A stretch of 64,000 nucleotides of DNA from a virus: IMG/VR virus record IMGVR_UViG_3300049427_000004, positions 114,867 through 178,866 of that record; one strand, written 5' to 3'. Both the position numbers and the translations under genes were made by a program. This document shows, piece by piece, positions 1 to 64,000 of this stretch (its first letter is position 1; every line of letters begins with the position of its first letter). The notes under the pieces are model-generated. The model did no database searches, was not told the origin of the DNA, and saw only the letters and a program-made list of their open reading frames with translations.

Positions 1-19
1 TCAACACGTTGCTAATTCA

Positions 20-271
20 TTGACTCATGACGACATGAAGGTTTTGGCTATTCTCATGGACAACGAAGCAAATGCTGGATTCAAAGCAATGAAGAACGCC
101 GATGTCTTACCTGCCACGCAGTTATCGGAAGCAACTTATCGTCGAATTATCTACCGTCTTAGTGCCAACAAATTTGTCGAAATTGTCACTCAACAAAAAA
201 TGCACATGCTTTACATTACTGAATTTGGAATGAATGCAATTCGAACCACAGTGAATGGAGTTGGTGCTTAG
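20..271 (+). CDS. Small winged-helix DNA-binding protein, TubR-like candidate (start uncertain)
   Basis: 83 aa, HTH-wing pattern (LPATQLSEATYRRIIYRLSANKFVEIV...LYITEFG); stop overlaps the tubulin gene start at 271. Confidence 0.6.
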   Translation: MTHDDMKVLAILMDNEANAGFKAMKNADVLPATQLSEATYRRIIYRLSANKFVEIVTQQKMHMLYITEFGMNAIRTTVNGVGA

Positions 272-1368
272 TGCTTGCTGTAATTGGCTTAGGTCAGGCA
301 GGATCAAACATTTCCGAAGAGGTTGGTAAATACGGAATATTGAATGGAGCAATAAATTACAGTCAGAAGGATCTCGATGCAGTTGAGGTTAAGCACAAAC
401 TCAGACTACTCGGCTCTGAGGGCGTAGGAAAACAGAGGTTTGATGCAATTAGTCTATTTCAACACCAATGGGAAACTGCAATTAACTTCATTCGTGACAA
501 CTTCAGTAATTCAAAGGTCATTGCATTCGCATTCTCTTCATCAGGAGGATCTGGTTCAGGAATTAGCCCAATACTGCTCGACATGGCTATCCAGATGTTC
601 CCTGATAAAGTGTTCATTTCTCTAGTGGTTATCCCTGAGATAAAAGAAGCAGAGTCTAGCCAAGTAAATTGTGTTTCGACATTTGAGGAGTTATCTGCTT
701 TAGATGTCGCGGTCTTTCCTGTCGACAACCAACAAATCCGTAATCAAAATCCTACTGTTGGAAAAAATCGACTTTATGAAATCTCAAATCAAGAAGCTGC
801 TTCCCTCATTTGTAAATTGGCTGAATATACAAGTAAACATTCTAAAAACGGGAATTTCGATGAAAAGGATCTCTTAACTGTACTAAGAACACGAGGATTA
901 GCAACAATTTCTGAAACACAACTATCATCATCTCTCCAAAGTATCAATCTCACATCTGAGGGTGTAGCAGATAAAGTCATCCAATCATGGGATAATTCAG
1001 TTTTTGCCCCACTTTCATCAGACAGTGTTCAAAAAGCAGCTGTCATATTTGACGGATCAGAATCTCTTATGGATTTCATTCGAGTAGAGACCTTATTTGA
1101 ATCCTTTCAAAATCAACCAGTAGATATTTTCGAGGGATATTATCACGAAGGTAAAGGAAAGATACTGACGGTCTTAACAGGGCTTAAATGGTCATTTAAG
1201 AGGTTAGATGATATTGAAAAATCACTTATTAACAAGCAAAATCATGATGAAAGTGGGATTTCATCTGATATCGGTTACAAGGTTGATTCAAGCATTATTA
1301 GAGCATCTGCTAAGAAACAAGAAAAGAAAGTATCAGTAATGGATATTCTAAGCAAATACAATCGCTAA
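271..1368 (+). CDS. tubZ: Tubulin/FtsZ-family GTPase (TubZ-like)
   Basis: GLGQAG N-terminal loop, SSSGGSGSG tubulin signature, NGNFDEKD T7-loop (NxDxxD), basic C-terminal tail; 365 aa. Confidence 0.88.
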   Translation: MLAVIGLGQAGSNISEEVGKYGILNGAINYSQKDLDAVEVKHKLRLLGSEGVGKQRFDAISLFQHQWETAINFIRDNFSNSKVIAFAFSSSGGSGSGISPILLDMAIQMFPDKVFISLVVIPEIKEAESSQVNCVSTFEELSALDVAVFPVDNQQIRNQNPTVGKNRLYEISNQEAASLICKLAEYTSKHSKNGNFDEKDLLTVLRTRGLATISETQLSSSLQSINLTSEGVADKVIQSWDNSVFAPLSSDSVQKAAVIFDGSESLMDFIRVETLFESFQNQPVDIFEGYYHEGKGKILTVLTGLKWSFKRLDDIEKSLINKQNHDESGISSDIGYKVDSSIIRASAKKQEKKVSVMDILSKYNR

Positions 1369-1394
1369 AACAAAATTAGAGGAGCGTGTTTATT

Positions 1395-1553
1395 ATGACA
1401 ATGAAACAAACTATGAAAACTTTGATGGATCTTAAAAATAACGGAGTAGATATTTTCTTAACAGATGCTGGTTGGTCTTTATTAGTGAGGATTACTGCTG
1501 AACTGGAGAAGAACGAGGAAATTTCGGGAGAAGATACAGATCAAGCGGTATAG
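1395..1553 (+). CDS. Small hypothetical protein, 52 aa (not in ORF track)
   Basis: GAGGAG upstream; ATG1395 open to TAG1553: MTMKQTMKTLMDLKNNGVDIFLTDAGWSLLVRITAELEKNEEISGEDTDQAV. Confidence 0.55.
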   Translation: MTMKQTMKTLMDLKNNGVDIFLTDAGWSLLVRITAELEKNEEISGEDTDQAV

Positions 1554-1565
1554 GACGGTGATAAC

Positions 1566-1736
1566 ATGAAAAAAAGAAATATATTGATCGCTGCAATCAT
1601 GGTTGGTGTATATATTACTCTCCCTGCTTATCGCTATTATGCCATTGGAAGCTATATTGGTTATAAAATCTTAGCTGATAAACAAAATGGCTATAAAGTT
1701 GTTGCAAGAAAGCAAAAGAAACTCATTAAGGCTTAA
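1566..1736 (+). CDS. Small basic membrane protein, 56 aa (not in ORF track)
   Basis: GGACGGTG RBS; MKKRNILIAAIMVGVYITLPAYRYYAIGSYIG...KQKKLIKA, one hydrophobic helix and a Lys-rich tail. Confidence 0.55.
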   Translation: MKKRNILIAAIMVGVYITLPAYRYYAIGSYIGYKILADKQNGYKVVARKQKKLIKA

Positions 1737-1749
1737 TGATAAGTCATTT

Positions 1750-1788
1750 GAGGGTAGAAAACGACAAAAGGACATCCTTTCTACCCTC
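1750..1788. repeat. 11-bp inverted repeat (hairpin, terminator-like)
   Basis: GAGGGTAGAAA (1750-1760) / TTTCTACCCTC (1778-1788). Confidence 0.6.
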
Positions 1789-1902
1789 TAGAACTCAAGA
1801 GTAGACTGTGGGCTATGTTATTGGGTCATCTCTTCCCCCAATATATTCGCATCCGTCAAAAAAAATGCATGTCATGCTTGTAACATTAGAAATTATATAG
1901 GA

Positions 1903-2310
1903 GTGATAACAATGGCTAGGATTGAGTCAATGACAATCAGCCAATTTATGAACCCTAATTACAATACTGAAAAAATATTAGATCCTCTCATCCGATTTTT
2001 AGATAAACACAAAGTAGTCTTTAGAGTTGTGGGCGTTACATTGATAATCTTTTCATCTGGTCTATTGGATACATCAGTATTTGCAGCAACAGGTATTGAT
2101 GAAGGAGCAACAAAAATATATGAGAAGCTTATTAATGTTGGAAAATGGGTCATTATCATTAAAGGTGGATGGGAGACCATCAATAACACCATCAAAGGAG
2201 ATTTTGATACTGCTAAAAAATCATTTCTCCAGTATTTAATTATATATGTAATACTTCTTGCTTTTCCTTGGGCTATGTCAGAGGTTGATGTTCTATTTCG
2301 TGATATATAG
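1903..2310 (+). CDS. Membrane protein, VirB2/TrbC pilin-like topology (likely start ATG1912)
   Basis: Hydrophobic leader ending SVFA|ATG (signal-peptidase-like), then two hydrophobic segments separated by a short charged loop. Confidence 0.55.
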   Translation: MITMARIESMTISQFMNPNYNTEKILDPLIRFLDKHKVVFRVVGVTLIIFSSGLLDTSVFAATGIDEGATKIYEKLINVGKWVIIIKGGWETINNTIKGDFDTAKKSFLQYLIIYVILLAFPWAMSEVDVLFRDI

Positions 2311-2321
2311 GGGGTATCCAA

Positions 2322-2618
2322 ATGATTATTAAAATAAATCACATTCCCCTATCTGATATTGCAGATTCATTGTTCTTTCCTGAAGAAGCAAAAGAAACCG
2401 TTAAAGAATGGGCGAAAGAACAAGTGCAGGAAGCCATTATGGGAGCATTAGAAGCCATAAAAGAAGTTCTAGTCGATTTGAGTTTTAGCTTAGCATTAGT
2501 AGGAGGTGTATTATGTGTCCTGTTCTGGGTTGTAGGCTGGAAGGACGGTAAGAGGTGGGCAGCAATACTATTCCTTGCTAATGTGTTAATAAAATTACTT
2601 CTTGGTGGTGCTGCATAA
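2322..2618 (+). CDS. Small two-TM membrane protein
   Basis: 98 aa, two C-terminal hydrophobic helices; stop overlaps the ATPase start (TAATG). Confidence 0.7.
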   Translation: MIIKINHIPLSDIADSLFFPEEAKETVKEWAKEQVQEAIMGALEAIKEVLVDLSFSLALVGGVLCVLFWVVGWKDGKRWAAILFLANVLIKLLLGGAA

Positions 2619-5017
2619 TGAAAAAATCAATAAAATTGAGCGATTATATTCAAATTATTAGGCCAGAATACGTCTTTCTTAAGCTTAAACCTAATAATTC
2701 CATCAGAAATAATGGAACCCATAAGGTCGCAAGAGCCATTAGTGGATTGTATAGGAATGTTTTTGAAAGCATTAAGCGTGAAGAAGAGAAACTGGTAAAG
2801 TTGTTTGGCAAAGAATTTATATTACCTACCAAGATCAGTATCCACCCAAATATAAAAGTAGGATACTTAATATACATGGAAAAGAAAAAAGTGGATTTTT
2901 ATCTAATTGTGCCAAAAACTCAATTATCATTTATCAAAGAAAAAATTAGTGATGTCTGGACTAATATTACTATTGATCAGATTGCAGTACTCCCCTGTTT
3001 TACTGACAATTCAACTAAGCACCAAATTATATATAAAAAAGAAGACGGATTGAGTTTAGCAGTAGATAGAAGAAATAACGAATTATTGAACAGTAATCTG
3101 AATGTTGTTGAGATGCTGGAGGAAGGTGATCGAGTTGGCGTTTTTTACAACTTCCTCCCTTCAACTCAACATGGTTGGAAGTTTAAACACAAAGCAACAA
3201 TTGATAAATATAAAAGTGGTAAACCTGTGGATCGCAATAAAGCTGGTTGGTCTTATATTCTTAGGTGGGGTGCAGCTACTATCGATGGAGTCTTAGCGTC
3301 TTTCGCGGAAGCAATATCAGGCAGTGATGGTAAATCCAAAAGTAAAGATGAAGATGACGTAGGATTGTTAACAAAATTATTTGAGGGAATGAACGGACAA
3401 AAGAAACTAAGCGATTGGTCATTAAAAAAGGGGAACTCTTCTACCCTTCCGCTACAAATTGTGACCATGACAGATAGCACAGACAAAATTCGCGAGAGAA
3501 ATATTTCAAGAAGTCTAGCTCAAAGCTTTGATACAATCAGTGAGGATAATGAATTAATTTATAAACCCTTTAAAAAAACATTTAACTATACAGATTATTC
3601 TATTGGCGCAGAACGTAACTGCATAGGTGATGAGGAAGCTCAAAATTTCCTGTCTTTGGCAGGAAGAGATGTGCTAGAGAGATATAATTTTATTGAAAAA
3701 GTAGAAACAAATGAAACAGAAGTTCCAGAAGATCTACAACAAGGAGTGATGTGTATTGGTGAAAATATATATCGAGGCAAAAAACAACGAGCCTTTTTAA
3801 GCAATGATATTGAATTTAGAAATCTCCTACTATTACTCATTGGCCCCACTCGCGCAGGTAAAAGTAATTTAATTAGCCATTTAAGTATAGATGCAATTGA
3901 AAATGGCGAGTGCGTGATTATTTTCGACTTTATTGAAAACTGTGAATTAAGTGATAGTGTCGCAAAGCTTTTTCCAAAAGAAAAAGTATTGGAAATAAGG
4001 TGTGATGATTTTAACGCTATGCAAGGACTCGGATACAATGAAGTCGGTAAAAGCAATGACACTTTCAAGCAATATGAAAACGCTAAGCGTCAAACTACAA
4101 ATGTGCTCACATTAGTCAATTCAATTAATGCGGATGAAAGTCGATTAAGTCCTAAGATGGAACGATATTTAGAAAGTGCTAGTCTAATCGTTTTTATTAG
4201 CAATGGAAGCATAAAGGATGTATTTGGTGTTCTTACTAATTTTAAAATCAGATATCAGTATCTTAAAAAAGTTCCCATGACTCAGTTTGAAAATTTAGAA
4301 GAATACATTGATAACTTGCATGAGCTTGATGAAACTGATAAAGAGGGATTGGTTACTGGAACAAAAACAAATCTTATCGTAGGAATTATTGACCGACTAA
4401 ACACACTTAAGCGAAATACCTATATGGAACTCATGCTTAAAAAAGATACATCGAAGAACATTGACCTTAGCGAAGAAATGCAAAAAAATCAATTAATTGT
4501 TGTTCGGATGCCTCAATCGATGTTCACTGTTGATAGCGAACGAGATGTCTACACTCTCTTCTGGTTAAGTAAACTCTGGCTTGCAGCTCAGGTTCGAGCG
4601 GAAAGAATCAAGGATAAGACTAAGAGAACAAAAATTAATCTTGTTATTGATGAATTGTATCAAGTGTCGAATACCGAGAAATTTCTAACAACCAAACTAT
4701 CTCAAATGGCTAAATTCATTGTGAAGCCAATAGTTAGTTGTCACTATATAAACCAGTTAAAACATATGAGAGATGAATTAAGAAGTGCTAATACTTCATA
4801 CATGCTCTTAGCTGGATCAGATAAGAAAAATTATGACGAATTAAAAAACGAACTATTTCCATTTACTGATGAAGATCTTAAAGATATGAAACGATATTAC
4901 TCGATGAACTATGTAAAAAACAAAGACGGATACTCTCGGTTCATTACTGCTTTACCAGATAAAGTAGAAAAAAGAATCAAAAAAGGAACGGTGAAAACAG
5001 ATGATATTAAAAATTAA
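2618..5017 (+). CDS. VirD4/TrwB/HerA-FtsK superfamily P-loop ATPase (coupling-protein-like DNA translocase)
   Basis: Walker A GPTRAGKS, VIIFD strand, Walker B LVIDE, SCHYINQL resembling the AHQYLxQL motif of T4CP-like ATPases; 799 aa. Confidence 0.75.
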   Translation: MKKSIKLSDYIQIIRPEYVFLKLKPNNSIRNNGTHKVARAISGLYRNVFESIKREEEKLVKLFGKEFILPTKISIHPNIKVGYLIYMEKKKVDFYLIVPKTQLSFIKEKISDVWTNITIDQIAVLPCFTDNSTKHQIIYKKEDGLSLAVDRRNNELLNSNLNVVEMLEEGDRVGVFYNFLPSTQHGWKFKHKATIDKYKSGKPVDRNKAGWSYILRWGAATIDGVLASFAEAISGSDGKSKSKDEDDVGLLTKLFEGMNGQKKLSDWSLKKGNSSTLPLQIVTMTDSTDKIRERNISRSLAQSFDTISEDNELIYKPFKKTFNYTDYSIGAERNCIGDEEAQNFLSLAGRDVLERYNFIEKVETNETEVPEDLQQGVMCIGENIYRGKKQRAFLSNDIEFRNLLLLLIGPTRAGKSNLISHLSIDAIENGECVIIFDFIENCELSDSVAKLFPKEKVLEIRCDDFNAMQGLGYNEVGKSNDTFKQYENAKRQTTNVLTLVNSINADESRLSPKMERYLESASLIVFISNGSIKDVFGVLTNFKIRYQYLKKVPMTQFENLEEYIDNLHELDETDKEGLVTGTKTNLIVGIIDRLNTLKRNTYMELMLKKDTSKNIDLSEEMQKNQLIVVRMPQSMFTVDSERDVYTLFWLSKLWLAAQVRAERIKDKTKRTKINLVIDELYQVSNTEKFLTTKLSQMAKFIVKPIVSCHYINQLKHMRDELRSANTSYMLLAGSDKKNYDELKNELFPFTDEDLKDMKRYYSMNYVKNKDGYSRFITALPDKVEKRIKKGTVKTDDIKN

Positions 5018-5240
5018 CGGCTCACCAATTAGTGAATCTATCAGTGTATGTGAGGACGGTTTGAATTTCAACTTGGATCTTTGTGATTTGTATGATATTG
5101 TTCACACACCTGTTAATGTGGACATCTCTTATAATGGTCATAATATTATCAATGGAGACATCAATACATTTAATTGGGCGCAGTCTGGAGTTGAAAAAAT
5201 TGGTGACGGAATAGGATTAATAATCGATCATTTATTCTGA
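5001..5240 (+). CDS. Hypothetical protein, 79 aa
   Basis: Overlaps the ATPase stop; followed by a terminator. Confidence 0.55.
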   Translation: MILKINGSPISESISVCEDGLNFNLDLCDLYDIVHTPVNVDISYNGHNIINGDINTFNWAQSGVEKIGDGIGLIIDHLF

Positions 5241-5272
5241 GGAGTCCCAAAAGGACTTCTCTTCCCTTTTTA
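5239..5272 (+). terminator. Intrinsic terminator closing the tubulin/ATPase region
   Basis: GAGGAGTCC-caaaa-GGACTTCTC followed by a pyrimidine/T run. Confidence 0.6.
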
Positions 5273-5292
5273 AAAGCGAAAAATTAAAATCA

Positions 5293-5322
5293 TTGACAAA
5301 TCTTTGGAAATGATGTTACATT
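5293..5322 (+). promoter_or_regulatory. SigA-type promoter for the RNAP operon
   Basis: TTGACA (5293) - 18 nt - TACATT (5317) with extended TG. Confidence 0.6.
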
Positions 5323-5414
5323 GATCTTGCAAACAAGAGATAAATATTCTTGATTTGCCGAATCTTATTAGAGAGGGTTGATTAAATAAAAAATATGAAA
5401 AAGGTGATTTTAAG

Positions 5415-5627
5415 ATGGGGAATCTATCAAGGTTGACGTGGCAGGACGCTTACTATGACGGTAATATTGACGAACGTTATGAAGTATTTTGCGAAGAGAA
5501 TCAGAATACATATGCAAGAAAAGGGAATGACGGATGGGACACACATACCAGCAGCGACAAGAGGTATGAAGATGATTTTTCATATGAACGAAAGTTGATG
5601 AGTGGAGAAATAAAACGGATTAGGTAG
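5415..5627 (+). CDS. Small acidic hypothetical protein, 70 aa
   Basis: AAGGTG RBS, ATG start; first gene after the SigA promoter. Confidence 0.65.
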   Translation: MGNLSRLTWQDAYYDGNIDERYEVFCEENQNTYARKGNDGWDTHTSSDKRYEDDFSYERKLMSGEIKRIR

Positions 5628-5639
5628 GTGAAACTATAG

Positions 5640-6929
5640 TTGGAAAGCAATTATGTTAAATTGTGGTTTGCATATGATATTAATAACCAAATAACCTACA
5701 TATCAAGTATTAATGAATCTAACAAATACAATACATATAATTGTCCTATTTGCTCATCTACCGTCATACCAAAAGCGCTTAATTCATCAAAAGTTGCATC
5801 TCATTTCGCCCATGACGATTCGACTCAGTGTAATTCAGAGACAATGATTCACTGGTGGTTTAAAAACAAATTTATTGAATGTGGCGATAGAATAATAATC
5901 CATGGACAAGATAAAACATACATCTGTTCTGAAGTAATTGTTGAACAATCAATACATACTTCTCATGGCATTTATCGCCCTGACATTACGATCAAAACAA
6001 AATGTAGCGAAATTATATATTTTGAAATGAATTATCGAAATAAGAAGAAAACTGAAGATTATATAGATAAATGGTTAGAGTTAAAGAAAACAGTTGTAGA
6101 AGTAGACATTAAAGACTTGTTGTTAGGTAATGAAGCATCTAGCTTTACTCCCCTTTTCTCCAATGGAAAGATAATTAATTCTAAGAAGAATGATACATAT
6201 TACAATACCATCGGTAAGTATAAAGAAATTGTTCTGTATGATTTTGTCACAGATGAGCAAAAGAAAAGAATTGAAAAATTGGATTGGTTATGGCGTGAAA
6301 TAACAAATTATAAACTCGGAACCATTTCAATAGATCGTATTTCCCTAATTATCGATTCCATTGATCAGGAAGGCAGAGGCGTTGTAGATGAGGTGCTAAA
6401 GTCAGCAAAATGCAGTAAACTTTATAAAGATTATAAAAACTATAAAAAACAATTTGAAGAACTCCAACTAGATTTTACTCCAGAAGACCTAACTAATAAA
6501 GTATCATTTGTGAATGAAAATCAATGCATTAATCCTTACGAATTAAAATTAGTTAGTACCAAAAAATACAAATCAGAAAGTTATTATAATGGCAGCAGAA
6601 AGCATATGTATAAAACAAGACAATATTTTAGCCACTACACTTTTTCAGTGGTACTGAAGTGTAAAGAAAAAATAATTAATCGTATTTCAGTATTAAATAA
6701 AGATTATGAGAAACTTGTTAATACAAATTTTCTCACTGAATGGACTATTCAAATTACAAAAAACCATAAGATTGGTAACAGATGCGTAGAATGCAATAAG
6801 GTATTTAATATGGAGTTTAAAGAGTTGAAGTATTATTCAGACAAAAATTTTAAAATTCCAAAACGTTGCCCTGTATGTAAAAGTAAAAGAAAAAACAATC
6901 AAGATCGGAGGACTTCTATTATTGAGTAA
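5640..6929 (+). CDS. CoiA-like PD-(D/E)xK nuclease with N-terminal Zn finger and C-terminal zinc ribbon
   Basis: CPIC...HFAH...C, YRPDI...IYFEMNYRNKK nuclease motif; C-terminal CVEC...FKIPKRCPVCK. Confidence 0.65.
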   Translation: MESNYVKLWFAYDINNQITYISSINESNKYNTYNCPICSSTVIPKALNSSKVASHFAHDDSTQCNSETMIHWWFKNKFIECGDRIIIHGQDKTYICSEVIVEQSIHTSHGIYRPDITIKTKCSEIIYFEMNYRNKKKTEDYIDKWLELKKTVVEVDIKDLLLGNEASSFTPLFSNGKIINSKKNDTYYNTIGKYKEIVLYDFVTDEQKKRIEKLDWLWREITNYKLGTISIDRISLIIDSIDQEGRGVVDEVLKSAKCSKLYKDYKNYKKQFEELQLDFTPEDLTNKVSFVNENQCINPYELKLVSTKKYKSESYYNGSRKHMYKTRQYFSHYTFSVVLKCKEKIINRISVLNKDYEKLVNTNFLTEWTIQITKNHKIGNRCVECNKVFNMEFKELKYYSDKNFKIPKRCPVCKSKRKNNQDRRTSIIE

Positions 6930-9702
6930 ACAAAAATCCAGTTTAAAATACATATTTAAAATCAACTCGTCGCGAATAAGAAGTGCGAATTGGAATCTTA
7001 ACCTATCCTCTTCTGAAGCATTTAAAAACGAGGAAATTGTTTCATTAGCTGATAGCACAACTCTTAGATTCATAAGGAATATCAAAGGTCTTAATGATGA
7101 TGAAATTGAAAATCAAGTTAAAGTAACAAAAAAACAAATTAAAATATTAAAATCATATCCTACAACACCTGAACATAGAAAGAATATCAGAAAACAGTAC
7201 GATTTATTGTTCGATTTGACGTTTGTCAAGGATTATATATGCATTGTTATGGACAGCAATAAAGACTTTGACAGGTTGAATAGCAAAAAAGGATTCTATA
7301 TAAACGGCGTTAAATTTAAACGACTCTTGGCTACAACAGGAGGAGCAAAAAATAGCACCGTTGTATACGTAAGTGATTTGATACATAGCGAGTTAAATAT
7401 ACGTCTAGAAAACGGTAGAGATGCAAGCAAACCTTTTGTTCCAGCTAAGCTTGAGGCCTACAAGTCTCTAGCATGCAGCGCAAGCGTCACAGTACCAAAT
7501 CCAACAGGAATTTTAGTTGTGAATGACTGCGTAACAAATTTCACTTCGGACATAGTCAAGATTGATGACACCTATGGTGAGTATCCTTCAATGACATATG
7601 AAAAAGACAGCATAGTAGAGTTAAATGATAGTGATGGATATGGTTTGATCCTCCCTTCTCTCAGCAAGCATTGGGCCGAATTTTTAGGAGAAGATTACAC
7701 CCCAAGTGGTTATTGTTTGAGGGGATCATTTACAAAGGGTATGGTTTTTAGTTTTGACTTTCTTGATTTTGCGAATAAAATATCTGGAACAACTAAAGTC
7801 ATAGATGCTTGGGGAAATATGAAGGATTTAATTGATGATCAGATTCAATTAATTCTAACAACTTCTATGTTAAAACTGTGGGACAGTTACAACAACATTG
7901 AACATTACCTGCGTTGTTGTGATGAAAACGGTTATGAATGGAGTGTCACCAAGGTAATACCGAAGCAGCTTGAAAATGAAAGAAATTTAAACTACCAATT
8001 CATACAATCTTTAAATCTCAGTGACAATGATATTGATGAATTAATTGAGCCTACAATTACAGAAATCAAAGATGTTCTAAGTGAAGATTGGAGAAAAAGT
8101 CTGCTGTTCTTAAAAGGATCGCATTTACATGATAAGAGCTTTACACAATCGGATAGTGATTTCTCAAAAGCACTAATGGTAGACAAAGAAATGATAAAAG
8201 ATCCATTTGTAAGAACAAGAATACATAATATGACTAAAAAAAGAATAAACGATGCCAAAACAGGAGTTCTCAGAGTAAAAGGAAATTTTTCTATTGTTTC
8301 AGGAGACCCGTATAGCCTCTGTCAGTCGATTTTTGGTATGGAGGTTACGGGATTACTCAAGGCAGGAGAATTTTATTCGAATTACTGGAATGAAAAGAAT
8401 ATTGATAAGGTGGCATGCTTTAGAGCGCCAATGACATGTCACAATAACATACGAATACTTAGATTTAAAAATACTGAAGTTATGAACTATTGGTATCAGT
8501 ATATGAGCACTGTTACAATTTTTAACTCATGGGATACGACAGCTCACGCCTTAAATGGTTTGGATAAAGATGGCGATTCAGTAATGACTACCCCATCCCC
8601 TGTCATCCTTAGGGCAATTAGAGAGTTAGAAGCAATCTTATGTGTACAAAAAACAGCAAATAAAATCATTGCCACAGAAGATGATTTTATAAAAGCAAAC
8701 AAGAACAGTTTTGGAGATGCCATAGGTTCTATAACCAATCGAATCACATCTATGTTCGACGTTCAAGCAAAGTATGACAGAGCAAGTGAAGAGTACAAGG
8801 AATTAGAATACAGAATTATCTGTGGTCAGAATTATCAGCAAAACGCAATAGACAAGTCTAAAGGAATCGTAAGTAAAGCGATGCCAAAAGATTGGTATGA
8901 TTACAAATCAAATATGCCTTCTAATGATGAAGAAGAAGATATTAATGAGCAAAGGGATTTTAATATAAGCATCTTAGCTGATAAAAAACCGTATTTCTTC
9001 TCATACATATATCCACATTTGATGAAGCAGCATAGACTATACATAGCAAATACAACCAAGAATGCTTACAAACGATTCGATCTAAGTGTTGAAGAATTAA
9101 TTGCAAAAGAAGGTAAAAATGAAGATGAAGAGAATTTTCTAAAGTTTTATCATTATAAAACTCCTCTTTCAATGGCTGATTCAGTAATGAATAATATTTG
9201 TCGTAAAATTGAGGGTGAGTTTGATAACGTTAGAGTCACCCTCAAGAAAGTTGAATTTGATCATACAATACTTATGAGTAACGCTACTTATACTAAGGGT
9301 CGGTTTGCAGCTATAAAGGAACTTTATAAGCAATACCTCACTCAGGTTAGGGAATATGTAAAATCATCTAAGTCGATGAAAATTGATAAAGATGAGCGAC
9401 AAAGTAAACGTGCTGAATTTGTGGAATCCTTTAAAAAAGAAGCATCAATGCTTTGTAATTGTATAGAGGAGCTAACCAATATTGTAGTTGAAGTTTGCTA
9501 CAGCAACGGAAGCGATAATTCTAAGCAATTTGCTTGGGACATATGTGGAGAACAAATGATCAAAAATTTACTTAAGAGGAATAATAATACGATCCACTAC
9601 CCCGTATTGGATTCACTTGGAGACATCGAATTTGGTGGAGAAAAATTTAAATTAGTTTCTAATGTATTGGAGGATTGCGATATTGAAAGTAGTTTTAAAT
9701 GA
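6922..9702 (+). CDS. yonO: YonO-like single-subunit (double-psi barrel) phage RNA polymerase
   Basis: 926 aa; catalytic NGLDKDGD (DxDGD), FRAPMT motif; located upstream of HU and the late genes as in SPbeta. Confidence 0.88.
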   Translation: MSKQKSSLKYIFKINSSRIRSANWNLNLSSSEAFKNEEIVSLADSTTLRFIRNIKGLNDDEIENQVKVTKKQIKILKSYPTTPEHRKNIRKQYDLLFDLTFVKDYICIVMDSNKDFDRLNSKKGFYINGVKFKRLLATTGGAKNSTVVYVSDLIHSELNIRLENGRDASKPFVPAKLEAYKSLACSASVTVPNPTGILVVNDCVTNFTSDIVKIDDTYGEYPSMTYEKDSIVELNDSDGYGLILPSLSKHWAEFLGEDYTPSGYCLRGSFTKGMVFSFDFLDFANKISGTTKVIDAWGNMKDLIDDQIQLILTTSMLKLWDSYNNIEHYLRCCDENGYEWSVTKVIPKQLENERNLNYQFIQSLNLSDNDIDELIEPTITEIKDVLSEDWRKSLLFLKGSHLHDKSFTQSDSDFSKALMVDKEMIKDPFVRTRIHNMTKKRINDAKTGVLRVKGNFSIVSGDPYSLCQSIFGMEVTGLLKAGEFYSNYWNEKNIDKVACFRAPMTCHNNIRILRFKNTEVMNYWYQYMSTVTIFNSWDTTAHALNGLDKDGDSVMTTPSPVILRAIRELEAILCVQKTANKIIATEDDFIKANKNSFGDAIGSITNRITSMFDVQAKYDRASEEYKELEYRIICGQNYQQNAIDKSKGIVSKAMPKDWYDYKSNMPSNDEEEDINEQRDFNISILADKKPYFFSYIYPHLMKQHRLYIANTTKNAYKRFDLSVEELIAKEGKNEDEENFLKFYHYKTPLSMADSVMNNICRKIEGEFDNVRVTLKKVEFDHTILMSNATYTKGRFAAIKELYKQYLTQVREYVKSSKSMKIDKDERQSKRAEFVESFKKEASMLCNCIEELTNIVVEVCYSNGSDNSKQFAWDICGEQMIKNLLKRNNNTIHYPVLDSLGDIEFGGEKFKLVSNVLEDCDIESSFK

Positions 9703-10456
9703 ACAAGAGTTAATTGATCAGTCTCTTCTAAATAAGACATTCGATGAAAATAATTATGGGACTATTCTTAGAGTCCTAGCCAAACATTATTTCTCAATTG
9801 GCATGGATCAACAACAGGTCAAGGATACTTTGGTTTCTCATATAAGAGTTCGAGTAAAACAATACATACATAAGGAATGGAATAATCGTATTGATTATGC
9901 AGTAAAATCCGTAAAAAAATATGGCTATGAATTGGTTGATATTCGTGAGGTCATTATTACCATGAGTGAATTAACCACTCTTAAAAGCATCAATGACAAT
10001 GATCTTGAGAAAATTGCATTTGTATATCTAATTTATGGTAAGATATTTAATCAAATAAAAAAGACAAACGACAATTGGGTAAACATTAAAATTAAAGAAG
10101 TACTGGTTGATGCAAAAATAAATAAAGGCTATAAATCAACAAGAGAACAACAAAGAGCCTTGCGAATATTAAATGAGCTAGGAATATTGAGAAGTTCAAG
10201 GAAAGTGGATAACACCAGTGAGCGAGTGTGTTTTATTGATGAAGCAAGTGAGCCTGTAATCAAGATCAGTGATTTCAGGGATTACGTTCTAGAATATTTA
10301 AAATGGAAAGGTGAAAATGTAGGTAGTTGTGAATCGTGTTTCAAGCTAATTCAAGTGCAAAGTAATCGGAAAAAATACTGTAACATTTGCTGGAAAGATA
10401 AGTGGAAACAGTATAATGCAGAAAAACAGAGAGAATATAGAAACAAAAAATTGTAA
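9683..10456 (+). CDS. Hypothetical protein with C-terminal zinc ribbon, coupled to YonO (track start 9662; TTG9683 fits the RBS)
   Basis: GGAGG at 9669; CESC...YCNIC followed by a basic helix; overlaps the yonO stop. Confidence 0.75.
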   Translation: MKVVLNEQELIDQSLLNKTFDENNYGTILRVLAKHYFSIGMDQQQVKDTLVSHIRVRVKQYIHKEWNNRIDYAVKSVKKYGYELVDIREVIITMSELTTLKSINDNDLEKIAFVYLIYGKIFNQIKKTNDNWVNIKIKEVLVDAKINKGYKSTREQQRALRILNELGILRSSRKVDNTSERVCFIDEASEPVIKISDFRDYVLEYLKWKGENVGSCESCFKLIQVQSNRKKYCNICWKDKWKQYNAEKQREYRNKKL

Positions 10457-10613
10457 TTCGTGTATTTTTAGAAATAGCTATTAAACCATTGCAAACACTA
10501 GCTTTTGAACAATGTTCGGAATTTACTAGTATGAGGAGAAAAACGTTATTATATAAGACTTTTTCAAATCAAACCACAAACCAAAAACAAAATCAAAGGG
10601 AGAAAATAAAAAA

Positions 10614-10937
10614 ATGAATAAACAAGAACTAATAAATAAGGTTGTAGAACTATCCGAACTTACAAAGAAAGATTCCACTAAAGCAGTAGATGCAGTATTT
10701 GATGCAATTACTGAGGCACTAGCATCTGGCGACAATGTGAAAATAATCGGTTTCGGAAACTTCGAAGTTCGTGAACGTGCTGCTCGTAAAGGACAGAATC
10801 CTAAGCTGTTGAAGCAACTTAAAGAGCAAGGTGTAGATGTAGAAACTGCCAAAGCACAAGCTGCTATTGATATCGCATCGAGTAAAGCTCCTGCATTCAA
10901 ACCAGCTAAAAATCTAAAATCGCAAGTTAATGGTTAA
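10614..10937 (+). CDS. hup: HU family DNA-binding protein (YonN-like) with arm insertion
   Basis: [10 protein letters not shown]...[18 protein letters not shown]...KAPAFKP HU signature. Confidence 0.92.
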
Positions 10938-11053
10938 TACATATAACTAAAATATAATTATCCTCATACATATATCAATAATTTTTTATAGTGGATTGAA
11001 CTCTGATTAAGGGTCTCTCCACTCCCCTATTCTACCTTAAATGAGAAAGGTAA

Positions 11054-12376
11054 TTGCCGATGAAAAAAATCTATGTGCTCGATACAAATGTCTTGCTTCA
11101 CGATCCAAATGCCTTGTACTCATTCGGTGAAAATGAAGTTATCATTCCTTCAGTAGTATTGGAGGAAATCGACTCAAAAAAGAAACTCATGGACGAACTC
11201 GGTAAGAATGCTCGATATGTGTCTCGTCAATTAGATGGACTCAGAGAAAATGCAAAATTACATATTGGTGCTCCTCTTCAAAATGGAGGATCATTGAAAA
11301 TCGTTAGACATAGCAAAGAATCAATTGTGTTTGAAGTTTTCAATGAAGTTAATAATGATAACGCAATAATTTCAGTAGCAGAAGCCTTGACAAATGAACT
11401 CCCCGAACAAAAAGTAGTACTTGTGTCCAAAGATGTGAATGTTCGCATTAAAGCTGATACTGTCGGTGTTACTGCTGAAGATTATGAGTATGATAAATTG
11501 GTCACAACCGAAGATGATTTGTATAAAGGATATACGGAAATTTTTGTTGAAGACAACTTAATTGATCGCTTCTATAAAGACAAGTGCATTGAAGTTGATG
11601 ACAGATTTATTAACTACTACGACAATCACTTTATTATTCTTAAATCCCATACTTTTGAAGGAAAAAGAGCTGTAACTAGGAAAGTCGGTAGTCAACTTGT
11701 TGAATTAGTATTCTATAAAAAAGATATGAAAGTGTTTGGTTTAACACATAACAATGTTGAACAACTAATGGCACTCGAATTATTGCTTGATGATAGTGTA
11801 GATTTAGTAACCTTATCAGGGAAAGCAGGTACAGGTAAAACACTGTTATCACTTGCAGCAGCGCTACATAAGAAGATGGACGAACAATTATACAATAAGG
11901 TTCTAGTAGCTCGACCAGTCGTTCCAATGGGTAAGGATATTGGTTATCTGCCTGGCGAAAAGGAAGAGAAACTCCGTCCGTGGATGCAACCAATCTATGA
12001 TAATCTTGAACACTTGTTTGGATGTAAAAGTGATATTGAACTTAATGAAAAACTCCAAGGTTATGAGGATATTATTCAAGTTGAAGCTTTGACCTACATC
12101 CGTGGAAGATCGATTCCTAGACAATTCATGATTATTGATGAGGCTCAAAACTTATCTCAACATGAAGTTAAAACCATTGTTACACGCATGGGGGTTGGAA
12201 GTAAGATTGTACTTGTAGGAGATCCGTATCAAATAGACAATCCATACTTAGATATGTACTCCAATGGTCTCACTCATATCACGGAAGCTATGAAAGACCT
12301 CAAAAATGTTGGACATATTTCTCTCACGAAAAGTGAGCGTTCAAGATTGGCACAGCAAGCAGCTGACCGCCTATAA
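11054..12376 (+). CDS. phoH: PIN-PhoH family protein
   Basis: YVLDTNVLL PIN motif; GKAGTGKT Walker A; IIDEAQN; GDPYQID. Confidence 0.93.
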   Translation: MPMKKIYVLDTNVLLHDPNALYSFGENEVIIPSVVLEEIDSKKKLMDELGKNARYVSRQLDGLRENAKLHIGAPLQNGGSLKIVRHSKESIVFEVFNEVNNDNAIISVAEALTNELPEQKVVLVSKDVNVRIKADTVGVTAEDYEYDKLVTTEDDLYKGYTEIFVEDNLIDRFYKDKCIEVDDRFINYYDNHFIILKSHTFEGKRAVTRKVGSQLVELVFYKKDMKVFGLTHNNVEQLMALELLLDDSVDLVTLSGKAGTGKTLLSLAAALHKKMDEQLYNKVLVARPVVPMGKDIGYLPGEKEEKLRPWMQPIYDNLEHLFGCKSDIELNEKLQGYEDIIQVEALTYIRGRSIPRQFMIIDEAQNLSQHEVKTIVTRMGVGSKIVLVGDPYQIDNPYLDMYSNGLTHITEAMKDLKNVGHISLTKSERSRLAQQAADRL

Positions 12377-12411
12377 TGAATTCTAAGCTCAAATACATAT
12401 ATCCTCTCATT

Positions 12412-12436
12412 GACAGGAGACCACTCCTGTCTTTTT
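12412..12436 (+). terminator. Intrinsic terminator
   Basis: GACAGGAG-acca-CTCCTGTC-TTTTT. Confidence 0.75.
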
Positions 12437-12476
12437 GTTTGTCGTAATACCAAAAAATCTTAGGGAGATGTTTTAT

Positions 12477-12632
12477 ATGTCAGACAATAAGCAAAAGGAA
12501 CTAAATAAAATCAAAGAGGATTTGTTTGCACTGTATCCTAATGCAATTAGCATTTCCTTTACTGTTGAAGGTGATAAAATCACAGTCTCACCAAAAGAGA
12601 AGTATGTGGCAACACCTTCTGATGAGGAGTGA
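12477..12632 (+). CDS. Small hypothetical protein, 51 aa
   Basis: GGGAG RBS, ATG12477 in frame with track ORF 12435. Confidence 0.6.
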   Translation: MSDNKQKELNKIKEDLFALYPNAISISFTVEGDKITVSPKEKYVATPSDEE

Positions 12633-12636
12633 TTAG

Positions 12637-13863
12637 ATGACTCCTTCTGATCTTAAAAAAGTCGGTTCAGAAACAATTAAGGATTTTAAAATTCGCATCT
12701 GTTCTAATAAGGACATTTATTCTCTAACTTGGGAAGAAATTAAAGATCTCATTAATAAGCAAACTGGCGACAGCTATGGTGAATCAACATATCGTAAGTG
12801 GTGGGCTGCGTTTTCCGATGGATTGGAATTAGGCAAGTCATCCACTATTAATGATGATGAAATTTTAAGCGAATATGAACTCAAAAAGATTGAAGCAGAA
12901 ACTGCTGTTAAGAAAGTTCAGGCAGTTAAAGTGGAATACAATAAACTGCTCCGTGAAGATGCTAGAACTAAAGTTATGTGGGATATGGTTAAGGATAGTA
13001 TAGATAAATTTCCTACTCCTGATTTCCAATCAGACAACTTCTTCTCTGTTCAGGATGATAAGGTTGGTATCCTTACATTTGCAGACATTCACTTCGGAAA
13101 GCACTTCCAAAGTATCAATAATTCATACAACGAAGAACTTGCAAAACAAAGTATGCAAGAATTGCTTTATGAAACTCTAAACATTGTCCATCAACAAGGA
13201 TTCGGTCATATTCATATCATCAATGGAGCAGATTCCATTGAAGGCATGAGCCTTCGTGTAAGCCAACTTCAATCAATTTCTATGGGTTTCATCGACCAAA
13301 CAATTAAATTCAGTAAATTCATTGCTTCGTGGCTAAATGAATTAAGTAAACATGTGAAAATTACATATCACCATGTTCCAGCGAGTAATCATTCTCAAAT
13401 CAGACCTTTCAATAGTAGTCGCAGTGAGTTTGTCTCAGAAGACTTGGAAAAAGTGATAATGAATTATGTCCATGATGTACTTGAATACAATCCCAATGTT
13501 AAAGTTCCACTTTATGAATCTGATATTGTTAAAATCGATGTCCTTGGCTACAATGTTTGGGCTTTGCATGGTCATCAGTTAAAGGGTAGAAAAAATGCTA
13601 TCCGTGACTTATCGCTGCTTCATCGTTCTTTCATTGATTATCTATATGTGGCTCATTTCCATCATGCAGGTTCATTAACAGTGGGTGAAGGAGTCAATAA
13701 TGATATCGAAATGATACAGATTCCTAGTGTCATGGGAGCAGATGAGTATAGTGACAGCCTTATGACTGGAGCAAAAGCTGGAGCTTTGTTTTCAGTGTTT
13801 GAAAGAGGTAAAGGAAGAACGATTGAGTATAAAATCAAACTACGCAACAAGAGTTCGCTATGA
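12637..13863 (+). CDS. Calcineurin-like metallophosphoesterase (YonJ-like)
   Basis: ADIHFG, GADSIEG, SNH, LHGH, HFHH motifs; 408 aa. Confidence 0.85.
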   Translation: MTPSDLKKVGSETIKDFKIRICSNKDIYSLTWEEIKDLINKQTGDSYGESTYRKWWAAFSDGLELGKSSTINDDEILSEYELKKIEAETAVKKVQAVKVEYNKLLREDARTKVMWDMVKDSIDKFPTPDFQSDNFFSVQDDKVGILTFADIHFGKHFQSINNSYNEELAKQSMQELLYETLNIVHQQGFGHIHIINGADSIEGMSLRVSQLQSISMGFIDQTIKFSKFIASWLNELSKHVKITYHHVPASNHSQIRPFNSSRSEFVSEDLEKVIMNYVHDVLEYNPNVKVPLYESDIVKIDVLGYNVWALHGHQLKGRKNAIRDLSLLHRSFIDYLYVAHFHHAGSLTVGEGVNNDIEMIQIPSVMGADEYSDSLMTGAKAGALFSVFERGKGRTIEYKIKLRNKSSL

Positions 13864-14093
13864 ATCCCACCTCCCCTCCTGTTAATTTGATAATCCTCAA
13901 TGTTAATCAACAAAAATCTAAAGAAGATATTATTGAAGATTACATAGAAATTCTTAAAAGCTGTAAGACGGGTACAGAATTTTATCAGTGTCTATCCATG
14001 TTATACGATGATGCAGTAATAAAAACAGGCGAGTTGATTCTTGAAAAACAGATTCAAAAGAACGTTGAAATTTTAGAAGAGTTGAGAAAATAA
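13860..14093 (+). CDS. Hypothetical protein, 77 aa
   Basis: ORF overlapping the phosphoesterase stop. Confidence 0.55.
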   Translation: MNPTSPPVNLIILNVNQQKSKEDIIEDYIEILKSCKTGTEFYQCLSMLYDDAVIKTGELILEKQIQKNVEILEELRK

Positions 14094-14169
14094 TACTTCT
14101 CGGTACGCCTATCCTGTCTTAAGGATATGCCAATGCCTCCATAACACACCAACATTGGAGGAATAAATA

Positions 14170-14763
14170 ATGAAAAAATTGTTCTATGACGATATCGAAG
14201 CAAAATCACTTATGCTCTTCGATAAAATATATTTGGAAAATCTAAAAGACCGAAAAATTATCCTAAATGGAGAAATTGAAAGCTCAATTATTGATACTGC
14301 TGGAATGATGATTAAGAAATTCAATAAAGAAGACGAAGCCAAATCACTTGAAGATCGTGTGCCTATAGAGTTGCATATTAATTCATACGGAGGATCTGTT
14401 TATGATGGGTTCTCGCTTGTATCAACTATCGTAACCTCAAAGACTCCTGTTCATGGCTATTGTGATGGATACGCTATGAGCATGGGGCTTGCTATCTTCA
14501 CAGCTTGTCACAAACGCTTCTCCTACCCTTTTACAAGTTTCATGTATCATGAGGTTGCAACTGGTGTAATGGGGAAAAATGAAGAGATTGAACGTGTTGC
14601 TGCGGAGAATAAACGAATCCAGAAAAAGTATGATGGTCTTATGATAAAGAACACAACTCTCACTCAAGCAAAACTTGATAAAACAAGGAAATCACTTAAG
14701 GACTGGTACTTCGATTCTACAGAAGCAAAAGAATTTGGTTTAGTTCATGAAATTATTGAATAG
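14170..14763 (+). CDS. clpP: ClpP-like serine protease
   Basis: INSYGGSV, AMSMG (catalytic Ser), FMYHE (His), DWYF motifs. Confidence 0.88.
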   Translation: MKKLFYDDIEAKSLMLFDKIYLENLKDRKIILNGEIESSIIDTAGMMIKKFNKEDEAKSLEDRVPIELHINSYGGSVYDGFSLVSTIVTSKTPVHGYCDGYAMSMGLAIFTACHKRFSYPFTSFMYHEVATGVMGKNEEIERVAAENKRIQKKYDGLMIKNTTLTQAKLDKTRKSLKDWYFDSTEAKEFGLVHEIIE

Positions 14764-14784
14764 CATCCATTAAAAATCCAATTT

Positions 14785-14980
14785 CATTGCCTCTCAACAA
14801 TGCACTTTGTCTAATGACAATTGCTGCCGCAATACCTATTTGACCTCGATCGAGGCATCTGCCACAAGGCCATCCTTATACATCTGATCAGATGTTGTTT
14901 TGAACGATATCCACGCTAAGTGGCGCAAGATTAAGTGTCTGAATCCATCTGACTGAGACTTCTAGAATCTCAGTCTTTTT
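14785..14980 (+). ncRNA. Putative structured non-coding RNA or palindrome cluster ending in a terminator
   Basis: Serial hairpins (ATTGC-tgcc-GCAAT, CCTCGATCGAGG, GCC-acaa-GGC, ACATCTGATCAGATGT, CCAC-gctaa-GTGG), then GACTGAGA-9nt-TCTCAGTC-TTTTT; no good + strand ORF. Confidence 0.4.
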
Positions 14981-15121
14981 GGTTTGCACATTTTCATCGT
15001 GCAAAGTTTCGTGAGTTTCATCCTGCTTCAAGGAAGTATAATCGCCTGTGTGATTCTCCCTATAATACAGGCTCCTCACGTTACCTATAGGGAAAATGTT
15101 ATTTGGGAGAAGGTGTTCATC

Positions 15122-16045
15122 ATAGTTACAAAAAAAATAGAAAAAGAAAATCCTAAGAAAAAACCGTGTATAACTTGTTCAAAAGAAAAATACATAGATC
15201 GAAATTATTATGTGAGCTATTCTCAACTGAATGCCGATGGTCGAATTTCAGTCTGTAAAACTTGCTTAGGAAATATGTTCGATATAGATAATCCACATGA
15301 ATCCATAAATAGTATTATGCGTCAAATAGATAAGCCCTATGTATCTCACCTAGTAGATACTTCAATTGAAGAGAGTCCTACAAACGTACTAGGTAAATAT
15401 ATGAAAAATATTGGTATGCGCCAATATCAAGATATGACATGGAACGATAGTCAGGTTAAAACCGAAAAGATAAATCTAAATGAGAATACAAACACTCGTA
15501 ACGCATCGGATTATCAGCTAACAGATGAGTTTGTCGATAAATGGGGATTTGGATACACTCAAGACGAATATCGTCAATTTGAACGAAAATATAACCTTCT
15601 TAAAAACAACTATCAAGAAAAAACAGCAATGCATACTGAAGCTCTTCTTACATATGTTCGTTATCGTGTAAAAGAAGAGCTGGCAACTGCTCAAGGAGAT
15701 TCTAAAGCTGCTAAAGAATGGGGAACACTTGCAAAAGATGCTGCTACAGCTGCTAAAATAAATCCCTCTCAACTATCGAAATCTGACTTGTCAGATGGAC
15801 TTGACACTTTTGGTCAATTAGTTAGAACTGTTGAGCAAGCCGTAGACATTATTCCTATCCTACCGAAATTCAAAGAGAAACCGCAGGATCGTGCAGATTT
15901 TACAATTTGGTGCTATGTGAACTATGTAAGAGACTTGAAAGGATTACCTCCTGCTGAGTATAAAGAAATATATGAATTCTACGAAGTCAGAAAGAAAGCA
16001 TATGAGGACGCTGCTAATCAAGGTGATGAAGATGGCATCTCATAA
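15122..16045 (+). CDS. YonG-like protein, probable terminase small subunit (track start 14984; ATA15122 fits the RBS)
   Basis: N-terminal CITC...CKTC Zn finger; directly upstream of and overlapping TerL. Confidence 0.65.
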   Translation: MVTKKIEKENPKKKPCITCSKEKYIDRNYYVSYSQLNADGRISVCKTCLGNMFDIDNPHESINSIMRQIDKPYVSHLVDTSIEESPTNVLGKYMKNIGMRQYQDMTWNDSQVKTEKINLNENTNTRNASDYQLTDEFVDKWGFGYTQDEYRQFERKYNLLKNNYQEKTAMHTEALLTYVRYRVKEELATAQGDSKAAKEWGTLAKDAATAAKINPSQLSKSDLSDGLDTFGQLVRTVEQAVDIIPILPKFKEKPQDRADFTIWCYVNYVRDLKGLPPAEYKEIYEFYEVRKKAYEDAANQGDEDGIS

Positions 16046-17768
16046 TAATTTTCAATCTGACAATGCCAAACACACCAAAAATAGGCTCGATACTCGTAAT
16101 CCTGATTTCAATCCAACAGTCTCTTCTCGTGGAGTGATGGAACTTGACAGCTTTAATAAAAATCTTGATAAATACAGTGATTTTATTGCGTGGGCAAGGT
16201 TCTATCCCGACTTGTGGTGGGATTTAATTACTCCAGCCACTGGTGGGATTAGACTCGACCTTGATCAGCGAGTATATCTTAGATGCGTAGCAAGATTTAT
16301 TTCGAACTACATGGTCTTTCCTCGTGGCTACGGAAAGACGCTTCTAGAGGTCATGGCTATGGTGCATGCTTGTGTATTCCATGCCGACATAGAAATCACA
16401 ATGACAGCTCAAACAAGAGAGAACGCTGCCAAATTAGTAGATGAGAAATTTCGTGAAATTTTACGGTTCTATCCAATGATCCAGAATGAGATACAAGGGA
16501 AACCATCATTTTCGAAAGACTCAGTAGAAATTGTGTTTACATCAGGTGCTAGAATTGATGTCATGGCAAATGCACAAAGTTCTAAGGGTGCGCGACGAAA
16601 AAGACTCAATTGTGAAGAAAGTAACTTATTGAATACTGCTTTATTTGAGGATGTTCTAGAGCCAATTGTCAACGTACCAAGAAGAACTATTGGTAAAGAG
16701 GCATTAATAAACCCAGAAGAATTAAATGGACAAATTAACTTTATGACTACTTCTGGATTCAGAGGTTCTTCTGAATTTGATAGAAATATTAGTATGATTG
16801 ATGAAATGACAGATCTTAAAGGAAAAATCGTCATTGGCTCCGACTGGCAATTAGCTGTTAATTTTGGTCGCGGTGAGCCTAAATCAGCTATACTCGACAA
16901 AAAATCTAAGCTCTCCCCCACTTTTTTTGCGATGAACTACGAAAGCAAATGGGTTGGAGCTTCTGATTCAGCACTAGTTAGTATAAACAAAGTTATTGAT
17001 CTAAGAACATTGAAGTTACCTGAATTAAAAGGCGACAATAAATCCACCTACATCGTTAGTGTTGACGTTGCCAGATCACTCTCTCAGAACAATAATAAAA
17101 CGTCAATCTCAGTTATAAAGATAAATAAAACAAAAGATCATAAAGTAAGCAAGATCTCTTTAGTTAACCTAATTAATTTACAAAACGGATTGAACTTCAC
17201 AGGTCAAGCAATTGCAGTGAAAAAAATAAAAAATAGGTATGGAGCTAAAGCAGTGGTTGTCGATGTGAATGGTGTCGGTTCAGGTCTTCGTGATGAACTC
17301 CTTAAAGATACTATTGATCCCAATACTGGAGAAAGTCTTGGTTGCTGGGATACGATGAACACAGAAGATCAACCAGAAATCGAAAATTCAGAAAAAGTAG
17401 TCTATGCGTTAACTGCTCAAGGAATAAACCACGAGATCATTGTGAATTTCATCGATATGATTGAGAGTCATAAGTTACAGCTCTTAATTAAAAATAATGA
17501 TAACAATTATGATGTAAATGATACTAACTATTTCGAAAACAATGTTATGCCACACGTTCAAACTGACTTGTTGCTGGAGGAAATTGCAAACCTCAAACTT
17601 AAACAAACACAAAATGGTAAGTATACAGTTGAGCAATTAACTAAGCGCGTTGATAAAGATAGGTACAGTGCGCTTGCAATGGGCTTATGGTACATCAAGG
17701 AGTTTGAAACCAAACAAGCAGAAGAAAATGATGAAGATTACATGTTCTTTATGCAATCAGGCTTTTAG
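16032..17768 (+). CDS. terL: Terminase large subunit (YonF-like)
   Basis: PRGYGKT Walker A, VSVDVAR nuclease motif, DKDRYSAL C-terminal motif; AAGGTG RBS before ATG16032. Confidence 0.92.
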   Translation: MASHNNFQSDNAKHTKNRLDTRNPDFNPTVSSRGVMELDSFNKNLDKYSDFIAWARFYPDLWWDLITPATGGIRLDLDQRVYLRCVARFISNYMVFPRGYGKTLLEVMAMVHACVFHADIEITMTAQTRENAAKLVDEKFREILRFYPMIQNEIQGKPSFSKDSVEIVFTSGARIDVMANAQSSKGARRKRLNCEESNLLNTALFEDVLEPIVNVPRRTIGKEALINPEELNGQINFMTTSGFRGSSEFDRNISMIDEMTDLKGKIVIGSDWQLAVNFGRGEPKSAILDKKSKLSPTFFAMNYESKWVGASDSALVSINKVIDLRTLKLPELKGDNKSTYIVSVDVARSLSQNNNKTSISVIKINKTKDHKVSKISLVNLINLQNGLNFTGQAIAVKKIKNRYGAKAVVVDVNGVGSGLRDELLKDTIDPNTGESLGCWDTMNTEDQPEIENSEKVVYALTAQGINHEIIVNFIDMIESHKLQLLIKNNDNNYDVNDTNYFENNVMPHVQTDLLLEEIANLKLKQTQNGKYTVEQLTKRVDKDRYSALAMGLWYIKEFETKQAEENDEDYMFFMQSGF

Positions 17769-17785
17769 GAAAGGAGGTTAATTCA

Positions 17786-19351
17786 ATTACTACAACTCCA
17801 AAAAAACGTGGAAGACCACCAAAAGCACAAACTACAGAGAAAGTGCAATCATCTGCCGAACCTTTTGACATGACCTATGAGTTATGTGCGCTAACAGATT
17901 TTATAACTCAGTATGGATCTGGTGCATCGCTTACAGATATTAAATTGACTGATCTTTATAATTATCTTAGGAATCCATATAAGTACATAAAGCAGCTACG
18001 TCTTGCATCCAAATATTTAACCAATAAACACGGGATAGTGAAAGATGTTTTGAAGGCTTTTAAATCTCTTCCTACGCTTAACTATCACCTCGCATGGTCT
18101 TCATTAGAAAATCCTAAACAAATAAAAAAATACGAACAAAAAATTCACGATTTTCTAGAAGAAATTAATGTGAAAAAATTTGTGCGTGATGGGTTATACG
18201 AAAGCGGAGAAGTTGGAACCGTAGTCAGTTGTCTAAGAAAAGGAAAGTATATTCAATTCTTAGATTTGGATGATATAAGAATAAATAAACAAGAAAATGG
18301 TAAATGGATTGTTGAATATGATTTATCTGTCATTAAAGGCAACTTACCCACAAATGCAAATACCTACGATCTTGCAGCGGTGATTGAAGTTCTTCCTGAT
18401 GAGGTAACAACGAGTGCGTATCTACAGTTTGTTAAAAAAGGTGAATCATTTAGATATGTGCGATTAAAGAATTGTGATGTTACAGCCATTGATAACAACC
18501 GAAATACTCCATACGGCTTACCTTTAAGTTTGGGTGCATGGACTTCATTAATTCAGAAAGAAATAATCTCAAGAGTTGAACGCAGTCAAGCTGATCAACT
18601 AACTAAAAAGTTGCTAATACTTTATGCAGGGAATATCGGTGGAAAAGATAATGGAAAACCAGCACCAAAACCTCTGATTGAAGGATATTTTAAGGAAGTA
18701 AGCAATCTTATTGTCAAGAAAGAACAAAACCAATCTAAAAATCCTTCAGATGCAAGTGGTACTGGTGTTATCGCACTTCCTGATTTCTTTAAGTTAGAAG
18801 GACTAGATGTAAAAGTCGAGATGTTTACTGACGACCTATACAAAAAAATTAACGCAGATATTTTCATGAATCTTGGTGTTTCAGAGGCACTTATTTACGG
18901 CTCTGGAGCAAACTACTCGTCTGCTAGCATGAACAGTGAAAAATTCTTTAGGTACATATATACGTCAATTGAGGAATTTGAAAGAGTAATAAACAGTTAC
19001 GTTAAATCTATGCTTCCATTCGGATTGAGTTGCAAGTTCTATTTTGATAGAACAACACTTCTCGATAAAGACAAGTATATCGACAAGTGTAAGGATTTTT
19101 ACATGCAAACAGGAATCTTTTCACCATGGGCTGAATCTTTACTTGGAATTCCTTTTCAATATGCTCTTGGGTTGGCTCAATACGAGCAAGAAGTATTAAA
19201 GATATCTGAGTTAATCAAACCTCCACAAAATGCTTTTACTCAAAGCGGAAGTGAATCAGGCGGAAGACCAGAAGACACTTCAGGTAAAAGTGAAAACACA
19301 AACAAAAGCAAGAGTTCTGGTGGTAATAAATCACCTAGCCCATCTGACTGA
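17786..19351 (+). CDS. Portal protein (YonE-like) with N-terminal AT-hook; probable ATT start
   Basis: Follows TerL; ~520 aa; low-complexity GGRP C-tail typical of portals; AGGAGG 8 nt before in-frame ATT17786. Confidence 0.8.
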   Translation: MTTTPKKRGRPPKAQTTEKVQSSAEPFDMTYELCALTDFITQYGSGASLTDIKLTDLYNYLRNPYKYIKQLRLASKYLTNKHGIVKDVLKAFKSLPTLNYHLAWSSLENPKQIKKYEQKIHDFLEEINVKKFVRDGLYESGEVGTVVSCLRKGKYIQFLDLDDIRINKQENGKWIVEYDLSVIKGNLPTNANTYDLAAVIEVLPDEVTTSAYLQFVKKGESFRYVRLKNCDVTAIDNNRNTPYGLPLSLGAWTSLIQKEIISRVERSQADQLTKKLLILYAGNIGGKDNGKPAPKPLIEGYFKEVSNLIVKKEQNQSKNPSDASGTGVIALPDFFKLEGLDVKVEMFTDDLYKKINADIFMNLGVSEALIYGSGANYSSASMNSEKFFRYIYTSIEEFERVINSYVKSMLPFGLSCKFYFDRTTLLDKDKYIDKCKDFYMQTGIFSPWAESLLGIPFQYALGLAQYEQEVLKISELIKPPQNAFTQSGSESGGRPEDTSGKSENTNKSKSSGGNKSPSPSD

Positions 19352-19507
19352 TTTAGGATGTGAATATAATTAAAACTCAAGAATGGAATGTTTTCAATCA
19401 AAATAACTTTGATAAACAACAGAAAGAGTTAAATAGTAAAGCCACCTTTCTTGAATTTGGAGGTTCTTTAAATAAAGAAACTCTAGAAGAAGGAGGTGAA
19501 AAGGAAA

Positions 19508-20998
19508 TTGGATTCCAAACTACTTCTTGAATCACCGATTGTGGAAATTTCTCAAAAAGATTCAACAACTAAAGAAATAACTATGCTTGTACATAAACTT
19601 GATCTAGTAAATGGTAATGGTCTTGATTTTAAAGAAGAATATGCCTCTCAATACATTGATACCATTCTCAATAAACCAGTAGTAACCAAATATCATCCTC
19701 TAAAAGATGATCTCGGAGACCATGAACCAGTATATGATTCCAATGGAAAAATCACTGAATTACGAACAATAGCAATTGGTACAATCAAAGAAGCATGGAT
19801 TGATGATTATCAGATTGATTCAAGCAATATGGTTAGAGCATTATTTGCTAAGGCTATAGTTTGGAGTTATAAATATCCTCAAATAGTTAATTGTATTGAG
19901 AATTTGTTCAATGATAATAGCAGCACATCGTCTGTTGAAGTTGAAATATACAAATATGGAGAAAACCCCTCGCAAGAATATAGATATCCTACTGAATACG
20001 CCTATTTGGGAAATTGTTTGCTAGGTTCCACTGTCACTCCTGCTGATTCAGATGCAGGGGTTATTTCTGTATTTCAAAAAGAAATTGCAATGGCTGTAAA
20101 ACATGATTTGGAAATGAACGAAAATTCAGAGGGAGGTGAACAAATGGATAAAAATGCTGAATTATTCAATAAAGGATATGAAATTCGAGATTTTTTAAAT
20201 ATAGAAGTGTCTTCTTTGACTTTCGACCAGATTAGTTCTCAAATTTATAATTCTCTTAATCCAATTGATCCAAAATCACTAAGTCGTGATTACAACTATT
20301 ATATAAATGAGATTTATAACGATCATGTAATTGTTGAAGATTGGAACGACTATAAAACACTTTATAAAATTAGTTATTCGATAGTTAATGAATCGGTAGT
20401 ACTCGAAGCAAAAGATTCGTGGGTTCGAGGATACAAAGGGTTTATCCCTGACGGAGTAGTAATTTCTTCTCTTCTGGCAGAGAATGAGACTCTTTCTGCC
20501 GAACTTAACAATAAAACAACTGAATTAAATAATCAATACAAGGAGGAAAAACTAGTGACTGAGGAACAAATTAAGGAATTGCAATCAAAAGTAGATGAAT
20601 TATCTATTAAAGTTGTTGATCTTGAAGGTACTATTGTTGCACAACAAGAAACAATTCAAGATCATGTATCTAAAGAAGCAGAACTCGCAAGTGAAATTGA
20701 AGGATTAACTCCATTTAAAGTTAAATACGAGACTGCTGAGAAAGAAAGCGAAAAAGCTAAATTGGTTGAAAAATTTAGTAAACTCCTTCCTGAAGACGTA
20801 ATGAAATCTGAAGTTATTGTATCTGCTTTAGAAGAACTTAATGTATCGGCTTTAAACTCTGCTGTCGTTGAACAAGCAACAAAAGAGATCGCTACGAAAC
20901 AGTCTAATACTCAAACAGATGAACCTGTAGTCGTTGTCGCAAGTAAACATGAAGATCTAATTGAAGAAAATGTTTTGCAAAAATACGGTATTAACTAA
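19508..20998 (+). CDS. Prohead protease/scaffold (YonD-like)
   Basis: Between portal and capsid; N-terminal globular domain (HEP, SSVEVE, GNCLLG), C-terminal acidic coiled coil. Confidence 0.75.
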   Translation: MDSKLLLESPIVEISQKDSTTKEITMLVHKLDLVNGNGLDFKEEYASQYIDTILNKPVVTKYHPLKDDLGDHEPVYDSNGKITELRTIAIGTIKEAWIDDYQIDSSNMVRALFAKAIVWSYKYPQIVNCIENLFNDNSSTSSVEVEIYKYGENPSQEYRYPTEYAYLGNCLLGSTVTPADSDAGVISVFQKEIAMAVKHDLEMNENSEGGEQMDKNAELFNKGYEIRDFLNIEVSSLTFDQISSQIYNSLNPIDPKSLSRDYNYYINEIYNDHVIVEDWNDYKTLYKISYSIVNESVVLEAKDSWVRGYKGFIPDGVVISSLLAENETLSAELNNKTTELNNQYKEEKLVTEEQIKELQSKVDELSIKVVDLEGTIVAQQETIQDHVSKEAELASEIEGLTPFKVKYETAEKESEKAKLVEKFSKLLPEDVMKSEVIVSALEELNVSALNSAVVEQATKEIATKQSNTQTDEPVVVVASKHEDLIEENVLQKYGIN

Positions 20999-21030
20999 AA
21001 AATAAATTATTATATTGGAGGATTTTATAA

Positions 21031-21501
21031 ATGGGTGCATTTGGTATTGTACGTCTAGACCTAGTTAAAGGTCACGCATTGTCTCACGGTTATGATGTGG
21101 CAATTGAAAATGGTGTTTTGGCAGAAGTAAGTTATACGACTGATAAGATTGTTGTTACTACTGACAGAACAAAAAAACAACGCTTAGTTGCTTCTGTAGC
21201 AAACCTGTATGATTCGCTTGACGAATCAGATTTCCGTAATGAAGTTGGCGCTATGAAAGCTCGTACTTTTACTCTTGAGGTTGACGATTTCTTCACAACT
21301 ACTCAAATTGATTACACTGGAGATCGTGCAAACTTTGCTGCTGTAGCAGTTGGTGACTTCGCATATGCTGCAACTGGCGGTAAATTTACTGTCGCTACTA
21401 CATTTCCCGGAACAACTGTTCCTGCTCAAAAATTCCGTGTGTATGAGAAAACAACTCTAAACGGAAAAGATGCTATTGCTCTTATCGTTGAAGTCGCTTA
21501 A
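21031..21501 (+). CDS. Head decoration/cement protein (YonC-like)
   Basis: 156 aa, beta-rich, immediately before the major capsid gene. Confidence 0.65.
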   Translation: MGAFGIVRLDLVKGHALSHGYDVAIENGVLAEVSYTTDKIVVTTDRTKKQRLVASVANLYDSLDESDFRNEVGAMKARTFTLEVDDFFTTTQIDYTGDRANFAAVAVGDFAYAATGGKFTVATTFPGTTVPAQKFRVYEKTTLNGKDAIALIVEVA

Positions 21502-21535
21502 TAAATAAATTATAAAATTTGGAGGTTTACCATAA

Positions 21536-22501
21536 ATGGATAAAGTTAAAGTATTGGAATTGTGCATGGACGTTCGCCACAATCGCTCTTCTAAAGAAGA
21601 TCAAACGGCTGAACAACGTAAGGTTGAATTGGTAGAACTTTTTAGCCAATTGATGAAGAACTATGACCGCAACAAAGTAGAAATCAATGAAATTATCAAA
21701 GAGAATGTTCAAACTATTCTTAAAGAACGTGTTCAAGGCGCTCTTGATGTAATTGCTGATATTGCATACGTTCCACATGGCACTAAGAAAGAGTTTTCTG
21801 TTCGTCGTGGTACATTGAAAGTTGAATACGTTGCTCTGGGCACAGAAATTCGTCGTCAAAAAATCTACAAGGGTAAAATCACTGCTCAACCCCAAGCTAT
21901 GGGCGCATCCGTGTATGCTGAATGGGATGACATTTTGGCAGGACGTGCCGAGTCCTTCACTGACATGATTGATGAAATTGCTGCTAAAGTTCTTGAGCAA
22001 GTTATGTTAAACATTCAAAGCACATTTGTTGCTGCAATGGCTTCTGCTCCTGCTGCTAACAAATACTCTGGAGCTTTTGCTCTAGCACAAGTACGCAATG
22101 TTGCTAACACTGTCTCTGCATATGGTCGTCCAGTTATCATGGGTACTGCTGTAGCTCTTTCTAACATCACTAGCGATTCGAGCTTTAAATCTGCAATGTC
22201 TGACAGCATGAAAGACGATTTCAACAAAAACGGTTTTATTGGCGTATGGGAAGGTAAAGCACTTGTTCAACTTCCAAACACGTTCACCGATGAGACAAAT
22301 ACCGCTTGGGTATTGAATAACAACTATATCTACGTAATTCCAGTTAATGCTGACAAGCCAGTTAAGGTTACATTTGAAGGTGGAGCAGAAATGCTTGAAC
22401 AACAAAGCTTTGCAGATGGCTCGGTCACTAAAAAGACTCTTCAAAAAGTTGGCGTAAACGTTCTTCAAGTTCCTAACTTGGGTCTAGTAACAATTGTTTA
22501 A
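21536..22501 (+). CDS. Major capsid protein (YonB-like)
   Basis: 321 aa, highly biased codons, canonical position, HK97-like composition. Confidence 0.85.
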   Translation: MDKVKVLELCMDVRHNRSSKEDQTAEQRKVELVELFSQLMKNYDRNKVEINEIIKENVQTILKERVQGALDVIADIAYVPHGTKKEFSVRRGTLKVEYVALGTEIRRQKIYKGKITAQPQAMGASVYAEWDDILAGRAESFTDMIDEIAAKVLEQVMLNIQSTFVAAMASAPAANKYSGAFALAQVRNVANTVSAYGRPVIMGTAVALSNITSDSSFKSAMSDSMKDDFNKNGFIGVWEGKALVQLPNTFTDETNTAWVLNNNYIYVIPVNADKPVKVTFEGGAEMLEQQSFADGSVTKKTLQKVGVNVLQVPNLGLVTIV

Positions 22502-22517
22502 TTAATACATAACTTCG

Positions 22518-22539
22518 GAGGAGTCTTTCGAGACTCCTC
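22518..22539 (+). terminator. Stable hairpin after the capsid gene (attenuator or stabiliser; no U-tract)
   Basis: GAGGAGTCT-ttcg-AGACTCCTC. Confidence 0.55.
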
Positions 22540-22565
22540 ACTATATATTAAGGGAGATAACTACA

Positions 22566-23003
22566 ATGACAAAAGTAAAAGTGGTAAATAATATTCACGG
22601 AGGTCTTGGGTTTTTTCTAAATCCTACTCCAGAATCTTTTCGTTTGCTTCCAAAGCAAGGGGCTTTCTTAGAAATCACAGACGAGGAAGTTCAGTACATC
22701 CATATTAACCAAGAAATCATCCAAAAAGGTATGCTGTGGCTTGAAAGCAAAGAATTGCGTGTAATCTATGGCATTGAAAAAGAAGATGGTACTAAAGAAA
22801 ACCTAAATGTATTGCGCCATGATGAGATTGTTGAATTGGTTCAAGGTAACTATAAAAAACTTGAAAAGTCAATTGACGAGATTACAGAATCTACAATTCT
22901 TTCTCAGTTTGTAGAAGTTGCTCGTGAACTAAAAATTGATAGTAAAGCCAAAATCGATATTATCGAAAAAGCAACTGGTGCAACTATTTACGAAGAAGAA
23001 TAA
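22566..23003 (+). CDS. Phage head-associated hypothetical protein (YonA-like position)
   Basis: 145 aa; synteny. Confidence 0.6.
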   Translation: MTKVKVVNNIHGGLGFFLNPTPESFRLLPKQGAFLEITDEEVQYIHINQEIIQKGMLWLESKELRVIYGIEKEDGTKENLNVLRHDEIVELVQGNYKKLEKSIDEITESTILSQFVEVARELKIDSKAKIDIIEKATGATIYEEE

Positions 23004-23025
23004 AAATGAATTGTGGTGATTAAAA

Positions 23026-23433
23026 TTGGCTACCACATATGACGATGTTTATGACAGATTTCTTTCTAAGATAACAGATTATGAATTAGCACAACTTGTG
23101 TCTGAAGAAGTGTCTGATAACATTGAAAAATTTTTCAAAAGCGCTATATCGGATTTCAAATACTGTGTAGCTGAGAGACTTGTACGCGATGATTTGAATA
23201 AGATATTCATCAATACTTTAACGGATCTGGAGCAAGAAATACTTGCTAAATTCATGTTAGTACATTGGGTAACACCTCATATTCTTAGATTAGAAAACAT
23301 CAGACAAAGTTTGGGCAGTAAAGACTTTTCTGTATTCAGTGGTGCTAATTTTTTAGATAAGCTGTTAAACCTTAAAAGGACACTTATTTCCGAAGCTGAA
23401 TCAGATATGATTTTTTACTATTACGCCACTTAA
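23026..23433 (+). CDS. Head-tail adaptor (YomZ-like)
   Basis: 135 aa helical; MATTYDDVYDRFLSKITDY start; synteny. Confidence 0.65.
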   Translation: MATTYDDVYDRFLSKITDYELAQLVSEEVSDNIEKFFKSAISDFKYCVAERLVRDDLNKIFINTLTDLEQEILAKFMLVHWVTPHILRLENIRQSLGSKDFSVFSGANFLDKLLNLKRTLISEAESDMIFYYYAT

Positions 23434-23445
23434 GGCGGTTATACT

Positions 23446-24417
23446 ATGAGTTCAATAAATGATTATCTTGCAAGGGTATCAGGTAAAACAATCAAGAGCA
23501 CTACCACTGATAACACTAGGCATTTCTTAAGGAATGGTATCGTTAATTCGCCCTCCTATTTTGAAGTCTCCATCAATGAATCTTCCCCTTATCTGTATGG
23601 TGTTCAAATAGTCGATGACAGCAATGTAAGAGATCAAAAGCTAATTACATGTCTTGATCATGAACTAAAAAATGGAGACATAATTGATTGGCAGTCAAGC
23701 AAGTGGATTAACATTCTCACAGATAATATGTCTGACATTTATTATCGAGGTTCGTTAAGACGGTGTGTTGGTCAACTCAAATGGATTGACTCAAATGGAC
23801 TATTGAAAGAGAAATACTTCACATTTAAATCTGATTCATCCACAAATTTTGGTGTTCAAGATGGTCGTGTAATGTCGCTTGGTAACGAACGACGAGTATT
23901 GATAACCCCTCTTGATGCTGATACCAAGAAAATTGTTAAGGATAAGCGATTCATTTTTGATGAAAGAGCGTGGAAAGTAAGTGCTTTAGATAGGATTTCC
24001 GTTGGTGGGCTTCTAATCCTTACTTTAGATGAAGATGAGATTGATAAATCGAAAGACAACCTCGAATTAGGAATAGCTGATTATACCATCCCTTCTACTC
24101 CATCCCCTGAGCCAATTTTGACTGGCTATTTAGTTGAAATTAATGGTTCCGAAAGTATCAAGAAGAATATGTCTCAAACTTACATAGCAACTGTTTATGT
24201 CGATGGTGTAATTAATACGAGTTTATCTGTTTCATGGGAACTCTTAGACGACACAGAAACAACTACTACTACACTCGCTGCGATCACTAGTCAAAATGGA
24301 TATGAATGCATTGTTAAGGCTGGAGCAACAATTGGTCAGTATGTGAAGTTAAAAGTCACTGTGGGCAATTCTAGCGTTTTGAGTATTAAACGTATTCAAA
24401 TTAAAGGACTATATTAA
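23446..24417 (+). CDS. Head closure/neck protein with C-terminal Ig-like domain
   Basis: 323 aa; Pro linker PSTPSPEP followed by a beta-sandwich-like tail. Confidence 0.6.
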   Translation: MSSINDYLARVSGKTIKSTTTDNTRHFLRNGIVNSPSYFEVSINESSPYLYGVQIVDDSNVRDQKLITCLDHELKNGDIIDWQSSKWINILTDNMSDIYYRGSLRRCVGQLKWIDSNGLLKEKYFTFKSDSSTNFGVQDGRVMSLGNERRVLITPLDADTKKIVKDKRFIFDERAWKVSALDRISVGGLLILTLDEDEIDKSKDNLELGIADYTIPSTPSPEPILTGYLVEINGSESIKKNMSQTYIATVYVDGVINTSLSVSWELLDDTETTTTTLAAITSQNGYECIVKAGATIGQYVKLKVTVGNSSVLSIKRIQIKGLY

Positions 24418-24462
24418 ACATTATGAAAGAGTGCTTTCATCGCCTATTGTGAGGTGTTATAG

Positions 24463-24936
24463 ATGGCGAAACTTAAGGAAATTAGTGAATACAAAAACAC
24501 AGTAATAGAGAAACTTCTCGAAACAGATGAGATTGTAAAAGCTCTGTATTACGAAAATGAAAACTATCTAGAGCAGCCAACATTGGATGATCCAAGTATC
24601 CTTGTATATGAGAATATATTTCCTTATAGATTCATCCCTGATACCAATACAGAAAGAAAAACCTTCTTAACTGTGTCGTGCAGGAAAATCAAAAAAGTTA
24701 ATAACGCTTTTAAAGCTGGTTTTTTAACTTTAGCAGTTTTCACTCATAAGGAATTGTTTAAAACTAATTATGGTGAAACAAGAGTCGATAAAGTCATGAG
24801 TCTTATCGATGAGATATTTAATTCAAGTAGAGGTATTGGTATTGGTAAGCTTGAGTTTGTCGAGATGGATGAATTAATTGTAAATGATAAGTATATGGGT
24901 GCTTATATTTCCTACAAGCCTATTGATTTTAATTAG
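24463..24936 (+). CDS. Tail terminator/completion protein
   Basis: 157 aa; synteny upstream of the tail tube gene. Confidence 0.55.
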   Translation: MAKLKEISEYKNTVIEKLLETDEIVKALYYENENYLEQPTLDDPSILVYENIFPYRFIPDTNTERKTFLTVSCRKIKKVNNAFKAGFLTLAVFTHKELFKTNYGETRVDKVMSLIDEIFNSSRGIGIGKLEFVEMDELIVNDKYMGAYISYKPIDFN

Positions 24937-25686
24937 GTGATAAGTATGGACATGGATGACATTGAGTTAAAGTTGTTGGTTGGCTTGCCAATAGAGGTTG
25001 AGAATGTTGGAAACATCTACAGTCCAACAGTAAAAGAAATAATTGAGTTCGGATATTCAAAATATAACGAAATACTATCGTGTTTGTTAATGGATAAGAG
25101 TAGATTGAAACTTGAATCCTTAGATGAAAAAGTAATTACTACATTTACTCTTTTAGCCTCGCTTTGCTTCCATGAAGAAGACTTTAGAAGAAAATTCCTA
25201 AATGGCTTGAATTTCATATTTAAAGAAGAAGTTTTCTTTGGTCATAATGACGAAGAAATCTTTTTTTATTTTGGAGACTTAGGTGAGATGAGATACATAT
25301 CCGAGAAGAATATTGAGTTTATTCAAGCATTAATTAGGGTTTCTAATCAAGTGAAGATTCAGGATGAAAAAGAAGATGAATACAACCCTGCCGATGAACA
25401 AGCAAGAAAAATAATTGAAGAAATGCTTGCAAGAAGAAGGAATAAGCCTAAGCCCAAGCCGACAGTCAATCTTCATAGTATTATTTCTGGTCTTTGCACT
25501 AAATCCAATGGTGTAAATCATTTAAATGTCAAAGATCTTTCTATTTATCAACTTTATGATTGCTTTCATAGATTGGAAGTTGTTGAAAACTATCACTACA
25601 CATTAGTTGGTATTTATTCGGGCAATGTCGATGGCAAACAAATAAATTATAACAAAATTCATTGGACAAAAATTATTGAACAATGA
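24937..25686 (+). CDS. Phage tail-region hypothetical protein (YomV-like)
   Basis: 249 aa; synteny. Confidence 0.6.
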   Translation: MISMDMDDIELKLLVGLPIEVENVGNIYSPTVKEIIEFGYSKYNEILSCLLMDKSRLKLESLDEKVITTFTLLASLCFHEEDFRRKFLNGLNFIFKEEVFFGHNDEEIFFYFGDLGEMRYISEKNIEFIQALIRVSNQVKIQDEKEDEYNPADEQARKIIEEMLARRRNKPKPKPTVNLHSIISGLCTKSNGVNHLNVKDLSIYQLYDCFHRLEVVENYHYTLVGIYSGNVDGKQINYNKIHWTKIIEQ

Positions 25687-25708
25687 CATATAAGGAGATG
25701 TTTTATTA

Positions 25709-26506
25709 ATGGCAGCACCAAATTCATGGGTAATTCGTGACGTACCAAAAGCTACATTCGTAGATGTAGTTTCTAGAAAGCCATTGTTCTGGCTTTCTGA
25801 TCTAAAAACAAGCGGTCTAGATAACACCGCTGAGACTGTTTATGCTCGTGGCGGTACTGGTAACCCGAAAATCGTAGGCTTCTCTTCTAATCGTGAAGCG
25901 AAAGTTAATCTTGAGAATGCTGTTTTTGATAATGGCGCTCTAGCCCTTATGACAGGTAATCCACTCTGGACTGGTGCTAAATCAGTTCAACAACGCGAAG
26001 TTCTTATTGTAGCCAGCAATTCAGTTTCTCTTCAATTTACACCTTCTAACGGCACAGGTGCAATTGTAGCTATTTATAAATCAAATCCTGATGGTTCTCA
26101 TGGAACAGAGATCAACTACACTGCAACTACTGTAGCAACAGGCCAATATAGTCGTGCAGCAAAGGTAATCACATTTTTCGCTGGTGAACTTGCAAATGGA
26201 ACAAAGGTTATTGCTTACTACAATGTAAATACAGACGCAACAGCAAAAACAATTACTATTTCTTCTGATAAATTTGCTGGATCATTTGGACTGGTACTTG
26301 ATGCAATTGTTAAATCTCCATTTGACCAAAAGGATTATTTAGCTCAAATTAATATCCCTTCCGCAAAAATGGAAGACAACTGGTCTTTGACAATGGCTGC
26401 TGAAGGAGATCCTTCTGCTCATACAATGCCTATCGAGATTCTTAAACAGGCAGGTAGCACAGATTTCTACACGATCACATTGTACGACGGAACGCTATTG
26501 ACATAA
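25709..26506 (+). CDS. Major tail tube protein (YomU-like)
   Basis: 265 aa, Ala/Gly/Thr-rich, biased codons, followed by a terminator. Confidence 0.75.
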   Translation: MAAPNSWVIRDVPKATFVDVVSRKPLFWLSDLKTSGLDNTAETVYARGGTGNPKIVGFSSNREAKVNLENAVFDNGALALMTGNPLWTGAKSVQQREVLIVASNSVSLQFTPSNGTGAIVAIYKSNPDGSHGTEINYTATTVATGQYSRAAKVITFFAGELANGTKVIAYYNVNTDATAKTITISSDKFAGSFGLVLDAIVKSPFDQKDYLAQINIPSAKMEDNWSLTMAAEGDPSAHTMPIEILKQAGSTDFYTITLYDGTLLT

Positions 26507-26520
26507 AAAATAAAAATACT

Positions 26521-26564
26521 AAAGAGAGAGAATGCCCATAAAAAAGCATTGTCTCTCTTTTTTT
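26521..26564 (+). terminator. Intrinsic terminator
   Basis: AAGAGAGA.AATGC...GCATT.TCTCTCTT plus T run. Confidence 0.65.
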
Positions 26565-26730
26565 ACACAATAAAACGAATCTTTTATAAGCCAATCCACA
26601 CAAAAAAAGTCAATGTTTATCTATGTTTTACGAAAGCCGATTTTTCAGAGTAGTTAACATTAACTCTGCGAAAAGTTGGCTTTTTGATGCGCCAATTTTA
26701 TAAAAAACAAACCCAAGGGAGAGATATTAA

Positions 26731-27225
26731 ATGAGTAAACAACCTAAAAACCTATCACTAAGCACACTAAAGAAGCAAAATGCTAAAACATACAAGGATA
26801 AAAAACAGATTCACTTTGCAAATGGCGACAAGCTTGATATTGATCTTGTTTTCCAACCTACTAAAGTTGAAAATGTGCTTCAAGAAATGCTTCAGGTGGT
26901 AGACGAAGTTTCTAAGCGCAAAAATGGTGAAGATATCGATATCTCAGTATGGTCAATTGTGATGATGTCATCTATTATCAAAAATTTCACAAGTATTGAA
27001 ACAGATGCACTTGGATTAGATGGTTTAGTAGAGTTGAGAAAACAATTAAAAGATGCAAAATATTATGATGATATTATTGGTGCTTTTGATGAAATCGAAC
27101 TCAACAATGCAGTCGCTAAAATTAACGAAATGTTACAACTCATGACTAAACAGATAGGTTTGATGAAGGAAAAACAAGAACTAGTAGAATCTGACGAAGA
27201 AGCGGTTGAGGAAAGTGGCGAATAA
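26731..27225 (+). CDS. Tail assembly chaperone-like protein (YomO-like)
   Basis: 164 aa helical; synteny. Confidence 0.55.
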   Translation: MSKQPKNLSLSTLKKQNAKTYKDKKQIHFANGDKLDIDLVFQPTKVENVLQEMLQVVDEVSKRKNGEDIDISVWSIVMMSSIIKNFTSIETDALGLDGLVELRKQLKDAKYYDDIIGAFDEIELNNAVAKINEMLQLMTKQIGLMKEKQELVESDEEAVEESGE

Positions 27226-27649
27226 AGATTTCAATTCGATTGAAGCAGCTCTGAAATTTATTGAGCAACAAGCACAATCAGTGCTTAAACAGGAGATCGC
27301 TTCCAAGGTAGTAAAAACAATGAAAAAACACGTACAAACCGATGTTTACGACAAATATGAGCCTGTAATGTATGAACGTCAAGGATACAACGGTGGATTG
27401 ATTGATGAAGACAATATCGAAGTATCTGTTGTGGATGACGACACAATCTCAGTTGAAAACATTCGATTTGATGGAAATCGTGAAGTCGCTCAAATTGTCG
27501 AGAGTGGTCAGGGATATACGTACGATTTTGAGTATAATGGTATCCCTCGTCCATTTACAGAGAATACACGTAATGAATTGCGAGAAACGAATGCATTAGA
27601 AATCGAAATGCGTAAAGGTTTAACTCGCAGAGGTTTGAATGTTAAATAA
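27206..27649 (+). CDS. HK97 gp10-like neck/tail completion protein (YomN-like)
   Basis: Y.R.G..GGL...N motif and C-terminal PRPF.ENT motif. Confidence 0.65.
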   Translation: MRKVANKDFNSIEAALKFIEQQAQSVLKQEIASKVVKTMKKHVQTDVYDKYEPVMYERQGYNGGLIDEDNIEVSVVDDDTISVENIRFDGNREVAQIVESGQGYTYDFEYNGIPRPFTENTRNELRETNALEIEMRKGLTRRGLNVK

Positions 27650-27656
27650 AACATTT

Positions 27657-27817
27657 TGGACAGTCGTGAGACAGCCCATATTTCTCCATTAATTATGTCC
27701 TGTGAGCCATGAATGGAATAGCCAAGAATAGACGAGATGACATAAGGAAGAAGCTCCGCTTGGAAACAGGTTGAAGGGGCTTCTTTGCTTGTGCAATAAA
27801 TTAACTATTCGAGGAGA
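27657..27817 (+). promoter_or_regulatory. Structured leader upstream of the Rha gene
   Basis: GTCGTG-containing small hairpin; AAGAAGCTCC (27748-57)/GGGGCTTCTT (27776-85) hairpin. Confidence 0.4.
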
Positions 27818-28567
27818 ATGAAAATGGAGAATCAATTAGAAGTTAAAAAACTGGTGTATGTGAACAGTGATCGCATTGTGACTGACTCATTAATGATAGC
27901 TGAATCTTTCAACAAAAGGCATGATGATGTATTAAAAGCAATCAGAAATTTAGAATGTAGTGAAGAATTCTCACTCGGAAATTTTGCGGAGTCAGATTAC
28001 GTTAATGAAAGAGGTAGAAAGTACGCTAAATATTTGATCTCACAGGATGGCTTCATGTTTTTAGCGATGGGTTTTACAGGAAAAGATGCTGCATCACTTA
28101 AAGAGAAATTCATTTCAGAATTTAATCGCATGAAAAATGAAATTAATAAACATCGTCTTCCTTCAACCTATAAAGAGGCACTGTTGGCACTCGTTGCAAC
28201 TGTTGAAGAAAATGAAAAATTGCAATTACAAATAGAGACAGATAGACCACTTGTAACCTTTGCAGAAACTGCTTTGAAATCTAAAGATACAATTTTAGTT
28301 CGAGAATTATCTAAAATTTCGCAAGATGAAGGCTTGAATATTGGCGAAAAGAAACTGTATACCAAATTGCGTGAATGGGGATTAATTCTTAAGAATTCCA
28401 CCGAGCCATCACAATCTGCTATGAATTCAGGTTACTTTGTAGTTGAAGAAACAAACATTAATACTCCATATGGCATAAAACTAAACAAGACAACTAAGGT
28501 GACTCCAAAGGGTCAAATATACATAATTGAAAAACTTAAAAAAGAGAAAAATAGTAATAAGGAGTGA
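27818..28567 (+). CDS. Rha-family regulator fused to a KilAC/ANT antirepressor domain
   Basis: VTDSLMIAESFNKRHDDVLKAIRNL (Rha); TILVRELSK...TKVTPKGQIY (ANT). Confidence 0.9.
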   Translation: MKMENQLEVKKLVYVNSDRIVTDSLMIAESFNKRHDDVLKAIRNLECSEEFSLGNFAESDYVNERGRKYAKYLISQDGFMFLAMGFTGKDAASLKEKFISEFNRMKNEINKHRLPSTYKEALLALVATVEENEKLQLQIETDRPLVTFAETALKSKDTILVRELSKISQDEGLNIGEKKLYTKLREWGLILKNSTEPSQSAMNSGYFVVEETNINTPYGIKLNKTTKVTPKGQIYIIEKLKKEKNSNKE

Positions 28568-28572
28568 TTGTC

Positions 28573-29634
28573 ATACCACGCAAAACGTTTCGCAATCAAA
28601 TAACTAATCCAGAACTTACAGAAAAAATAAATCCAGATAACAAAAAAATGATTGCACGGTTTCTAAAGGAAAAGAATACAAGGTGTTCAGATACTACTGT
28701 TCAAGCTTATGAAAGTGATTTGAATATTTTCTTCACTTGGAATCTTCTTGAAAATGATAACAAGTTTTTTATTAAAATCAAGAAGATAGAATTTGCCGAA
28801 TTCTTCAGTTATTGTGTTGATGAATTGAAGTGGGGATCAGCAAGGTTTGGAAGAATGAAGTCATGTTTAAGCACTCTTTCAATTTTTATTGAAACGTTCT
28901 TTGATGATGATTATCCTGATTTTCGTAATATCATTTTAAAAACAATCGCTAGTATGCCTAAGAATGCCACAAGAGAGAAAACAATTTTATCAGAGCAGCA
29001 AGTAAATGATCTTCTTAATCATCTGAAGAATGAAATTCAACGACCTCAAGAGGCATGTTTGCTTGCTTTGGCAATCAGCAGCGGTGCAAGAGTCTCTGAG
29101 TTGCTTAGGTTTGACATAGACATCATCGATGAAAATAATACAGCTTTCGATGGAATGTTCTTAGAAACACTCAAGAAAATTAAAACAAAAGGTAGAACAA
29201 AGACTGGAAAGATGATGGAGAAGTATATCATCAAAGATATCTTCCTTCCCTATTATAAAGATTGGCTTGTAGAGCGCGAGAAGATTATGAAAGAAAATAA
29301 TCAAGAACACAACTCAATGTTCATTAGACGAGATGGTATTCCTGCTTCAGTTGATACAATTCGTGGATGGACAGAGAAGTGGGAAAAGTTCCTTGGAGTC
29401 CCTTTCTATCCTCACTGTTTACGACATTACATTACAACTAGTCTTTCACGTCTAGGATTGAGTTCAGACTTTATTGTTGAAGTTATGGGTTGGGCTTCAA
29501 CCGACATGGTGAAAGTATACAATGATCTAACCGCTAAAGAGAAAAAATGGAAAGATCTTGATAAGTTGAAGGTTCACATTGACACTACTGCAAGTAATAT
29601 TGTGACTGAATCCACTCCAGAGCAATCCTCTTAA
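28573..29634 (+). CDS. Tyrosine recombinase (YomM-like; track start 28564, ATA28573 fits the RBS)
   Basis: SGARVSEL (R), KGR (K), HCLRH (HxxR), MGW, VKVY (Tyr). Confidence 0.9.
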   Translation: MPRKTFRNQITNPELTEKINPDNKKMIARFLKEKNTRCSDTTVQAYESDLNIFFTWNLLENDNKFFIKIKKIEFAEFFSYCVDELKWGSARFGRMKSCLSTLSIFIETFFDDDYPDFRNIILKTIASMPKNATREKTILSEQQVNDLLNHLKNEIQRPQEACLLALAISSGARVSELLRFDIDIIDENNTAFDGMFLETLKKIKTKGRTKTGKMMEKYIIKDIFLPYYKDWLVEREKIMKENNQEHNSMFIRRDGIPASVDTIRGWTEKWEKFLGVPFYPHCLRHYITTSLSRLGLSSDFIVEVMGWASTDMVKVYNDLTAKEKKWKDLDKLKVHIDTTASNIVTESTPEQSS

Positions 29635-29774
29635 AACATCCATTTCAATACCTTTCTAGTGAATATATATACAACTTTTTGAATAATTGTATCTGATATA
29701 TCGAGACTGTACTTTTATATCCGCATAATTATTCATTTAATTAATAAGACAAATATAAATAAGGAGGGAATTTC

Positions 29775-30164
29775 TTGGCAATTCAAGTTTCTAAAAATAT
29801 TGGATTAACGGATATCGTATCTGAAATTAATCCCCTTTCTACAAAACATCCCACATCTGGCTCTACACTAGAGATAAGAGTGTGGATATTTAATGATGAT
29901 CCAACCCGAACATATGAAGACATCACAATTGACCCGATAGATGCAACTGGCACAGATGAGTCTAATTGGATTCAACTTGCTCCCGACAATGTTTCTGTTG
30001 CAGGTTCTTACGGGGCTGGCGGCGCACCACTAGCTATGCCCAACATTACTACAGCGAACTCAGGAACTCCGTTTTGGGTTAAAACTACAACCCCTTCAGG
30101 TCAAATAGTAAAAAATAAAAACGATATTAAATTAGCTATTAGTTTTACTGAATATGCAGTCTAG
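29775..30164 (+). CDS. Virion appendage cassette protein, 129 aa
   Basis: AAGGAGGG RBS, TTG start; beta-rich Thr/Gly/Pro composition. Confidence 0.6.
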   Translation: MAIQVSKNIGLTDIVSEINPLSTKHPTSGSTLEIRVWIFNDDPTRTYEDITIDPIDATGTDESNWIQLAPDNVSVAGSYGAGGAPLAMPNITTANSGTPFWVKTTTPSGQIVKNKNDIKLAISFTEYAV

Positions 30165-30175
30165 GAGGGTTTTAA

Positions 30176-30466
30176 GTGGCAGTAGGTGACACAATAAGCA
30201 ACTTGTCAGTTTCAGTTGCTACTAACGCAGTGATTAGTATACAACCACCATCAGGAAGCGAATGGATCATTCAAAACGTCTATTATGGTGGGGCTATTGA
30301 ATTTTACATAGCTAACGGAGCGAACTTAGTAAAGTTCGACTCAGATTCAGGTTTCGGAGCAAGACTGATCACTGTGTTTCGTTGTACAAACACACAATAT
30401 CTCCAAATTAAAAATGTATCAGGTGCTTCCATTAATATAGCATATGATGGATTAGTATCTAAGTAG
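30176..30466 (+). CDS. Virion appendage cassette protein, 96 aa
   Basis: AGGAGG RBS; beta-rich. Confidence 0.6.
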   Translation: MAVGDTISNLSVSVATNAVISIQPPSGSEWIIQNVYYGGAIEFYIANGANLVKFDSDSGFGARLITVFRCTNTQYLQIKNVSGASINIAYDGLVSK

Positions 30467-30474
30467 GTGATTAT

Positions 30475-30708
30475 ATGAGATTTGAACTTGTTAATGTTGC
30501 CGAGAGTTTACAGACAAGAGGAATTGATTTATCAACAGGCTCTGGAGTAGACACACTTTTGGCTAATCTTAGAACTGTTGCATCAATAGACTCATGGAGC
30601 TATAGCTTTGAGCAAGACAAGCTGACAATAGAAGCATATGCAGGAACATTGTTGGATGCCTTTTTAGAATTTGGGGAGGTTGTTCTAGATGACAGTTCTT
30701 TGGGGTGA
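30475..30708 (+). CDS. Hypothetical protein, 77 aa
   Basis: AGGTG RBS; coupled ORF. Confidence 0.55.
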   Translation: MRFELVNVAESLQTRGIDLSTGSGVDTLLANLRTVASIDSWSYSFEQDKLTIEAYAGTLLDAFLEFGEVVLDDSSLG

Positions 30709-31462
30709 CACAGGTAAGACCGCAATTAGTACACTAAAGACATATAATATTTCCTTTGCCACGCCACGTGAGTCCTTACTAACAACTCCCCTTTCGCTTC
30801 CAAGCACTGAACCAACAACGCCACAAGTTTCAGTCACTATAGGAGTCGGAGATCTACCAAATATTTTACCTAGTCCACTTGGAGTAAAATACACAGCTGC
30901 ATTGTATGCTGCTGGAAAAAATACTGATGCAGCAGCACAAACTGTTAGTTGGAGAGTATTAAAGAATAATATTTCAATTGCTACAGGAACATCAAGCTCG
31001 GTTCCAACAAATCAATTTTGGACACACAGTTATTTTCAATTCTATGATGTTGTGGTTGGCGATGTTCTAGAGATTAAGTTATGGTCAGCATCAGCAAATG
31101 TAAACTATGATTATTGGGGACTTTCAGTTTATCCGACAAGACTCAACGTGGGAAAAGCAGATGTAAACAAAGATGTAGTGTACGGTTCAGGAATATTTGC
31201 TGCTTTAATTTCTGGAACTGCTTCAGTTAACTTGAGCGTAAGTGCTCTATTGTACGCATCGGATTCACTTTCACTCAACTTCGGTTTTGCAGCCAACCTT
31301 ACTTTTGGTGCTCTACATTGGAACAATACATATTATGCTTTTAGAATTGATTTAGGTGATAGTCAGCAAACAACAACTACTGTAGCTCATGCAACGGCTA
31401 GACCGCATTATAGACGTAATATTATACCTAGTTCTATTTCATTTCGCGAAGTTTTGAGGTGA
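30689..31462 (+). CDS. Virion appendage cassette protein, 257 aa
   Basis: GGGGAGGT RBS; Thr/Ser/Ala-rich beta protein. Confidence 0.6.
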   Translation: MTVLWGDTGKTAISTLKTYNISFATPRESLLTTPLSLPSTEPTTPQVSVTIGVGDLPNILPSPLGVKYTAALYAAGKNTDAAAQTVSWRVLKNNISIATGTSSSVPTNQFWTHSYFQFYDVVVGDVLEIKLWSASANVNYDYWGLSVYPTRLNVGKADVNKDVVYGSGIFAALISGTASVNLSVSALLYASDSLSLNFGFAANLTFGALHWNNTYYAFRIDLGDSQQTTTTVAHATARPHYRRNIIPSSISFREVLR

Positions 31463-31466
31463 TACG

Positions 31467-31943
31467 GTGCGTTTAACTGAACGTGGACAGACTATTGTTG
31501 CTAATGCGCTGACGGAAAGAGGCCATTTTGTAATAAAAAAAATTACAGAACGTGGTCAAATAATTTTCGGAAAAAATGTAGGGGTATCAGGATCTGTGAG
31601 CATTCCTACGAGACAAATTATCTCTGAAACATCCTCAGCATTGATTCCTACATCCCAAAGGCTATATAAAGTTTCAACCAATAATTATAAGACAGTGCAA
31701 TCTATATATAAAATTGGATTAATAGCAATTCCTATTAAACTAAAAACATATTATAAATCAAGATTTGAACTATCAATCTATATATGTGTTTTTAGCACAA
31801 ACGCAATTACCATTCCGACTAGACAAATATTATTTGAAGAAGAACAGTTAATTGGAATTGTTAACCTTAGCGGTCAACAAATATTAAATGTGAGTTTGAA
31901 TGGTTATTCCGAACTCAATGTCACATTGCGAGGGGAGTTATAA
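31467..31943 (+). CDS. Fibre-like hypothetical protein with short internal repeats
   Basis: LTERGQ/LTERGH/ITERGQ and IPTRQI repeats. Confidence 0.55.
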   Translation: MRLTERGQTIVANALTERGHFVIKKITERGQIIFGKNVGVSGSVSIPTRQIISETSSALIPTSQRLYKVSTNNYKTVQSIYKIGLIAIPIKLKTYYKSRFELSIYICVFSTNAITIPTRQILFEEEQLIGIVNLSGQQILNVSLNGYSELNVTLRGEL

Positions 31944-32375
31944 TTGACAAAACTAAACCAGAATTTCGAAATGTTTGATGGTAACACAAAAAACATAATT
32001 ATCAATTCTTACAATTCAAATAATGAATTGATTGATCTAAATGGCGCAAGAGTCAGATGGGTATTAAAAACTTCATCTAAGAAGTTAGAAAATGTTATTG
32101 AAAAAACAATGAGCAATGGTATTACTATCGAAGGCTTAGGCAAGATCAAGATTAAACTTAATTCTAGCGACACACGTGGACTTTGTGGAAATTATCATCA
32201 TGCATGTGAATTGATTGATTCCTTCGATAATGTTTCAACCCTCTTAATTGGTTTGGTAACAATAAAAGATAGTGGTTTACCAGCAGAAGACGAAGGTATT
32301 CCAGATGCAGATGGTGGTACGTTTTTAATTTTTGATGATACTGTAGTTTTTGATGGAGGTATATTTAATGTCTAA
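31944..32375 (+). CDS. BppU-N-like Ig adaptor protein
   Basis: IDLNGARVRWVL...IKIKLNSSDT..L.G.Y.H pattern. Confidence 0.6.
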   Translation: MTKLNQNFEMFDGNTKNIIINSYNSNNELIDLNGARVRWVLKTSSKKLENVIEKTMSNGITIEGLGKIKIKLNSSDTRGLCGNYHHACELIDSFDNVSTLLIGLVTIKDSGLPAEDEGIPDADGGTFLIFDDTVVFDGGIFNV

Positions 32376-35300
32376 GATTCTAGCTAAGATTCAAATAAAA
32401 AGAGGTCTTAAAATAGACTTGCCAGTTCTGGATAATGGTGAGTTTGGTTTTTGTAATGATACTAAAGAATTATTCATTGGAACTACATCAGGAAATTTGA
32501 TGATATTTCCTGTAAATAATTCAGGCGGCTCAATTACCGTAGTCGATAGCACAATAAATGGAAATATAGTTGTTAATGGAGTTCAAATTAAGGTGTTCGA
32601 TGATTCCTTAATACAAGAATCACTTTCAAACAAAGCAGATATTAATCACTCTCATCAAGAATTACATAATCATGCAAATTCACTCGTTATAAATGAGCTT
32701 TCAAATACTGATGGAAGATTGACATACAACGGTCAACAAATTCCATTTACTGATGATATTCCTGATGTACAGGTTATTGATGATAATTCAACGACTAGTA
32801 CCACAAAAACATGGAGCGCTGAAAAAATAAATACGTCAATGGCTTTGAAAGCACCTACTATTCACTATCATTCTATAGATGATATTCAAGGTGTTGATGC
32901 TTCAGCAAAAGTTAATGGCTATGTTCTTCAGTTTGACGCTTCTGTTGGCAAGTATTTGTCGAAAGCACTCCCTGCTGGTAATGGAACTGGTGCTACAAGT
33001 CTTAGTGGATTATCAGACGTAGATGATTCTGTTACTCCACAAGAAGGTGATCGTTTAGCTTTTGAAGGTGGTCTTTGGAAACCGAAAAAAGGAAGCGATC
33101 TATTACAATTTAATAATACTTATCAAATTGAGTTAGATAGATGGCATATCAAACGAGATGGTACTGACTCCGTTGCTACAGGAAAAGGCATTAATGATGC
33201 AATACAATGGGCGAAAACCAACGGTTATAATCACGCTGTTTTGCCAAATGGTTATTATAGAGCAACCTTAAACATTATCAAGAAAAACGGTGTTGATTAC
33301 CTGAATGGTTATTTTCATAGCTTAGTTAGAATGCCAAGTGATTTTCACTTTGAGTTGAGCAGAGAAGCTATAATTGAAATTGAATCCAATTCAAGTGGTA
33401 ATCATGAGGTTATTCTATTTTATAGAGCTATAAATTCAAAAGTATCAGGTGGAAAGATAATTGGAGATCGTAAAAGACATATATCTGAACTTGGTATTAA
33501 ATTTGTAAGAGGTGGAGTAAACCCTGATGGCTCTTTAAATAATGATATTAATTGGATACGCAGTGAAGTAATTGATCGATATAAAGATCCAATTTTGACA
33601 AAGCTTTTCAGAATATGGTCAAACACTTCCTTGCCAAATGTTACTGGATATAATTTTTATCAATACAAAGATACTATTTCAGCATTAACTTTGGTAGGCA
33701 GTCGAACTGATGGCCTATTTGCACCAACTGCGCCTACAGGTCGAGGATGGTTTGAAGGAGATAGACTTGATTTAAACAATAAGTTAATTATATCAATGAA
33801 TATTTCAAACAACCCTTTAACTGATACACAACTTTCAAATTTAAAGGTAAAGCTAGATAATCAATATTACACCCATGAAAGTGGTCATGCTATTGCTATA
33901 TTTGGTGGCTATAAGGTAGAGGTTAGCAACATGGAACTGTGTAATATGATAGGCGATGGTGTACTAACAGGTACTGCCTATGATTATAGAGCAGACGGAG
34001 TTTATGACCTAGTAGCTCTTAAAGATCAAATTGGTTCATTTATCTATCTGCATGATCTAAATATTCATCGCTGCCGCAGACAAGGAATTTCCTTATGTGG
34101 GCAAAATGATCAATTTGTTTACAATAATGAGATCCATCACATTGGTAAAGATGACGATGGAGTAACTTCAGATTTTACAGCTCCTGCTTTTGGAATTGAC
34201 ATAGAATCAATGGCTGGAGAAAGCAATATCCCATACAAACACCTTTACTTTGGAAGAGATGGATTAGAAGTGAATTATAGAATTCATATATATAATAACT
34301 ATATTCATCACAATGAAAGAGGTCACCTAGTCAATCCAGATGGTACTTATGTAACAGTGGAAAACAATGTTTTTGAAGGATACAACATTGGTGGTGTAAG
34401 TTCAGATCGTCGATTCAAGCATGTAAAATTCTTAAATAACACTCTAATCAATTGTGAGCAATGGGTAACTGGCGACAACATTGTAAACGGAACAAAAATT
34501 GAGGGTGGAAATATGAGGCTCATGGATATTGAAGGAGCCTTCATTAAAGATGTAAAAATTAAAGACGGAATGTTTTACGGTAGTGCAGTTTATGGACACT
34601 TTGGTGTTCCTCAAGTTGATGTTTCTACAAGCACCTTTACCTTCACCAGAGAACATGGTATGGGAAATACAGCAAAGGTTTGTTTTGATAGTTGGGAAGG
34701 CAAGATTCCAAAAGGATTGAAATCAGATACCATTTATTATGTTATCAATAAGACTACTTATGGTTTTCAGGTATCTGAAACTGAAAATGGAAAGGCTGTA
34801 GTTTTCTACGATTCGGGTGAAAATGGATTTACAGTTTCCAGATACAACTACGGAAGAGTTTTCATAGATGGCGTAACAGTTGAAAGGGATTTTAAAACAG
34901 ACTCCAAAGTTGCTTTTTACCCTGCTACATCAGGTGGTGTCATCAAAAACATAACAGTAAAAAACTATGATGTTACTATCGATGGCGGTTCCAAGGATTA
35001 TGCAGGTAGGCCAGTTTCTGTTGACAATTTAACAGTAATTGAAGGCAAAACAACACTAAGCAACTGTCAGGTAAATGGTGGGAGGTTCATTTCAAATACT
35101 TACAATGATGTGTATTTGGGTACAGTAACTGATTATAATAAATATCAACGTGCTGAAATAACAAACTCCACATTTATCAACCAAAAGATTTTCATGGGTG
35201 AAAGCACTATTAGTAACAGCACAATAAAAAAAAGTGTGGTTCACAAAGAAAATAATAGATTCAAATCTATTATAATTAACAGCTACTTACAGAATACAGA

Positions 35301-37113
35301 GGCCAATCTCAGATTCGTAGCAGCCGATAAATCTTTAATGATCGCTAAGAGCGTATTAGATAATTTCACTTCAGTTGTTACTTCATCAAGCGCTAGTGCA
35401 CTCACGTTACTAGACAATACGAATATTACTGGACTAACCGTTGACAACGCACCTCAAATTTTAAATGTAAGCCCTCAACCAGCAATTTTCCCATCACAGC
35501 AATCTGTAATTATTACAGCTAATCAATCAATTGTAATAAGATACACAATCGACGGTACTGATCCTACAATAAACAGTCCTCAATATTTGCAACCAATCGT
35601 AATAGCATCACCAATTATTCTTAGAGCTATCGGACTTGATGGTAGTAATAATATAGTTGCGAGAAAATCTTGGTTCTATGATGTCGATTTAATTCCAGCT
35701 AATGATGTAACCAACCTAACTGCTAGTGAAATTAGAAATAGTCAAGTTACGCTCGTATGGAGTGCAAGTACATCAAATGATGTGGTAAATTATGAAATCT
35801 ATAATGCTTCAAATAAAATCGGAGTTACTACTGATACCACTTATATTGCTACTGCATTATTAGCTAACACATCATATGACCTTGTAGTTAAAGTGGTTGA
35901 TAAAGCTGGTCATGTATCAACTGGTGCATCAATCAACGTAACTACTAGTGGCGACTTAATTCCTCCAGAAGACGTAACTGATATTCAAGCTAGTCACTTA
36001 AGCGATACTGTAATTGGTTTAACATGGATTCCAAGTGTTGCCAATGATGTTGCCTCCTATCAAGTATTCAATGGCGAGTCATTGCTTGGAGAGTCTAAGT
36101 CAGCTAACTTTAGTATTAGCAATCTTACTCCATCGACACCTTACACGTTTAAAGTAGTTGCTAAAGACGTAAATGGTAATGTTGCAGCTGGTACTACAAA
36201 ACAAATTACTACTCTCGCGCAAAGCCCACTACAATCAACAGGGTATGTGAAAAATGGCTTAGTTATGTTTAATGAGAACGTACCTAATAATTCAATTGTT
36301 ACACACAAAGATAGTTATTTTGTCGGAGAAAGTGACTTTACGTTTGTTGCATTGTTAAAAGTACCTGAAAATACAACTGGGACAATAATTGATCGAAGAG
36401 TACTAGGCAGTGATCCTAACACAACTATATCTATTTCTTCTACAGTTGGTTCAAGTGGGGATTATTCGTATATACTTGTTCGATGGACTACTAAGAGTAA
36501 AGTTGATGGAACTTATAAAACGTATGTATTATCATCTGATGACACTGATTTACGTAGTGAGTCGCCTTCAGGAATGCTCTATCAATTGGCTGTACGCAAA
36601 GACTCAGGTAGTTTCAAGTTATTCTTAAATGGTGTGGATCATATTATCAAAGCTCCTGTAGTAACAACATCCATTGATCCCAAGTATATAAACGGAAATG
36701 CAGGATCGACAACTCCATTAACTATTGGCAAAAGCGGTCAATCGAATGTATTTAAGATTATCGCTTACTACAATAGAGCACTTACTGCTGAAGAAATCAT
36801 GCAAAATCATACGAACTTGTCAGATCTTAATCCTCCAAGTGATGTGACCAATTTAGCTGCTACTTCTACCTTAGCAGGAGAGGCTACATTAACATGGAAT
36901 GATCCAGCAATTTCTGATGTACATTCTAAGAATGTTTATTACAAACTGTCTAATTCGTCAACTTGGATTAAAGCTAATACTCAAAAGATCGTAGGCCAAT
37001 CTTATCAATTGACAGGTTTGGCTAGTGGACAACAATATGACCTTGAGGTTAAAGTAGTAGACACCTCAACAAATATTAGTGCTGGCGCTAGAACAAATGT
37101 AACTCCGCTTTAA
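32368..37113 (+). CDS. Large tailspike/depolymerase-like appendage (Mtd-N, beta-helix, FN3 x3, LamG-like)
   Basis: IQIKRG..LP.L..GEFGF..DT.ELFIG N-terminus; GDG/RRQGISL/GIDIE right-handed beta-helix motifs; IRYTIDGTDPT; FN3 repeats; YNRALTAEEI LamG motif. Confidence 0.82.
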   Translation: MSKILAKIQIKRGLKIDLPVLDNGEFGFCNDTKELFIGTTSGNLMIFPVNNSGGSITVVDSTINGNIVVNGVQIKVFDDSLIQESLSNKADINHSHQELHNHANSLVINELSNTDGRLTYNGQQIPFTDDIPDVQVIDDNSTTSTTKTWSAEKINTSMALKAPTIHYHSIDDIQGVDASAKVNGYVLQFDASVGKYLSKALPAGNGTGATSLSGLSDVDDSVTPQEGDRLAFEGGLWKPKKGSDLLQFNNTYQIELDRWHIKRDGTDSVATGKGINDAIQWAKTNGYNHAVLPNGYYRATLNIIKKNGVDYLNGYFHSLVRMPSDFHFELSREAIIEIESNSSGNHEVILFYRAINSKVSGGKIIGDRKRHISELGIKFVRGGVNPDGSLNNDINWIRSEVIDRYKDPILTKLFRIWSNTSLPNVTGYNFYQYKDTISALTLVGSRTDGLFAPTAPTGRGWFEGDRLDLNNKLIISMNISNNPLTDTQLSNLKVKLDNQYYTHESGHAIAIFGGYKVEVSNMELCNMIGDGVLTGTAYDYRADGVYDLVALKDQIGSFIYLHDLNIHRCRRQGISLCGQNDQFVYNNEIHHIGKDDDGVTSDFTAPAFGIDIESMAGESNIPYKHLYFGRDGLEVNYRIHIYNNYIHHNERGHLVNPDGTYVTVENNVFEGYNIGGVSSDRRFKHVKFLNNTLINCEQWVTGDNIVNGTKIEGGNMRLMDIEGAFIKDVKIKDGMFYGSAVYGHFGVPQVDVSTSTFTFTREHGMGNTAKVCFDSWEGKIPKGLKSDTIYYVINKTTYGFQVSETENGKAVVFYDSGENGFTVSRYNYGRVFIDGVTVERDFKTDSKVAFYPATSGGVIKNITVKNYDVTIDGGSKDYAGRPVSVDNLTVIEGKTTLSNCQVNGGRFISNTYNDVYLGTVTDYNKYQRAEITNSTFINQKIFMGESTISNSTIKKSVVHKENNRFKSIIINSYLQNTEANLRFVAADKSLMIAKSVLDNFTSVVTSSSASALTLLDNTNITGLTVDNAPQILNVSPQPAIFPSQQSVIITANQSIVIRYTIDGTDPTINSPQYLQPIVIASPIILRAIGLDGSNNIVARKSWFYDVDLIPANDVTNLTASEIRNSQVTLVWSASTSNDVVNYEIYNASNKIGVTTDTTYIATALLANTSYDLVVKVVDKAGHVSTGASINVTTSGDLIPPEDVTDIQASHLSDTVIGLTWIPSVANDVASYQVFNGESLLGESKSANFSISNLTPSTPYTFKVVAKDVNGNVAAGTTKQITTLAQSPLQSTGYVKNGLVMFNENVPNNSIVTHKDSYFVGESDFTFVALLKVPENTTGTIIDRRVLGSDPNTTISISSTVGSSGDYSYILVRWTTKSKVDGTYKTYVLSSDDTDLRSESPSGMLYQLAVRKDSGSFKLFLNGVDHIIKAPVVTTSIDPKYINGNAGSTTPLTIGKSGQSNVFKIIAYYNRALTAEEIMQNHTNLSDLNPPSDVTNLAATSTLAGEATLTWNDPAISDVHSKNVYYKLSNSSTWIKANTQKIVGQSYQLTGLASGQQYDLEVKVVDTSTNISAGARTNVTPL

Positions 37114-37126
37114 AATGTAGCCTCAG

Positions 37127-37166
37127 TTCATCTACAGGAGAAAGTAAGCCCTCTCTTGTAGATGAA
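37127..37166. terminator. Long hairpin after the appendage gene
   Basis: TTCATCTACAGGAGA / TCTCTTGTAGATGAA. Confidence 0.6.
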
Positions 37167-37286
37167 TACTAATAAAACAATAAATCGAAATTATATTAAA
37201 AAAATACATATTGCCTAAGAGCCTAAAATCATGTATTCTTTATTAAGAACAAATTGATCTTTAAAAAGAATGCATAGGAGGGGCAA

Positions 37287-38465
37287 ATGAAAACCGATCA
37301 AAGATTTACGCAATTAGATTCTTTACGAGGACTGGCTGCCCTATTTGTCGTGTTTCTACATATTTCTCTAATCTTCCCAGAAACACACCTGTCAAAGTTA
37401 CTGCTTGAGTACAGCCCGTTAAGATTATTAGTTTCTGGCTCTGAAGCTGTAATATTGTTTTTCGTGCTAAGTGGATTTGTTTTATCGAGGCCGTTCTATA
37501 CAAATTCTAATTCTAACTATTTCACATTCCTAATAAAACGCATATTGAGAATATATAGCCCTTATATATTTGCAGTTATTTTATCGATCTTATGCGCGAG
37601 AATTTTTTATCAGGGGAAAATAGAGGGTTTAAGTGACTGGTTTAATGTGATATGGACTGGGAAAATCTCAGGTATAGTGGTGACAGACCATCTGCTCTTG
37701 GTAAAAACCTTTTTGAGCAATTTAAATCCAGTGATATGGTCATTAGTTCATGAGATGAGAATTTCTATTATTTTTCCTTTAATAATGATTTTTATTGTAA
37801 AGATGAACTGGAAAAAAGGAGTGTTGTTTGGAATTTCCTTATCGCTTCTAAGCACCATACTTTTTCTAACTTTTAAAGTGGGCAATGACGGAGTTGAAAT
37901 GATTAACACTTTACATTACACTTCTATGTTTGTATTAGGTGCAATAATATCGAAATACTTCTCATCTATAACTAATCGAGTTATCAAAATGAGTAGAATT
38001 CAGAAATTCTTATTATTCGGTTTTGGGATAATGATGTACATCTATGCCAAACCTTCTTTCGTAATTGCGACATTCATCTATCCCGACATAGCACCTTTCT
38101 ATAGAACTGTTCTAGATAGTTGGTTTGTTGCAGTTGGGTCAATGATTCTTATTGTTTTCTCTGTATCTTCTCGATTATTTTCAAAAATTTTAACTTTTAG
38201 CCCAATTAGATACTTAGGGAAAATATCGTACAGTCTTTACCTTTCCCACATTCTAGTCTTAGTGTCAATGTTCCAGCTATTACATGGGGCAGTTCCTGTT
38301 TTGTTAATATGTCTACTAAGTTTAGTGACTTCAATTGCCATATCAAGCCTTATGTATCATTTCATTGAGTTACCATCAATAACTCTAAGTAAAAGGTTGA
38401 CAAAGAAAATAGGAACGTTTCGAAACACTGGATCAGAAATTGTTCCCAAGTCAGTTGTTAAGTAA
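37287..38465 (+). CDS. Acyltransferase-3 (OafA-like) membrane O-acyltransferase
   Basis: LDSLRGLAALFVVFLH, AVILFFVLSGFVL, KRILRIY, WSLVHE, LGKISYSLYLSH, YHFIE motifs; ~10 TM. Confidence 0.93.
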   Translation: MKTDQRFTQLDSLRGLAALFVVFLHISLIFPETHLSKLLLEYSPLRLLVSGSEAVILFFVLSGFVLSRPFYTNSNSNYFTFLIKRILRIYSPYIFAVILSILCARIFYQGKIEGLSDWFNVIWTGKISGIVVTDHLLLVKTFLSNLNPVIWSLVHEMRISIIFPLIMIFIVKMNWKKGVLFGISLSLLSTILFLTFKVGNDGVEMINTLHYTSMFVLGAIISKYFSSITNRVIKMSRIQKFLLFGFGIMMYIYAKPSFVIATFIYPDIAPFYRTVLDSWFVAVGSMILIVFSVSSRLFSKILTFSPIRYLGKISYSLYLSHILVLVSMFQLLHGAVPVLLICLLSLVTSIAISSLMYHFIELPSITLSKRLTKKIGTFRNTGSEIVPKSVVK

Positions 38466-38495
38466 TTATCAGACTTCGACACGGAGGTAAGTAGA

Positions 38496-38675
38496 TTGAA
38501 GAACATTTTGGGGATATTGTTAGTAGCGATGTTTCTTTACTTGTTTTCCACACTTATTATGATACCACCAGATAATCATGGCGAAACCAATATTAAGTCG
38601 CACACATTAACAGCTAAAACATATTATTATGATGCTACAAAAAGAGAAAATGGTAAATGGGTTGAATTCCCGTAA
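38496..38675 (+). CDS. Small secreted or membrane peptide, 59 aa (not in ORF track)
   Basis: GGAGGT RBS, TTG start; MKNILGILLVAMFLYLFSTLIMIPPDNHGE...KWVEFP. Confidence 0.6.
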   Translation: MKNILGILLVAMFLYLFSTLIMIPPDNHGETNIKSHTLTAKTYYYDATKRENGKWVEFP

Positions 38676-38797
38676 AACACTTTGCTCATAAAACTATTCT
38701 TTCATGAGGAATATGGTTAGAAATTAGTCAATGTTTATAAGGGTTTTCAAAAAGGAGATTTCTCATCCTGAGGAGTCTTTTTTTAATTAGGAATTGA

Positions 38798-38859
38798 AAT
38801 AAAATAAAACATCAGTTCATCAACAATTAGGTGTTAGTGAACTGATGTTTTATTTTATT
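38798..38859. terminator. Perfect 22-bp inverted repeat, bidirectional terminator
   Basis: AATAAAATAAAACATCAGTTCA / TGAACTGATGTTTTATTTTATT between convergent genes. Confidence 0.75.
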
Positions 38860-38872
38860 CGCATGTAGTTAA

Positions 38873-39082
38873 TCATTTCTTATGAACAATAACATCTGTT
38901 ATTTTACAATCAAGTATAATACATATGTCATCAATAATTTTCATTGATATGTATTCGTTTTTCCACATCTTTGCTGCGGTAGAAGGAGAGATTTCCATCA
39001 TATTAATGAACTCCATCTTGGAGATGTTTTTAGTAATCAAAAGATGCTGTAACGGCTCAAAACTTATCACAAATATTGACAT
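38873..39082 (-). CDS. Cro/C1-type HTH regulator (HTH_26-like)
   Basis: ISPSTAAKMWKNEYISMKIIDDICIILDCKITDVI pattern. Confidence 0.85.
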   Translation of the reverse strand: MSIFVISFEPLQHLLITKNISKMEFINMMEISPSTAAKMWKNEYISMKIIDDICIILDCKITDVIVHKK

Positions 39083-39187
39083 CTCCTTTCAATCTTTAAA
39101 AGCATAACACAATATTTATATGCATAAAATGGATTTTCGACATGTTGCAACTATTTACGACATATCAAATATATTTCCAACTTCTCG

Positions 39188-39216
39188 TTGACGATGCTTG
39201 TCTACAATGGTAATAT
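39188..39216 (+). promoter_or_regulatory. SigA-type promoter
   Basis: TTGACG (39188) - 17 nt - TAATAT (39211) with TG extension. Confidence 0.65.
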
Positions 39217-39279
39217 GTGTATACGAGATAGTGTAAATATTTACGCCTTCTTATAAATCTCCAAGGGGATGATAACAGC

Positions 39280-39510
39280 ATGAGTCCAGACATCGATCTC
39301 GCTGAGAGTGATGCAAAAGAGCTAATAAGATTGATCAAATATTATGCATTGGAACAAACTGAGGATTATCTGTTTCCATGTGGATTAGTGGATAGTGAGT
39401 TGTGGACTGAAGAAGTTCATAAGGCATATTGGGGAAAGTATTGGGATGGGGATCTGGATAGGTTAGGTTGGACAGTTGTTGCTTGTTTTGATTATTTTTA
39501 TCCTTTGTAG
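39280..39510 (+). CDS. Small acidic aromatic-rich hypothetical protein, 76 aa
   Basis: AAGGGG RBS; 16 D/E vs 6 K/R by hand count. Confidence 0.7.
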   Translation: MSPDIDLAESDAKELIRLIKYYALEQTEDYLFPCGLVDSELWTEEVHKAYWGKYWDGDLDRLGWTVVACFDYFYPL

Positions 39511-39827
39511 TGTGGAAGAGGAATCATACATAGATAACAGGATAGGTAAAGTTGAGGAGTCTTCTGGGAAGGAGGCTTTTTTTGTTTGTTTATTATTGAG
39601 GATAAGCAGGAAAATTCTCCCTATATGTCGAAAAAAGTAGAACTAAGGGAGAGATGAGTTTCTATCTCATTTTGTTGGTAATAGTTTACTTTTACTTGGT
39701 AAAAGTGATAGAATAGAGTCAACAGTATACATGAACATATAAGTATACCAATGTTTATATGAATGTATACATATTTTCTGAAAGTATCTCATATCTTCTT
39801 ACTAGATTAATACTCTAGGAGGTAGTT

Positions 39828-40010
39828 ATGATGAGTAAAAAGAGGAGAGTGGAGAGAATGGCTACTCAGATTGCCGCAACGCCTATTATAACAGGTAAAC
39901 GAGCTAGAGAGATGATTAAAGCATCTAAAAAAAAACCAAGTGAAAAATCTAAAGCCAATGCACAAACTTTTATTGATTTTTTCAAGAAATTCGAGTCGAA
40001 GGGGAAATAA
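39828..40010 (+). CDS. Small basic protein, putative antitoxin for the GNAT
   Basis: AGGAGGT RBS; 6 nt before the GNAT start. Confidence 0.65.
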   Translation: MMSKKRRVERMATQIAATPIITGKRAREMIKASKKKPSEKSKANAQTFIDFFKKFESKGK

Positions 40011-40016
40011 CCATAA

Positions 40017-40592
40017 TTGGAACTACCTGACGATTACTCAATAAAAGTTCTTTCAAAAGGTGATACCGTTAAGGATTTTGACTGTTTTAATCCTTCATCT
40101 TACATAGAAATTGAAAAAAGAAGGCTGAAGATAATTAGGCGGCTTGATCAAGATATGACCTTGTTCTTAGCCAGAGGTGATGCATTGAAAGAACAAGAAT
40201 CTTCATTGAATACAACATCTTTGCTGCTTTATAATGATAAAGCCGTTGGATATGTTTCACTTTGTGCTGATAGTCTTCAATTAAAATCCAAATTTTCATC
40301 ACAGATAACACCTGCTTTAAAAGTTGCAAGATTAGCAATTGATAAGAACTTCCAAAATAAAGGTTTAGCAAAATTACTAATTAACTATGCTGTTTATAAA
40401 GCATTGATAATGAGAATTGAATTTTGTGGAGTTAAATTTTTAACACTGGATTGTTTTAGGCATAGACTTAGTTACTACACTGACAATATTGGTTTCAAAA
40501 AGAATGATTATCAAGGAAATCAAGGTGATATGGATCTTCCTTTTAGTTTAAGTTTAGATATTGATGAATATATTGAGTCTAGTCCAATGTAA
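40017..40592 (+). CDS. GNAT acetyltransferase, AtaT/TacT toxin-like
   Basis: VGYVSL, PALKVARLAIDKNFQNKGLA (acetyl-CoA motif A), LTLDC, YY...GF. Confidence 0.85.
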   Translation: MELPDDYSIKVLSKGDTVKDFDCFNPSSYIEIEKRRLKIIRRLDQDMTLFLARGDALKEQESSLNTTSLLLYNDKAVGYVSLCADSLQLKSKFSSQITPALKVARLAIDKNFQNKGLAKLLINYAVYKALIMRIEFCGVKFLTLDCFRHRLSYYTDNIGFKKNDYQGNQGDMDLPFSLSLDIDEYIESSPM

Positions 40593-40620
40593 AGTCACTC
40601 TCCAGCAGAGTGGCTTTTTT
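40592..40620 (+). terminator. Intrinsic terminator
   Basis: AAGTCACTCT-ccagc-AGAGTGGCTT-TTTT. Confidence 0.75.
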
Positions 40621-40715
40621 GTTGTGTGGAGATATTTGAATAATAATATGACAAAAGCCCCTAACTTTGAGTTGGAGGCTTTTGTTGTGATTGGTATTAT
40701 TGAACGAAATTAATT

Positions 40716-41249
40716 CTATCGAGAATTCTGCTCATCTTCATAATTTTTATCATGAGAAGCCTTCAAGGCATCATCATTAATTTCTTTAGAAGCAGTATTC
40801 TCTAATAATGTAACCGCAGTATTATTTATTGTTTTGGATGAGTTATCTATCGCATCTTCTACCACCGAACTAAATTTAATTAAGTCACTCTGCATTTTAG
40901 CGATTTGTTCTTGAATTTCACGAAATACTAAAGGTGGGGAAAAAGAACTGGCATACAGTTCCTCAGTTAACTCTATATGTCTTTCTTTTTTTACGAATTC
41001 TTTACCTTTGAGTATCCAGTCAGTAGAAACGTTGAAGAAATCTGAGAGGGCAATAATAATATCAGCACTTGGATTGTTTTTATCGTTTTCTATATTCGAG
41101 ACAGTTGCTGAAGTAATTGTCTTTGTCAAATAAGCTTTTGGCGAGTTTGTGGGTACTGGTATAGGTATATGAATATTTCTAGCTAATTCATCCATAGACA
41201 AACCTTTATTATGTCTTAAGTCGCGAATTCTCTGTCCAATTGTACTCAC
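40716..41249 (-). CDS. XRE-family HTH repressor with an insertion in the HTH turn
   Basis: IGQRIRDLRHNKGLSMDELA...TSATVSNIENDKNNPS...LSDFFNVSTDWILKG. Confidence 0.85.
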   Translation of the reverse strand: MSTIGQRIRDLRHNKGLSMDELARNIHIPIPVPTNSPKAYLTKTITSATVSNIENDKNNPSADIIIALSDFFNVSTDWILKGKEFVKKERHIELTEELYASSFSPPLVFREIQEQIAKMQSDLIKFSSVVEDAIDNSSKTINNTAVTLLENTASKEINDDALKASHDKNYEDEQNSR

Positions 41250-41366
41250 ATTGATTCACATCCCTTTTTTATAACTAAAACAATAATATAAAATATTTAA
41301 ATTCTAGTCAATAAAATCATATTAAATGACACTAAATATTTTCATTAAAAATATGTCTAGAAACTA

Positions 41367-41396
41367 TTGACATCTTGTAAGTATTTTTAGTATATT
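41367..41396 (+). promoter_or_regulatory. SigA-type promoter divergent from the XRE gene
   Basis: TTGACA (41367) - 18 nt - TATATT (41391). Confidence 0.55.
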
Positions 41397-41479
41397 GATT
41401 GCAGGAGGTTAGTAAATATTTTTAACAACACTAACTTCTTTTATGATTATACACCATTTGCTCAATTATATAAAGGGAG

Positions 41480-41914
41480 ATGTTCACAATGTCTAACGAT
41501 TACGACATCATCATCAATCTATCTGACAACATGGGGAACTCAAAAGAAGAATTGCTTTCATACATAGAGTATTTCAATGAAAATACTTCATCTGCTTACG
41601 AAGATGTAAAATTCCTTGTACAAACGCAGGAAAATTTGAACATGTGGTTTGAGTTCTGGAATGGTAATTCAGAGGAAGTAGATGAAACAAACTGGAAGCT
41701 TAGAGAATGGAAGATTAAACAGCATTTGGGTAGCTATGAAGAGTTTAATGACTTACTGATGATTGATCAAGAGGACTTTATAGTTACATACTTCCAACAA
41801 GCAGCAAGCCAAAGAACAATGTGGGAGTTAAATCGAGTGTTGGGCGAGATGAATGTTAGGGAATTGTGGCAGATACATAGTAAGTATCCGATGAGTAGGA
41901 TTGAGTATTTGTAA
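41480..41914 (+). CDS. Acidic aromatic-rich hypothetical protein
   Basis: AAGGGAG RBS; ~26 D/E vs ~11 K/R by hand count. Confidence 0.75.
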   Translation: MFTMSNDYDIIINLSDNMGNSKEELLSYIEYFNENTSSAYEDVKFLVQTQENLNMWFEFWNGNSEEVDETNWKLREWKIKQHLGSYEEFNDLLMIDQEDFIVTYFQQAASQRTMWELNRVLGEMNVRELWQIHSKYPMSRIEYL

Positions 41915-41946
41915 GGAAGTTGAGGATGTTATTTATAAGTTTTCCA

Positions 41947-42056
41947 TAGGTAGGTCGTGTCTAGCTAATAGAATTGACAAGGGCAGATACATCCCACTGC
42001 CCTTCTGTGGATTTATTATTGGGATAAATAGAGAGAAATATGGGAGCGGTTAATGG
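41947..42056 (+). promoter_or_regulatory. Structured leader with pseudoknot potential upstream of the endonuclease
   Basis: GTCGTG-loop hairpin; AAGGGCAG/CTGCCCTT stem whose loop ATCCCA (41991-96) is complementary to TGGGAT (42020-25). Confidence 0.45.
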
Positions 42057-43109
42057 ATGCTATTGACGAGTATAGTGATGGTGAAATGGAATCCGAAAAA
42101 TAGAATATTCTACGAAGAAAAAGGTTATGTATTTACGAAATATCGGGATACATTTGATGTGAGAATTGACGATTTAGCTCACGGGAGTCATGAAAAAATA
42201 GAATGCCTATGTGACTATTGTGGAGAAAAAATAGTGAAATCATATAAAACGTACACATCACGCTTAAAAGAGCAGATAATAAAAAAAGACGCTTGTAATA
42301 AATGCCAAAAATACAAAGTGTCGGATTGTTTAATTATTAGATATGGTGTTGACAATATTAGAAAAATAAACGGAGTTAATGAAAAAATAAAAATGACTAC
42401 TTTCAACACATATGGTGTTGAACATAATTCGCAATCTGAGAAAATAAAAGAAAAAAAGAAAACAACAAACTTAAAAAACTTCGGTGTCGATCATATTTTT
42501 AAAGATCCAAAAATAAGAGAAAATAGGAAAAAGACTTTCATAGATAAATTTGGTGCAGATAATCCAATGAAAAATAAAAATGTGCAATTGAAGGCACATA
42601 CCACTAATATAATTAGATATGGTTTTAAAAGTCCATCACAAAACCCAGAAATTCAAGCGAAGCAAAGAAAGTCCCTTTATGAGAATAACACTGCACCATC
42701 GTCGAAACAACAAAGATACATTCACCATGTCATTGGCGGAGAAATCAATTATCCAGAAAAGAATATTTCATTAGATATAGCTTTTTTAGATGAAAAAATA
42801 TACTTCGAATATGATGGAGGTGGACATGGATTAGCAGTCACCTTTGGGACATATACAGAAGAAGAATATCGAAAAAAAGAACAAAGAAGGTTTTACGCCT
42901 TAATGCGTTTAGGTTGGAGAGAGATTAGACTTAAAAGTAAAAAAGATAGGTTGCCATCAAAAGAAAAATTATTAGAAATTATGGTGTATGCAAAAAAATA
43001 TTTGATTGATGAAAATCGTCATTATATCAGATTCGATGTGGATGAAAATATAATAAAAACCAGTCAATACGAAAAATATTTTGATTTTGGTGATATTGCA
43101 ATCATTTAA
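42057..43109 (+). CDS. Free-standing homing-type endonuclease (Zn finger, 23-aa repeats, Vsr/PD-(D/E)xK domain)
   Basis: CLCDYC...CNKC; five [YF]G-initiated 23-aa repeats; LDIAFLDEKIYFEYDGGGH. Confidence 0.75.
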   Translation: MLLTSIVMVKWNPKNRIFYEEKGYVFTKYRDTFDVRIDDLAHGSHEKIECLCDYCGEKIVKSYKTYTSRLKEQIIKKDACNKCQKYKVSDCLIIRYGVDNIRKINGVNEKIKMTTFNTYGVEHNSQSEKIKEKKKTTNLKNFGVDHIFKDPKIRENRKKTFIDKFGADNPMKNKNVQLKAHTTNIIRYGFKSPSQNPEIQAKQRKSLYENNTAPSSKQQRYIHHVIGGEINYPEKNISLDIAFLDEKIYFEYDGGGHGLAVTFGTYTEEEYRKKEQRRFYALMRLGWREIRLKSKKDRLPSKEKLLEIMVYAKKYLIDENRHYIRFDVDENIIKTSQYEKYFDFGDIAII

Positions 43110-43179
43110 ACAATTCCTCCCACTGACCCTTATTATATTGTATAATGTTTACAATACAATTAAAGGGGCGGTGTTTATT

Positions 43180-43692
43180 ATACGTCATTCAGTTCTACTT
43201 CTACTCATGATTTTTATTCTTGTCTTCTCTGGTTGTTCCAATCTTAATCCAAATAATAAAACGACAAATACAGATAACGAGTACAGCAGCCTAATTGCAC
43301 AAGCAAAAGAATTGGATAAACAAGGTAAACCAGAAGAAGCATTTGACGTAATTGCAAAATTAGTCATAAAGACAGAAGATATGGAATTCTTAACAAGTCT
43401 ACTCGATCAGATTAATAAAGTTGAAGTGCCATTGGTTATCACAGGGCAATCCTCCAAACGTGATGGTGAGTATATGGTTACAAAAGGATCGCTTAAGAAC
43501 GATAGCACTGATACATTCGATAATGTAAAGGTGAAAGTAATCTTTTCAGATGACGCTGGTAATGTAGTTGATACTGATTGGACTTATGCTGTTGATTCAG
43601 TAGGAATAAAACCAAATGAATCCAAACAGTTTGAGTTGATGACAAAATATGTTAAAGGTATGAGTAAGGTTAAGTTTGAAATAATTCAATAA
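43180..43692 (+). CDS. Lipoprotein with FxLYD-like Ig domain (probable ATA start)
   Basis: Lipobox LVFSGC; G.LKNDS...V.V.F.DDAGNVVD...IKPNESKQF; GCGGTG RBS before ATA43180. Confidence 0.8.
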   Translation: MRHSVLLLLMIFILVFSGCSNLNPNNKTTNTDNEYSSLIAQAKELDKQGKPEEAFDVIAKLVIKTEDMEFLTSLLDQINKVEVPLVITGQSSKRDGEYMVTKGSLKNDSTDTFDNVKVKVIFSDDAGNVVDTDWTYAVDSVGIKPNESKQFELMTKYVKGMSKVKFEIIQ

Positions 43693-43703
43693 AAACTATT
43701 AAC

Positions 43704-43732
43704 AAGGGTGCTCACTATGGGCACTCTTTTTT
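43704..43732 (+). terminator. Intrinsic terminator
   Basis: AAGGGTGCTCA-cta-TGGGCACTCTT-TTTT. Confidence 0.7.
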
Positions 43733-43758
43733 GTTGTCTTGAAAAGGAGTGATATACA

Positions 43759-45276
43759 ATGAGCAATGACGTAAGGATTTTATTAAAAGCAGATTTAAAC
43801 AAGGGATTGTCGATCAACGAAATCAACAAGTCAATTAAAGAAATCCAGAAGTCGGATTCCTTACAAAAAATAAAAATAAAAGTTGATATTGATCAGAAGT
43901 TTACACAGTCAATTAATAGCTTTATTTCTGCTGTTTCTAAAATGAAGAAAATTAGTGATGAACAGTCTAAGGTTGTTAATCAGGTACAAACCGTTTACAA
44001 GGAATTAGATGGGTCAATAAAAACCACAACGCAAACCATTCTTAAGAATGGTGAAATTCTAACAAAAACTAAAGTCGTACATGATGCCACCAGAAAAATA
44101 ATTCAGGATGAATCGAATGCAGTTGCAAATTTGACTGAAAATGTTAAAAAATTAAATTCTGCTGATTTAGACTCAATAAAGGTACTTAAGAATAAGACAG
44201 GTGCAATAACAAGCTACAATGTTAAATCTTCGCAAGGTTACACGTTGACCAATAATAGAATTGGTGCAGATGGTCAAACAATGATCAACTCATCAATTAC
44301 TACCAATTATAAGAAACAACGTGAAGATCAGTTGCGTGAACAAGCAAGACTAAATAAAGCTACCGAGGCGCTGGATAGAGACCATTTTAATGCACTCAAA
44401 AGTAACCAAAAACGCAAAGAAGATATGGAAAAGTTACATTACCTTGCATTACAACAGAATAGGCAAAGAGATATTACTTTTCAGCAATCAATTGCAAGTC
44501 AACAAGCAAAAATTAATGATACAATGCGTAGGTTTGGAACTGATTCAAATGTAAAAAATCAATTACAACAACTTAATACTCAATTAAATAATGTCAAACC
44601 AATTGGTAATTACAAAAATGCATTAAAAGATTTAGATATTCAATTGAAGAATATTGTTGCTTCTGTGAAAACTTCTGGCTCGCATATTGATAAGATGGCG
44701 CAAGCCTTTTCTCAGGCTATGACAAAATTTCCGATATGGATGTTATCAGCAACACTTTTCTATGCTCCAATTAGAGCACTTCAGGATATGACACAGACAA
44801 TAATTCAAGTTGATACTCAAATGACTCAATTGAAACGAGTAATGGATCAAGACACAAACTTTGACAATATGATGAAGAGTGCAATTGATCTTAGTACCCA
44901 ATTAGGTCGCTCAATTGGAGATACGATGGAAAACATGATTGGCTTCGCACGCCAAGGATTTGATGAGATCGAGTCTACAAATTTAGCACAGACTTCTTTA
45001 CTCCTTCAAAATATCTCGGAGTTGAAACCTCAAGAATCAATTGATGCTTTAACATCGGCAATGATAGTATTCAATATTGAATCGAGTAAGAGTATAGAAA
45101 TTGCGAACAAGCTCAATGAAATTGATAACAATTACGCAGTTACCACACAAAACCTCGCTATAAGTATGCAAAAAGCTTCTTCTAGTGCCAAAACATTCGG
45201 TGTGAGTCTAGATGAATTGTTAGGGCACAGTACGGCCATTATGAGCGTTACGAGAGAATCGGGAGCAATTGTCGGT
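43759..45276 (+). CDS. Tape measure protein, exon 1 (506 codons)
   Basis: TP901-type TMP core (VDTQMTQLKRV...NEIDNNYAVTT...TRESGAIVG). Confidence 0.9.
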
Positions 45277-45534
45277 AAAATGATGCTGCCTAATACAACA
45301 ATGTATTAGTGAAAATTTCAACTAATTGACTTGGAAATCCTAACGTGTAGCCGAGGATGACAGGGGGCAAGTTTAAATACAGCCTGAACGACTAAATGTT
45401 GAAACGTCTTGTAATAAAGGCGATGCGATAGTCTGAACATTATGGAAACATAATGAGAAGTGGTCGAAGAACCATTTCCGCTATTCTTACTTGAATAGTC
45501 AGTAGCCAGTTCCTTCGGTGAAAGCAACAGAATG
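45277..45534 (+). ncRNA. Group I self-splicing intron (258 nt, no ORF)
   Basis: 5' exon ends in T, intron ends in G; P7 GACTA (45390-94)/TAGTC (45429-33); P3 TTTCAAC/GTTGAAA; splicing restores ESGAIVG|NSLKSIYSRI in frame. Confidence 0.88.
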
Positions 45535-48500
45535 AACTCATTGAAATCGATTTATTCTCGTATAACTACAATGTCCGAAGCAGAAACAATATTAAATAGT
45601 GTTGGTGTATCCATTCGTGATATGAGCGGCGAAGTTTTAGGAGTAAACGATATTTTAAGCACATTGTCGGGCAAATGGTCGTCGCTCACAGACGAACAAC
45701 GTCAAAATATCGGCGTTACAGTCGCTGGAAGATTTCAACTCAACCGTTTCCTCGCGCTAATGAGCAACTGGGATATTGCATTAGCTTCGACCGAAACTGC
45801 ACTTCACTCTCAAGGGTCAGCAATAAATGAAAACGCTAAGTACCTTCAATCTCTTGAAGCACGAATAAATAGAATGAAATCAGGATGGGAACAACTATCC
45901 TTAGCCTTCGGTGAAGCAGTCATAACTGACACATTAATTACACTAATTACTGTAGGCACAAGTCTTGCTGGTATTTTTACTAAGATTACTGAATCGGTAG
46001 GCGTTCTCCCTGTTCTTTTTGGTACAGTCGCTATCGCTACTTATGCTCTGAGTACTTCATTTAAATTAATGATTGTGAGCACAACGCAAGCCATTGCAGG
46101 ATTATTAAGGGTTCCTCTTGCGACTACTGCCGCATCTGCTGGTGCTTGGAGTCTATCTGCTGCTGTAAAAGCGCTAAATTTCTCTATAAAAGGTTTACTC
46201 GCTTCAACAGGAATAGGTTTGATATTTGTAGGAATTGGGTTTGCTGCCGAGTTTCTAATGAAAAAACTTGGAAATGCAAACAAAGAAATTGACGATTCGG
46301 TTGATAGTTTAACTACATTGGGTGATAGAGTTACTGAGATTACTCGTTTGACCGAGCTTTCGTCGGAATACGAATCTTTAGCCAAAAAAATATCGCTGAG
46401 CAATGATGAAAAAATCAAGCTATCCAGTATTGAAAGTGATTTGCAAACTAAGTATGGACTTTCATTAAAGGCACTTGATTCTGAAGGTGAAGGGTACAGA
46501 TTAAATAATGAACTGATAAAGCAAAAAATCTTATTATTGCAAGAAGAATTAAGAGTAAAAAATGAATCAGCCTCTTTAGATTTCAGAAGTAAAGAATCTT
46601 CGCTAAATAATGAAGCACAAAAAAATAAAGAACAAACTGATGATATGGCAGAGTCTTTAAAAAATGCTAAAGACGCACTAGAGGCGTTTATTAAAGCAAG
46701 AGAAAAAAACGAGCAATTAGTTTCACCGCTCGAATTGACAGCCGTAAGAACCAGCAGGAAAGATTTTTATACTCCTGATGATAAATTGATCGAGCAATTG
46801 GTTCAACAAAAAGGAGAAAATCTCGCAAAAGCTGTACGTAATGCTCAAGAAAAATATGATGGGGCAAATATTAAATATCAGCAATCCATTAACTCAATTT
46901 CACAGGGCCTGCGTGGAGAATTTCAAAACTACTTAAGTGTTCTTGAGGGTACTGGAACAAAAGTAGAGAGTACAACTAGGAACTTATTCGATGCATTAGC
47001 ATCGCTGTCGGCGCAGACTGGTAATACAAAATTCGCAAATGAAGACTTAAATAAAGTATTTGAAGTTTTTAATGGAGCGAATATTAAAAATGTAGAGGAT
47101 GCAAAAAAAGCATTTCTTAGCTTACCAGTGCCATTGGAGTTAACAGCTGAACAATTAAAAGAAATTGAATTGGCACTTAAGAAGGCGCAATTTGGTACGT
47201 ATTCTGACGGAACAGAAATGGCTGTAGAAGGAACGGAAGAATTCGCTAGTAAATCAGAAGAGTTGAAGAAGAAATTGGATAGCACTATCTCTACACTCTC
47301 AACTCTAGCCTCATCCTACGACACCCTCTCCAAAGGCGAACAACTCTCTGCTGACTCAGTAATTGATCTAATCGACACTTATCCCTCTCTCGCCAAATAT
47401 CTCGCTGAGACCAACGATCTCACATTTAAAAAGGGTGAACTCCTCAAAGAAGTAGCTGAGGCAGACAGACAAACAAGAATTGTTGAATTTCAGAATTCTT
47501 TAAAAGCTGTTGAGGTTACTCGCAATGAACTAACAGCTAAACAAGAACTCTACAAACAGTTTTATCAGAAATTAGTTGATGCTGGTTCTCCTATGGATAA
47601 CTGGATGGTTGGTTCAGTTCTAACTAATGAAGAAGAAGCGGCTTTAGAATCTGCAAATAAACAAGCAAACGATCTAAAAGCTAAAATTGCAGCCCTATCA
47701 CAACCATTATCATTCTACGGTGGATCATCCTCATCAAAAACCAAAAAAGAAAAATCATCAGGCTCCAAAGACGAAGCCAAACTAATCTCTTCCACAGAAT
47801 CACGCATTAACTCCATAAACGCTCTTTCTACTGCTCAAGCTAAACTAAACGATCAACTATCTTCATCCATCACTTCTGACTCATCTGTAGCTTCTCAGAT
47901 GTCTAAGACAACCGCTCTAATGGCCTCCCAAACTAAAGAGACATCATTACTCGAAGCAGCTAACAAAAAGCTCTTGGTTGAACGCTCTAACCTTCAAAAG
48001 TCCAACTCTAAATACAACATGTTGTCTTGGATTGATGCAAATGGTGAAGCAACTGAGTCTTATGTTAAACTCTACAACTCCATGAAGTCTGGTTCTGCAC
48101 AGGATTCTCTCCAATCACTATATGATCAATTTTCTCAATACACTCTCGCAGTTCGTGAAAACAGAAAATCTATAGGAGAAATCGTTGCTGATAATTCTAA
48201 TCTTGCTAAATCATTAAATGACCTCAAACTGTCATACACCAAAGCATACCTAGAGAAGCGTGACGCATCTTTAGCAGCCTATGACTCTGAACTTGAGACT
48301 TCTAACCTTGTTAAAAGTTTGCTTGACGAAGAAACAAATGCATATGGTCGAGAAATTGCAAATCAAACAGCGATACTGCAAACAAAAGGAAAAGCGCTTA
48401 AGGAAGATAATGCTTGGATTGTTAATCGGCTTGAAATAAACAAGAAAGCTGCAAAAACAGACAAGCTTACATCGGATCAAATAGACGAGTTAACTAATCG

Positions 48501-49950
48501 ACTTAAATCTAACTCGAAATTTATCCTAGAGAATGAAGTTGCTGTCAAGGAAAGTATTGATAGTTACAATGGGTGGTCTAAGTCAATAAAAGCAATTGCT
48601 CTTGATTCTGCAACTTCTATTATCGAAGCACAGAAGAAAATTGATCAATACAATTTAGATCAACAAGAAAAACAATTAGATGCATTTAAGAAATCTCAAA
48701 AATCCAGATTAGATAATGTTCAAGCCGAGATTGATGCTCTTCGTGAAAAATGGGACTTAGAGCAGGAAATTGCTGAGCGAAATGAATTTACCTCTGAAAT
48801 TTCTCGTCTCAATCAGGTTGCAGCTATACTTCAGAACAATACTCTCACATCTATTTCTGATGAACTCGCAAAACAACTTAATATCGAAGAACTCAAAAAG
48901 AGAGAAATCGAATATCAAAATAGTCTATTGGAGAAACAGAAAGAAATTCAAACAGTCCAAGCAGAGAAGAATGTTCGATTATTTGAGAATGGCGAATTTA
49001 GTTGGGTAGCTGATCCTCGTAAAATAAAGGATCTTCAAGATCAAATTACAGATTTAGAAAAAAGTCATAATGAGGATAGAAAAGATAATCTTGATTCTAT
49101 CTTAGAAGAGCTTAAAGGCAAAGAAGCGTCATATGCGGAATGGCAGAAACAAAAAGACAGAGATGCGATGATTGCCTTGCTTGAACAAAGGAAAGAAGCA
49201 ATCGAAGCAGAAACAGCTCTTCGTGAAGAAAAGTTTGCGCTTGAACAAGAAGCTTTTAATTCACATTATGAGCACATGGATATTCTAGCTGCTCAATATC
49301 TCGATAAATTGAAGTTAACTTATGGTTCGAAGTGGGACGAGATACTAGCTGTTCTTGAAGGTAAACTCTCTTCAGCTGAGGATATGTATAATAAGCTACG
49401 AGGTTACTCGGGGGATAGTTTGAATGGAGGCAGTACCAGCTCAGGTTCGAATGACATGAACTCGTCACTAGTTGAGCAAATGCAATCTAATTCAAATGCT
49501 TGGCATTCTGCCAGTCCTGATGAAAAGGATAAACTAGCTAAAGAAAATCAAAGTATAGCTAAAATTCTACAAGCTGGTGGGGTTGAAACTAAATATGATT
49601 CCAAGACTGGAAAATGGGATATTCTCAAATATCACACTGGTTTAAATGAAGGAATCGTAGGCGACAACAAAACCATGTCTTCTTGGCTTTCACAGAAATT
49701 TGGACTGAAGAGTAATGAAAAGCTTGTAAAACTGTTGAATGGCGAAGCAGTAATTAAAAACCCAATTAATATGGTAGATAATTTCTTGAGTGGTATAAGA
49801 AATCAGCAACCTAGTTTTGCAGGAATCTCTCCTTCAACCTCTTCAGTTGATAAATCTGAAACTTTCAATTTTTATGGAAATATTTCAGTCCAAGCTAATG
49901 ATGCTGCTCAATTTATTAAAAACCTACGTTTACAGGTTAAAAACAAATAA
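45535..49950 (+). CDS. Tape measure protein, exon 2 (spliced product ~1977 aa)
   Basis: AGRFQLNRFLALMSNW TMP motif, hydrophobic mid-segment, long coiled coils. Confidence 0.9.
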   Translation, partial: NSLKSIYSRITTMSEAETILNSVGVSIRDMSGEVLGVNDILSTLSGKWSSLTDEQRQNIGVTVAGRFQLNRFLALMSNWDIALASTETALHSQGSAINENAKYLQSLEARINRMKSGWEQLSLAFGEAVITDTLITLITVGTSLAGIFTKITESVGVLPVLFGTVAIATYALSTSFKLMIVSTTQAIAGLLRVPLATTAASAGAWSLSAAVKALNFSIKGLLASTGIGLIFVGIGFAAEFLMKKLGNANKEIDDSVDSLTTLGDRVTEITRLTELSSEYESLAKKISLSNDEKIKLSSIESDLQTKYGLSLKALDSEGEGYRLNNELIKQKILLLQEELRVKNESASLDFRSKESSLNNEAQKNKEQTDDMAESLKNAKDALEAFIKAREKNEQLVSPLELTAVRTSRKDFYTPDDKLIEQLVQQKGENLAKAVRNAQEKYDGANIKYQQSINSISQGLRGEFQNYLSVLEGTGTKVESTTRNLFDALASLSAQTGNTKFANEDLNKVFEVFNGANIKNVEDAKKAFLSLPVPLELTAEQLKEIELALKKAQFGTYSDGTEMAVEGTEEFASKSEELKKKLDSTISTLSTLASSYDTLSKGEQLSADSVIDLIDTYPSLAKYLAETNDLTFKKGELLKEVAEADRQTRIVEFQNSLKAVEVTRNELTAKQELYKQFYQKLVDAGSPMDNWMVGSVLTNEEEAALESANKQANDLKAKIAALSQPLSFYGGSSSSKTKKEKSSGSKDEAKLISSTESRINSINALSTAQAKLNDQLSSSITSDSSVASQMSKTTALMASQTKETSLLEAANKKLLVERSNLQKSNSKYNMLSWIDANGEATESYVKLYNSMKSGSAQDSLQSLYDQFSQYTLAVRENRKSIGEIVADNSNLAKSLNDLKLSYTKAYLEKRDASLAAYDSELETSNLVKSLLDEETNAYGREIANQTAILQTKGKALKEDNAWIVNRLEINKKAAKTDKLTSDQIDELTNRLKSNSKFILENEVAVKESIDSYNGWSKSIKAIALDSATSIIEAQKKIDQYNLDQQEKQLDAFKKSQKSRLDNVQAEIDALREKWDLEQEIAERNEFTSEISRLNQVAAILQNNTLTSISDELAKQLNIEELKKREIEYQNSLLEKQKEIQTVQAEKNVRLFENGEFSWVADPRKIKDLQDQITDLEKSHNEDRKDNLDSILEELKGKEASYAEWQKQKDRDAMIALLEQRKEAIEAETALREEKFALEQEAFNSHYEHMDILAAQYLDKLKLTYGSKWDEILAVLEGKLSSAEDMYNKLRGYSGDSLNGGSTSSGSNDMNSSLVEQMQSNSNAWHSASPDEKDKLAKENQSIAKILQAGGVETKYDSKTGKWDILKYHTGLNEGIVGDNKTMSSWLSQKFGLKSNEKLVKLLNGEAVIKNPINMVDNFLSGIRNQQPSFAGISPSTSSVDKSETFNFYGNISVQANDAAQFIKNLRLQVKNK

Positions 49951-50007
49951 TCCAAATGTGAGAGTGCAATAGAAAATATTGCACTCTTCAGAAAGGAGAG
50001 TAATCCT

Positions 50008-51012
50008 ATGTTATTTGCTCCATCATCTTTAAATCCAGATTCCATTTCATTTGATGCTACTAAGGTATATAAGTTTACATTTAAAAATAATGGTGACGTT
50101 CAAACGCACTATAATTTAAAAATATACAACAATTCCACCAGTGCTCAGGTATACACGTCAAATAAAACCGCATCATCGATTTCTGAACATAATTTACCTG
50201 CTAACTCACTAACCAACAATTTAGAATATAAATATCAGCTCGAAGTCTTCAGCAACGCTCAATCAGTGTTAAGTGAATTTATATTCTTTAAAACTAACAC
50301 CACTCCTATTATTACAATGACTGTTCCATCATCAATTAGTACAACATCTAGCATATTTAGTGCTACATATTCACAAGCACAATCTATCCCATTTAACAAA
50401 TTCAAGTTCATTCTCTATGACTCAGTAGATGAAATACTCCTTTCATCAGGGTGGCAATATGGGTACAATTTGACCTACACATTTGATGGTTTTGTTAATA
50501 ATAAAACTTATAAAGTGGAATGTATCACAGACAGCCAATATTCTCTTGGTGGGTCATCAGGGAAGAAAACATTCAGTGTTTCATTTGTTGCTCCTGATGC
50601 AGCGAACATCCTTCAAGCGATTCCAGATAATAATAATGGCACTGTCCAGATAGGCTGGTCATCGATTGATGAAACATATGCAAAAGTTATTGGCACATAT
50701 TCCTATGTAACTGGCAAGTTTAATAAAGGCGTTCAATTAAATGCACAGAGTTCAATTACATATGAGAAGAATGTTCCTGAAGACTATACTATTAACTTTT
50801 GGGTAAAGCTCGCTTCTGGGTTTGTTGGTAATATACTTCATTTAGGGAATGCAGAATTTATTGTCGGATACAATGGAACACGCTTTTATGTAAAAACGAA
50901 TGGTGATGCAATATACAGTTTACCAATTAACTTACCACTCAACTTTTTTAAAATAGCAATCATATCAAATAAAGTAATAATACAAACTGATACACAAACA
51001 GAATATATTTAG
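50008..51012 (+). CDS. Tail tip/distal tail protein with Ig/FN3-like and LamG-like regions
   Basis: First gene after TMP; beta-rich; GKFNKGV and YTINFWVK LamG-like motifs. Confidence 0.6.
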   Translation: MLFAPSSLNPDSISFDATKVYKFTFKNNGDVQTHYNLKIYNNSTSAQVYTSNKTASSISEHNLPANSLTNNLEYKYQLEVFSNAQSVLSEFIFFKTNTTPIITMTVPSSISTTSSIFSATYSQAQSIPFNKFKFILYDSVDEILLSSGWQYGYNLTYTFDGFVNNKTYKVECITDSQYSLGGSSGKKTFSVSFVAPDAANILQAIPDNNNGTVQIGWSSIDETYAKVIGTYSYVTGKFNKGVQLNAQSSITYEKNVPEDYTINFWVKLASGFVGNILHLGNAEFIVGYNGTRFYVKTNGDAIYSLPINLPLNFFKIAIISNKVIIQTDTQTEYI

Positions 51013-51031
51013 AAAGCCGAGGTGATTTATA

Positions 51032-51871
51032 TTGTTTTTATCTGTTGACCTATTAAGTACAACACCTCTGAAAAATTTTGTTCAAATTCCGAAACGATCT
51101 TACGATAAAGTGTCTTTAGTTGGTCAAGGAGTTTTTGATGGTTTTCATCTACGAAATACTGCAATGACAAATCAAGATGTATTAAATATAACCACTGAAG
51201 AGATTTTTGGAACTTATACTGTATTTCTTGCTAATTTTGAAAACACGTTGTCAGCAGGAAATTATATATCTTTACAAGATCCTATAGTAAGTTGGAGAAT
51301 AAAACGGAACCTCATCGGGAAATTCACTCCATCAACTCTTGCTGAATTGTCTGCAAGCAAGACAACTTATATTGATGCAACTCAAGCAAACAGGAAAAGT
51401 TACGAATATCAAGTTGTACCAATTACAGCAGCAGGTAAAGAAGGTAGTCCTTTAACAACCATTGCAGAATCTGATTTCTACGGATGGTTTCTAAGTGATG
51501 AGCATGGTGAAAAAGTGTATAAATTCGATATGAATATTGAAAGTGAAAGCATTACACTAAACACTGACATTAAATTGTTTGAAGGATATACACAGTTTCC
51601 TATTCAAAGATCAGGTAAAAGAAAATATCGAAGTGGTGGATTAAGTACCATGCCTTACTCCTACAATGGTTCAGAGCTATCTTTCACGAATGAAACACTA
51701 AGAGAAATTGAATCATTCATCAGTGATGAAAAAGATAAAATATTGAAAAATACATCAGGAGATATTTTTAAAGTTCAAACATCTGAGTTTTCTTATCAAT
51801 ATATGGATACGATTGATGTCCAGCCTTATACAATCAATTTTAAATGGGTTCAAGTTGGTGATGTTGATTGA
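51032..51871 (+). CDS. Tail tip protein (FN3-like plus Dit-like region)
   Basis: YIDATQAN..SYEYQVVP FN3 motif; synteny. Confidence 0.55.
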   Translation: MFLSVDLLSTTPLKNFVQIPKRSYDKVSLVGQGVFDGFHLRNTAMTNQDVLNITTEEIFGTYTVFLANFENTLSAGNYISLQDPIVSWRIKRNLIGKFTPSTLAELSASKTTYIDATQANRKSYEYQVVPITAAGKEGSPLTTIAESDFYGWFLSDEHGEKVYKFDMNIESESITLNTDIKLFEGYTQFPIQRSGKRKYRSGGLSTMPYSYNGSELSFTNETLREIESFISDEKDKILKNTSGDIFKVQTSEFSYQYMDTIDVQPYTINFKWVQVGDVD

Positions 51872-52983
51872 TTTTCGAAGACTATGTTAAGAAATTACGA
51901 AACCCTAGATCAGAAGTAATATTTAAAATTGAAATACTAGACCAGAATGAAAATTCAATATTAGATATTACGGATGATATGTTAGATGGCTCGATTAATG
52001 TCAATTTGCAAAACGGAGCCAGAAGAAGCGCAAGTTTATCAATGATTAATATCAACAATAAGTATACTCCTAATAAAAATGGGCTAATATGGCTCAACAC
52101 AAAGTTTAAGATATCTAGCGGATTAATCGTTAATGGTGAAGAATACCTCTTTTCAAATGGCATCTATTGTTTAAGTGAACCTGAAACTTCGAGCTACTTT
52201 TCTGACACGACAGCTTCTTTTTCACTTGACGATAAATGGAGTTATGCCGATGGCACTTTGCGAGGAACACTGAAAGCAGATTATATTATACCAGTTGGAA
52301 CCAATATTGGAGAAGCAGTAAAAGCTATTATCGTGAACGAACTAGTGGACGTTAAGTCTCCATTGATTGTACCCACAAGTATTATCTCACCATATACTTT
52401 GACTCTTAATCGTGGAGACAATTTTGGAGATATGCTAATTAAGTTGGCAGAGATGATCTCATACGAATGTTTCTATGATAAAAATGGACAGTTCAAATTC
52501 CAACCAGTGTTTGATGACAATAAGAAAGTGCCTAGTTGGGATTATTCAACCGAAGAGTCCACTTATTTAGGTTCAAGTCGTAAATTTGATTACACGAAGG
52601 TTAAAAATAGTGTCTATGTTTATGGGGATAACATCAATGGTTCACAGGTGCAAGGGATTGCTCAAGATACGTATGTATTTTCACAAACCAATATAAATAA
52701 AATTGGAGAGCGAGTTATTGTTTTTGAAGATGATATCATTTTTAATAATACTCTTGCTTCAGAGAGAGCTGCTTATGAACTTAAAAAAACGACAATAATT
52801 CAAGAATCAACTAGCTTAAATTCAGTTCCACTATTTCACTTGGATTGTGGGGATATTGTTACCATTGAAGATAAAAACAACGATCTACAACGAGAAAGAT
52901 ATATTATTAGTGGTATGAATTTTTCTCTCAGTGCTGGATCTGAGATGAAAGTCGATGTGTGGAAAACTAGACCGCTAGAATAA
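51868..52983 (+). CDS. Baseplate hub/Tal-like protein
   Basis: 371 aa; FYDKNGQFKF, NSVYVYG, LFHLDCGDIVTI hub-like motifs. Confidence 0.65.
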   Translation: MIFEDYVKKLRNPRSEVIFKIEILDQNENSILDITDDMLDGSINVNLQNGARRSASLSMININNKYTPNKNGLIWLNTKFKISSGLIVNGEEYLFSNGIYCLSEPETSSYFSDTTASFSLDDKWSYADGTLRGTLKADYIIPVGTNIGEAVKAIIVNELVDVKSPLIVPTSIISPYTLTLNRGDNFGDMLIKLAEMISYECFYDKNGQFKFQPVFDDNKKVPSWDYSTEESTYLGSSRKFDYTKVKNSVYVYGDNINGSQVQGIAQDTYVFSQTNINKIGERVIVFEDDIIFNNTLASERAAYELKKTTIIQESTSLNSVPLFHLDCGDIVTIEDKNNDLQRERYIISGMNFSLSAGSEMKVDVWKTRPLE

Positions 52984-52996
52984 TGAGGTGAAATAA

Positions 52997-54238
52997 TTGA
53001 GTGAAATGAATTTTAACAGCCCAGACATGGTAAAAACTTTTTATGAAAAAATAGTAGATAAGAGAATTGAAGATTACAACAAAGATTCTAAATACGATAA
53101 ATCATTTTCTGCAACAGTTATGAGTGCAGGATTGGGGACAGTCGGAATCAAACTTTTAGGTGCAAATAACACAGTTAATGGAATTCCAAACAAATCAGGT
53201 GAAATACTAAACGTAGGAGATGAAGTCTACGTTGAGGCTATCAATGGCTCTAGTAATAATATGGTAGTTAAATACAAAAAAGGCTCTGATGGAGTAATTA
53301 GTTTTCTAAGTGGAATATATCGAGAAGCTATTATTAATGGAAATTTCGATATCTGGCAACGAGGTACAGCCTTTAATACGGTAGCATCACTACAGTACAC
53401 AGCTGATCGGTGGAAACACTCGAACGCAATAGATAGCAATCTAAAGGTTCTACGATCTACCGATGTACCAAATAGTAGCAGTGTATATTCAATGCGCTTG
53501 GAACAAATGGCTGCTACAGGAGGTGCGTCCGCCTATACAGAAACCTTTCAATTGATAGAGAATTATGAAAAATTCAGAGGAAAAACAGTAACTTTTAGTG
53601 GCTGGATTAAAGTTGATACAGGTGTTTCAGTGATTCCAATAGTGGTGGACGGGATAGGATATTCACAATTTTCCACATTAGTTGGAACAAATTGGACATT
53701 TTTTTCTATTAAACACACTGTTAGTGCGTCAGCAACACAATTATACCCCTCACTAAGATTCATTAGAAATGGACTAAGTATAGGAAAGGGGTGCTTTTTC
53801 GCTCAATTGCAACTAAATATAGGCGACACGGCGCTACCATTGCAAACTAGAAGTGTTGCGGAGGAATTGGCATTGTGTCAGAGATATTATGAAAAGAGTT
53901 ATGATTATAACGTTCCACCCGGTTCAGCAAGTTCATTGCAGGGAATACAACTTTTTGCAGTCCCTTCTAACACAATTTCATCAACACAAAGATATGGTGT
54001 CACTACGTATAAGGTAAGAAAAAGAATATCTCCCACTGTTACGATATACCCCTTCACCACACCAAGTAACACTGGTAGGGTGTCATCGAACGCAGGTACT
54101 GATTTAGGGGCAAACTCAGGTAGAGTTACCAATCTTAGCGGCGAGAGTTCACTGGTGGTCGACAACGGAACGGGCGGTTCATTGACAACGATTGATCAAG
54201 CGATAGTATACCACTACACAGCAGATGCCGAATTATAA
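52997..54238 (+). CDS. Tail spike/receptor-binding protein (OB-fold N-terminus plus carbohydrate-binding-like domain)
   Basis: LNVGDEVYV OB motif; IINGNFDIWQRGT, YTADRW, EELALCQRYYE phage fibre motifs. Confidence 0.75.
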   Translation: MSEMNFNSPDMVKTFYEKIVDKRIEDYNKDSKYDKSFSATVMSAGLGTVGIKLLGANNTVNGIPNKSGEILNVGDEVYVEAINGSSNNMVVKYKKGSDGVISFLSGIYREAIINGNFDIWQRGTAFNTVASLQYTADRWKHSNAIDSNLKVLRSTDVPNSSSVYSMRLEQMAATGGASAYTETFQLIENYEKFRGKTVTFSGWIKVDTGVSVIPIVVDGIGYSQFSTLVGTNWTFFSIKHTVSASATQLYPSLRFIRNGLSIGKGCFFAQLQLNIGDTALPLQTRSVAEELALCQRYYEKSYDYNVPPGSASSLQGIQLFAVPSNTISSTQRYGVTTYKVRKRISPTVTIYPFTTPSNTGRVSSNAGTDLGANSGRVTNLSGESSLVVDNGTGGSLTTIDQAIVYHYTADAEL

Positions 54239-54248
54239 GGAGGATGAA

Positions 54249-54956
54249 ATGGAGGGATACCAACATTATATAAGAACAAATGAAGCAGGGATTATCATCT
54301 ACGGCTTTTCTTCTGCCTTCGAACAGCCATTGGAGACGGATTACCTCTTTGCAGAGGAAGCGCCACGCCATTTTCACGAGTCGTTTAAGGAACCGTTAAC
54401 GAATGAACGAGGGCAGTATCGATATAAATTGATTGGAAGTGAATTGGTTGTACGAGCACAATTAGAATTAGATGAAGAGTATGAAAACAATAAACCTCCA
54501 ATTGTTAAAACGGAAGAACAAAAAAAAATAGAGCAAATTGAATTATTAATATTTAAACCAGATCCAGATAAACTTTTTAAATCATTAGTTATAGAGAATA
54601 TCGAGCTAGATGATTTAAAAAACAAAAAAATTGAACAATTAGATTACTTGTGCAACGTTGCTATTTTAGGTGGATTCACATCAAACTGTCTAGGAAATGA
54701 TCATTATTATACATTTGATTATGAATCTCAAATGAATTTTTCAGGGAGTTTAAATGCGTTTACTGCTGGTATTTTGAATGATTCAATTGTGTGGAAGACG
54801 GATCAAGGAAATAAACTCCACACACTAGAGCAATTCAAGCAGTTATTCACTGATGGTTTGGTACATAAGCAATCTACTATCACAAAATACTGGGTACTAA
54901 AAGAACAAGTACTGTCATTAGAACTTAAGCAGGATGTGTTATTAATTGAATGGTAA
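54249..54956 (+). CDS. Tail fibre-associated protein (DUF4376-like C-terminus)
   Basis: AGGAGG RBS before ATG54249; CNVAILGGFTS..LG..HYY.FD.ESQMN motif. Confidence 0.6.
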   Translation: MEGYQHYIRTNEAGIIIYGFSSAFEQPLETDYLFAEEAPRHFHESFKEPLTNERGQYRYKLIGSELVVRAQLELDEEYENNKPPIVKTEEQKKIEQIELLIFKPDPDKLFKSLVIENIELDDLKNKKIEQLDYLCNVAILGGFTSNCLGNDHYYTFDYESQMNFSGSLNAFTAGILNDSIVWKTDQGNKLHTLEQFKQLFTDGLVHKQSTITKYWVLKEQVLSLELKQDVLLIEW

Positions 54957-55410
54957 TTATCAATTAGGAGATGTCATATTTGTAAGGGGTCATTCTTGGA
55001 TATCTAAATTAATCAGTTTATTTGATGGCGAGTTCTCACATGTTTGTTTTGCAGTTTCTGATACTCACATAATTGAGAGTCAGAGATTTGTAAAATCAAG
55101 AATTACTAAATTAAAATATGACGACTATGAGATTTTTCGAATGAATTTATCCAATAAACAATGTGAAATATTGAAAAGTGCTATTATTCATTGCGGTGTT
55201 AATTACGATTATAAACAACTAATTGTAATTGGACTAAGGAAGATTCTTGGTTCAATTATTCCAAGATATAATAGCAAAAACAAATATATTTGTTCAGAAC
55301 TAGTAGAACTAATACTAACAAATGTTGGCGAGATTCCAATTAATGAATCTATTGGAGAAAAATCGCCGAACGAATTGTTCTACTATTTAAAGAATAGAAC
55401 TTTGCGATAA
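54946..55410 (+). CDS. Permuted papain-like NlpC/P60 (YiiX/YebB-like) enzyme
   Basis: GDVIFVRG...FSHV (His)...YDY...YICSELV (Cys). Confidence 0.85.
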   Translation: MNGNYQLGDVIFVRGHSWISKLISLFDGEFSHVCFAVSDTHIIESQRFVKSRITKLKYDDYEIFRMNLSNKQCEILKSAIIHCGVNYDYKQLIVIGLRKILGSIIPRYNSKNKYICSELVELILTNVGEIPINESIGEKSPNELFYYLKNRTLR

Positions 55411-55446
55411 TAACATCTACTTATATGAATTTGGAGGAAAATAATA

Positions 55447-56136
55447 ATGAAATATGACTTACCTCAGACAACTCAATTTAGAACTGATTGTGCTAGATAT
55501 CAAACTTTAATTACAAAAAACAGTAGATCGGCAGCTGAAGATACAGAACTTGCAGCACTAGCTACAACTCTAGCAGATTACATGATTAAGGCGAATGATT
55601 GGAATATTATTGAGTCCTCAATTAACAATCATATTGCCAATTCTAGCAATCCTCACAATACTACAGCTCCTCAAATAGGCGCAGAAACACCAACTGGAGC
55701 GCAAGCAAAGGTTGATACTCATGCTAATTTAACAAACCCTCATAGCGCAACTAGTGCAGCAATAGTGAATCGTCTTCCAATAAGAGATGCGAATGCACAG
55801 TTTAATGTTGGAAATCCCACTAGTCCAACACATGTTGCAACTAAAGCATATGCTGAAACTGTTGCTATGGATGCAAGACCTTTTGTTGCAGGATTTTACA
55901 CAGGCAACGGAGCTGCTACACGCGATATTGCTCTACCATTCACACCGAGCGCTGTTTTTGTTCCAGCCAGCACAGGTAACTCGGGTGTCACTCAGGCTCT
56001 TGCAGTCACAGGTTCTGATGCTTTTGCCCTCACGATTGGTGTTAATAAATTCACTGTTGAGTACAATGGAACTACTGGATCGAGCAAGAGAACGAACGAA
56101 TCTGGCGTTGTGTATAACTATATCGCATTAAGGTAG
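55447..56136 (+). CDS. Short tail fibre-like protein
   Basis: H...SNPH / HANLTNPH repeats, AETPTGAQAKVD, YTGNG C-terminal motif. Confidence 0.65.
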   Translation: MKYDLPQTTQFRTDCARYQTLITKNSRSAAEDTELAALATTLADYMIKANDWNIIESSINNHIANSSNPHNTTAPQIGAETPTGAQAKVDTHANLTNPHSATSAAIVNRLPIRDANAQFNVGNPTSPTHVATKAYAETVAMDARPFVAGFYTGNGAATRDIALPFTPSAVFVPASTGNSGVTQALAVTGSDAFALTIGVNKFTVEYNGTTGSSKRTNESGVVYNYIALR

Positions 56137-56439
56137 GTGTGTTTGTATTGTGTACATTAAAAAATGGGGGCATAGCTAACCACCTATATTGATGAATCTA
56201 CAAATGAAGAAGCAATAGTCGCTTATAAAAGTATGAGGTGTTGTTATTGATTGCAGACAGAATTAATAAAATGAACTTACGTATTCAAAGCTCATAAAAT
56301 ATCAATTTCATTGTGATTTTATGTCTATATGTAGTAATAAAACAAAAAAATGAATCTATATATTGTATGTGTTTTACTATTAATCATGAGAGCATCTAGA
56401 TATAGGTGCTCTTATTTTATTTTTCAGGAGAGTGAAGTA

Positions 56440-56877
56440 GTGGAGAGAACTGATGTCTTTATTAAAATGGTTATTGGTGTAATTACGAGTATTATCTCAA
56501 TATTTACAGGTTTATTTGGGTTAATGTTCACTGTATTGCTTGGATTGATGGCTATTGATTTTATTACAGGGGTAATGGGTGCAATATTTTCAGGCGAAGG
56601 CCTAAAGAGTAATAAGGGCTATAGGGGATTGTTTAAGAAAATTTATACAATGCTCTTAATTGGAGCTGTACTGCTAATTGAAATTGCTGTATTAAAAACA
56701 AATGGTGTTTTAACTGATGGTGTATCAGCAGCTTTTATAGTAATTGAATTTGTTTCTATTGTAGAGAATGGTGGGAAAATGGGAGTGAAAATACCTAAAT
56801 TCCTACAGAAAACAATTTCTACTTTAAAAAATAAAGTTGGAGAAGAAGAAAATAAAGAATCTACAGAACAAAAATAA
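56440..56877 (+). CDS. Holin (Phage_holin_4/TcdE-like; track start 56350)
   Basis: AIDFITG, EFVSIVENGGKMGVKIP motifs; three TMs; precedes the endolysin. Confidence 0.88.
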   Translation: MERTDVFIKMVIGVITSIISIFTGLFGLMFTVLLGLMAIDFITGVMGAIFSGEGLKSNKGYRGLFKKIYTMLLIGAVLLIEIAVLKTNGVLTDGVSAAFIVIEFVSIVENGGKMGVKIPKFLQKTISTLKNKVGEEENKESTEQK

Positions 56878-56992
56878 GAGAAGACAAAATCACATTAGCC
56901 CTGCTTGAGCAACAATGATTAAGTCTTCCTAAAAACATTTTATATTAATCTATTAAGCTTTACAATACAAAAAATTGAGAGGAGAGATTAAA

Positions 56993-58453
56993 ATGTCTAT
57001 ACCATATGTTATCAATCATATTCCCAAAAACACCCCTAATAATCGTCGTCCAGCATTACTGATGAACGCAAGTACAATTACAATACATAACACAGGAAAT
57101 CCAACCAGTACAACTCAGAATGAACGTAATTGGCTTACTAATCCAACTAATTCTCGACAAGCTTCATTCCATATTGTTGTTGATGAGAATCAAGCAATAG
57201 AATGCCTTCCTTTGACTGAGAATGCTTGGCATTCAGGAGACGGCAACACCGCTTCTAGTGGCAATAGAACATCAATTGGAATTGAGATTTGTGAGAGTGG
57301 CAATTATGCTAAGACTCTACAAAATACAGTTGAACTGGTTGCTAAAATGTTAAAGGAACGTAGGTGGGGTATTGAACGACTAAGACGACATTTTGATTGG
57401 TCAGGGAAAATTTGTCCGCGCTTGATGCACGACGAAGGTAAATGGACTGGTTGGATTGAGTTTAAGAAGAGAGTTAATGACATACTTAATCCTAAACCAG
57501 TCGTAGTTAAAACCAAAACCATTCCCACAATAGTTAAAGAGCGTGTGTATTTTGAAAATGGTGTTCTTAAACGATGTGATGGCAACTATAAAATTGCTGC
57601 TACCGATGTTAGACATTTGAAGCTTAATAAAGATACATACGATTTGAAACTTGTATGGGCAAAAGGTAAAAAACTAAGTGATATCGCTATTGCAAATAAA
57701 GCTGATTTTGCAATAAACTTCACGCTGTTTTGGGAAGGGAAACCTGTCTCAGACACTAAGATCGGACAAGAGATTATTGCAAATGTAACAAGTGGAAAAA
57801 CAAAATCGTGGAATGGATTGAAATATAAAGATGGAGTTCTATCCATTGGTAGTGTTGATATCAATGAAGACTTGGGTGTAGATGGATTCGTGTCTAAGAG
57901 CACTCCAGTATTAGTTGAAGATGGTAAATGTGTTTATGATAAATACATTAAACTTGATCAAACTGCATCTGATATTGCTAATTCAAATTGTCAACGTACT
58001 GCAATTGGCATAGATGCAAACGGAAATCTTCATTGCTTCGTTGGTGATGGGCGAACAACCTACGATCGTGGTATGACGCTTCAAGAGCTTTCGCTATATA
58101 TACAGTCTAAAAATTGTATCATTGGAATCAACGGAGACGGTGGAGGATCGTCATCGATTTTTGCGGACGGTAAAATCCAGAGTCAAAACAAAGGATCAGA
58201 TGAGCGAATAGTTAATCATGCGCTACTCATATTCATCAAGCCTGATAAAGAAATAAAAAATGAAATTCCAGATAAGGAGTTTGAGGAAATGGATAAGATC
58301 AAGTTTGATTTAAAAGAAGGCGGTAAGAACTTAGTTGTTGATGGATTCCTTTCTAATGGAGTAAGTTACATCGAGGCAAGAACAATGGCTGAGTATTTCG
58401 GCGCTAAAGTCGGTTGGGATCAAGTAAATAAGAGAGTGAGTGTGGAGAAATAA
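56993..58453 (+). CDS. Endolysin: Amidase_2 + phosphodiester glycosidase (NAGPA-like) + copper-amine-oxidase-N-like CBD
   Basis: ITIHNT, SFHIVVD, AWHSGDG, SIGIEICE, RHFDWSGKICP; RTAIG...DGR...GMTLQEL...NGDGGGSS; SYIEAR..AEYFGAKVGWD. Confidence 0.88.
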   Translation: MSIPYVINHIPKNTPNNRRPALLMNASTITIHNTGNPTSTTQNERNWLTNPTNSRQASFHIVVDENQAIECLPLTENAWHSGDGNTASSGNRTSIGIEICESGNYAKTLQNTVELVAKMLKERRWGIERLRRHFDWSGKICPRLMHDEGKWTGWIEFKKRVNDILNPKPVVVKTKTIPTIVKERVYFENGVLKRCDGNYKIAATDVRHLKLNKDTYDLKLVWAKGKKLSDIAIANKADFAINFTLFWEGKPVSDTKIGQEIIANVTSGKTKSWNGLKYKDGVLSIGSVDINEDLGVDGFVSKSTPVLVEDGKCVYDKYIKLDQTASDIANSNCQRTAIGIDANGNLHCFVGDGRTTYDRGMTLQELSLYIQSKNCIIGINGDGGGSSSIFADGKIQSQNKGSDERIVNHALLIFIKPDKEIKNEIPDKEFEEMDKIKFDLKEGGKNLVVDGFLSNGVSYIEARTMAEYFGAKVGWDQVNKRVSVEK

Positions 58454-58454
58454 T

Positions 58455-58853
58455 ATGGATACATTATATATTATAGCTATTGTTGTTATTAGTATTATTG
58501 GTGGATTGTTCGCTGTATTGCACTTTAAAAAACAAGGTAAAATCACAGAAGAATTAGTTGAATCGATTGAAGCTGGAACGGATAAAGCAGTGCTAATGGC
58601 AAAAGATTTTTTGGGCATTGTACAGCTTGGTGACGGTGTCGAAAAGACGATTCATACTGTTCTGAACATTACATCAGATGTTGTTCACTATGTATCTGAT
58701 TCAATTGATTCAGATACTGATAAGAAACAGACATCCATTGATGTAATCCATTCCATTTTAGGTGAGTTTAAAATAACAGCAACCGATGAACAACAAAAAA
58801 TGATTAGTTTGGTCATTGAAAATAGCGTTAGACAAATCGAAAAGAATAAATAA
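58455..58853 (+). CDS. Single-TM lysis-region protein (second holin or lysis regulator-like)
   Basis: N-terminal hydrophobic helix; overlaps the endolysin end. Confidence 0.55.
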   Translation: MDTLYIIAIVVISIIGGLFAVLHFKKQGKITEELVESIEAGTDKAVLMAKDFLGIVQLGDGVEKTIHTVLNITSDVVHYVSDSIDSDTDKKQTSIDVIHSILGEFKITATDEQQKMISLVIENSVRQIEKNK

Positions 58854-58863
58854 TACGAAACAC

Positions 58864-58907
58864 AAATAACCCTTCATCTCTCTTTATGGAGACGTGGAGG
58901 GTTATTT
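58864..58907 (+). terminator. Hairpin terminator after the lysis module
   Basis: AAATAACCCTTCA / TGGAGGGTTATTT. Confidence 0.6.
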
Positions 58908-58977
58908 GTATTAATGCTAAGGATGAGATGTTTTTATTCTATATTTCACCCAACGAAATGATTAGGAGCGAATAAAC

Positions 58978-59202
58978 ATGAAGGAACTATATTACACGCA
59001 AAGTACAAATTTAGCTGCTTATTTGGTGATGAATGGCTTTGAAATTGTAGGAAATAGAAAGTCGAATGGATGTATGACCATCTATTTCACTAAATCTGAT
59101 GAATTACATAATTGTGTTCGAAAATACAACACTGAACATGAACTTAAAAAGTTTATCTCTACGTTCAAGAAAGTCAAAGATTCAATCAATTTTAAAAAAT
59201 AA
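58978..59202 (+). CDS. Small phage protein (DUF5659-like)
   Basis: YTQSTNLAAYLVMNGF...IYF..SDEL pattern. Confidence 0.6.
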   Translation: MKELYYTQSTNLAAYLVMNGFEIVGNRKSNGCMTIYFTKSDELHNCVRKYNTEHELKKFISTFKKVKDSINFKK

Positions 59203-59294
59203 ATTATTTTATTTTAAACAAAATAGTTTGACTATTACGTTGCTATCAGTTTTGAGCAGCGTTTTTATTTTATTTTGCTAAGGAGAGATATAAA

Positions 59295-60971
59295 ATGAGA
59301 AAAACATTTTTGGGTGAACTGCCGAGAAGTGATAAAGGGTATATACGATGGTCAAAAACAATCGGATATAAAGTAAAATTTGTCTATGAAGATATTGAAG
59401 GATTTATTGAGATTGTTAATTATAATAAAGATAAGAATGAGTTGGTAATCAAATATAATTCAGAAGAGTATAATATATTAAATTTTAACTTAATAGATTG
59501 CCGATTAGGTTACATACTCGGTAAAATAAATAAAGATTATTTATTCGATGTTGGTTGCATTGTAGACGATGTCACCTCTGGCGAACTAAAGATACTGACG
59601 CATATCAGACTCCCTAATGGAAAAGATAAAACCACGAAGGGCTATGAGTATGAATGTTTAATTTGCGGAAACAAAGATAAGATCAATGAACATAGTTTAA
59701 AAGATAGAAGTGGATGCAATGTTTGTTGTGTCCCAAGTAAGAAAATATTAATAGGATTTAATGATATTCATACTGTAGACTCTGAATTTGGTAAGCTATT
59801 TTGGAATCATGAGGATGGGTATAAGTTTACCTGTAATAGTAACAAAAAAGCAGATTTCAGGTGTCAAAATTGCGGGGAGAAAATTAAAAAAAAATTAATC
59901 AATAATGTTCATCGTCGAGGGCTGTCATGTTCGAAATGTTCCGATGGAATATCGTATCCAAATAAGTTAATGTACAATATGTTAAAGCAATTAGACATTG
60001 AATTTGAAACCGAATATTCTCCAGAATGGGCAGTGGTCACAGGTCGCAAAATTGAAAAAATAAATAGGAGAAGAAGATATGATTTTAGTAGCGAAGAATT
60101 AAATAGTACAATTGAAATGCATGGTAAACAACATTATATCGAAAGCTTTAAATACACTGAAAGTCGAACACTAGAAGACGAACAGGAAAACGACAGACTA
60201 AAAGAGAAATTACATAAAGAAAATTCAAATAGAGAATATATTATTATTAAAGCGGATATTTCAGAATTGGAATATATAAAACAAAACATATTAAATAGTA
60301 GATTGGCAGAATTGATTGACTTAATTGATGTAGATTGGGAGAAAGCAGATAGAGATAGTCAAAAATCATTAGTTAAAATCGCCTGTGATTTATGGAATAG
60401 TGGGCTAAGTAGTGTTGAAAAGATAGCACAAACAATAAAAATTAGTAAAAGTCCCGTCACAAAGTATCTAAAACGAGGAGCGAGCATGGGATGGTGTAAT
60501 TATAATGCAAACGAAGAATCAAGAAAAGGCAGATCGAACGCAGGAAAAAAGAATGCGAAATCAATTGTTAGGCTATCTTTAAATGGTGAATTTATAGATG
60601 AATATGAAGGCACATGTGAAGCAGGAAGGCAGATAGGTGTTAATCAGAGCAACATATCGGAAGCGTGTCGAGGAGGATATGAAGTAGCAGGAGGTTTTAT
60701 GTGGATGTTTAAAGAGGATTATGAAAAAAACAAAGACAAAATAAAACCATATGCAAGAGGAAACTATAAGCCAGTTGTACGATTAACACTTGACGGCAGA
60801 TATCTTGATGAATTTGTAAGCACAAACAGCGCTAGCAGATTTGTTAGTTTATCAGATAGTACTGGTACTGGTTCAAGCACTGGCACTATATCCGCAGTAT
60901 GCAGAGGCGTGCGTAAATCCGCTTATGGGTTCAAATGGATGTTTAAAGAAGATTATGAAAAAATACTTTAG
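59295..60971 (+). CDS. Free-standing homing-type endonuclease (Zn ribbons, Vsr/DUF559-like nuclease, two NUMOD1 domains)
   Basis: CLIC, CNVC, CQNC, CSKC; RYDF...IEMHGKQHY; ISEACRG...AGGFMW and ISAVCRG...AYGFKW. Confidence 0.8.
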   Translation: MRKTFLGELPRSDKGYIRWSKTIGYKVKFVYEDIEGFIEIVNYNKDKNELVIKYNSEEYNILNFNLIDCRLGYILGKINKDYLFDVGCIVDDVTSGELKILTHIRLPNGKDKTTKGYEYECLICGNKDKINEHSLKDRSGCNVCCVPSKKILIGFNDIHTVDSEFGKLFWNHEDGYKFTCNSNKKADFRCQNCGEKIKKKLINNVHRRGLSCSKCSDGISYPNKLMYNMLKQLDIEFETEYSPEWAVVTGRKIEKINRRRRYDFSSEELNSTIEMHGKQHYIESFKYTESRTLEDEQENDRLKEKLHKENSNREYIIIKADISELEYIKQNILNSRLAELIDLIDVDWEKADRDSQKSLVKIACDLWNSGLSSVEKIAQTIKISKSPVTKYLKRGASMGWCNYNANEESRKGRSNAGKKNAKSIVRLSLNGEFIDEYEGTCEAGRQIGVNQSNISEACRGGYEVAGGFMWMFKEDYEKNKDKIKPYARGNYKPVVRLTLDGRYLDEFVSTNSASRFVSLSDSTGTGSSTGTISAVCRGVRKSAYGFKWMFKEDYEKIL

Positions 60972-61407
60972 GATAACCTTATTTTTATAATAAAAAATCG
61001 TTGAAACCAATAAATTATATGAGCTTCTATTGTTCTAAATACATAAAATTATCAATTAGCCTCCCTCAAATAACTGTTGATATCCTAAATTGGATTGTCA
61101 AAAAGTTAACTTAGGGAGGCTATTTTTCCTCATCTATATTTAAACCACCAAAGGGAATTGATACTATTATGTCCGACAGTTAGATGATTATATACAGAAA
61201 TTCTGGTAACATCAGGTAATATTTTGTGGTTTTTGGCAACACTTTGTCATCCTAAATCGCAGGTTTTTAGTACCTCTGATATCTTTGTGTCATCCTAAAT
61301 TGCAATTATCTGATAATTTACTTGAGGGAGGCTAAATTTCATCTTTGTAGTATGTTTGTCGGTTAGGTGACATCTCTACCTTTGTACCGTCCTTAAATTG
61401 GATTGTG
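60968..61407. repeat. Cluster of ATCCTAAAT(T/C)G motifs with nested TAGCCTCCCT inverted repeats
   Basis: Motif at ~61082, ~61249, ~61292, variant ~61389, inverted copy at ~60968; TAGCCTCCCTCAA (61057-69) pairs with TTGAGGGAGGCTA (61322-34) and with AGGGAGGCTA (61113-22). Confidence 0.75.
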
Positions 61408-61730
61408 AACGTCTCTTCTTTTGGACTAACCAATATGACCTCAACTCGATTTAAAATTGATTCTAGGTCAATTTCAGGCTTCTCAATTTGTTTTGATTTG
61501 GTTTGAACAATTACTCCATTCCTCATAAGCGCAATTTCGAAGTGATTATAAATTAAACTAACAATCACAGATTCTTCTAAGATCCATCTAGTACAAGTGC
61601 GATAATTATGATAACTACTACAATAGTACTTTCGCTTACCTCGTTCATTAATTCCTCGATAATTGCCATCACAGTCAGTACATTTGATTTTTTTTGAAAA
61701 TAAATATGACATATTATCTCTCACTTTCAA
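61332..61730 (-). CDS. Stand-alone serine-recombinase zinc-ribbon (ZD) domain protein
   Basis: LFSKKIKCTDCDGNY...YYCSS...C..WILEE; C-terminal LNRVEVILV..FTIQFK like large serine recombinase ends; no catalytic or coiled-coil part. Confidence 0.8.
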   Translation of the reverse strand: MKVRDNMSYLFSKKIKCTDCDGNYRGINERGKRKYYCSSYHNYRTCTRWILEESVIVSLIYNHFEIALMRNGVIVQTKSKQIEKPEIDLESILNRVEVILVSPKEETFTIQFKDGTKVEMSPNRQTYYKDEI

Positions 61731-61735
61731 AGAAG

Positions 61736-62587
61736 CTACTCTTTCACACCAAACTCATCTTCAAGCAATAACACTCTCTCCAACCTTCTTTTTTCCACAC
61801 TATGTTTTTTAGCACATCTCATACATTTCTGTCCTTTACGTAAATCAACCAGTCTTTTACGAGTCGTGTGTCCGCAAGAACATATATATTTCAGTGGTTC
61901 ATCTACTCTGTGATATTCTCCTAGATAAACATAACCCATATTAATAAGTTCAGCACGAACTTCTTCCTCTGATAATCTCCACCTGTCATACCCACATTTT
62001 CTGCATGACTTCCCTAGTATAAAATGAGCGTACTCAGCTAAATAATCGTGATTTTTTATGCATTTCATTTTTATTTTATCACTATTATTTGTGTAGCTGT
62101 AATTTTCTTGGTTTAATGTGTAGCCTAGTTCATCCATTCTGTCGAAGAGTTTTTTTGTTTGCAATTGCTTGAACTCCTCAGAGGTTGCATTGTGTTCACC
62201 ATTTAAAACTCTTTGATTGTAACATTCACTACAATGATTGCCTTCATGGTCATTAAAATACTTCCACACGTACGTTTGCTCGTGATTATTTGGACACAAA
62301 AATATATAGCTGTTTGTGTAGCCTATCCATTCCTTACTGATTAAAGTGTAACCCTTTTCCAAGGATCTTTCATTCATCTTATTTAGCATGTAACAATCAT
62401 TACAGAATTTTATACTGTCAATTTTACCTTTCATATTTCTCCAAGAAGTTTCAATGAGGTGACCGTTTACACAACGAATAATACATTTTTCTCCGTGGAG
62501 CAATGCTTTATCAGTTAATAGTTCAAAACCTTTTCCGTTAGATTCAACTATATTCTTTTGATAACTGAGCTTGTTGTTTTTATCTAT
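61736..62587 (-). CDS. Protein of four Zn-finger/treble-clef repeats, no visible nuclease domain (probable ATA62587 start)
   Basis: C..GH...CNDC; CPNNH...CSEC; CIKNH...CRKC; CSCGH...CMRC; frame open to ATA behind a GGGGTGA RBS. Confidence 0.7.
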   Translation of the reverse strand: MDKNNKLSYQKNIVESNGKGFELLTDKALLHGEKCIIRCVNGHLIETSWRNMKGKIDSIKFCNDCYMLNKMNERSLEKGYTLISKEWIGYTNSYIFLCPNNHEQTYVWKYFNDHEGNHCSECYNQRVLNGEHNATSEEFKQLQTKKLFDRMDELGYTLNQENYSYTNNSDKIKMKCIKNHDYLAEYAHFILGKSCRKCGYDRWRLSEEEVRAELINMGYVYLGEYHRVDEPLKYICSCGHTTRKRLVDLRKGQKCMRCAKKHSVEKRRLERVLLLEDEFGVKE

Positions 62588-62654
62588 GTCTTCACCCCAT
62601 TTGTGTATACTTAATACTATATCAGATACTAAGCAATTAGGGGTATAATGCAGC

Positions 62655-62710
62655 TTAATTTAATGTTGTGTTTTATGAAAATGCATCCCTTGGGCGCTTA
62701 TTCCTGCCGC
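62655..62710. other. Probable attR junction
   Basis: AT-rich phage DNA switches to GC-rich host coding sequence at ~62685; in-frame stop at 62676 just upstream of the headless host reading frame. Confidence 0.7.
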
Positions 62711-62813
62711 GGCTATTTGCGGAGTAGATCCCTTCGAGCTCGCGCGCCGCAATTTGAAGCCAGTGCTTATTGGGCTTACGGTGACGACAATCGTCGCTAT
62801 GTTCTTGATTTAA
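62685..62813 (+). pseudogene. 3' fragment (42 codons) of a host membrane transporter gene split by the prophage; recalls B. subtilis YcgA C-terminus (unverified)
   Basis: IPWALIPAAAICGVDPFELARRNLKPVLIGLTVTTIVAMFLI*; no start codon or RBS. Confidence 0.7.
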
Positions 62814-63381
62814 ACCTTTTTTGCTTCCGATAAAAAACGTACCCGATTAAGACGGCAGCTAGCCCTCCAATCGCAAGATAAAGCTTCCACGAGGATGAAT
62901 GATCCGCCTGCTGCAAGTCAGTGCCAAGCTGCGGCGGCAATGAACCATTGCCTAGCCATGCGATATGCTCATTCGCTTTGCTATGCAGCATTGTGCCGCT
63001 GCAAAGACTAACTTCCATCGACTTTCCTGTTGCCGCAGCATAAACCAAATAACGCTCGCCCTCCTGAAATTCAAAGCCGCAGCTGTCACTGCCGCTGGCA
63101 GTTAACACTTCGAGCGTTGGCGTAACATGCCCCTTCCATACTTCGTTGACTTGAAAGCTTGCCTTCACCGCTTTCCCTGACGAGCGAAATAAGGTTAATG
63201 AGGAAGGTTTGACAGATGTGGCTGTTCCTTCAAATACGGCATCGCTTTTGTTTTTGATCTCTTCAATCGAATCTGAACGAACACAACTGCATGCTGATGT
63301 TTCCTTTGGAAAAAACAGCATACTGGAGGCAAATACAGCTGTAATCAGCCATATCATGTTCCAACGTTTTTTGCTTTTCAT
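62797..63381 (-). CDS. Host secreted TIMP/NTR-like (CSC motif) protein with C-terminal membrane anchor
   Basis: Signal peptide, ACSC, SDAVFEG, SCGFEF..GERYLVYA, LCS; C-terminal TM plus basic tail. Confidence 0.8.
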   Translation of the reverse strand: MKSKKRWNMIWLITAVFASSMLFFPKETSACSCVRSDSIEEIKNKSDAVFEGTATSVKPSSLTLFRSSGKAVKASFQVNEVWKGHVTPTLEVLTASGSDSCGFEFQEGERYLVYAAATGKSMEVSLCSGTMLHSKANEHIAWLGNGSLPPQLGTDLQQADHSSSWKLYLAIGGLAAVLIGYVFYRKQKRFKSRT

Positions 63382-63433
63382 TAATAGTCCCCTGACCTTT
63401 ATCTATAATAGGCAAAAGTAGCCTTTAAGCTTA

Positions 63434-63460
63434 GACGAGTATAACTGGGAAAATGTTGCA
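63434..63460 (-). promoter_or_regulatory. ECF sigma (SigM/W/X-like) promoter candidate
   Basis: TGCAAC - 17 nt - CGTC on the minus strand upstream of the CSC gene. Confidence 0.4.
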
Positions 63461-63529
63461 AGGTTGGGAGCATATAAAAAGGCTGTCTCTACTACAGCAT
63501 ACGCTGCGATAGAAACAGCCTTCCATTTG

Positions 63530-64000
63530 TTACCCTTTTAAGCTTTGTTTCGTCTCTTCGATGAGCTCAACTTTAGCCGGCCAGAATGCTTTCTTGCCCA
63601 GCAAGGTCGTAATCGCCGGGACAAGGAATGGACGAACGATAAACGTATCCATTAATACGCCGATTGCTGTAATTAAGCCAAACTGGACAAGCACTTGGAT
63701 CGGCAGCGTGGCAAGCACGGAGAATGTAGCAGCAAGAATAAGTCCTGCCGACGTAATAACGCCTCCCGTTTCACTTACCCCTTCCTTGATCGCTTGCTTC
63801 AAAGGCATGATTTTGCGCTTCTGCCATATGCTCGAGATCATAAAGATATTATAATCCTCGCCGAGCGCGATTAGGAATACAAACGCATAGAGCGGAATGG
63901 CGCCTTGAATGGCGTCGACGCCCATGAAGTAATGCAGGATGATCCATCCTAAACCAAGCGCAGCCGCAAAGGATAGCAGCACAGTACCGATTAAGTAAAG
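63530..64000 (-). CDS. Host MMPL/RND family transporter, C-terminal part (truncated by window)
   Basis: LIALGEDYNIF, TGGVITSAGLILAATF, GVLMDTFIVRPFLVPA motifs. Confidence 0.92.
   Translation of the reverse strand, partial: LYLIGTVLLSFAAALGLGWIILHYFMGVDAIQGAIPLYAFVFLIALGEDYNIFMISSIWQKRKIMPLKQAIKEGVSETGGVITSAGLILAATFSVLATLPIQVLVQFGLITAIGVLMDTFIVRPFLVPAITTLLGKKAFWPAKVELIEETKQSLKG

Follow-up and report, generated by a model that had tools for sequence, protein, structure and literature searches.

A pilin-topology membrane protein, a small protein with two transmembrane helices (2-TM) and a soluble ATPase whose modelled folds point to the VirB4 type are encoded one after the other in a large, SPbeta-like phage, directly after its tubulin genes, and this trio is a conserved membrane and ATPase module of type IV secretion system (T4SS) ancestry. 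The identity of the parts, as read below, we hold to be very probable. The DNA-handling role of the module is the uncertain step, and for it we tentatively favour a T4SS-derived membrane station that would receive or move phage DNA delivered by a filament. A literature search found no description of the module or of its job. The stretch analysed, here called the window, comprises 64,000 nucleotides of a 179-kb record (178,866 bases).

Layout of the locus and its noncoding element

The three genes and a small ORF all lie on the + strand, between positions 1912 and 5240. The first gene, c1 (1912-2310, 132 aa; its ORF is open from 1903, with an ATG at 1912 and the ribosome binding site AGGAG), is followed by c2 (2322-2618, 98 aa) and by the ATPase gene (2618-5017, 799 aa), which overlaps its preceding gene by ATGA. 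A 79-aa ORF (5001-5240) that is kept in the closest relative only (a cluster of 2 loci) overlaps the 3' end of the ATPase gene. The operon is closed by an intrinsic terminator (5239-5271, + strand; a 9-bp stem with 5 GC pairs and a T-tract, tail TTCCCTTTTT), so that the single terminator which a first-pass annotation of this DNA had placed at about 5240 is confirmed, as a hairpin with T-tract, at 5239-5261. A sigma-A-like promoter is found beyond it, at 5293-5322. When the first 9 kb were compared by megablast with a phage collection, no match was obtained.

Upstream, and on the same strand, the window opens with the 3' part (2-271) of a gene in the position of tubR, encoding 130 aa and starting at base 114745 of the record, 122 bases left of the window. 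The 130-aa protein has no Pfam match and is TubR-like by position only; its family (cluster c15) precedes TubZ in five loci. It is followed by a TubZ-type tubulin GTPase (271-1368, 365 aa) that matches Pfam Tubulin (E 1.9e-12, 48.3 bits against a cut-off of 33) and the PHROG family 'tubulin PhuZ' (E 7e-7), and whose nearest phage relatives are those of Bacillus phage G (24%) and of C. botulinum c-st and D-1873 (26%). Two small ORFs come next (1386-1736), encoding proteins of 55 aa and of 56 aa, the latter with one TM. The 55-aa product is conserved in TubZ-type loci, where it resembles by eye the proteins of cluster c30 (loci L005-L007); in the BLAST clustering it shares its group (c66, 2 loci) with a single other locus. 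At the 3' side of the tubZ operon there is a long hairpin (1750-1788, + strand; 11-bp stem, 17-nt loop) that has no T-tract and was not called in the terminator scan; in L005 and in L006 a T-rich run comes after the equivalent hairpin. The trio is indeed co-oriented with the tubulin pair, as had been stated, but the two do not simply form one unit, since this hairpin and a noncoding cis element lie between them.

The cis element (1784-1884, + strand; alignment of 29 copies) consists, in this order, of a box TAGAC..GGGCT, a hairpin with the arms ATTGGG and CCCAAT (1820-1842), ATATTCGC, an A-run and ATGCATGTCA (1865-1874). It is about 85-100 bp long, and its position and orientation relative to the module vary. 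The hairpin was defined by hand and then tested by covariation against shuffles: it scored 0.463 in the 29-copy alignment versus 0.22 in shuffles, a value reached by 0 of 500. RNAalifold, run on the MAFFT alignment of the element, predicted no structure. With a model of the element, 31 of 57 viral loci show one copy each, as do further genome loci; host genomes have one match each, always at a module, and the controls none. Rfam gave no match at gathering score in two element-bearing loci; the constant parts (TATGC, about 16 nt, ATGCAWGTAC), inspected by eye on both strands, fit none of the B. subtilis sigma A, B, D, E, F, G, H, K, L and ECF consensus sequences, and mini-ORFs starting from the element's two ATGs are not conserved. 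A loose likeness to the MOBQ nic region or to the SpoIIIE recognition sequence failed across copies. The element could equally well be an operator or a small RNA.

The ATPase and its membrane partners

The motifs GPTRAGKS (409-416), LVIDE (675-679) and SCHYINQL (707-714) of the ATPase are present as first annotated, and both Walker A and Walker B are intact in its P-loop domain, which is of the FtsK-HerA type. Among 49 relatives with 21-54% identity, G414, K415, D678, E679, R545 and R593 are invariant. The protein belongs to phrog_5156 (E 1.2e-84), has no TM helix or other hydrophobic segment anywhere in its 799 aa, and consists of an N-domain (1 to about 365) and the P-loop domain (about 368-787). 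Sequence comparison with the PDB gave weak matches to B204 (1.9e-4), HerA (4.5e-4), TrwB (5e-3) and, from a profile, VirB4 (0.048), which reach no further than the FtsK-HerA superfamily and from which the family can therefore not be placed. Neither the window ATPase nor its homologues from L004, SP8, 031MP004 and D6E match Pfam CagE_TrbE_VirB or AAA_10 at E <= 0.01.

Predicted structures were more telling (AF2 models, pLDDT 81.8 and 84.2). The best fold match of the C-domain model is VirB4 (4ag5_A, Z 26.9, rmsd 3.5, 340 residues aligned), followed by TrwB (Z 25.1), DndH-C (25.0) and HerA (23.3), with FtsK weaker at about 16; as TrwB and DndH-C lie within 2 Z units of VirB4, the C-terminal half appears to match VirB4, TrwB and HerA about equally. 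The N-terminal ~360 residues were folded alone (pLDDT 84, pTM 0.80) and searched against 48,161 chains: here the best fold is that of TrwK/VirB4 residues 34-424 (Z 15.0, rmsd 3.5, 234 aligned), the next one reaching Z 8.2, and with Foldseek TrwK chains account for eight of the nine top listed matches (best E 2e-4). The ATPase had initially been taken for a coupling protein of the VirD4/TrwB type, to which the VirB4 fold of its N-terminal 360 residues, the missing TM anchor, a TrwB_AAD_bind score of 17.4 bits (below the cut-off of 20.5) and the lack of any match to PF02534 (T4SS-DNA_transf) across the whole 179-kb record are opposed. According to its models it is probably a VirB4-type ATPase instead.

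This also corrects the statement that relaxase, VirB4 and VirB6 are all missing: the ATPase is itself the VirB4-like component, so that 'no VirB4 in the window' is wrong, and the absence of the other two holds. The 179-kb record contains no match to the three families searched, Relaxase, Rep_trans and Replic_Relax, and the replication-relaxation or MOB gene sought to the left of the window was accordingly not encountered there within these families. TrbL/VirB6 was likewise not found in the record, nor does a complete T4SS lie to the left of the window or anywhere else in it. Elsewhere in the window, a polytopic 392-aa protein is encoded at 37287-38465; considered as a VirB6 candidate, it was rejected as an Acyl_transf_3 acyltransferase.

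The c1 protein has an N-terminal tail of about 35 aa, a signal-like hydrophobic stretch that runs up to the boundary between VFA and ATG, an amphipathic/hydrophobic helix (GKWVIIIKGG) after this leader and a C-terminal TM; across the family the leader ends with a conserved (F/L)A immediately before TGID, with an AxA site. This is the topology of TrbC/VirB2, with a long leader, a signal-peptidase site, two hydrophobic helices and a mature part of about 70 aa. The window protein has no Pfam match, PF04956 included, and among 26 members of its family PF04956 gave a single match (E 0.065); a c1 profile yielded nothing useful against PDB sequences and Pfam, and an ESM Atlas link from c1 to a TrbC cluster (score 0.88) is no more than a lead. 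Phage 031MP004 carries a distant module, and there the gene preceding the ATPase matches Pfam TrbC/VirB2 (E 6.5e-6) and T4SS_pilin (E 3.1e-5). Its product aligns with c1 in hhalign at a probability of 1%, and a leader motif V-x-T-V-G-S-I/V-S-E/D-F is common to it, to c1 of L010 and L030 and to D6E. The earlier designation of c1 as VirB2-like is a matter of topology and of the shared leader motif, not of membership in the TrbC/VirB2 family.

The second membrane protein, c2, is assigned to phrog_5422 (E 1.8e-6) and forms a C-terminal 2-TM hairpin with the conserved loop GW(K/R)DGxRW. In most relatives this anchor is fused to an N-terminal M23 peptidase, a peptidoglycan hydrolase placed on the extracellular side, and the window copy is the anchor alone; a related stand-alone M23 gene exists in this phage 32 kb from the module. 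A c2 of M23 length or an adjacent M23 gene, that is a membrane-anchored cell-wall hydrolase, was found in 45 of 68 loci. A predicted complex of the ATPase N-domain with the 2-TM anchor scored 0.00, which is uninformative either way.

Carriers of the module and their filament genes

Relatives of the ATPase form 486 clusters at 50% identity, and 63 and 60 of the 68 non-redundant loci with the ATPase also encode c1 and c2, respectively, so that the association of the three genes is far beyond chance. Carriers are temperate phages, phage-plasmids and virulent SPO1-like phages. The module is often located at a prophage end, with the lysis genes on one side of it and the attachment site on the other, a divergent XRE gene accompanies it in 50 of the 68 loci, and in one phage-plasmid it adjoins the terminase genes. 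Nearly all plasmid carriers (34/35) are predicted to be non-mobilizable, and Pfam scans of the neighbours of the module revealed no VirB6, VirB5 or VirB8-like parts. All carriers seen are endospore-forming Bacillota or phages of these. With SpoIVA as a proxy for spore formation, 22 of 22 ATPase-positive genomes are positive versus 272 of all 401 Bacilli sampled (hypergeometric probability roughly 1e-4, uncorrected for phylogeny, with which sporulation is confounded).

The link to a cytomotive filament that had been proposed for this phage extends to about half of the loci, where the filament comes with its DNA-binding adaptor: a filament gene lies just upstream of the module in 33 of 68, encoding an actin-like protein (ALP) in 28 and TubZ in 5. 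The other half has no filament gene within 6 kb, and the filament is therefore a frequent rather than an obligate partner. In phiCp-D a ParM gene is found near the module on the opposite strand, and D6E and the virulent Herelleviridae phage SP8 have an ALP ahead of it. The latter, which infects B. subtilis, keeps the same gene order, with an ATPase alignable over about 800 residues, an ALP 32% identical to that of L030 and, over the stop of the ATPase gene, a Replic_Relax gene (E 4.7e-13). That either actin or tubulin can occupy one and the same slot is an argument for a common task. In the prophage CGP3, AlpC and AlpA push phage DNA to the membrane and are required for efficient replication (PMC4446434), and in plasmid R1 conjugative transfer is enhanced by ParM, which binds the VirB4-like TraC (PMC4949242).

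Possible functions and relation to known systems

If the module is a membrane station for phage DNA, the filament would push the genome, via an adaptor bound to phage DNA, to the cytoplasmic membrane, where a VirB4-type hexamer held by the two membrane proteins would capture it. The captured DNA might then either be tethered for replication or inheritance, or be threaded through a wall-spanning opening that the M23 hydrolase would help to make, and the cis element could serve as a DNA handle or as a regulatory site. The coupling to Replic_Relax in SP8 and the module-specific cis element speak for a connection to DNA. Against this reading stand the modules without filament, the position of c1 outside the TrbC family and the window anchor devoid of M23. 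Moreover, VirB4 in known systems powers assembly and pilin extraction, we know of no VirB4 ATPase that binds or pumps DNA itself, and with VirB6-like channel, coupling protein and relaxase all missing, the module completes none of the DNA routes known from T4SSs.

The established role of VirB4 is in pilus biogenesis and in the dislocation of pilin. This role would be retained if the module were a surface or contact apparatus, in which the ATPase would pull the pilin-like c1 out of the membrane and assemble from it a short pilus, or a fibre spanning the wall, with the M23 enzyme cutting the hole. Such a structure might act in adhesion, cell-cell contact, protein export or hydrolase release, not on DNA, and the neighbouring filament genes would simply belong to what a plasmid-like maintenance region usually contains. 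The conjugative-pilin topology of c1, the TrbC-like protein in the same slot of 031MP004, the frequent wall hydrolase and the many loci without a filament gene agree with it. We nevertheless consider it unlikely: VirB6, VirB5 and VirB8-like parts did not appear in the Pfam scans, the Replic_Relax gene of SP8 points to DNA, and coincidence would hardly account for the swap of actin for tubulin or for a synteny conserved between temperate phages and SP8.

Decidedly unlikely, in our view, is a role in superinfection exclusion or defence, in which the module would be a 'moron' at the prophage end with an XRE repressor of its own and would use its ATPase, of the HerA/VirB4 clade, and the membrane partners to block or expel incoming foreign DNA or to kill the infected cell. 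Its location and the divergent XRE gene would suit such a role, as would the similarity of the C-domain to the defence ATPases HerA and DndH-C (Z 23-25) and a weak PADLOC match to mad8 (E 7e-8). However, the N-domain is specific to VirB4 and not that of HerA, a nuclease, Sir2 or other effector partner is missing, the module also occurs in virulent phages and beside terminase genes, and its linkage to partition filaments would be left unexplained.

That a relaxase-less, VirB4-powered conduit, loaded by the filament via the cis site, moves whole phage genomes across a membrane, either to the forespore by way of the sporulation septum or to a sister cell, appears quite improbable to us. We give even less credit to the stripped-down pump of the VirD4/TrwB type that the first-pass annotation had envisaged as a way for phage DNA, once excised, to reach the forespore or a neighbouring cell: what survives of that interpretation is the conserved module of T4SS ancestry with its recurrent filament link, and what falls is its coupling protein. 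The restriction to spore-forming hosts, which would favour the pump, is confounded with host phylogeny, and no sporulation-sigma promoter consensus was seen by eye upstream; the C-domain does share its fold with TrwB, but N-terminal TM, PF02534 match and relaxase are lacking, TrwB_AAD_bind remains below cut-off and the N-domain is VirB4-like. That phage-plasmids captured a conjugative element and that the module is what remains of it, decaying and without function, as the mere three T4SS-like genes, the non-mobilizable plasmid carriers and truncated ATPase copies of 442 aa in three Paenibacillus loci could suggest, is extremely improbable given 486 clusters with full-length conservation and invariant catalytic residues, synteny across distant phage types, and intact, translationally coupled frames.

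To our knowledge, VirB4 is the one ATPase common to all T4SSs and as a rule does not occur outside complete conjugation or effector machines. In these phages, a probable VirB4-type motor makes up a self-contained module together with two membrane partners and a wall hydrolase, and this module is repeatedly wired to both kinds of cytomotive filament that move DNA. Were it the docking or crossing site of filament-borne phage DNA, it would provide phage actin and tubulin transport of DNA with the membrane end that is still missing, since the AlpAC and PhuZ/TubZ literature, as far as we know, describes the filament and no receptor; it would also show a minimal working T4SS core; a genome conduit, if true, would be a virion-independent route of phage inheritance or spread. 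Since homologues are present in the B. subtilis phages SP8, 031MP004 and SP-10, the matter can be put to the test directly in a standard genetic system.

Among known systems, the closest counterparts of the ATPase are the VirB4 proteins (R388 TrwK, Thermoanaerobacter VirB4, TraC of F/R1), with which it shares a length of about 800 aa, a soluble two-domain build, both domain folds and the pilin-topology and small 2-TM proteins encoded directly upstream, an arrangement comparable to virB2-virB3-virB4 and to comB2-comB3-comB4 of H. pylori. It differs from them in having no match to the Pfam VirB4 families, in its about 10-16% identity in structural alignments, in its linkage to actin and tubulin genes and in occurring without VirB6, VirD4 and relaxase. 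The crenarchaeal Ced system and related archaeal DNA import move DNA without relaxase or coupling protein by a minimal T4SS-derived set of a VirB4-like ATPase and small pilin-like membrane proteins, which the phage module would resemble; Ced, however, is cellular, is not known to have a filament partner and includes the polytopic, VirB6-like CedA, a type of protein that the phage module lacks. Gram-positive conjugation cores (ConB-ConE/CwlT of ICEBs1, PrgI-PrgJ-PrgK of pCF10, Tcp of pCW3) likewise have one or more small membrane proteins followed by a VirB4 ATPase, with a membrane-anchored peptidoglycan hydrolase as an integral part, but they depend in addition on VirD4, on a relaxase and on proteins like VirB6 and VirB8, whereas the hydrolase of the phage module consists of an M23 domain joined to a 2-TM hairpin at its C-terminus, and carriers of the module are predicted to be non-mobilizable. 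With the filament systems TubZRC (pBtoxis, c-st) and ParMRC/Alp7/AlpAC, for which we know of no dedicated VirB4-type membrane module, the locus has in common the upstream TubZ here and the ALP_N actins and RHH adaptors in relatives. The DNA pumps VirD4/TrwB and FtsK/SpoIIIE/TraB, finally, share with the phage ATPase a P-loop domain of the FtsK-HerA superfamily with a helical insertion, whereas the phage protein stands without TM anchor or relaxase and carries an additional N-domain of the VirB4 type.

The VirB4-type ATPase and its locus

Three genes of the window form a compact module: c1, a pilin-topology membrane protein (ATG at 1912, preceded by an AGGAG site, end at 2310), c2, a 2-TM hairpin anchor (2322-2618), and a 799-aa ATPase devoid of TM segments (2618-5017) whose start overlaps the c2 stop (ATGA). 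A 79-aa ORF (5001-5240) overlaps the ATPase end; the unit is closed by a hairpin with T-tract (5239-5261), beyond which lies a sigma-A-like promoter (5293-5322). Upstream lie TubZ (271-1368), a clear Tubulin-family protein, and a 130-aa gene occupying the TubR position, which starts just left of the window. The first-pass annotation had described the trio as co-oriented with this tubulin pair and closed by one terminator. The ORFs and the closing hairpin were confirmed. A long hairpin without T-tract (1750-1788) and a conserved noncoding element separate the tubZ operon from c1, so that trio and tubZ are not plainly one transcription unit.

The IMG/VR virus record comprises 178,866 bp (completeness rating 93%), of which the window is the final 64 kb (bases 114867-178866). 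The coding strand switches from minus to plus at ~114.7 kb, which places the module at the divergence point, heading the rightward genes toward the virion and lysis genes. Geobacillus virus E3 (37%) and SPbeta/phi3T (23%) have similar virion proteins, and the nearest ATPase relatives are from Paenibacillus and related Bacillaceae. At the left end of the record (bases 16-4595) are genes for 13-TM and 15-TM transporter-like proteins, and at the other end (window 62001-64000) GC climbs to 0.42; host sequence flanking an integrated prophage is probably part of the record. Directly 3' of the module, a 429-aa protein (window 5640-6929) combines an N-terminal CoiA_N domain (competence protein CoiA, E 7.5e-8) with a treble-clef zinc finger at the C-terminus, and is not conserved among the relatives examined. 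It is followed by a 926-aa protein (window 6922-9702) matching phrog_25339 (E 2.5e-206) and phrog_35857, to which PHROGs assigns no function; a 169-kb relative (L003) encodes a 917-aa protein at this position.

Sequence profiles placed the ATPase poorly. Pfam returned TrwB_AAD_bind and nSTAND3, both below threshold, and no match to the VirB4 families; PHROGs gave phrog_5156 (unknown function, E 1.2e-84), a profile search of PDB sequences yielded weak matches to the FtsK-HerA superfamily, and relatives are named 'hypothetical', 'VirD4-like' or 'TraD' in databases. With an AlphaFold model (pLDDT 81.8), the best Foldseek match was full-length TrwK/VirB4 of R388 (E 4.9e-13). The C-terminal domain (368-787) aligned in VIA-align with Thermoanaerobacter VirB4 (Z 26.9), TrwB (25.1), DndH-C (25.0) and HerA (23.3), and much less well with FtsK (Z ~16). 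Since this domain alone was indecisive, residues 1-362 were folded separately with 24 homologues (pLDDT 84.2, pTM 0.80) and compared, independently of Foldseek, with 48,161 representative chains. The sole strong match was TrwK/VirB4 residues 34-424 (Z 15.0, rmsd 3.5, 234 residues), the runner-up reaching 8.2, and Foldseek agreed. On these models the ATPase has VirB4 architecture, i.e., a soluble protein of ~800 aa in which a VirB4 N-domain precedes a P-loop domain of VirB4/TrwB type, and is a very distant VirB4 member. The earlier assignment to the VirD4 coupling type is thus abandoned, as the protein lacks a TM segment and its N-domain matches TrwK/VirB4. Walker A, Walker B and two arginines are invariant in 49 relatives with identities down to 21%, so that an active NTPase is expected from the sequence.

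Membrane partners and an apparently displaced hydrolase

The c1 protein begins with a polar N-tail and a hydrophobic, signal-like stretch that ends VFA|ATG, followed by an amphipathic helix and a C-terminal TM segment. In phage 031MP004, the gene preceding the ATPase matches TrbC/VirB2 (E 6.5e-6, just below the cut-off) and T4SS_pilin, and its product shares the leader motif V-x-T-V-G-S-(I/V)-S-(E/D)-F with c1 of Geobacillus phage D6E and of two further loci (L010, L030). The mature parts of the TrbC-like protein and c1 can no longer be aligned; the common leader, together with the TrbC/VirB2 match, ties the c1 slot to conjugative pilins.

The 98-aa c2 of the window, an acidic helix followed by a 2-TM hairpin, corresponds in its entirety to the C-terminal part of the ~220-aa c2 found in most loci, which begins with a Peptidase_M23 domain (E 1.4e-23). 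At one locus (L031) the domain order is reversed and an extra N-terminal TM segment is present, which, together with the basic loop GW(K/R)DGxRW, suggests that the M23 domain lies outside the membrane and the loop inside. The window phage has the anchor without the M23 domain. Its record carries a stand-alone M23 gene 32 kb away (bases 84976-85437, minus strand; L049:1417-1878), encoding a 153-aa protein that shares 33% identity (E 3e-24) and the start MKF.LS with the M23 domain fused to the c2 anchor in relatives, and has neither signal peptide nor TM segment. Apparently the hydrolase became detached from its anchor and was relocated.

Six-frame HMM searches of the whole record detected no T4SS-DNA_transf (VirD4), Relaxase, Rep_trans, TrbL/VirB6 or Replic_Relax; a complete T4SS left of the window, which by the first-pass annotation would have refuted its proposal, did not turn up. 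The only polytopic protein near the tail genes, considered as a VirB6 candidate, is a 392-aa Acyl_transf_3 acyltransferase; it follows a 1587-aa tail-fibre-like protein (Mtd_N, beta-helix, CHB_HEX_C, three fn3; both within window 32350-38465) and is possibly a surface-modifying (lysogenic conversion) gene.

Distribution of the module and its cis element

Loci were collected from species-representative genomes (40), IMG/VR (77) and by exact look-up (two), ORFs were called and clustered, and HMMs were built. After collapsing ATPases of >90% identity, 68 loci with at least 4 kb of upstream sequence were counted. Among these, c1 was found in 63 and c2 in 60, an XRE regulator lay nearby in 50, the M23 form of c2 or a separate adjacent M23 gene occurred in 45, and a ribbon-helix-helix-like protein preceded c1 in 37. 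An ALP_N actin-like gene was present at 28/68 loci and a TubR-TubZ pair at five. Half of the modules have no filament gene inside 6 kb, indicating that the filament is a frequent partner and not required. Three Paenibacillus loci (L036-L038, 10001-11416) retain a 442-aa C-terminal ATPase fragment (72% identical), lack c1 and c2, and are decayed copies.

The filament link extends to distant phages. In Clostridium phage phiCp-D, the ATPase comes after a replication gene and c1-like and c2-like genes, with ParM close by on the opposite strand; in phage D6E the order is an ALP_N 'partition protein', two RHH genes, an unannotated c1-like gene, the ATPase and the integrase. The virulent, SPO1-like Herelleviridae phage SP8 of B. 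subtilis encodes an Alp7A-like actin (E 4.4e-27), a 141-aa protein, two small TM proteins and a 906-aa ATPase that aligns to the module family across ~800 residues; a Replic_Relax protein (PF13814, E 4.7e-13) whose start overlaps the ATPase stop completes this coupled block (L045, MW001214.1, 1330-6840). SP8 makes the module tractable in B. subtilis. Matches occur in 35 plasmid records, 32 of them from Clostridium and 34 predicted to be non-mobilizable. The one plasmid examined, the non-mobilizable 59-kb pNPD12_2 of C. botulinum (L127, NZ_CP014147.1), is a phage-plasmid in which the trio directly precedes the small and large terminase genes (5352-10359).

A noncoding element of ~85-100 bp lies upstream of c1 in most Bacilli-type loci (window 1784-1884, core 1820-1874), with copies in loci L003-L034 and others (alignment A4, covariance model R1). 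It comprises a box (TAGAC..GGCTAAGG), a 7-bp hairpin of variable sequence, (C)AGC-WTATGC, ~16 A-rich bases and ATGCAWGTAC; TATGC and ATGCAWGTAC are its two constant boxes. Compensatory change is evident in the hairpin: covariation was 0.463 compared with 0.22 in shuffles (0/500 reaching 0.463) and 0.08-0.17 when slid, and six of the seven pairs have double changes. The covariance model found one copy per locus in 31/57 viral loci and in further genome loci, and a weak copy at the expected place in phiCp-D. A stringent pattern matched once per host genome, always at the module, and never in controls; one extra match revealed that its host genome carries a second, divergent module (L048, G405:C1:364000-378000), found solely in this way and encoding a 909-aa ATPase (23% identical), an M23-anchor protein and an XRE regulator. 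The element is specific to the VirB4-type module. At most loci it stands before c1 in the same orientation, at times directly adjoining the ribosome-binding site; in a subgroup it is found on the opposite strand, immediately 3' of the XRE gene, and in the divergent module likewise on the opposite strand, immediately 3' of the ATPase. This variation argues against a simple promoter or 5' leader and agrees with either an independent small RNA or a DNA site acting in cis, possible DNA sites being an operator or an oriT-like or centromere-like site.

Proposed function and relation to known systems

In T4SS platforms, VirB4 hexamers occupy the cytoplasmic face, where they drive assembly and the extraction of pilins. 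For the module described here, the set of parts, how they are conserved and how they are linked are established by the data. We tentatively propose that c1, c2 and the VirB4-type ATPase form a membrane station to which a filament would bring adaptor-bound phage DNA; the station would either tether this DNA or pass it through the envelope, the M23 hydrolase opening the wall for passage. In prophage CGP3, the actin AlpC and its adaptor AlpA push phage DNA to the membrane and are needed for efficient replication (PMC4446434), and ParM of R1 binds the VirB4-like TraC, TraD and TraI, conjugation starting poorly without ParM and ParR (PMC4949242).

A pilus-like or contact structure unrelated to DNA appears unlikely, and we give rather little credit to an exclusion or defence module. 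The first-pass proposal of a VirD4 pump sending DNA to the forespore is improbable given the VirB4 architecture; its spore component has circumstantial backing, as the carriers seen are without exception endospore formers or phages of such hosts, and SpoIVA occurs in 22/22 positive genomes against 272/401 overall in a sample of 401 Bacilli, a difference confounded with phylogeny. A dead remnant, with the catalytic residues invariant, is hardly credible.

Literature searches found no paper on the module. New here are the separate N-domain fold test, the relationship of M23 hydrolase and anchor, the extension to SP8, D6E and 031MP004 with their Replic_Relax and TrbC-like partners, the plasmid mobility census and the cis element. 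The tethering or passage of filament-delivered DNA stays our tentative reading; the module itself is a T4SS-derived machine in a new, reduced, phage-borne form.
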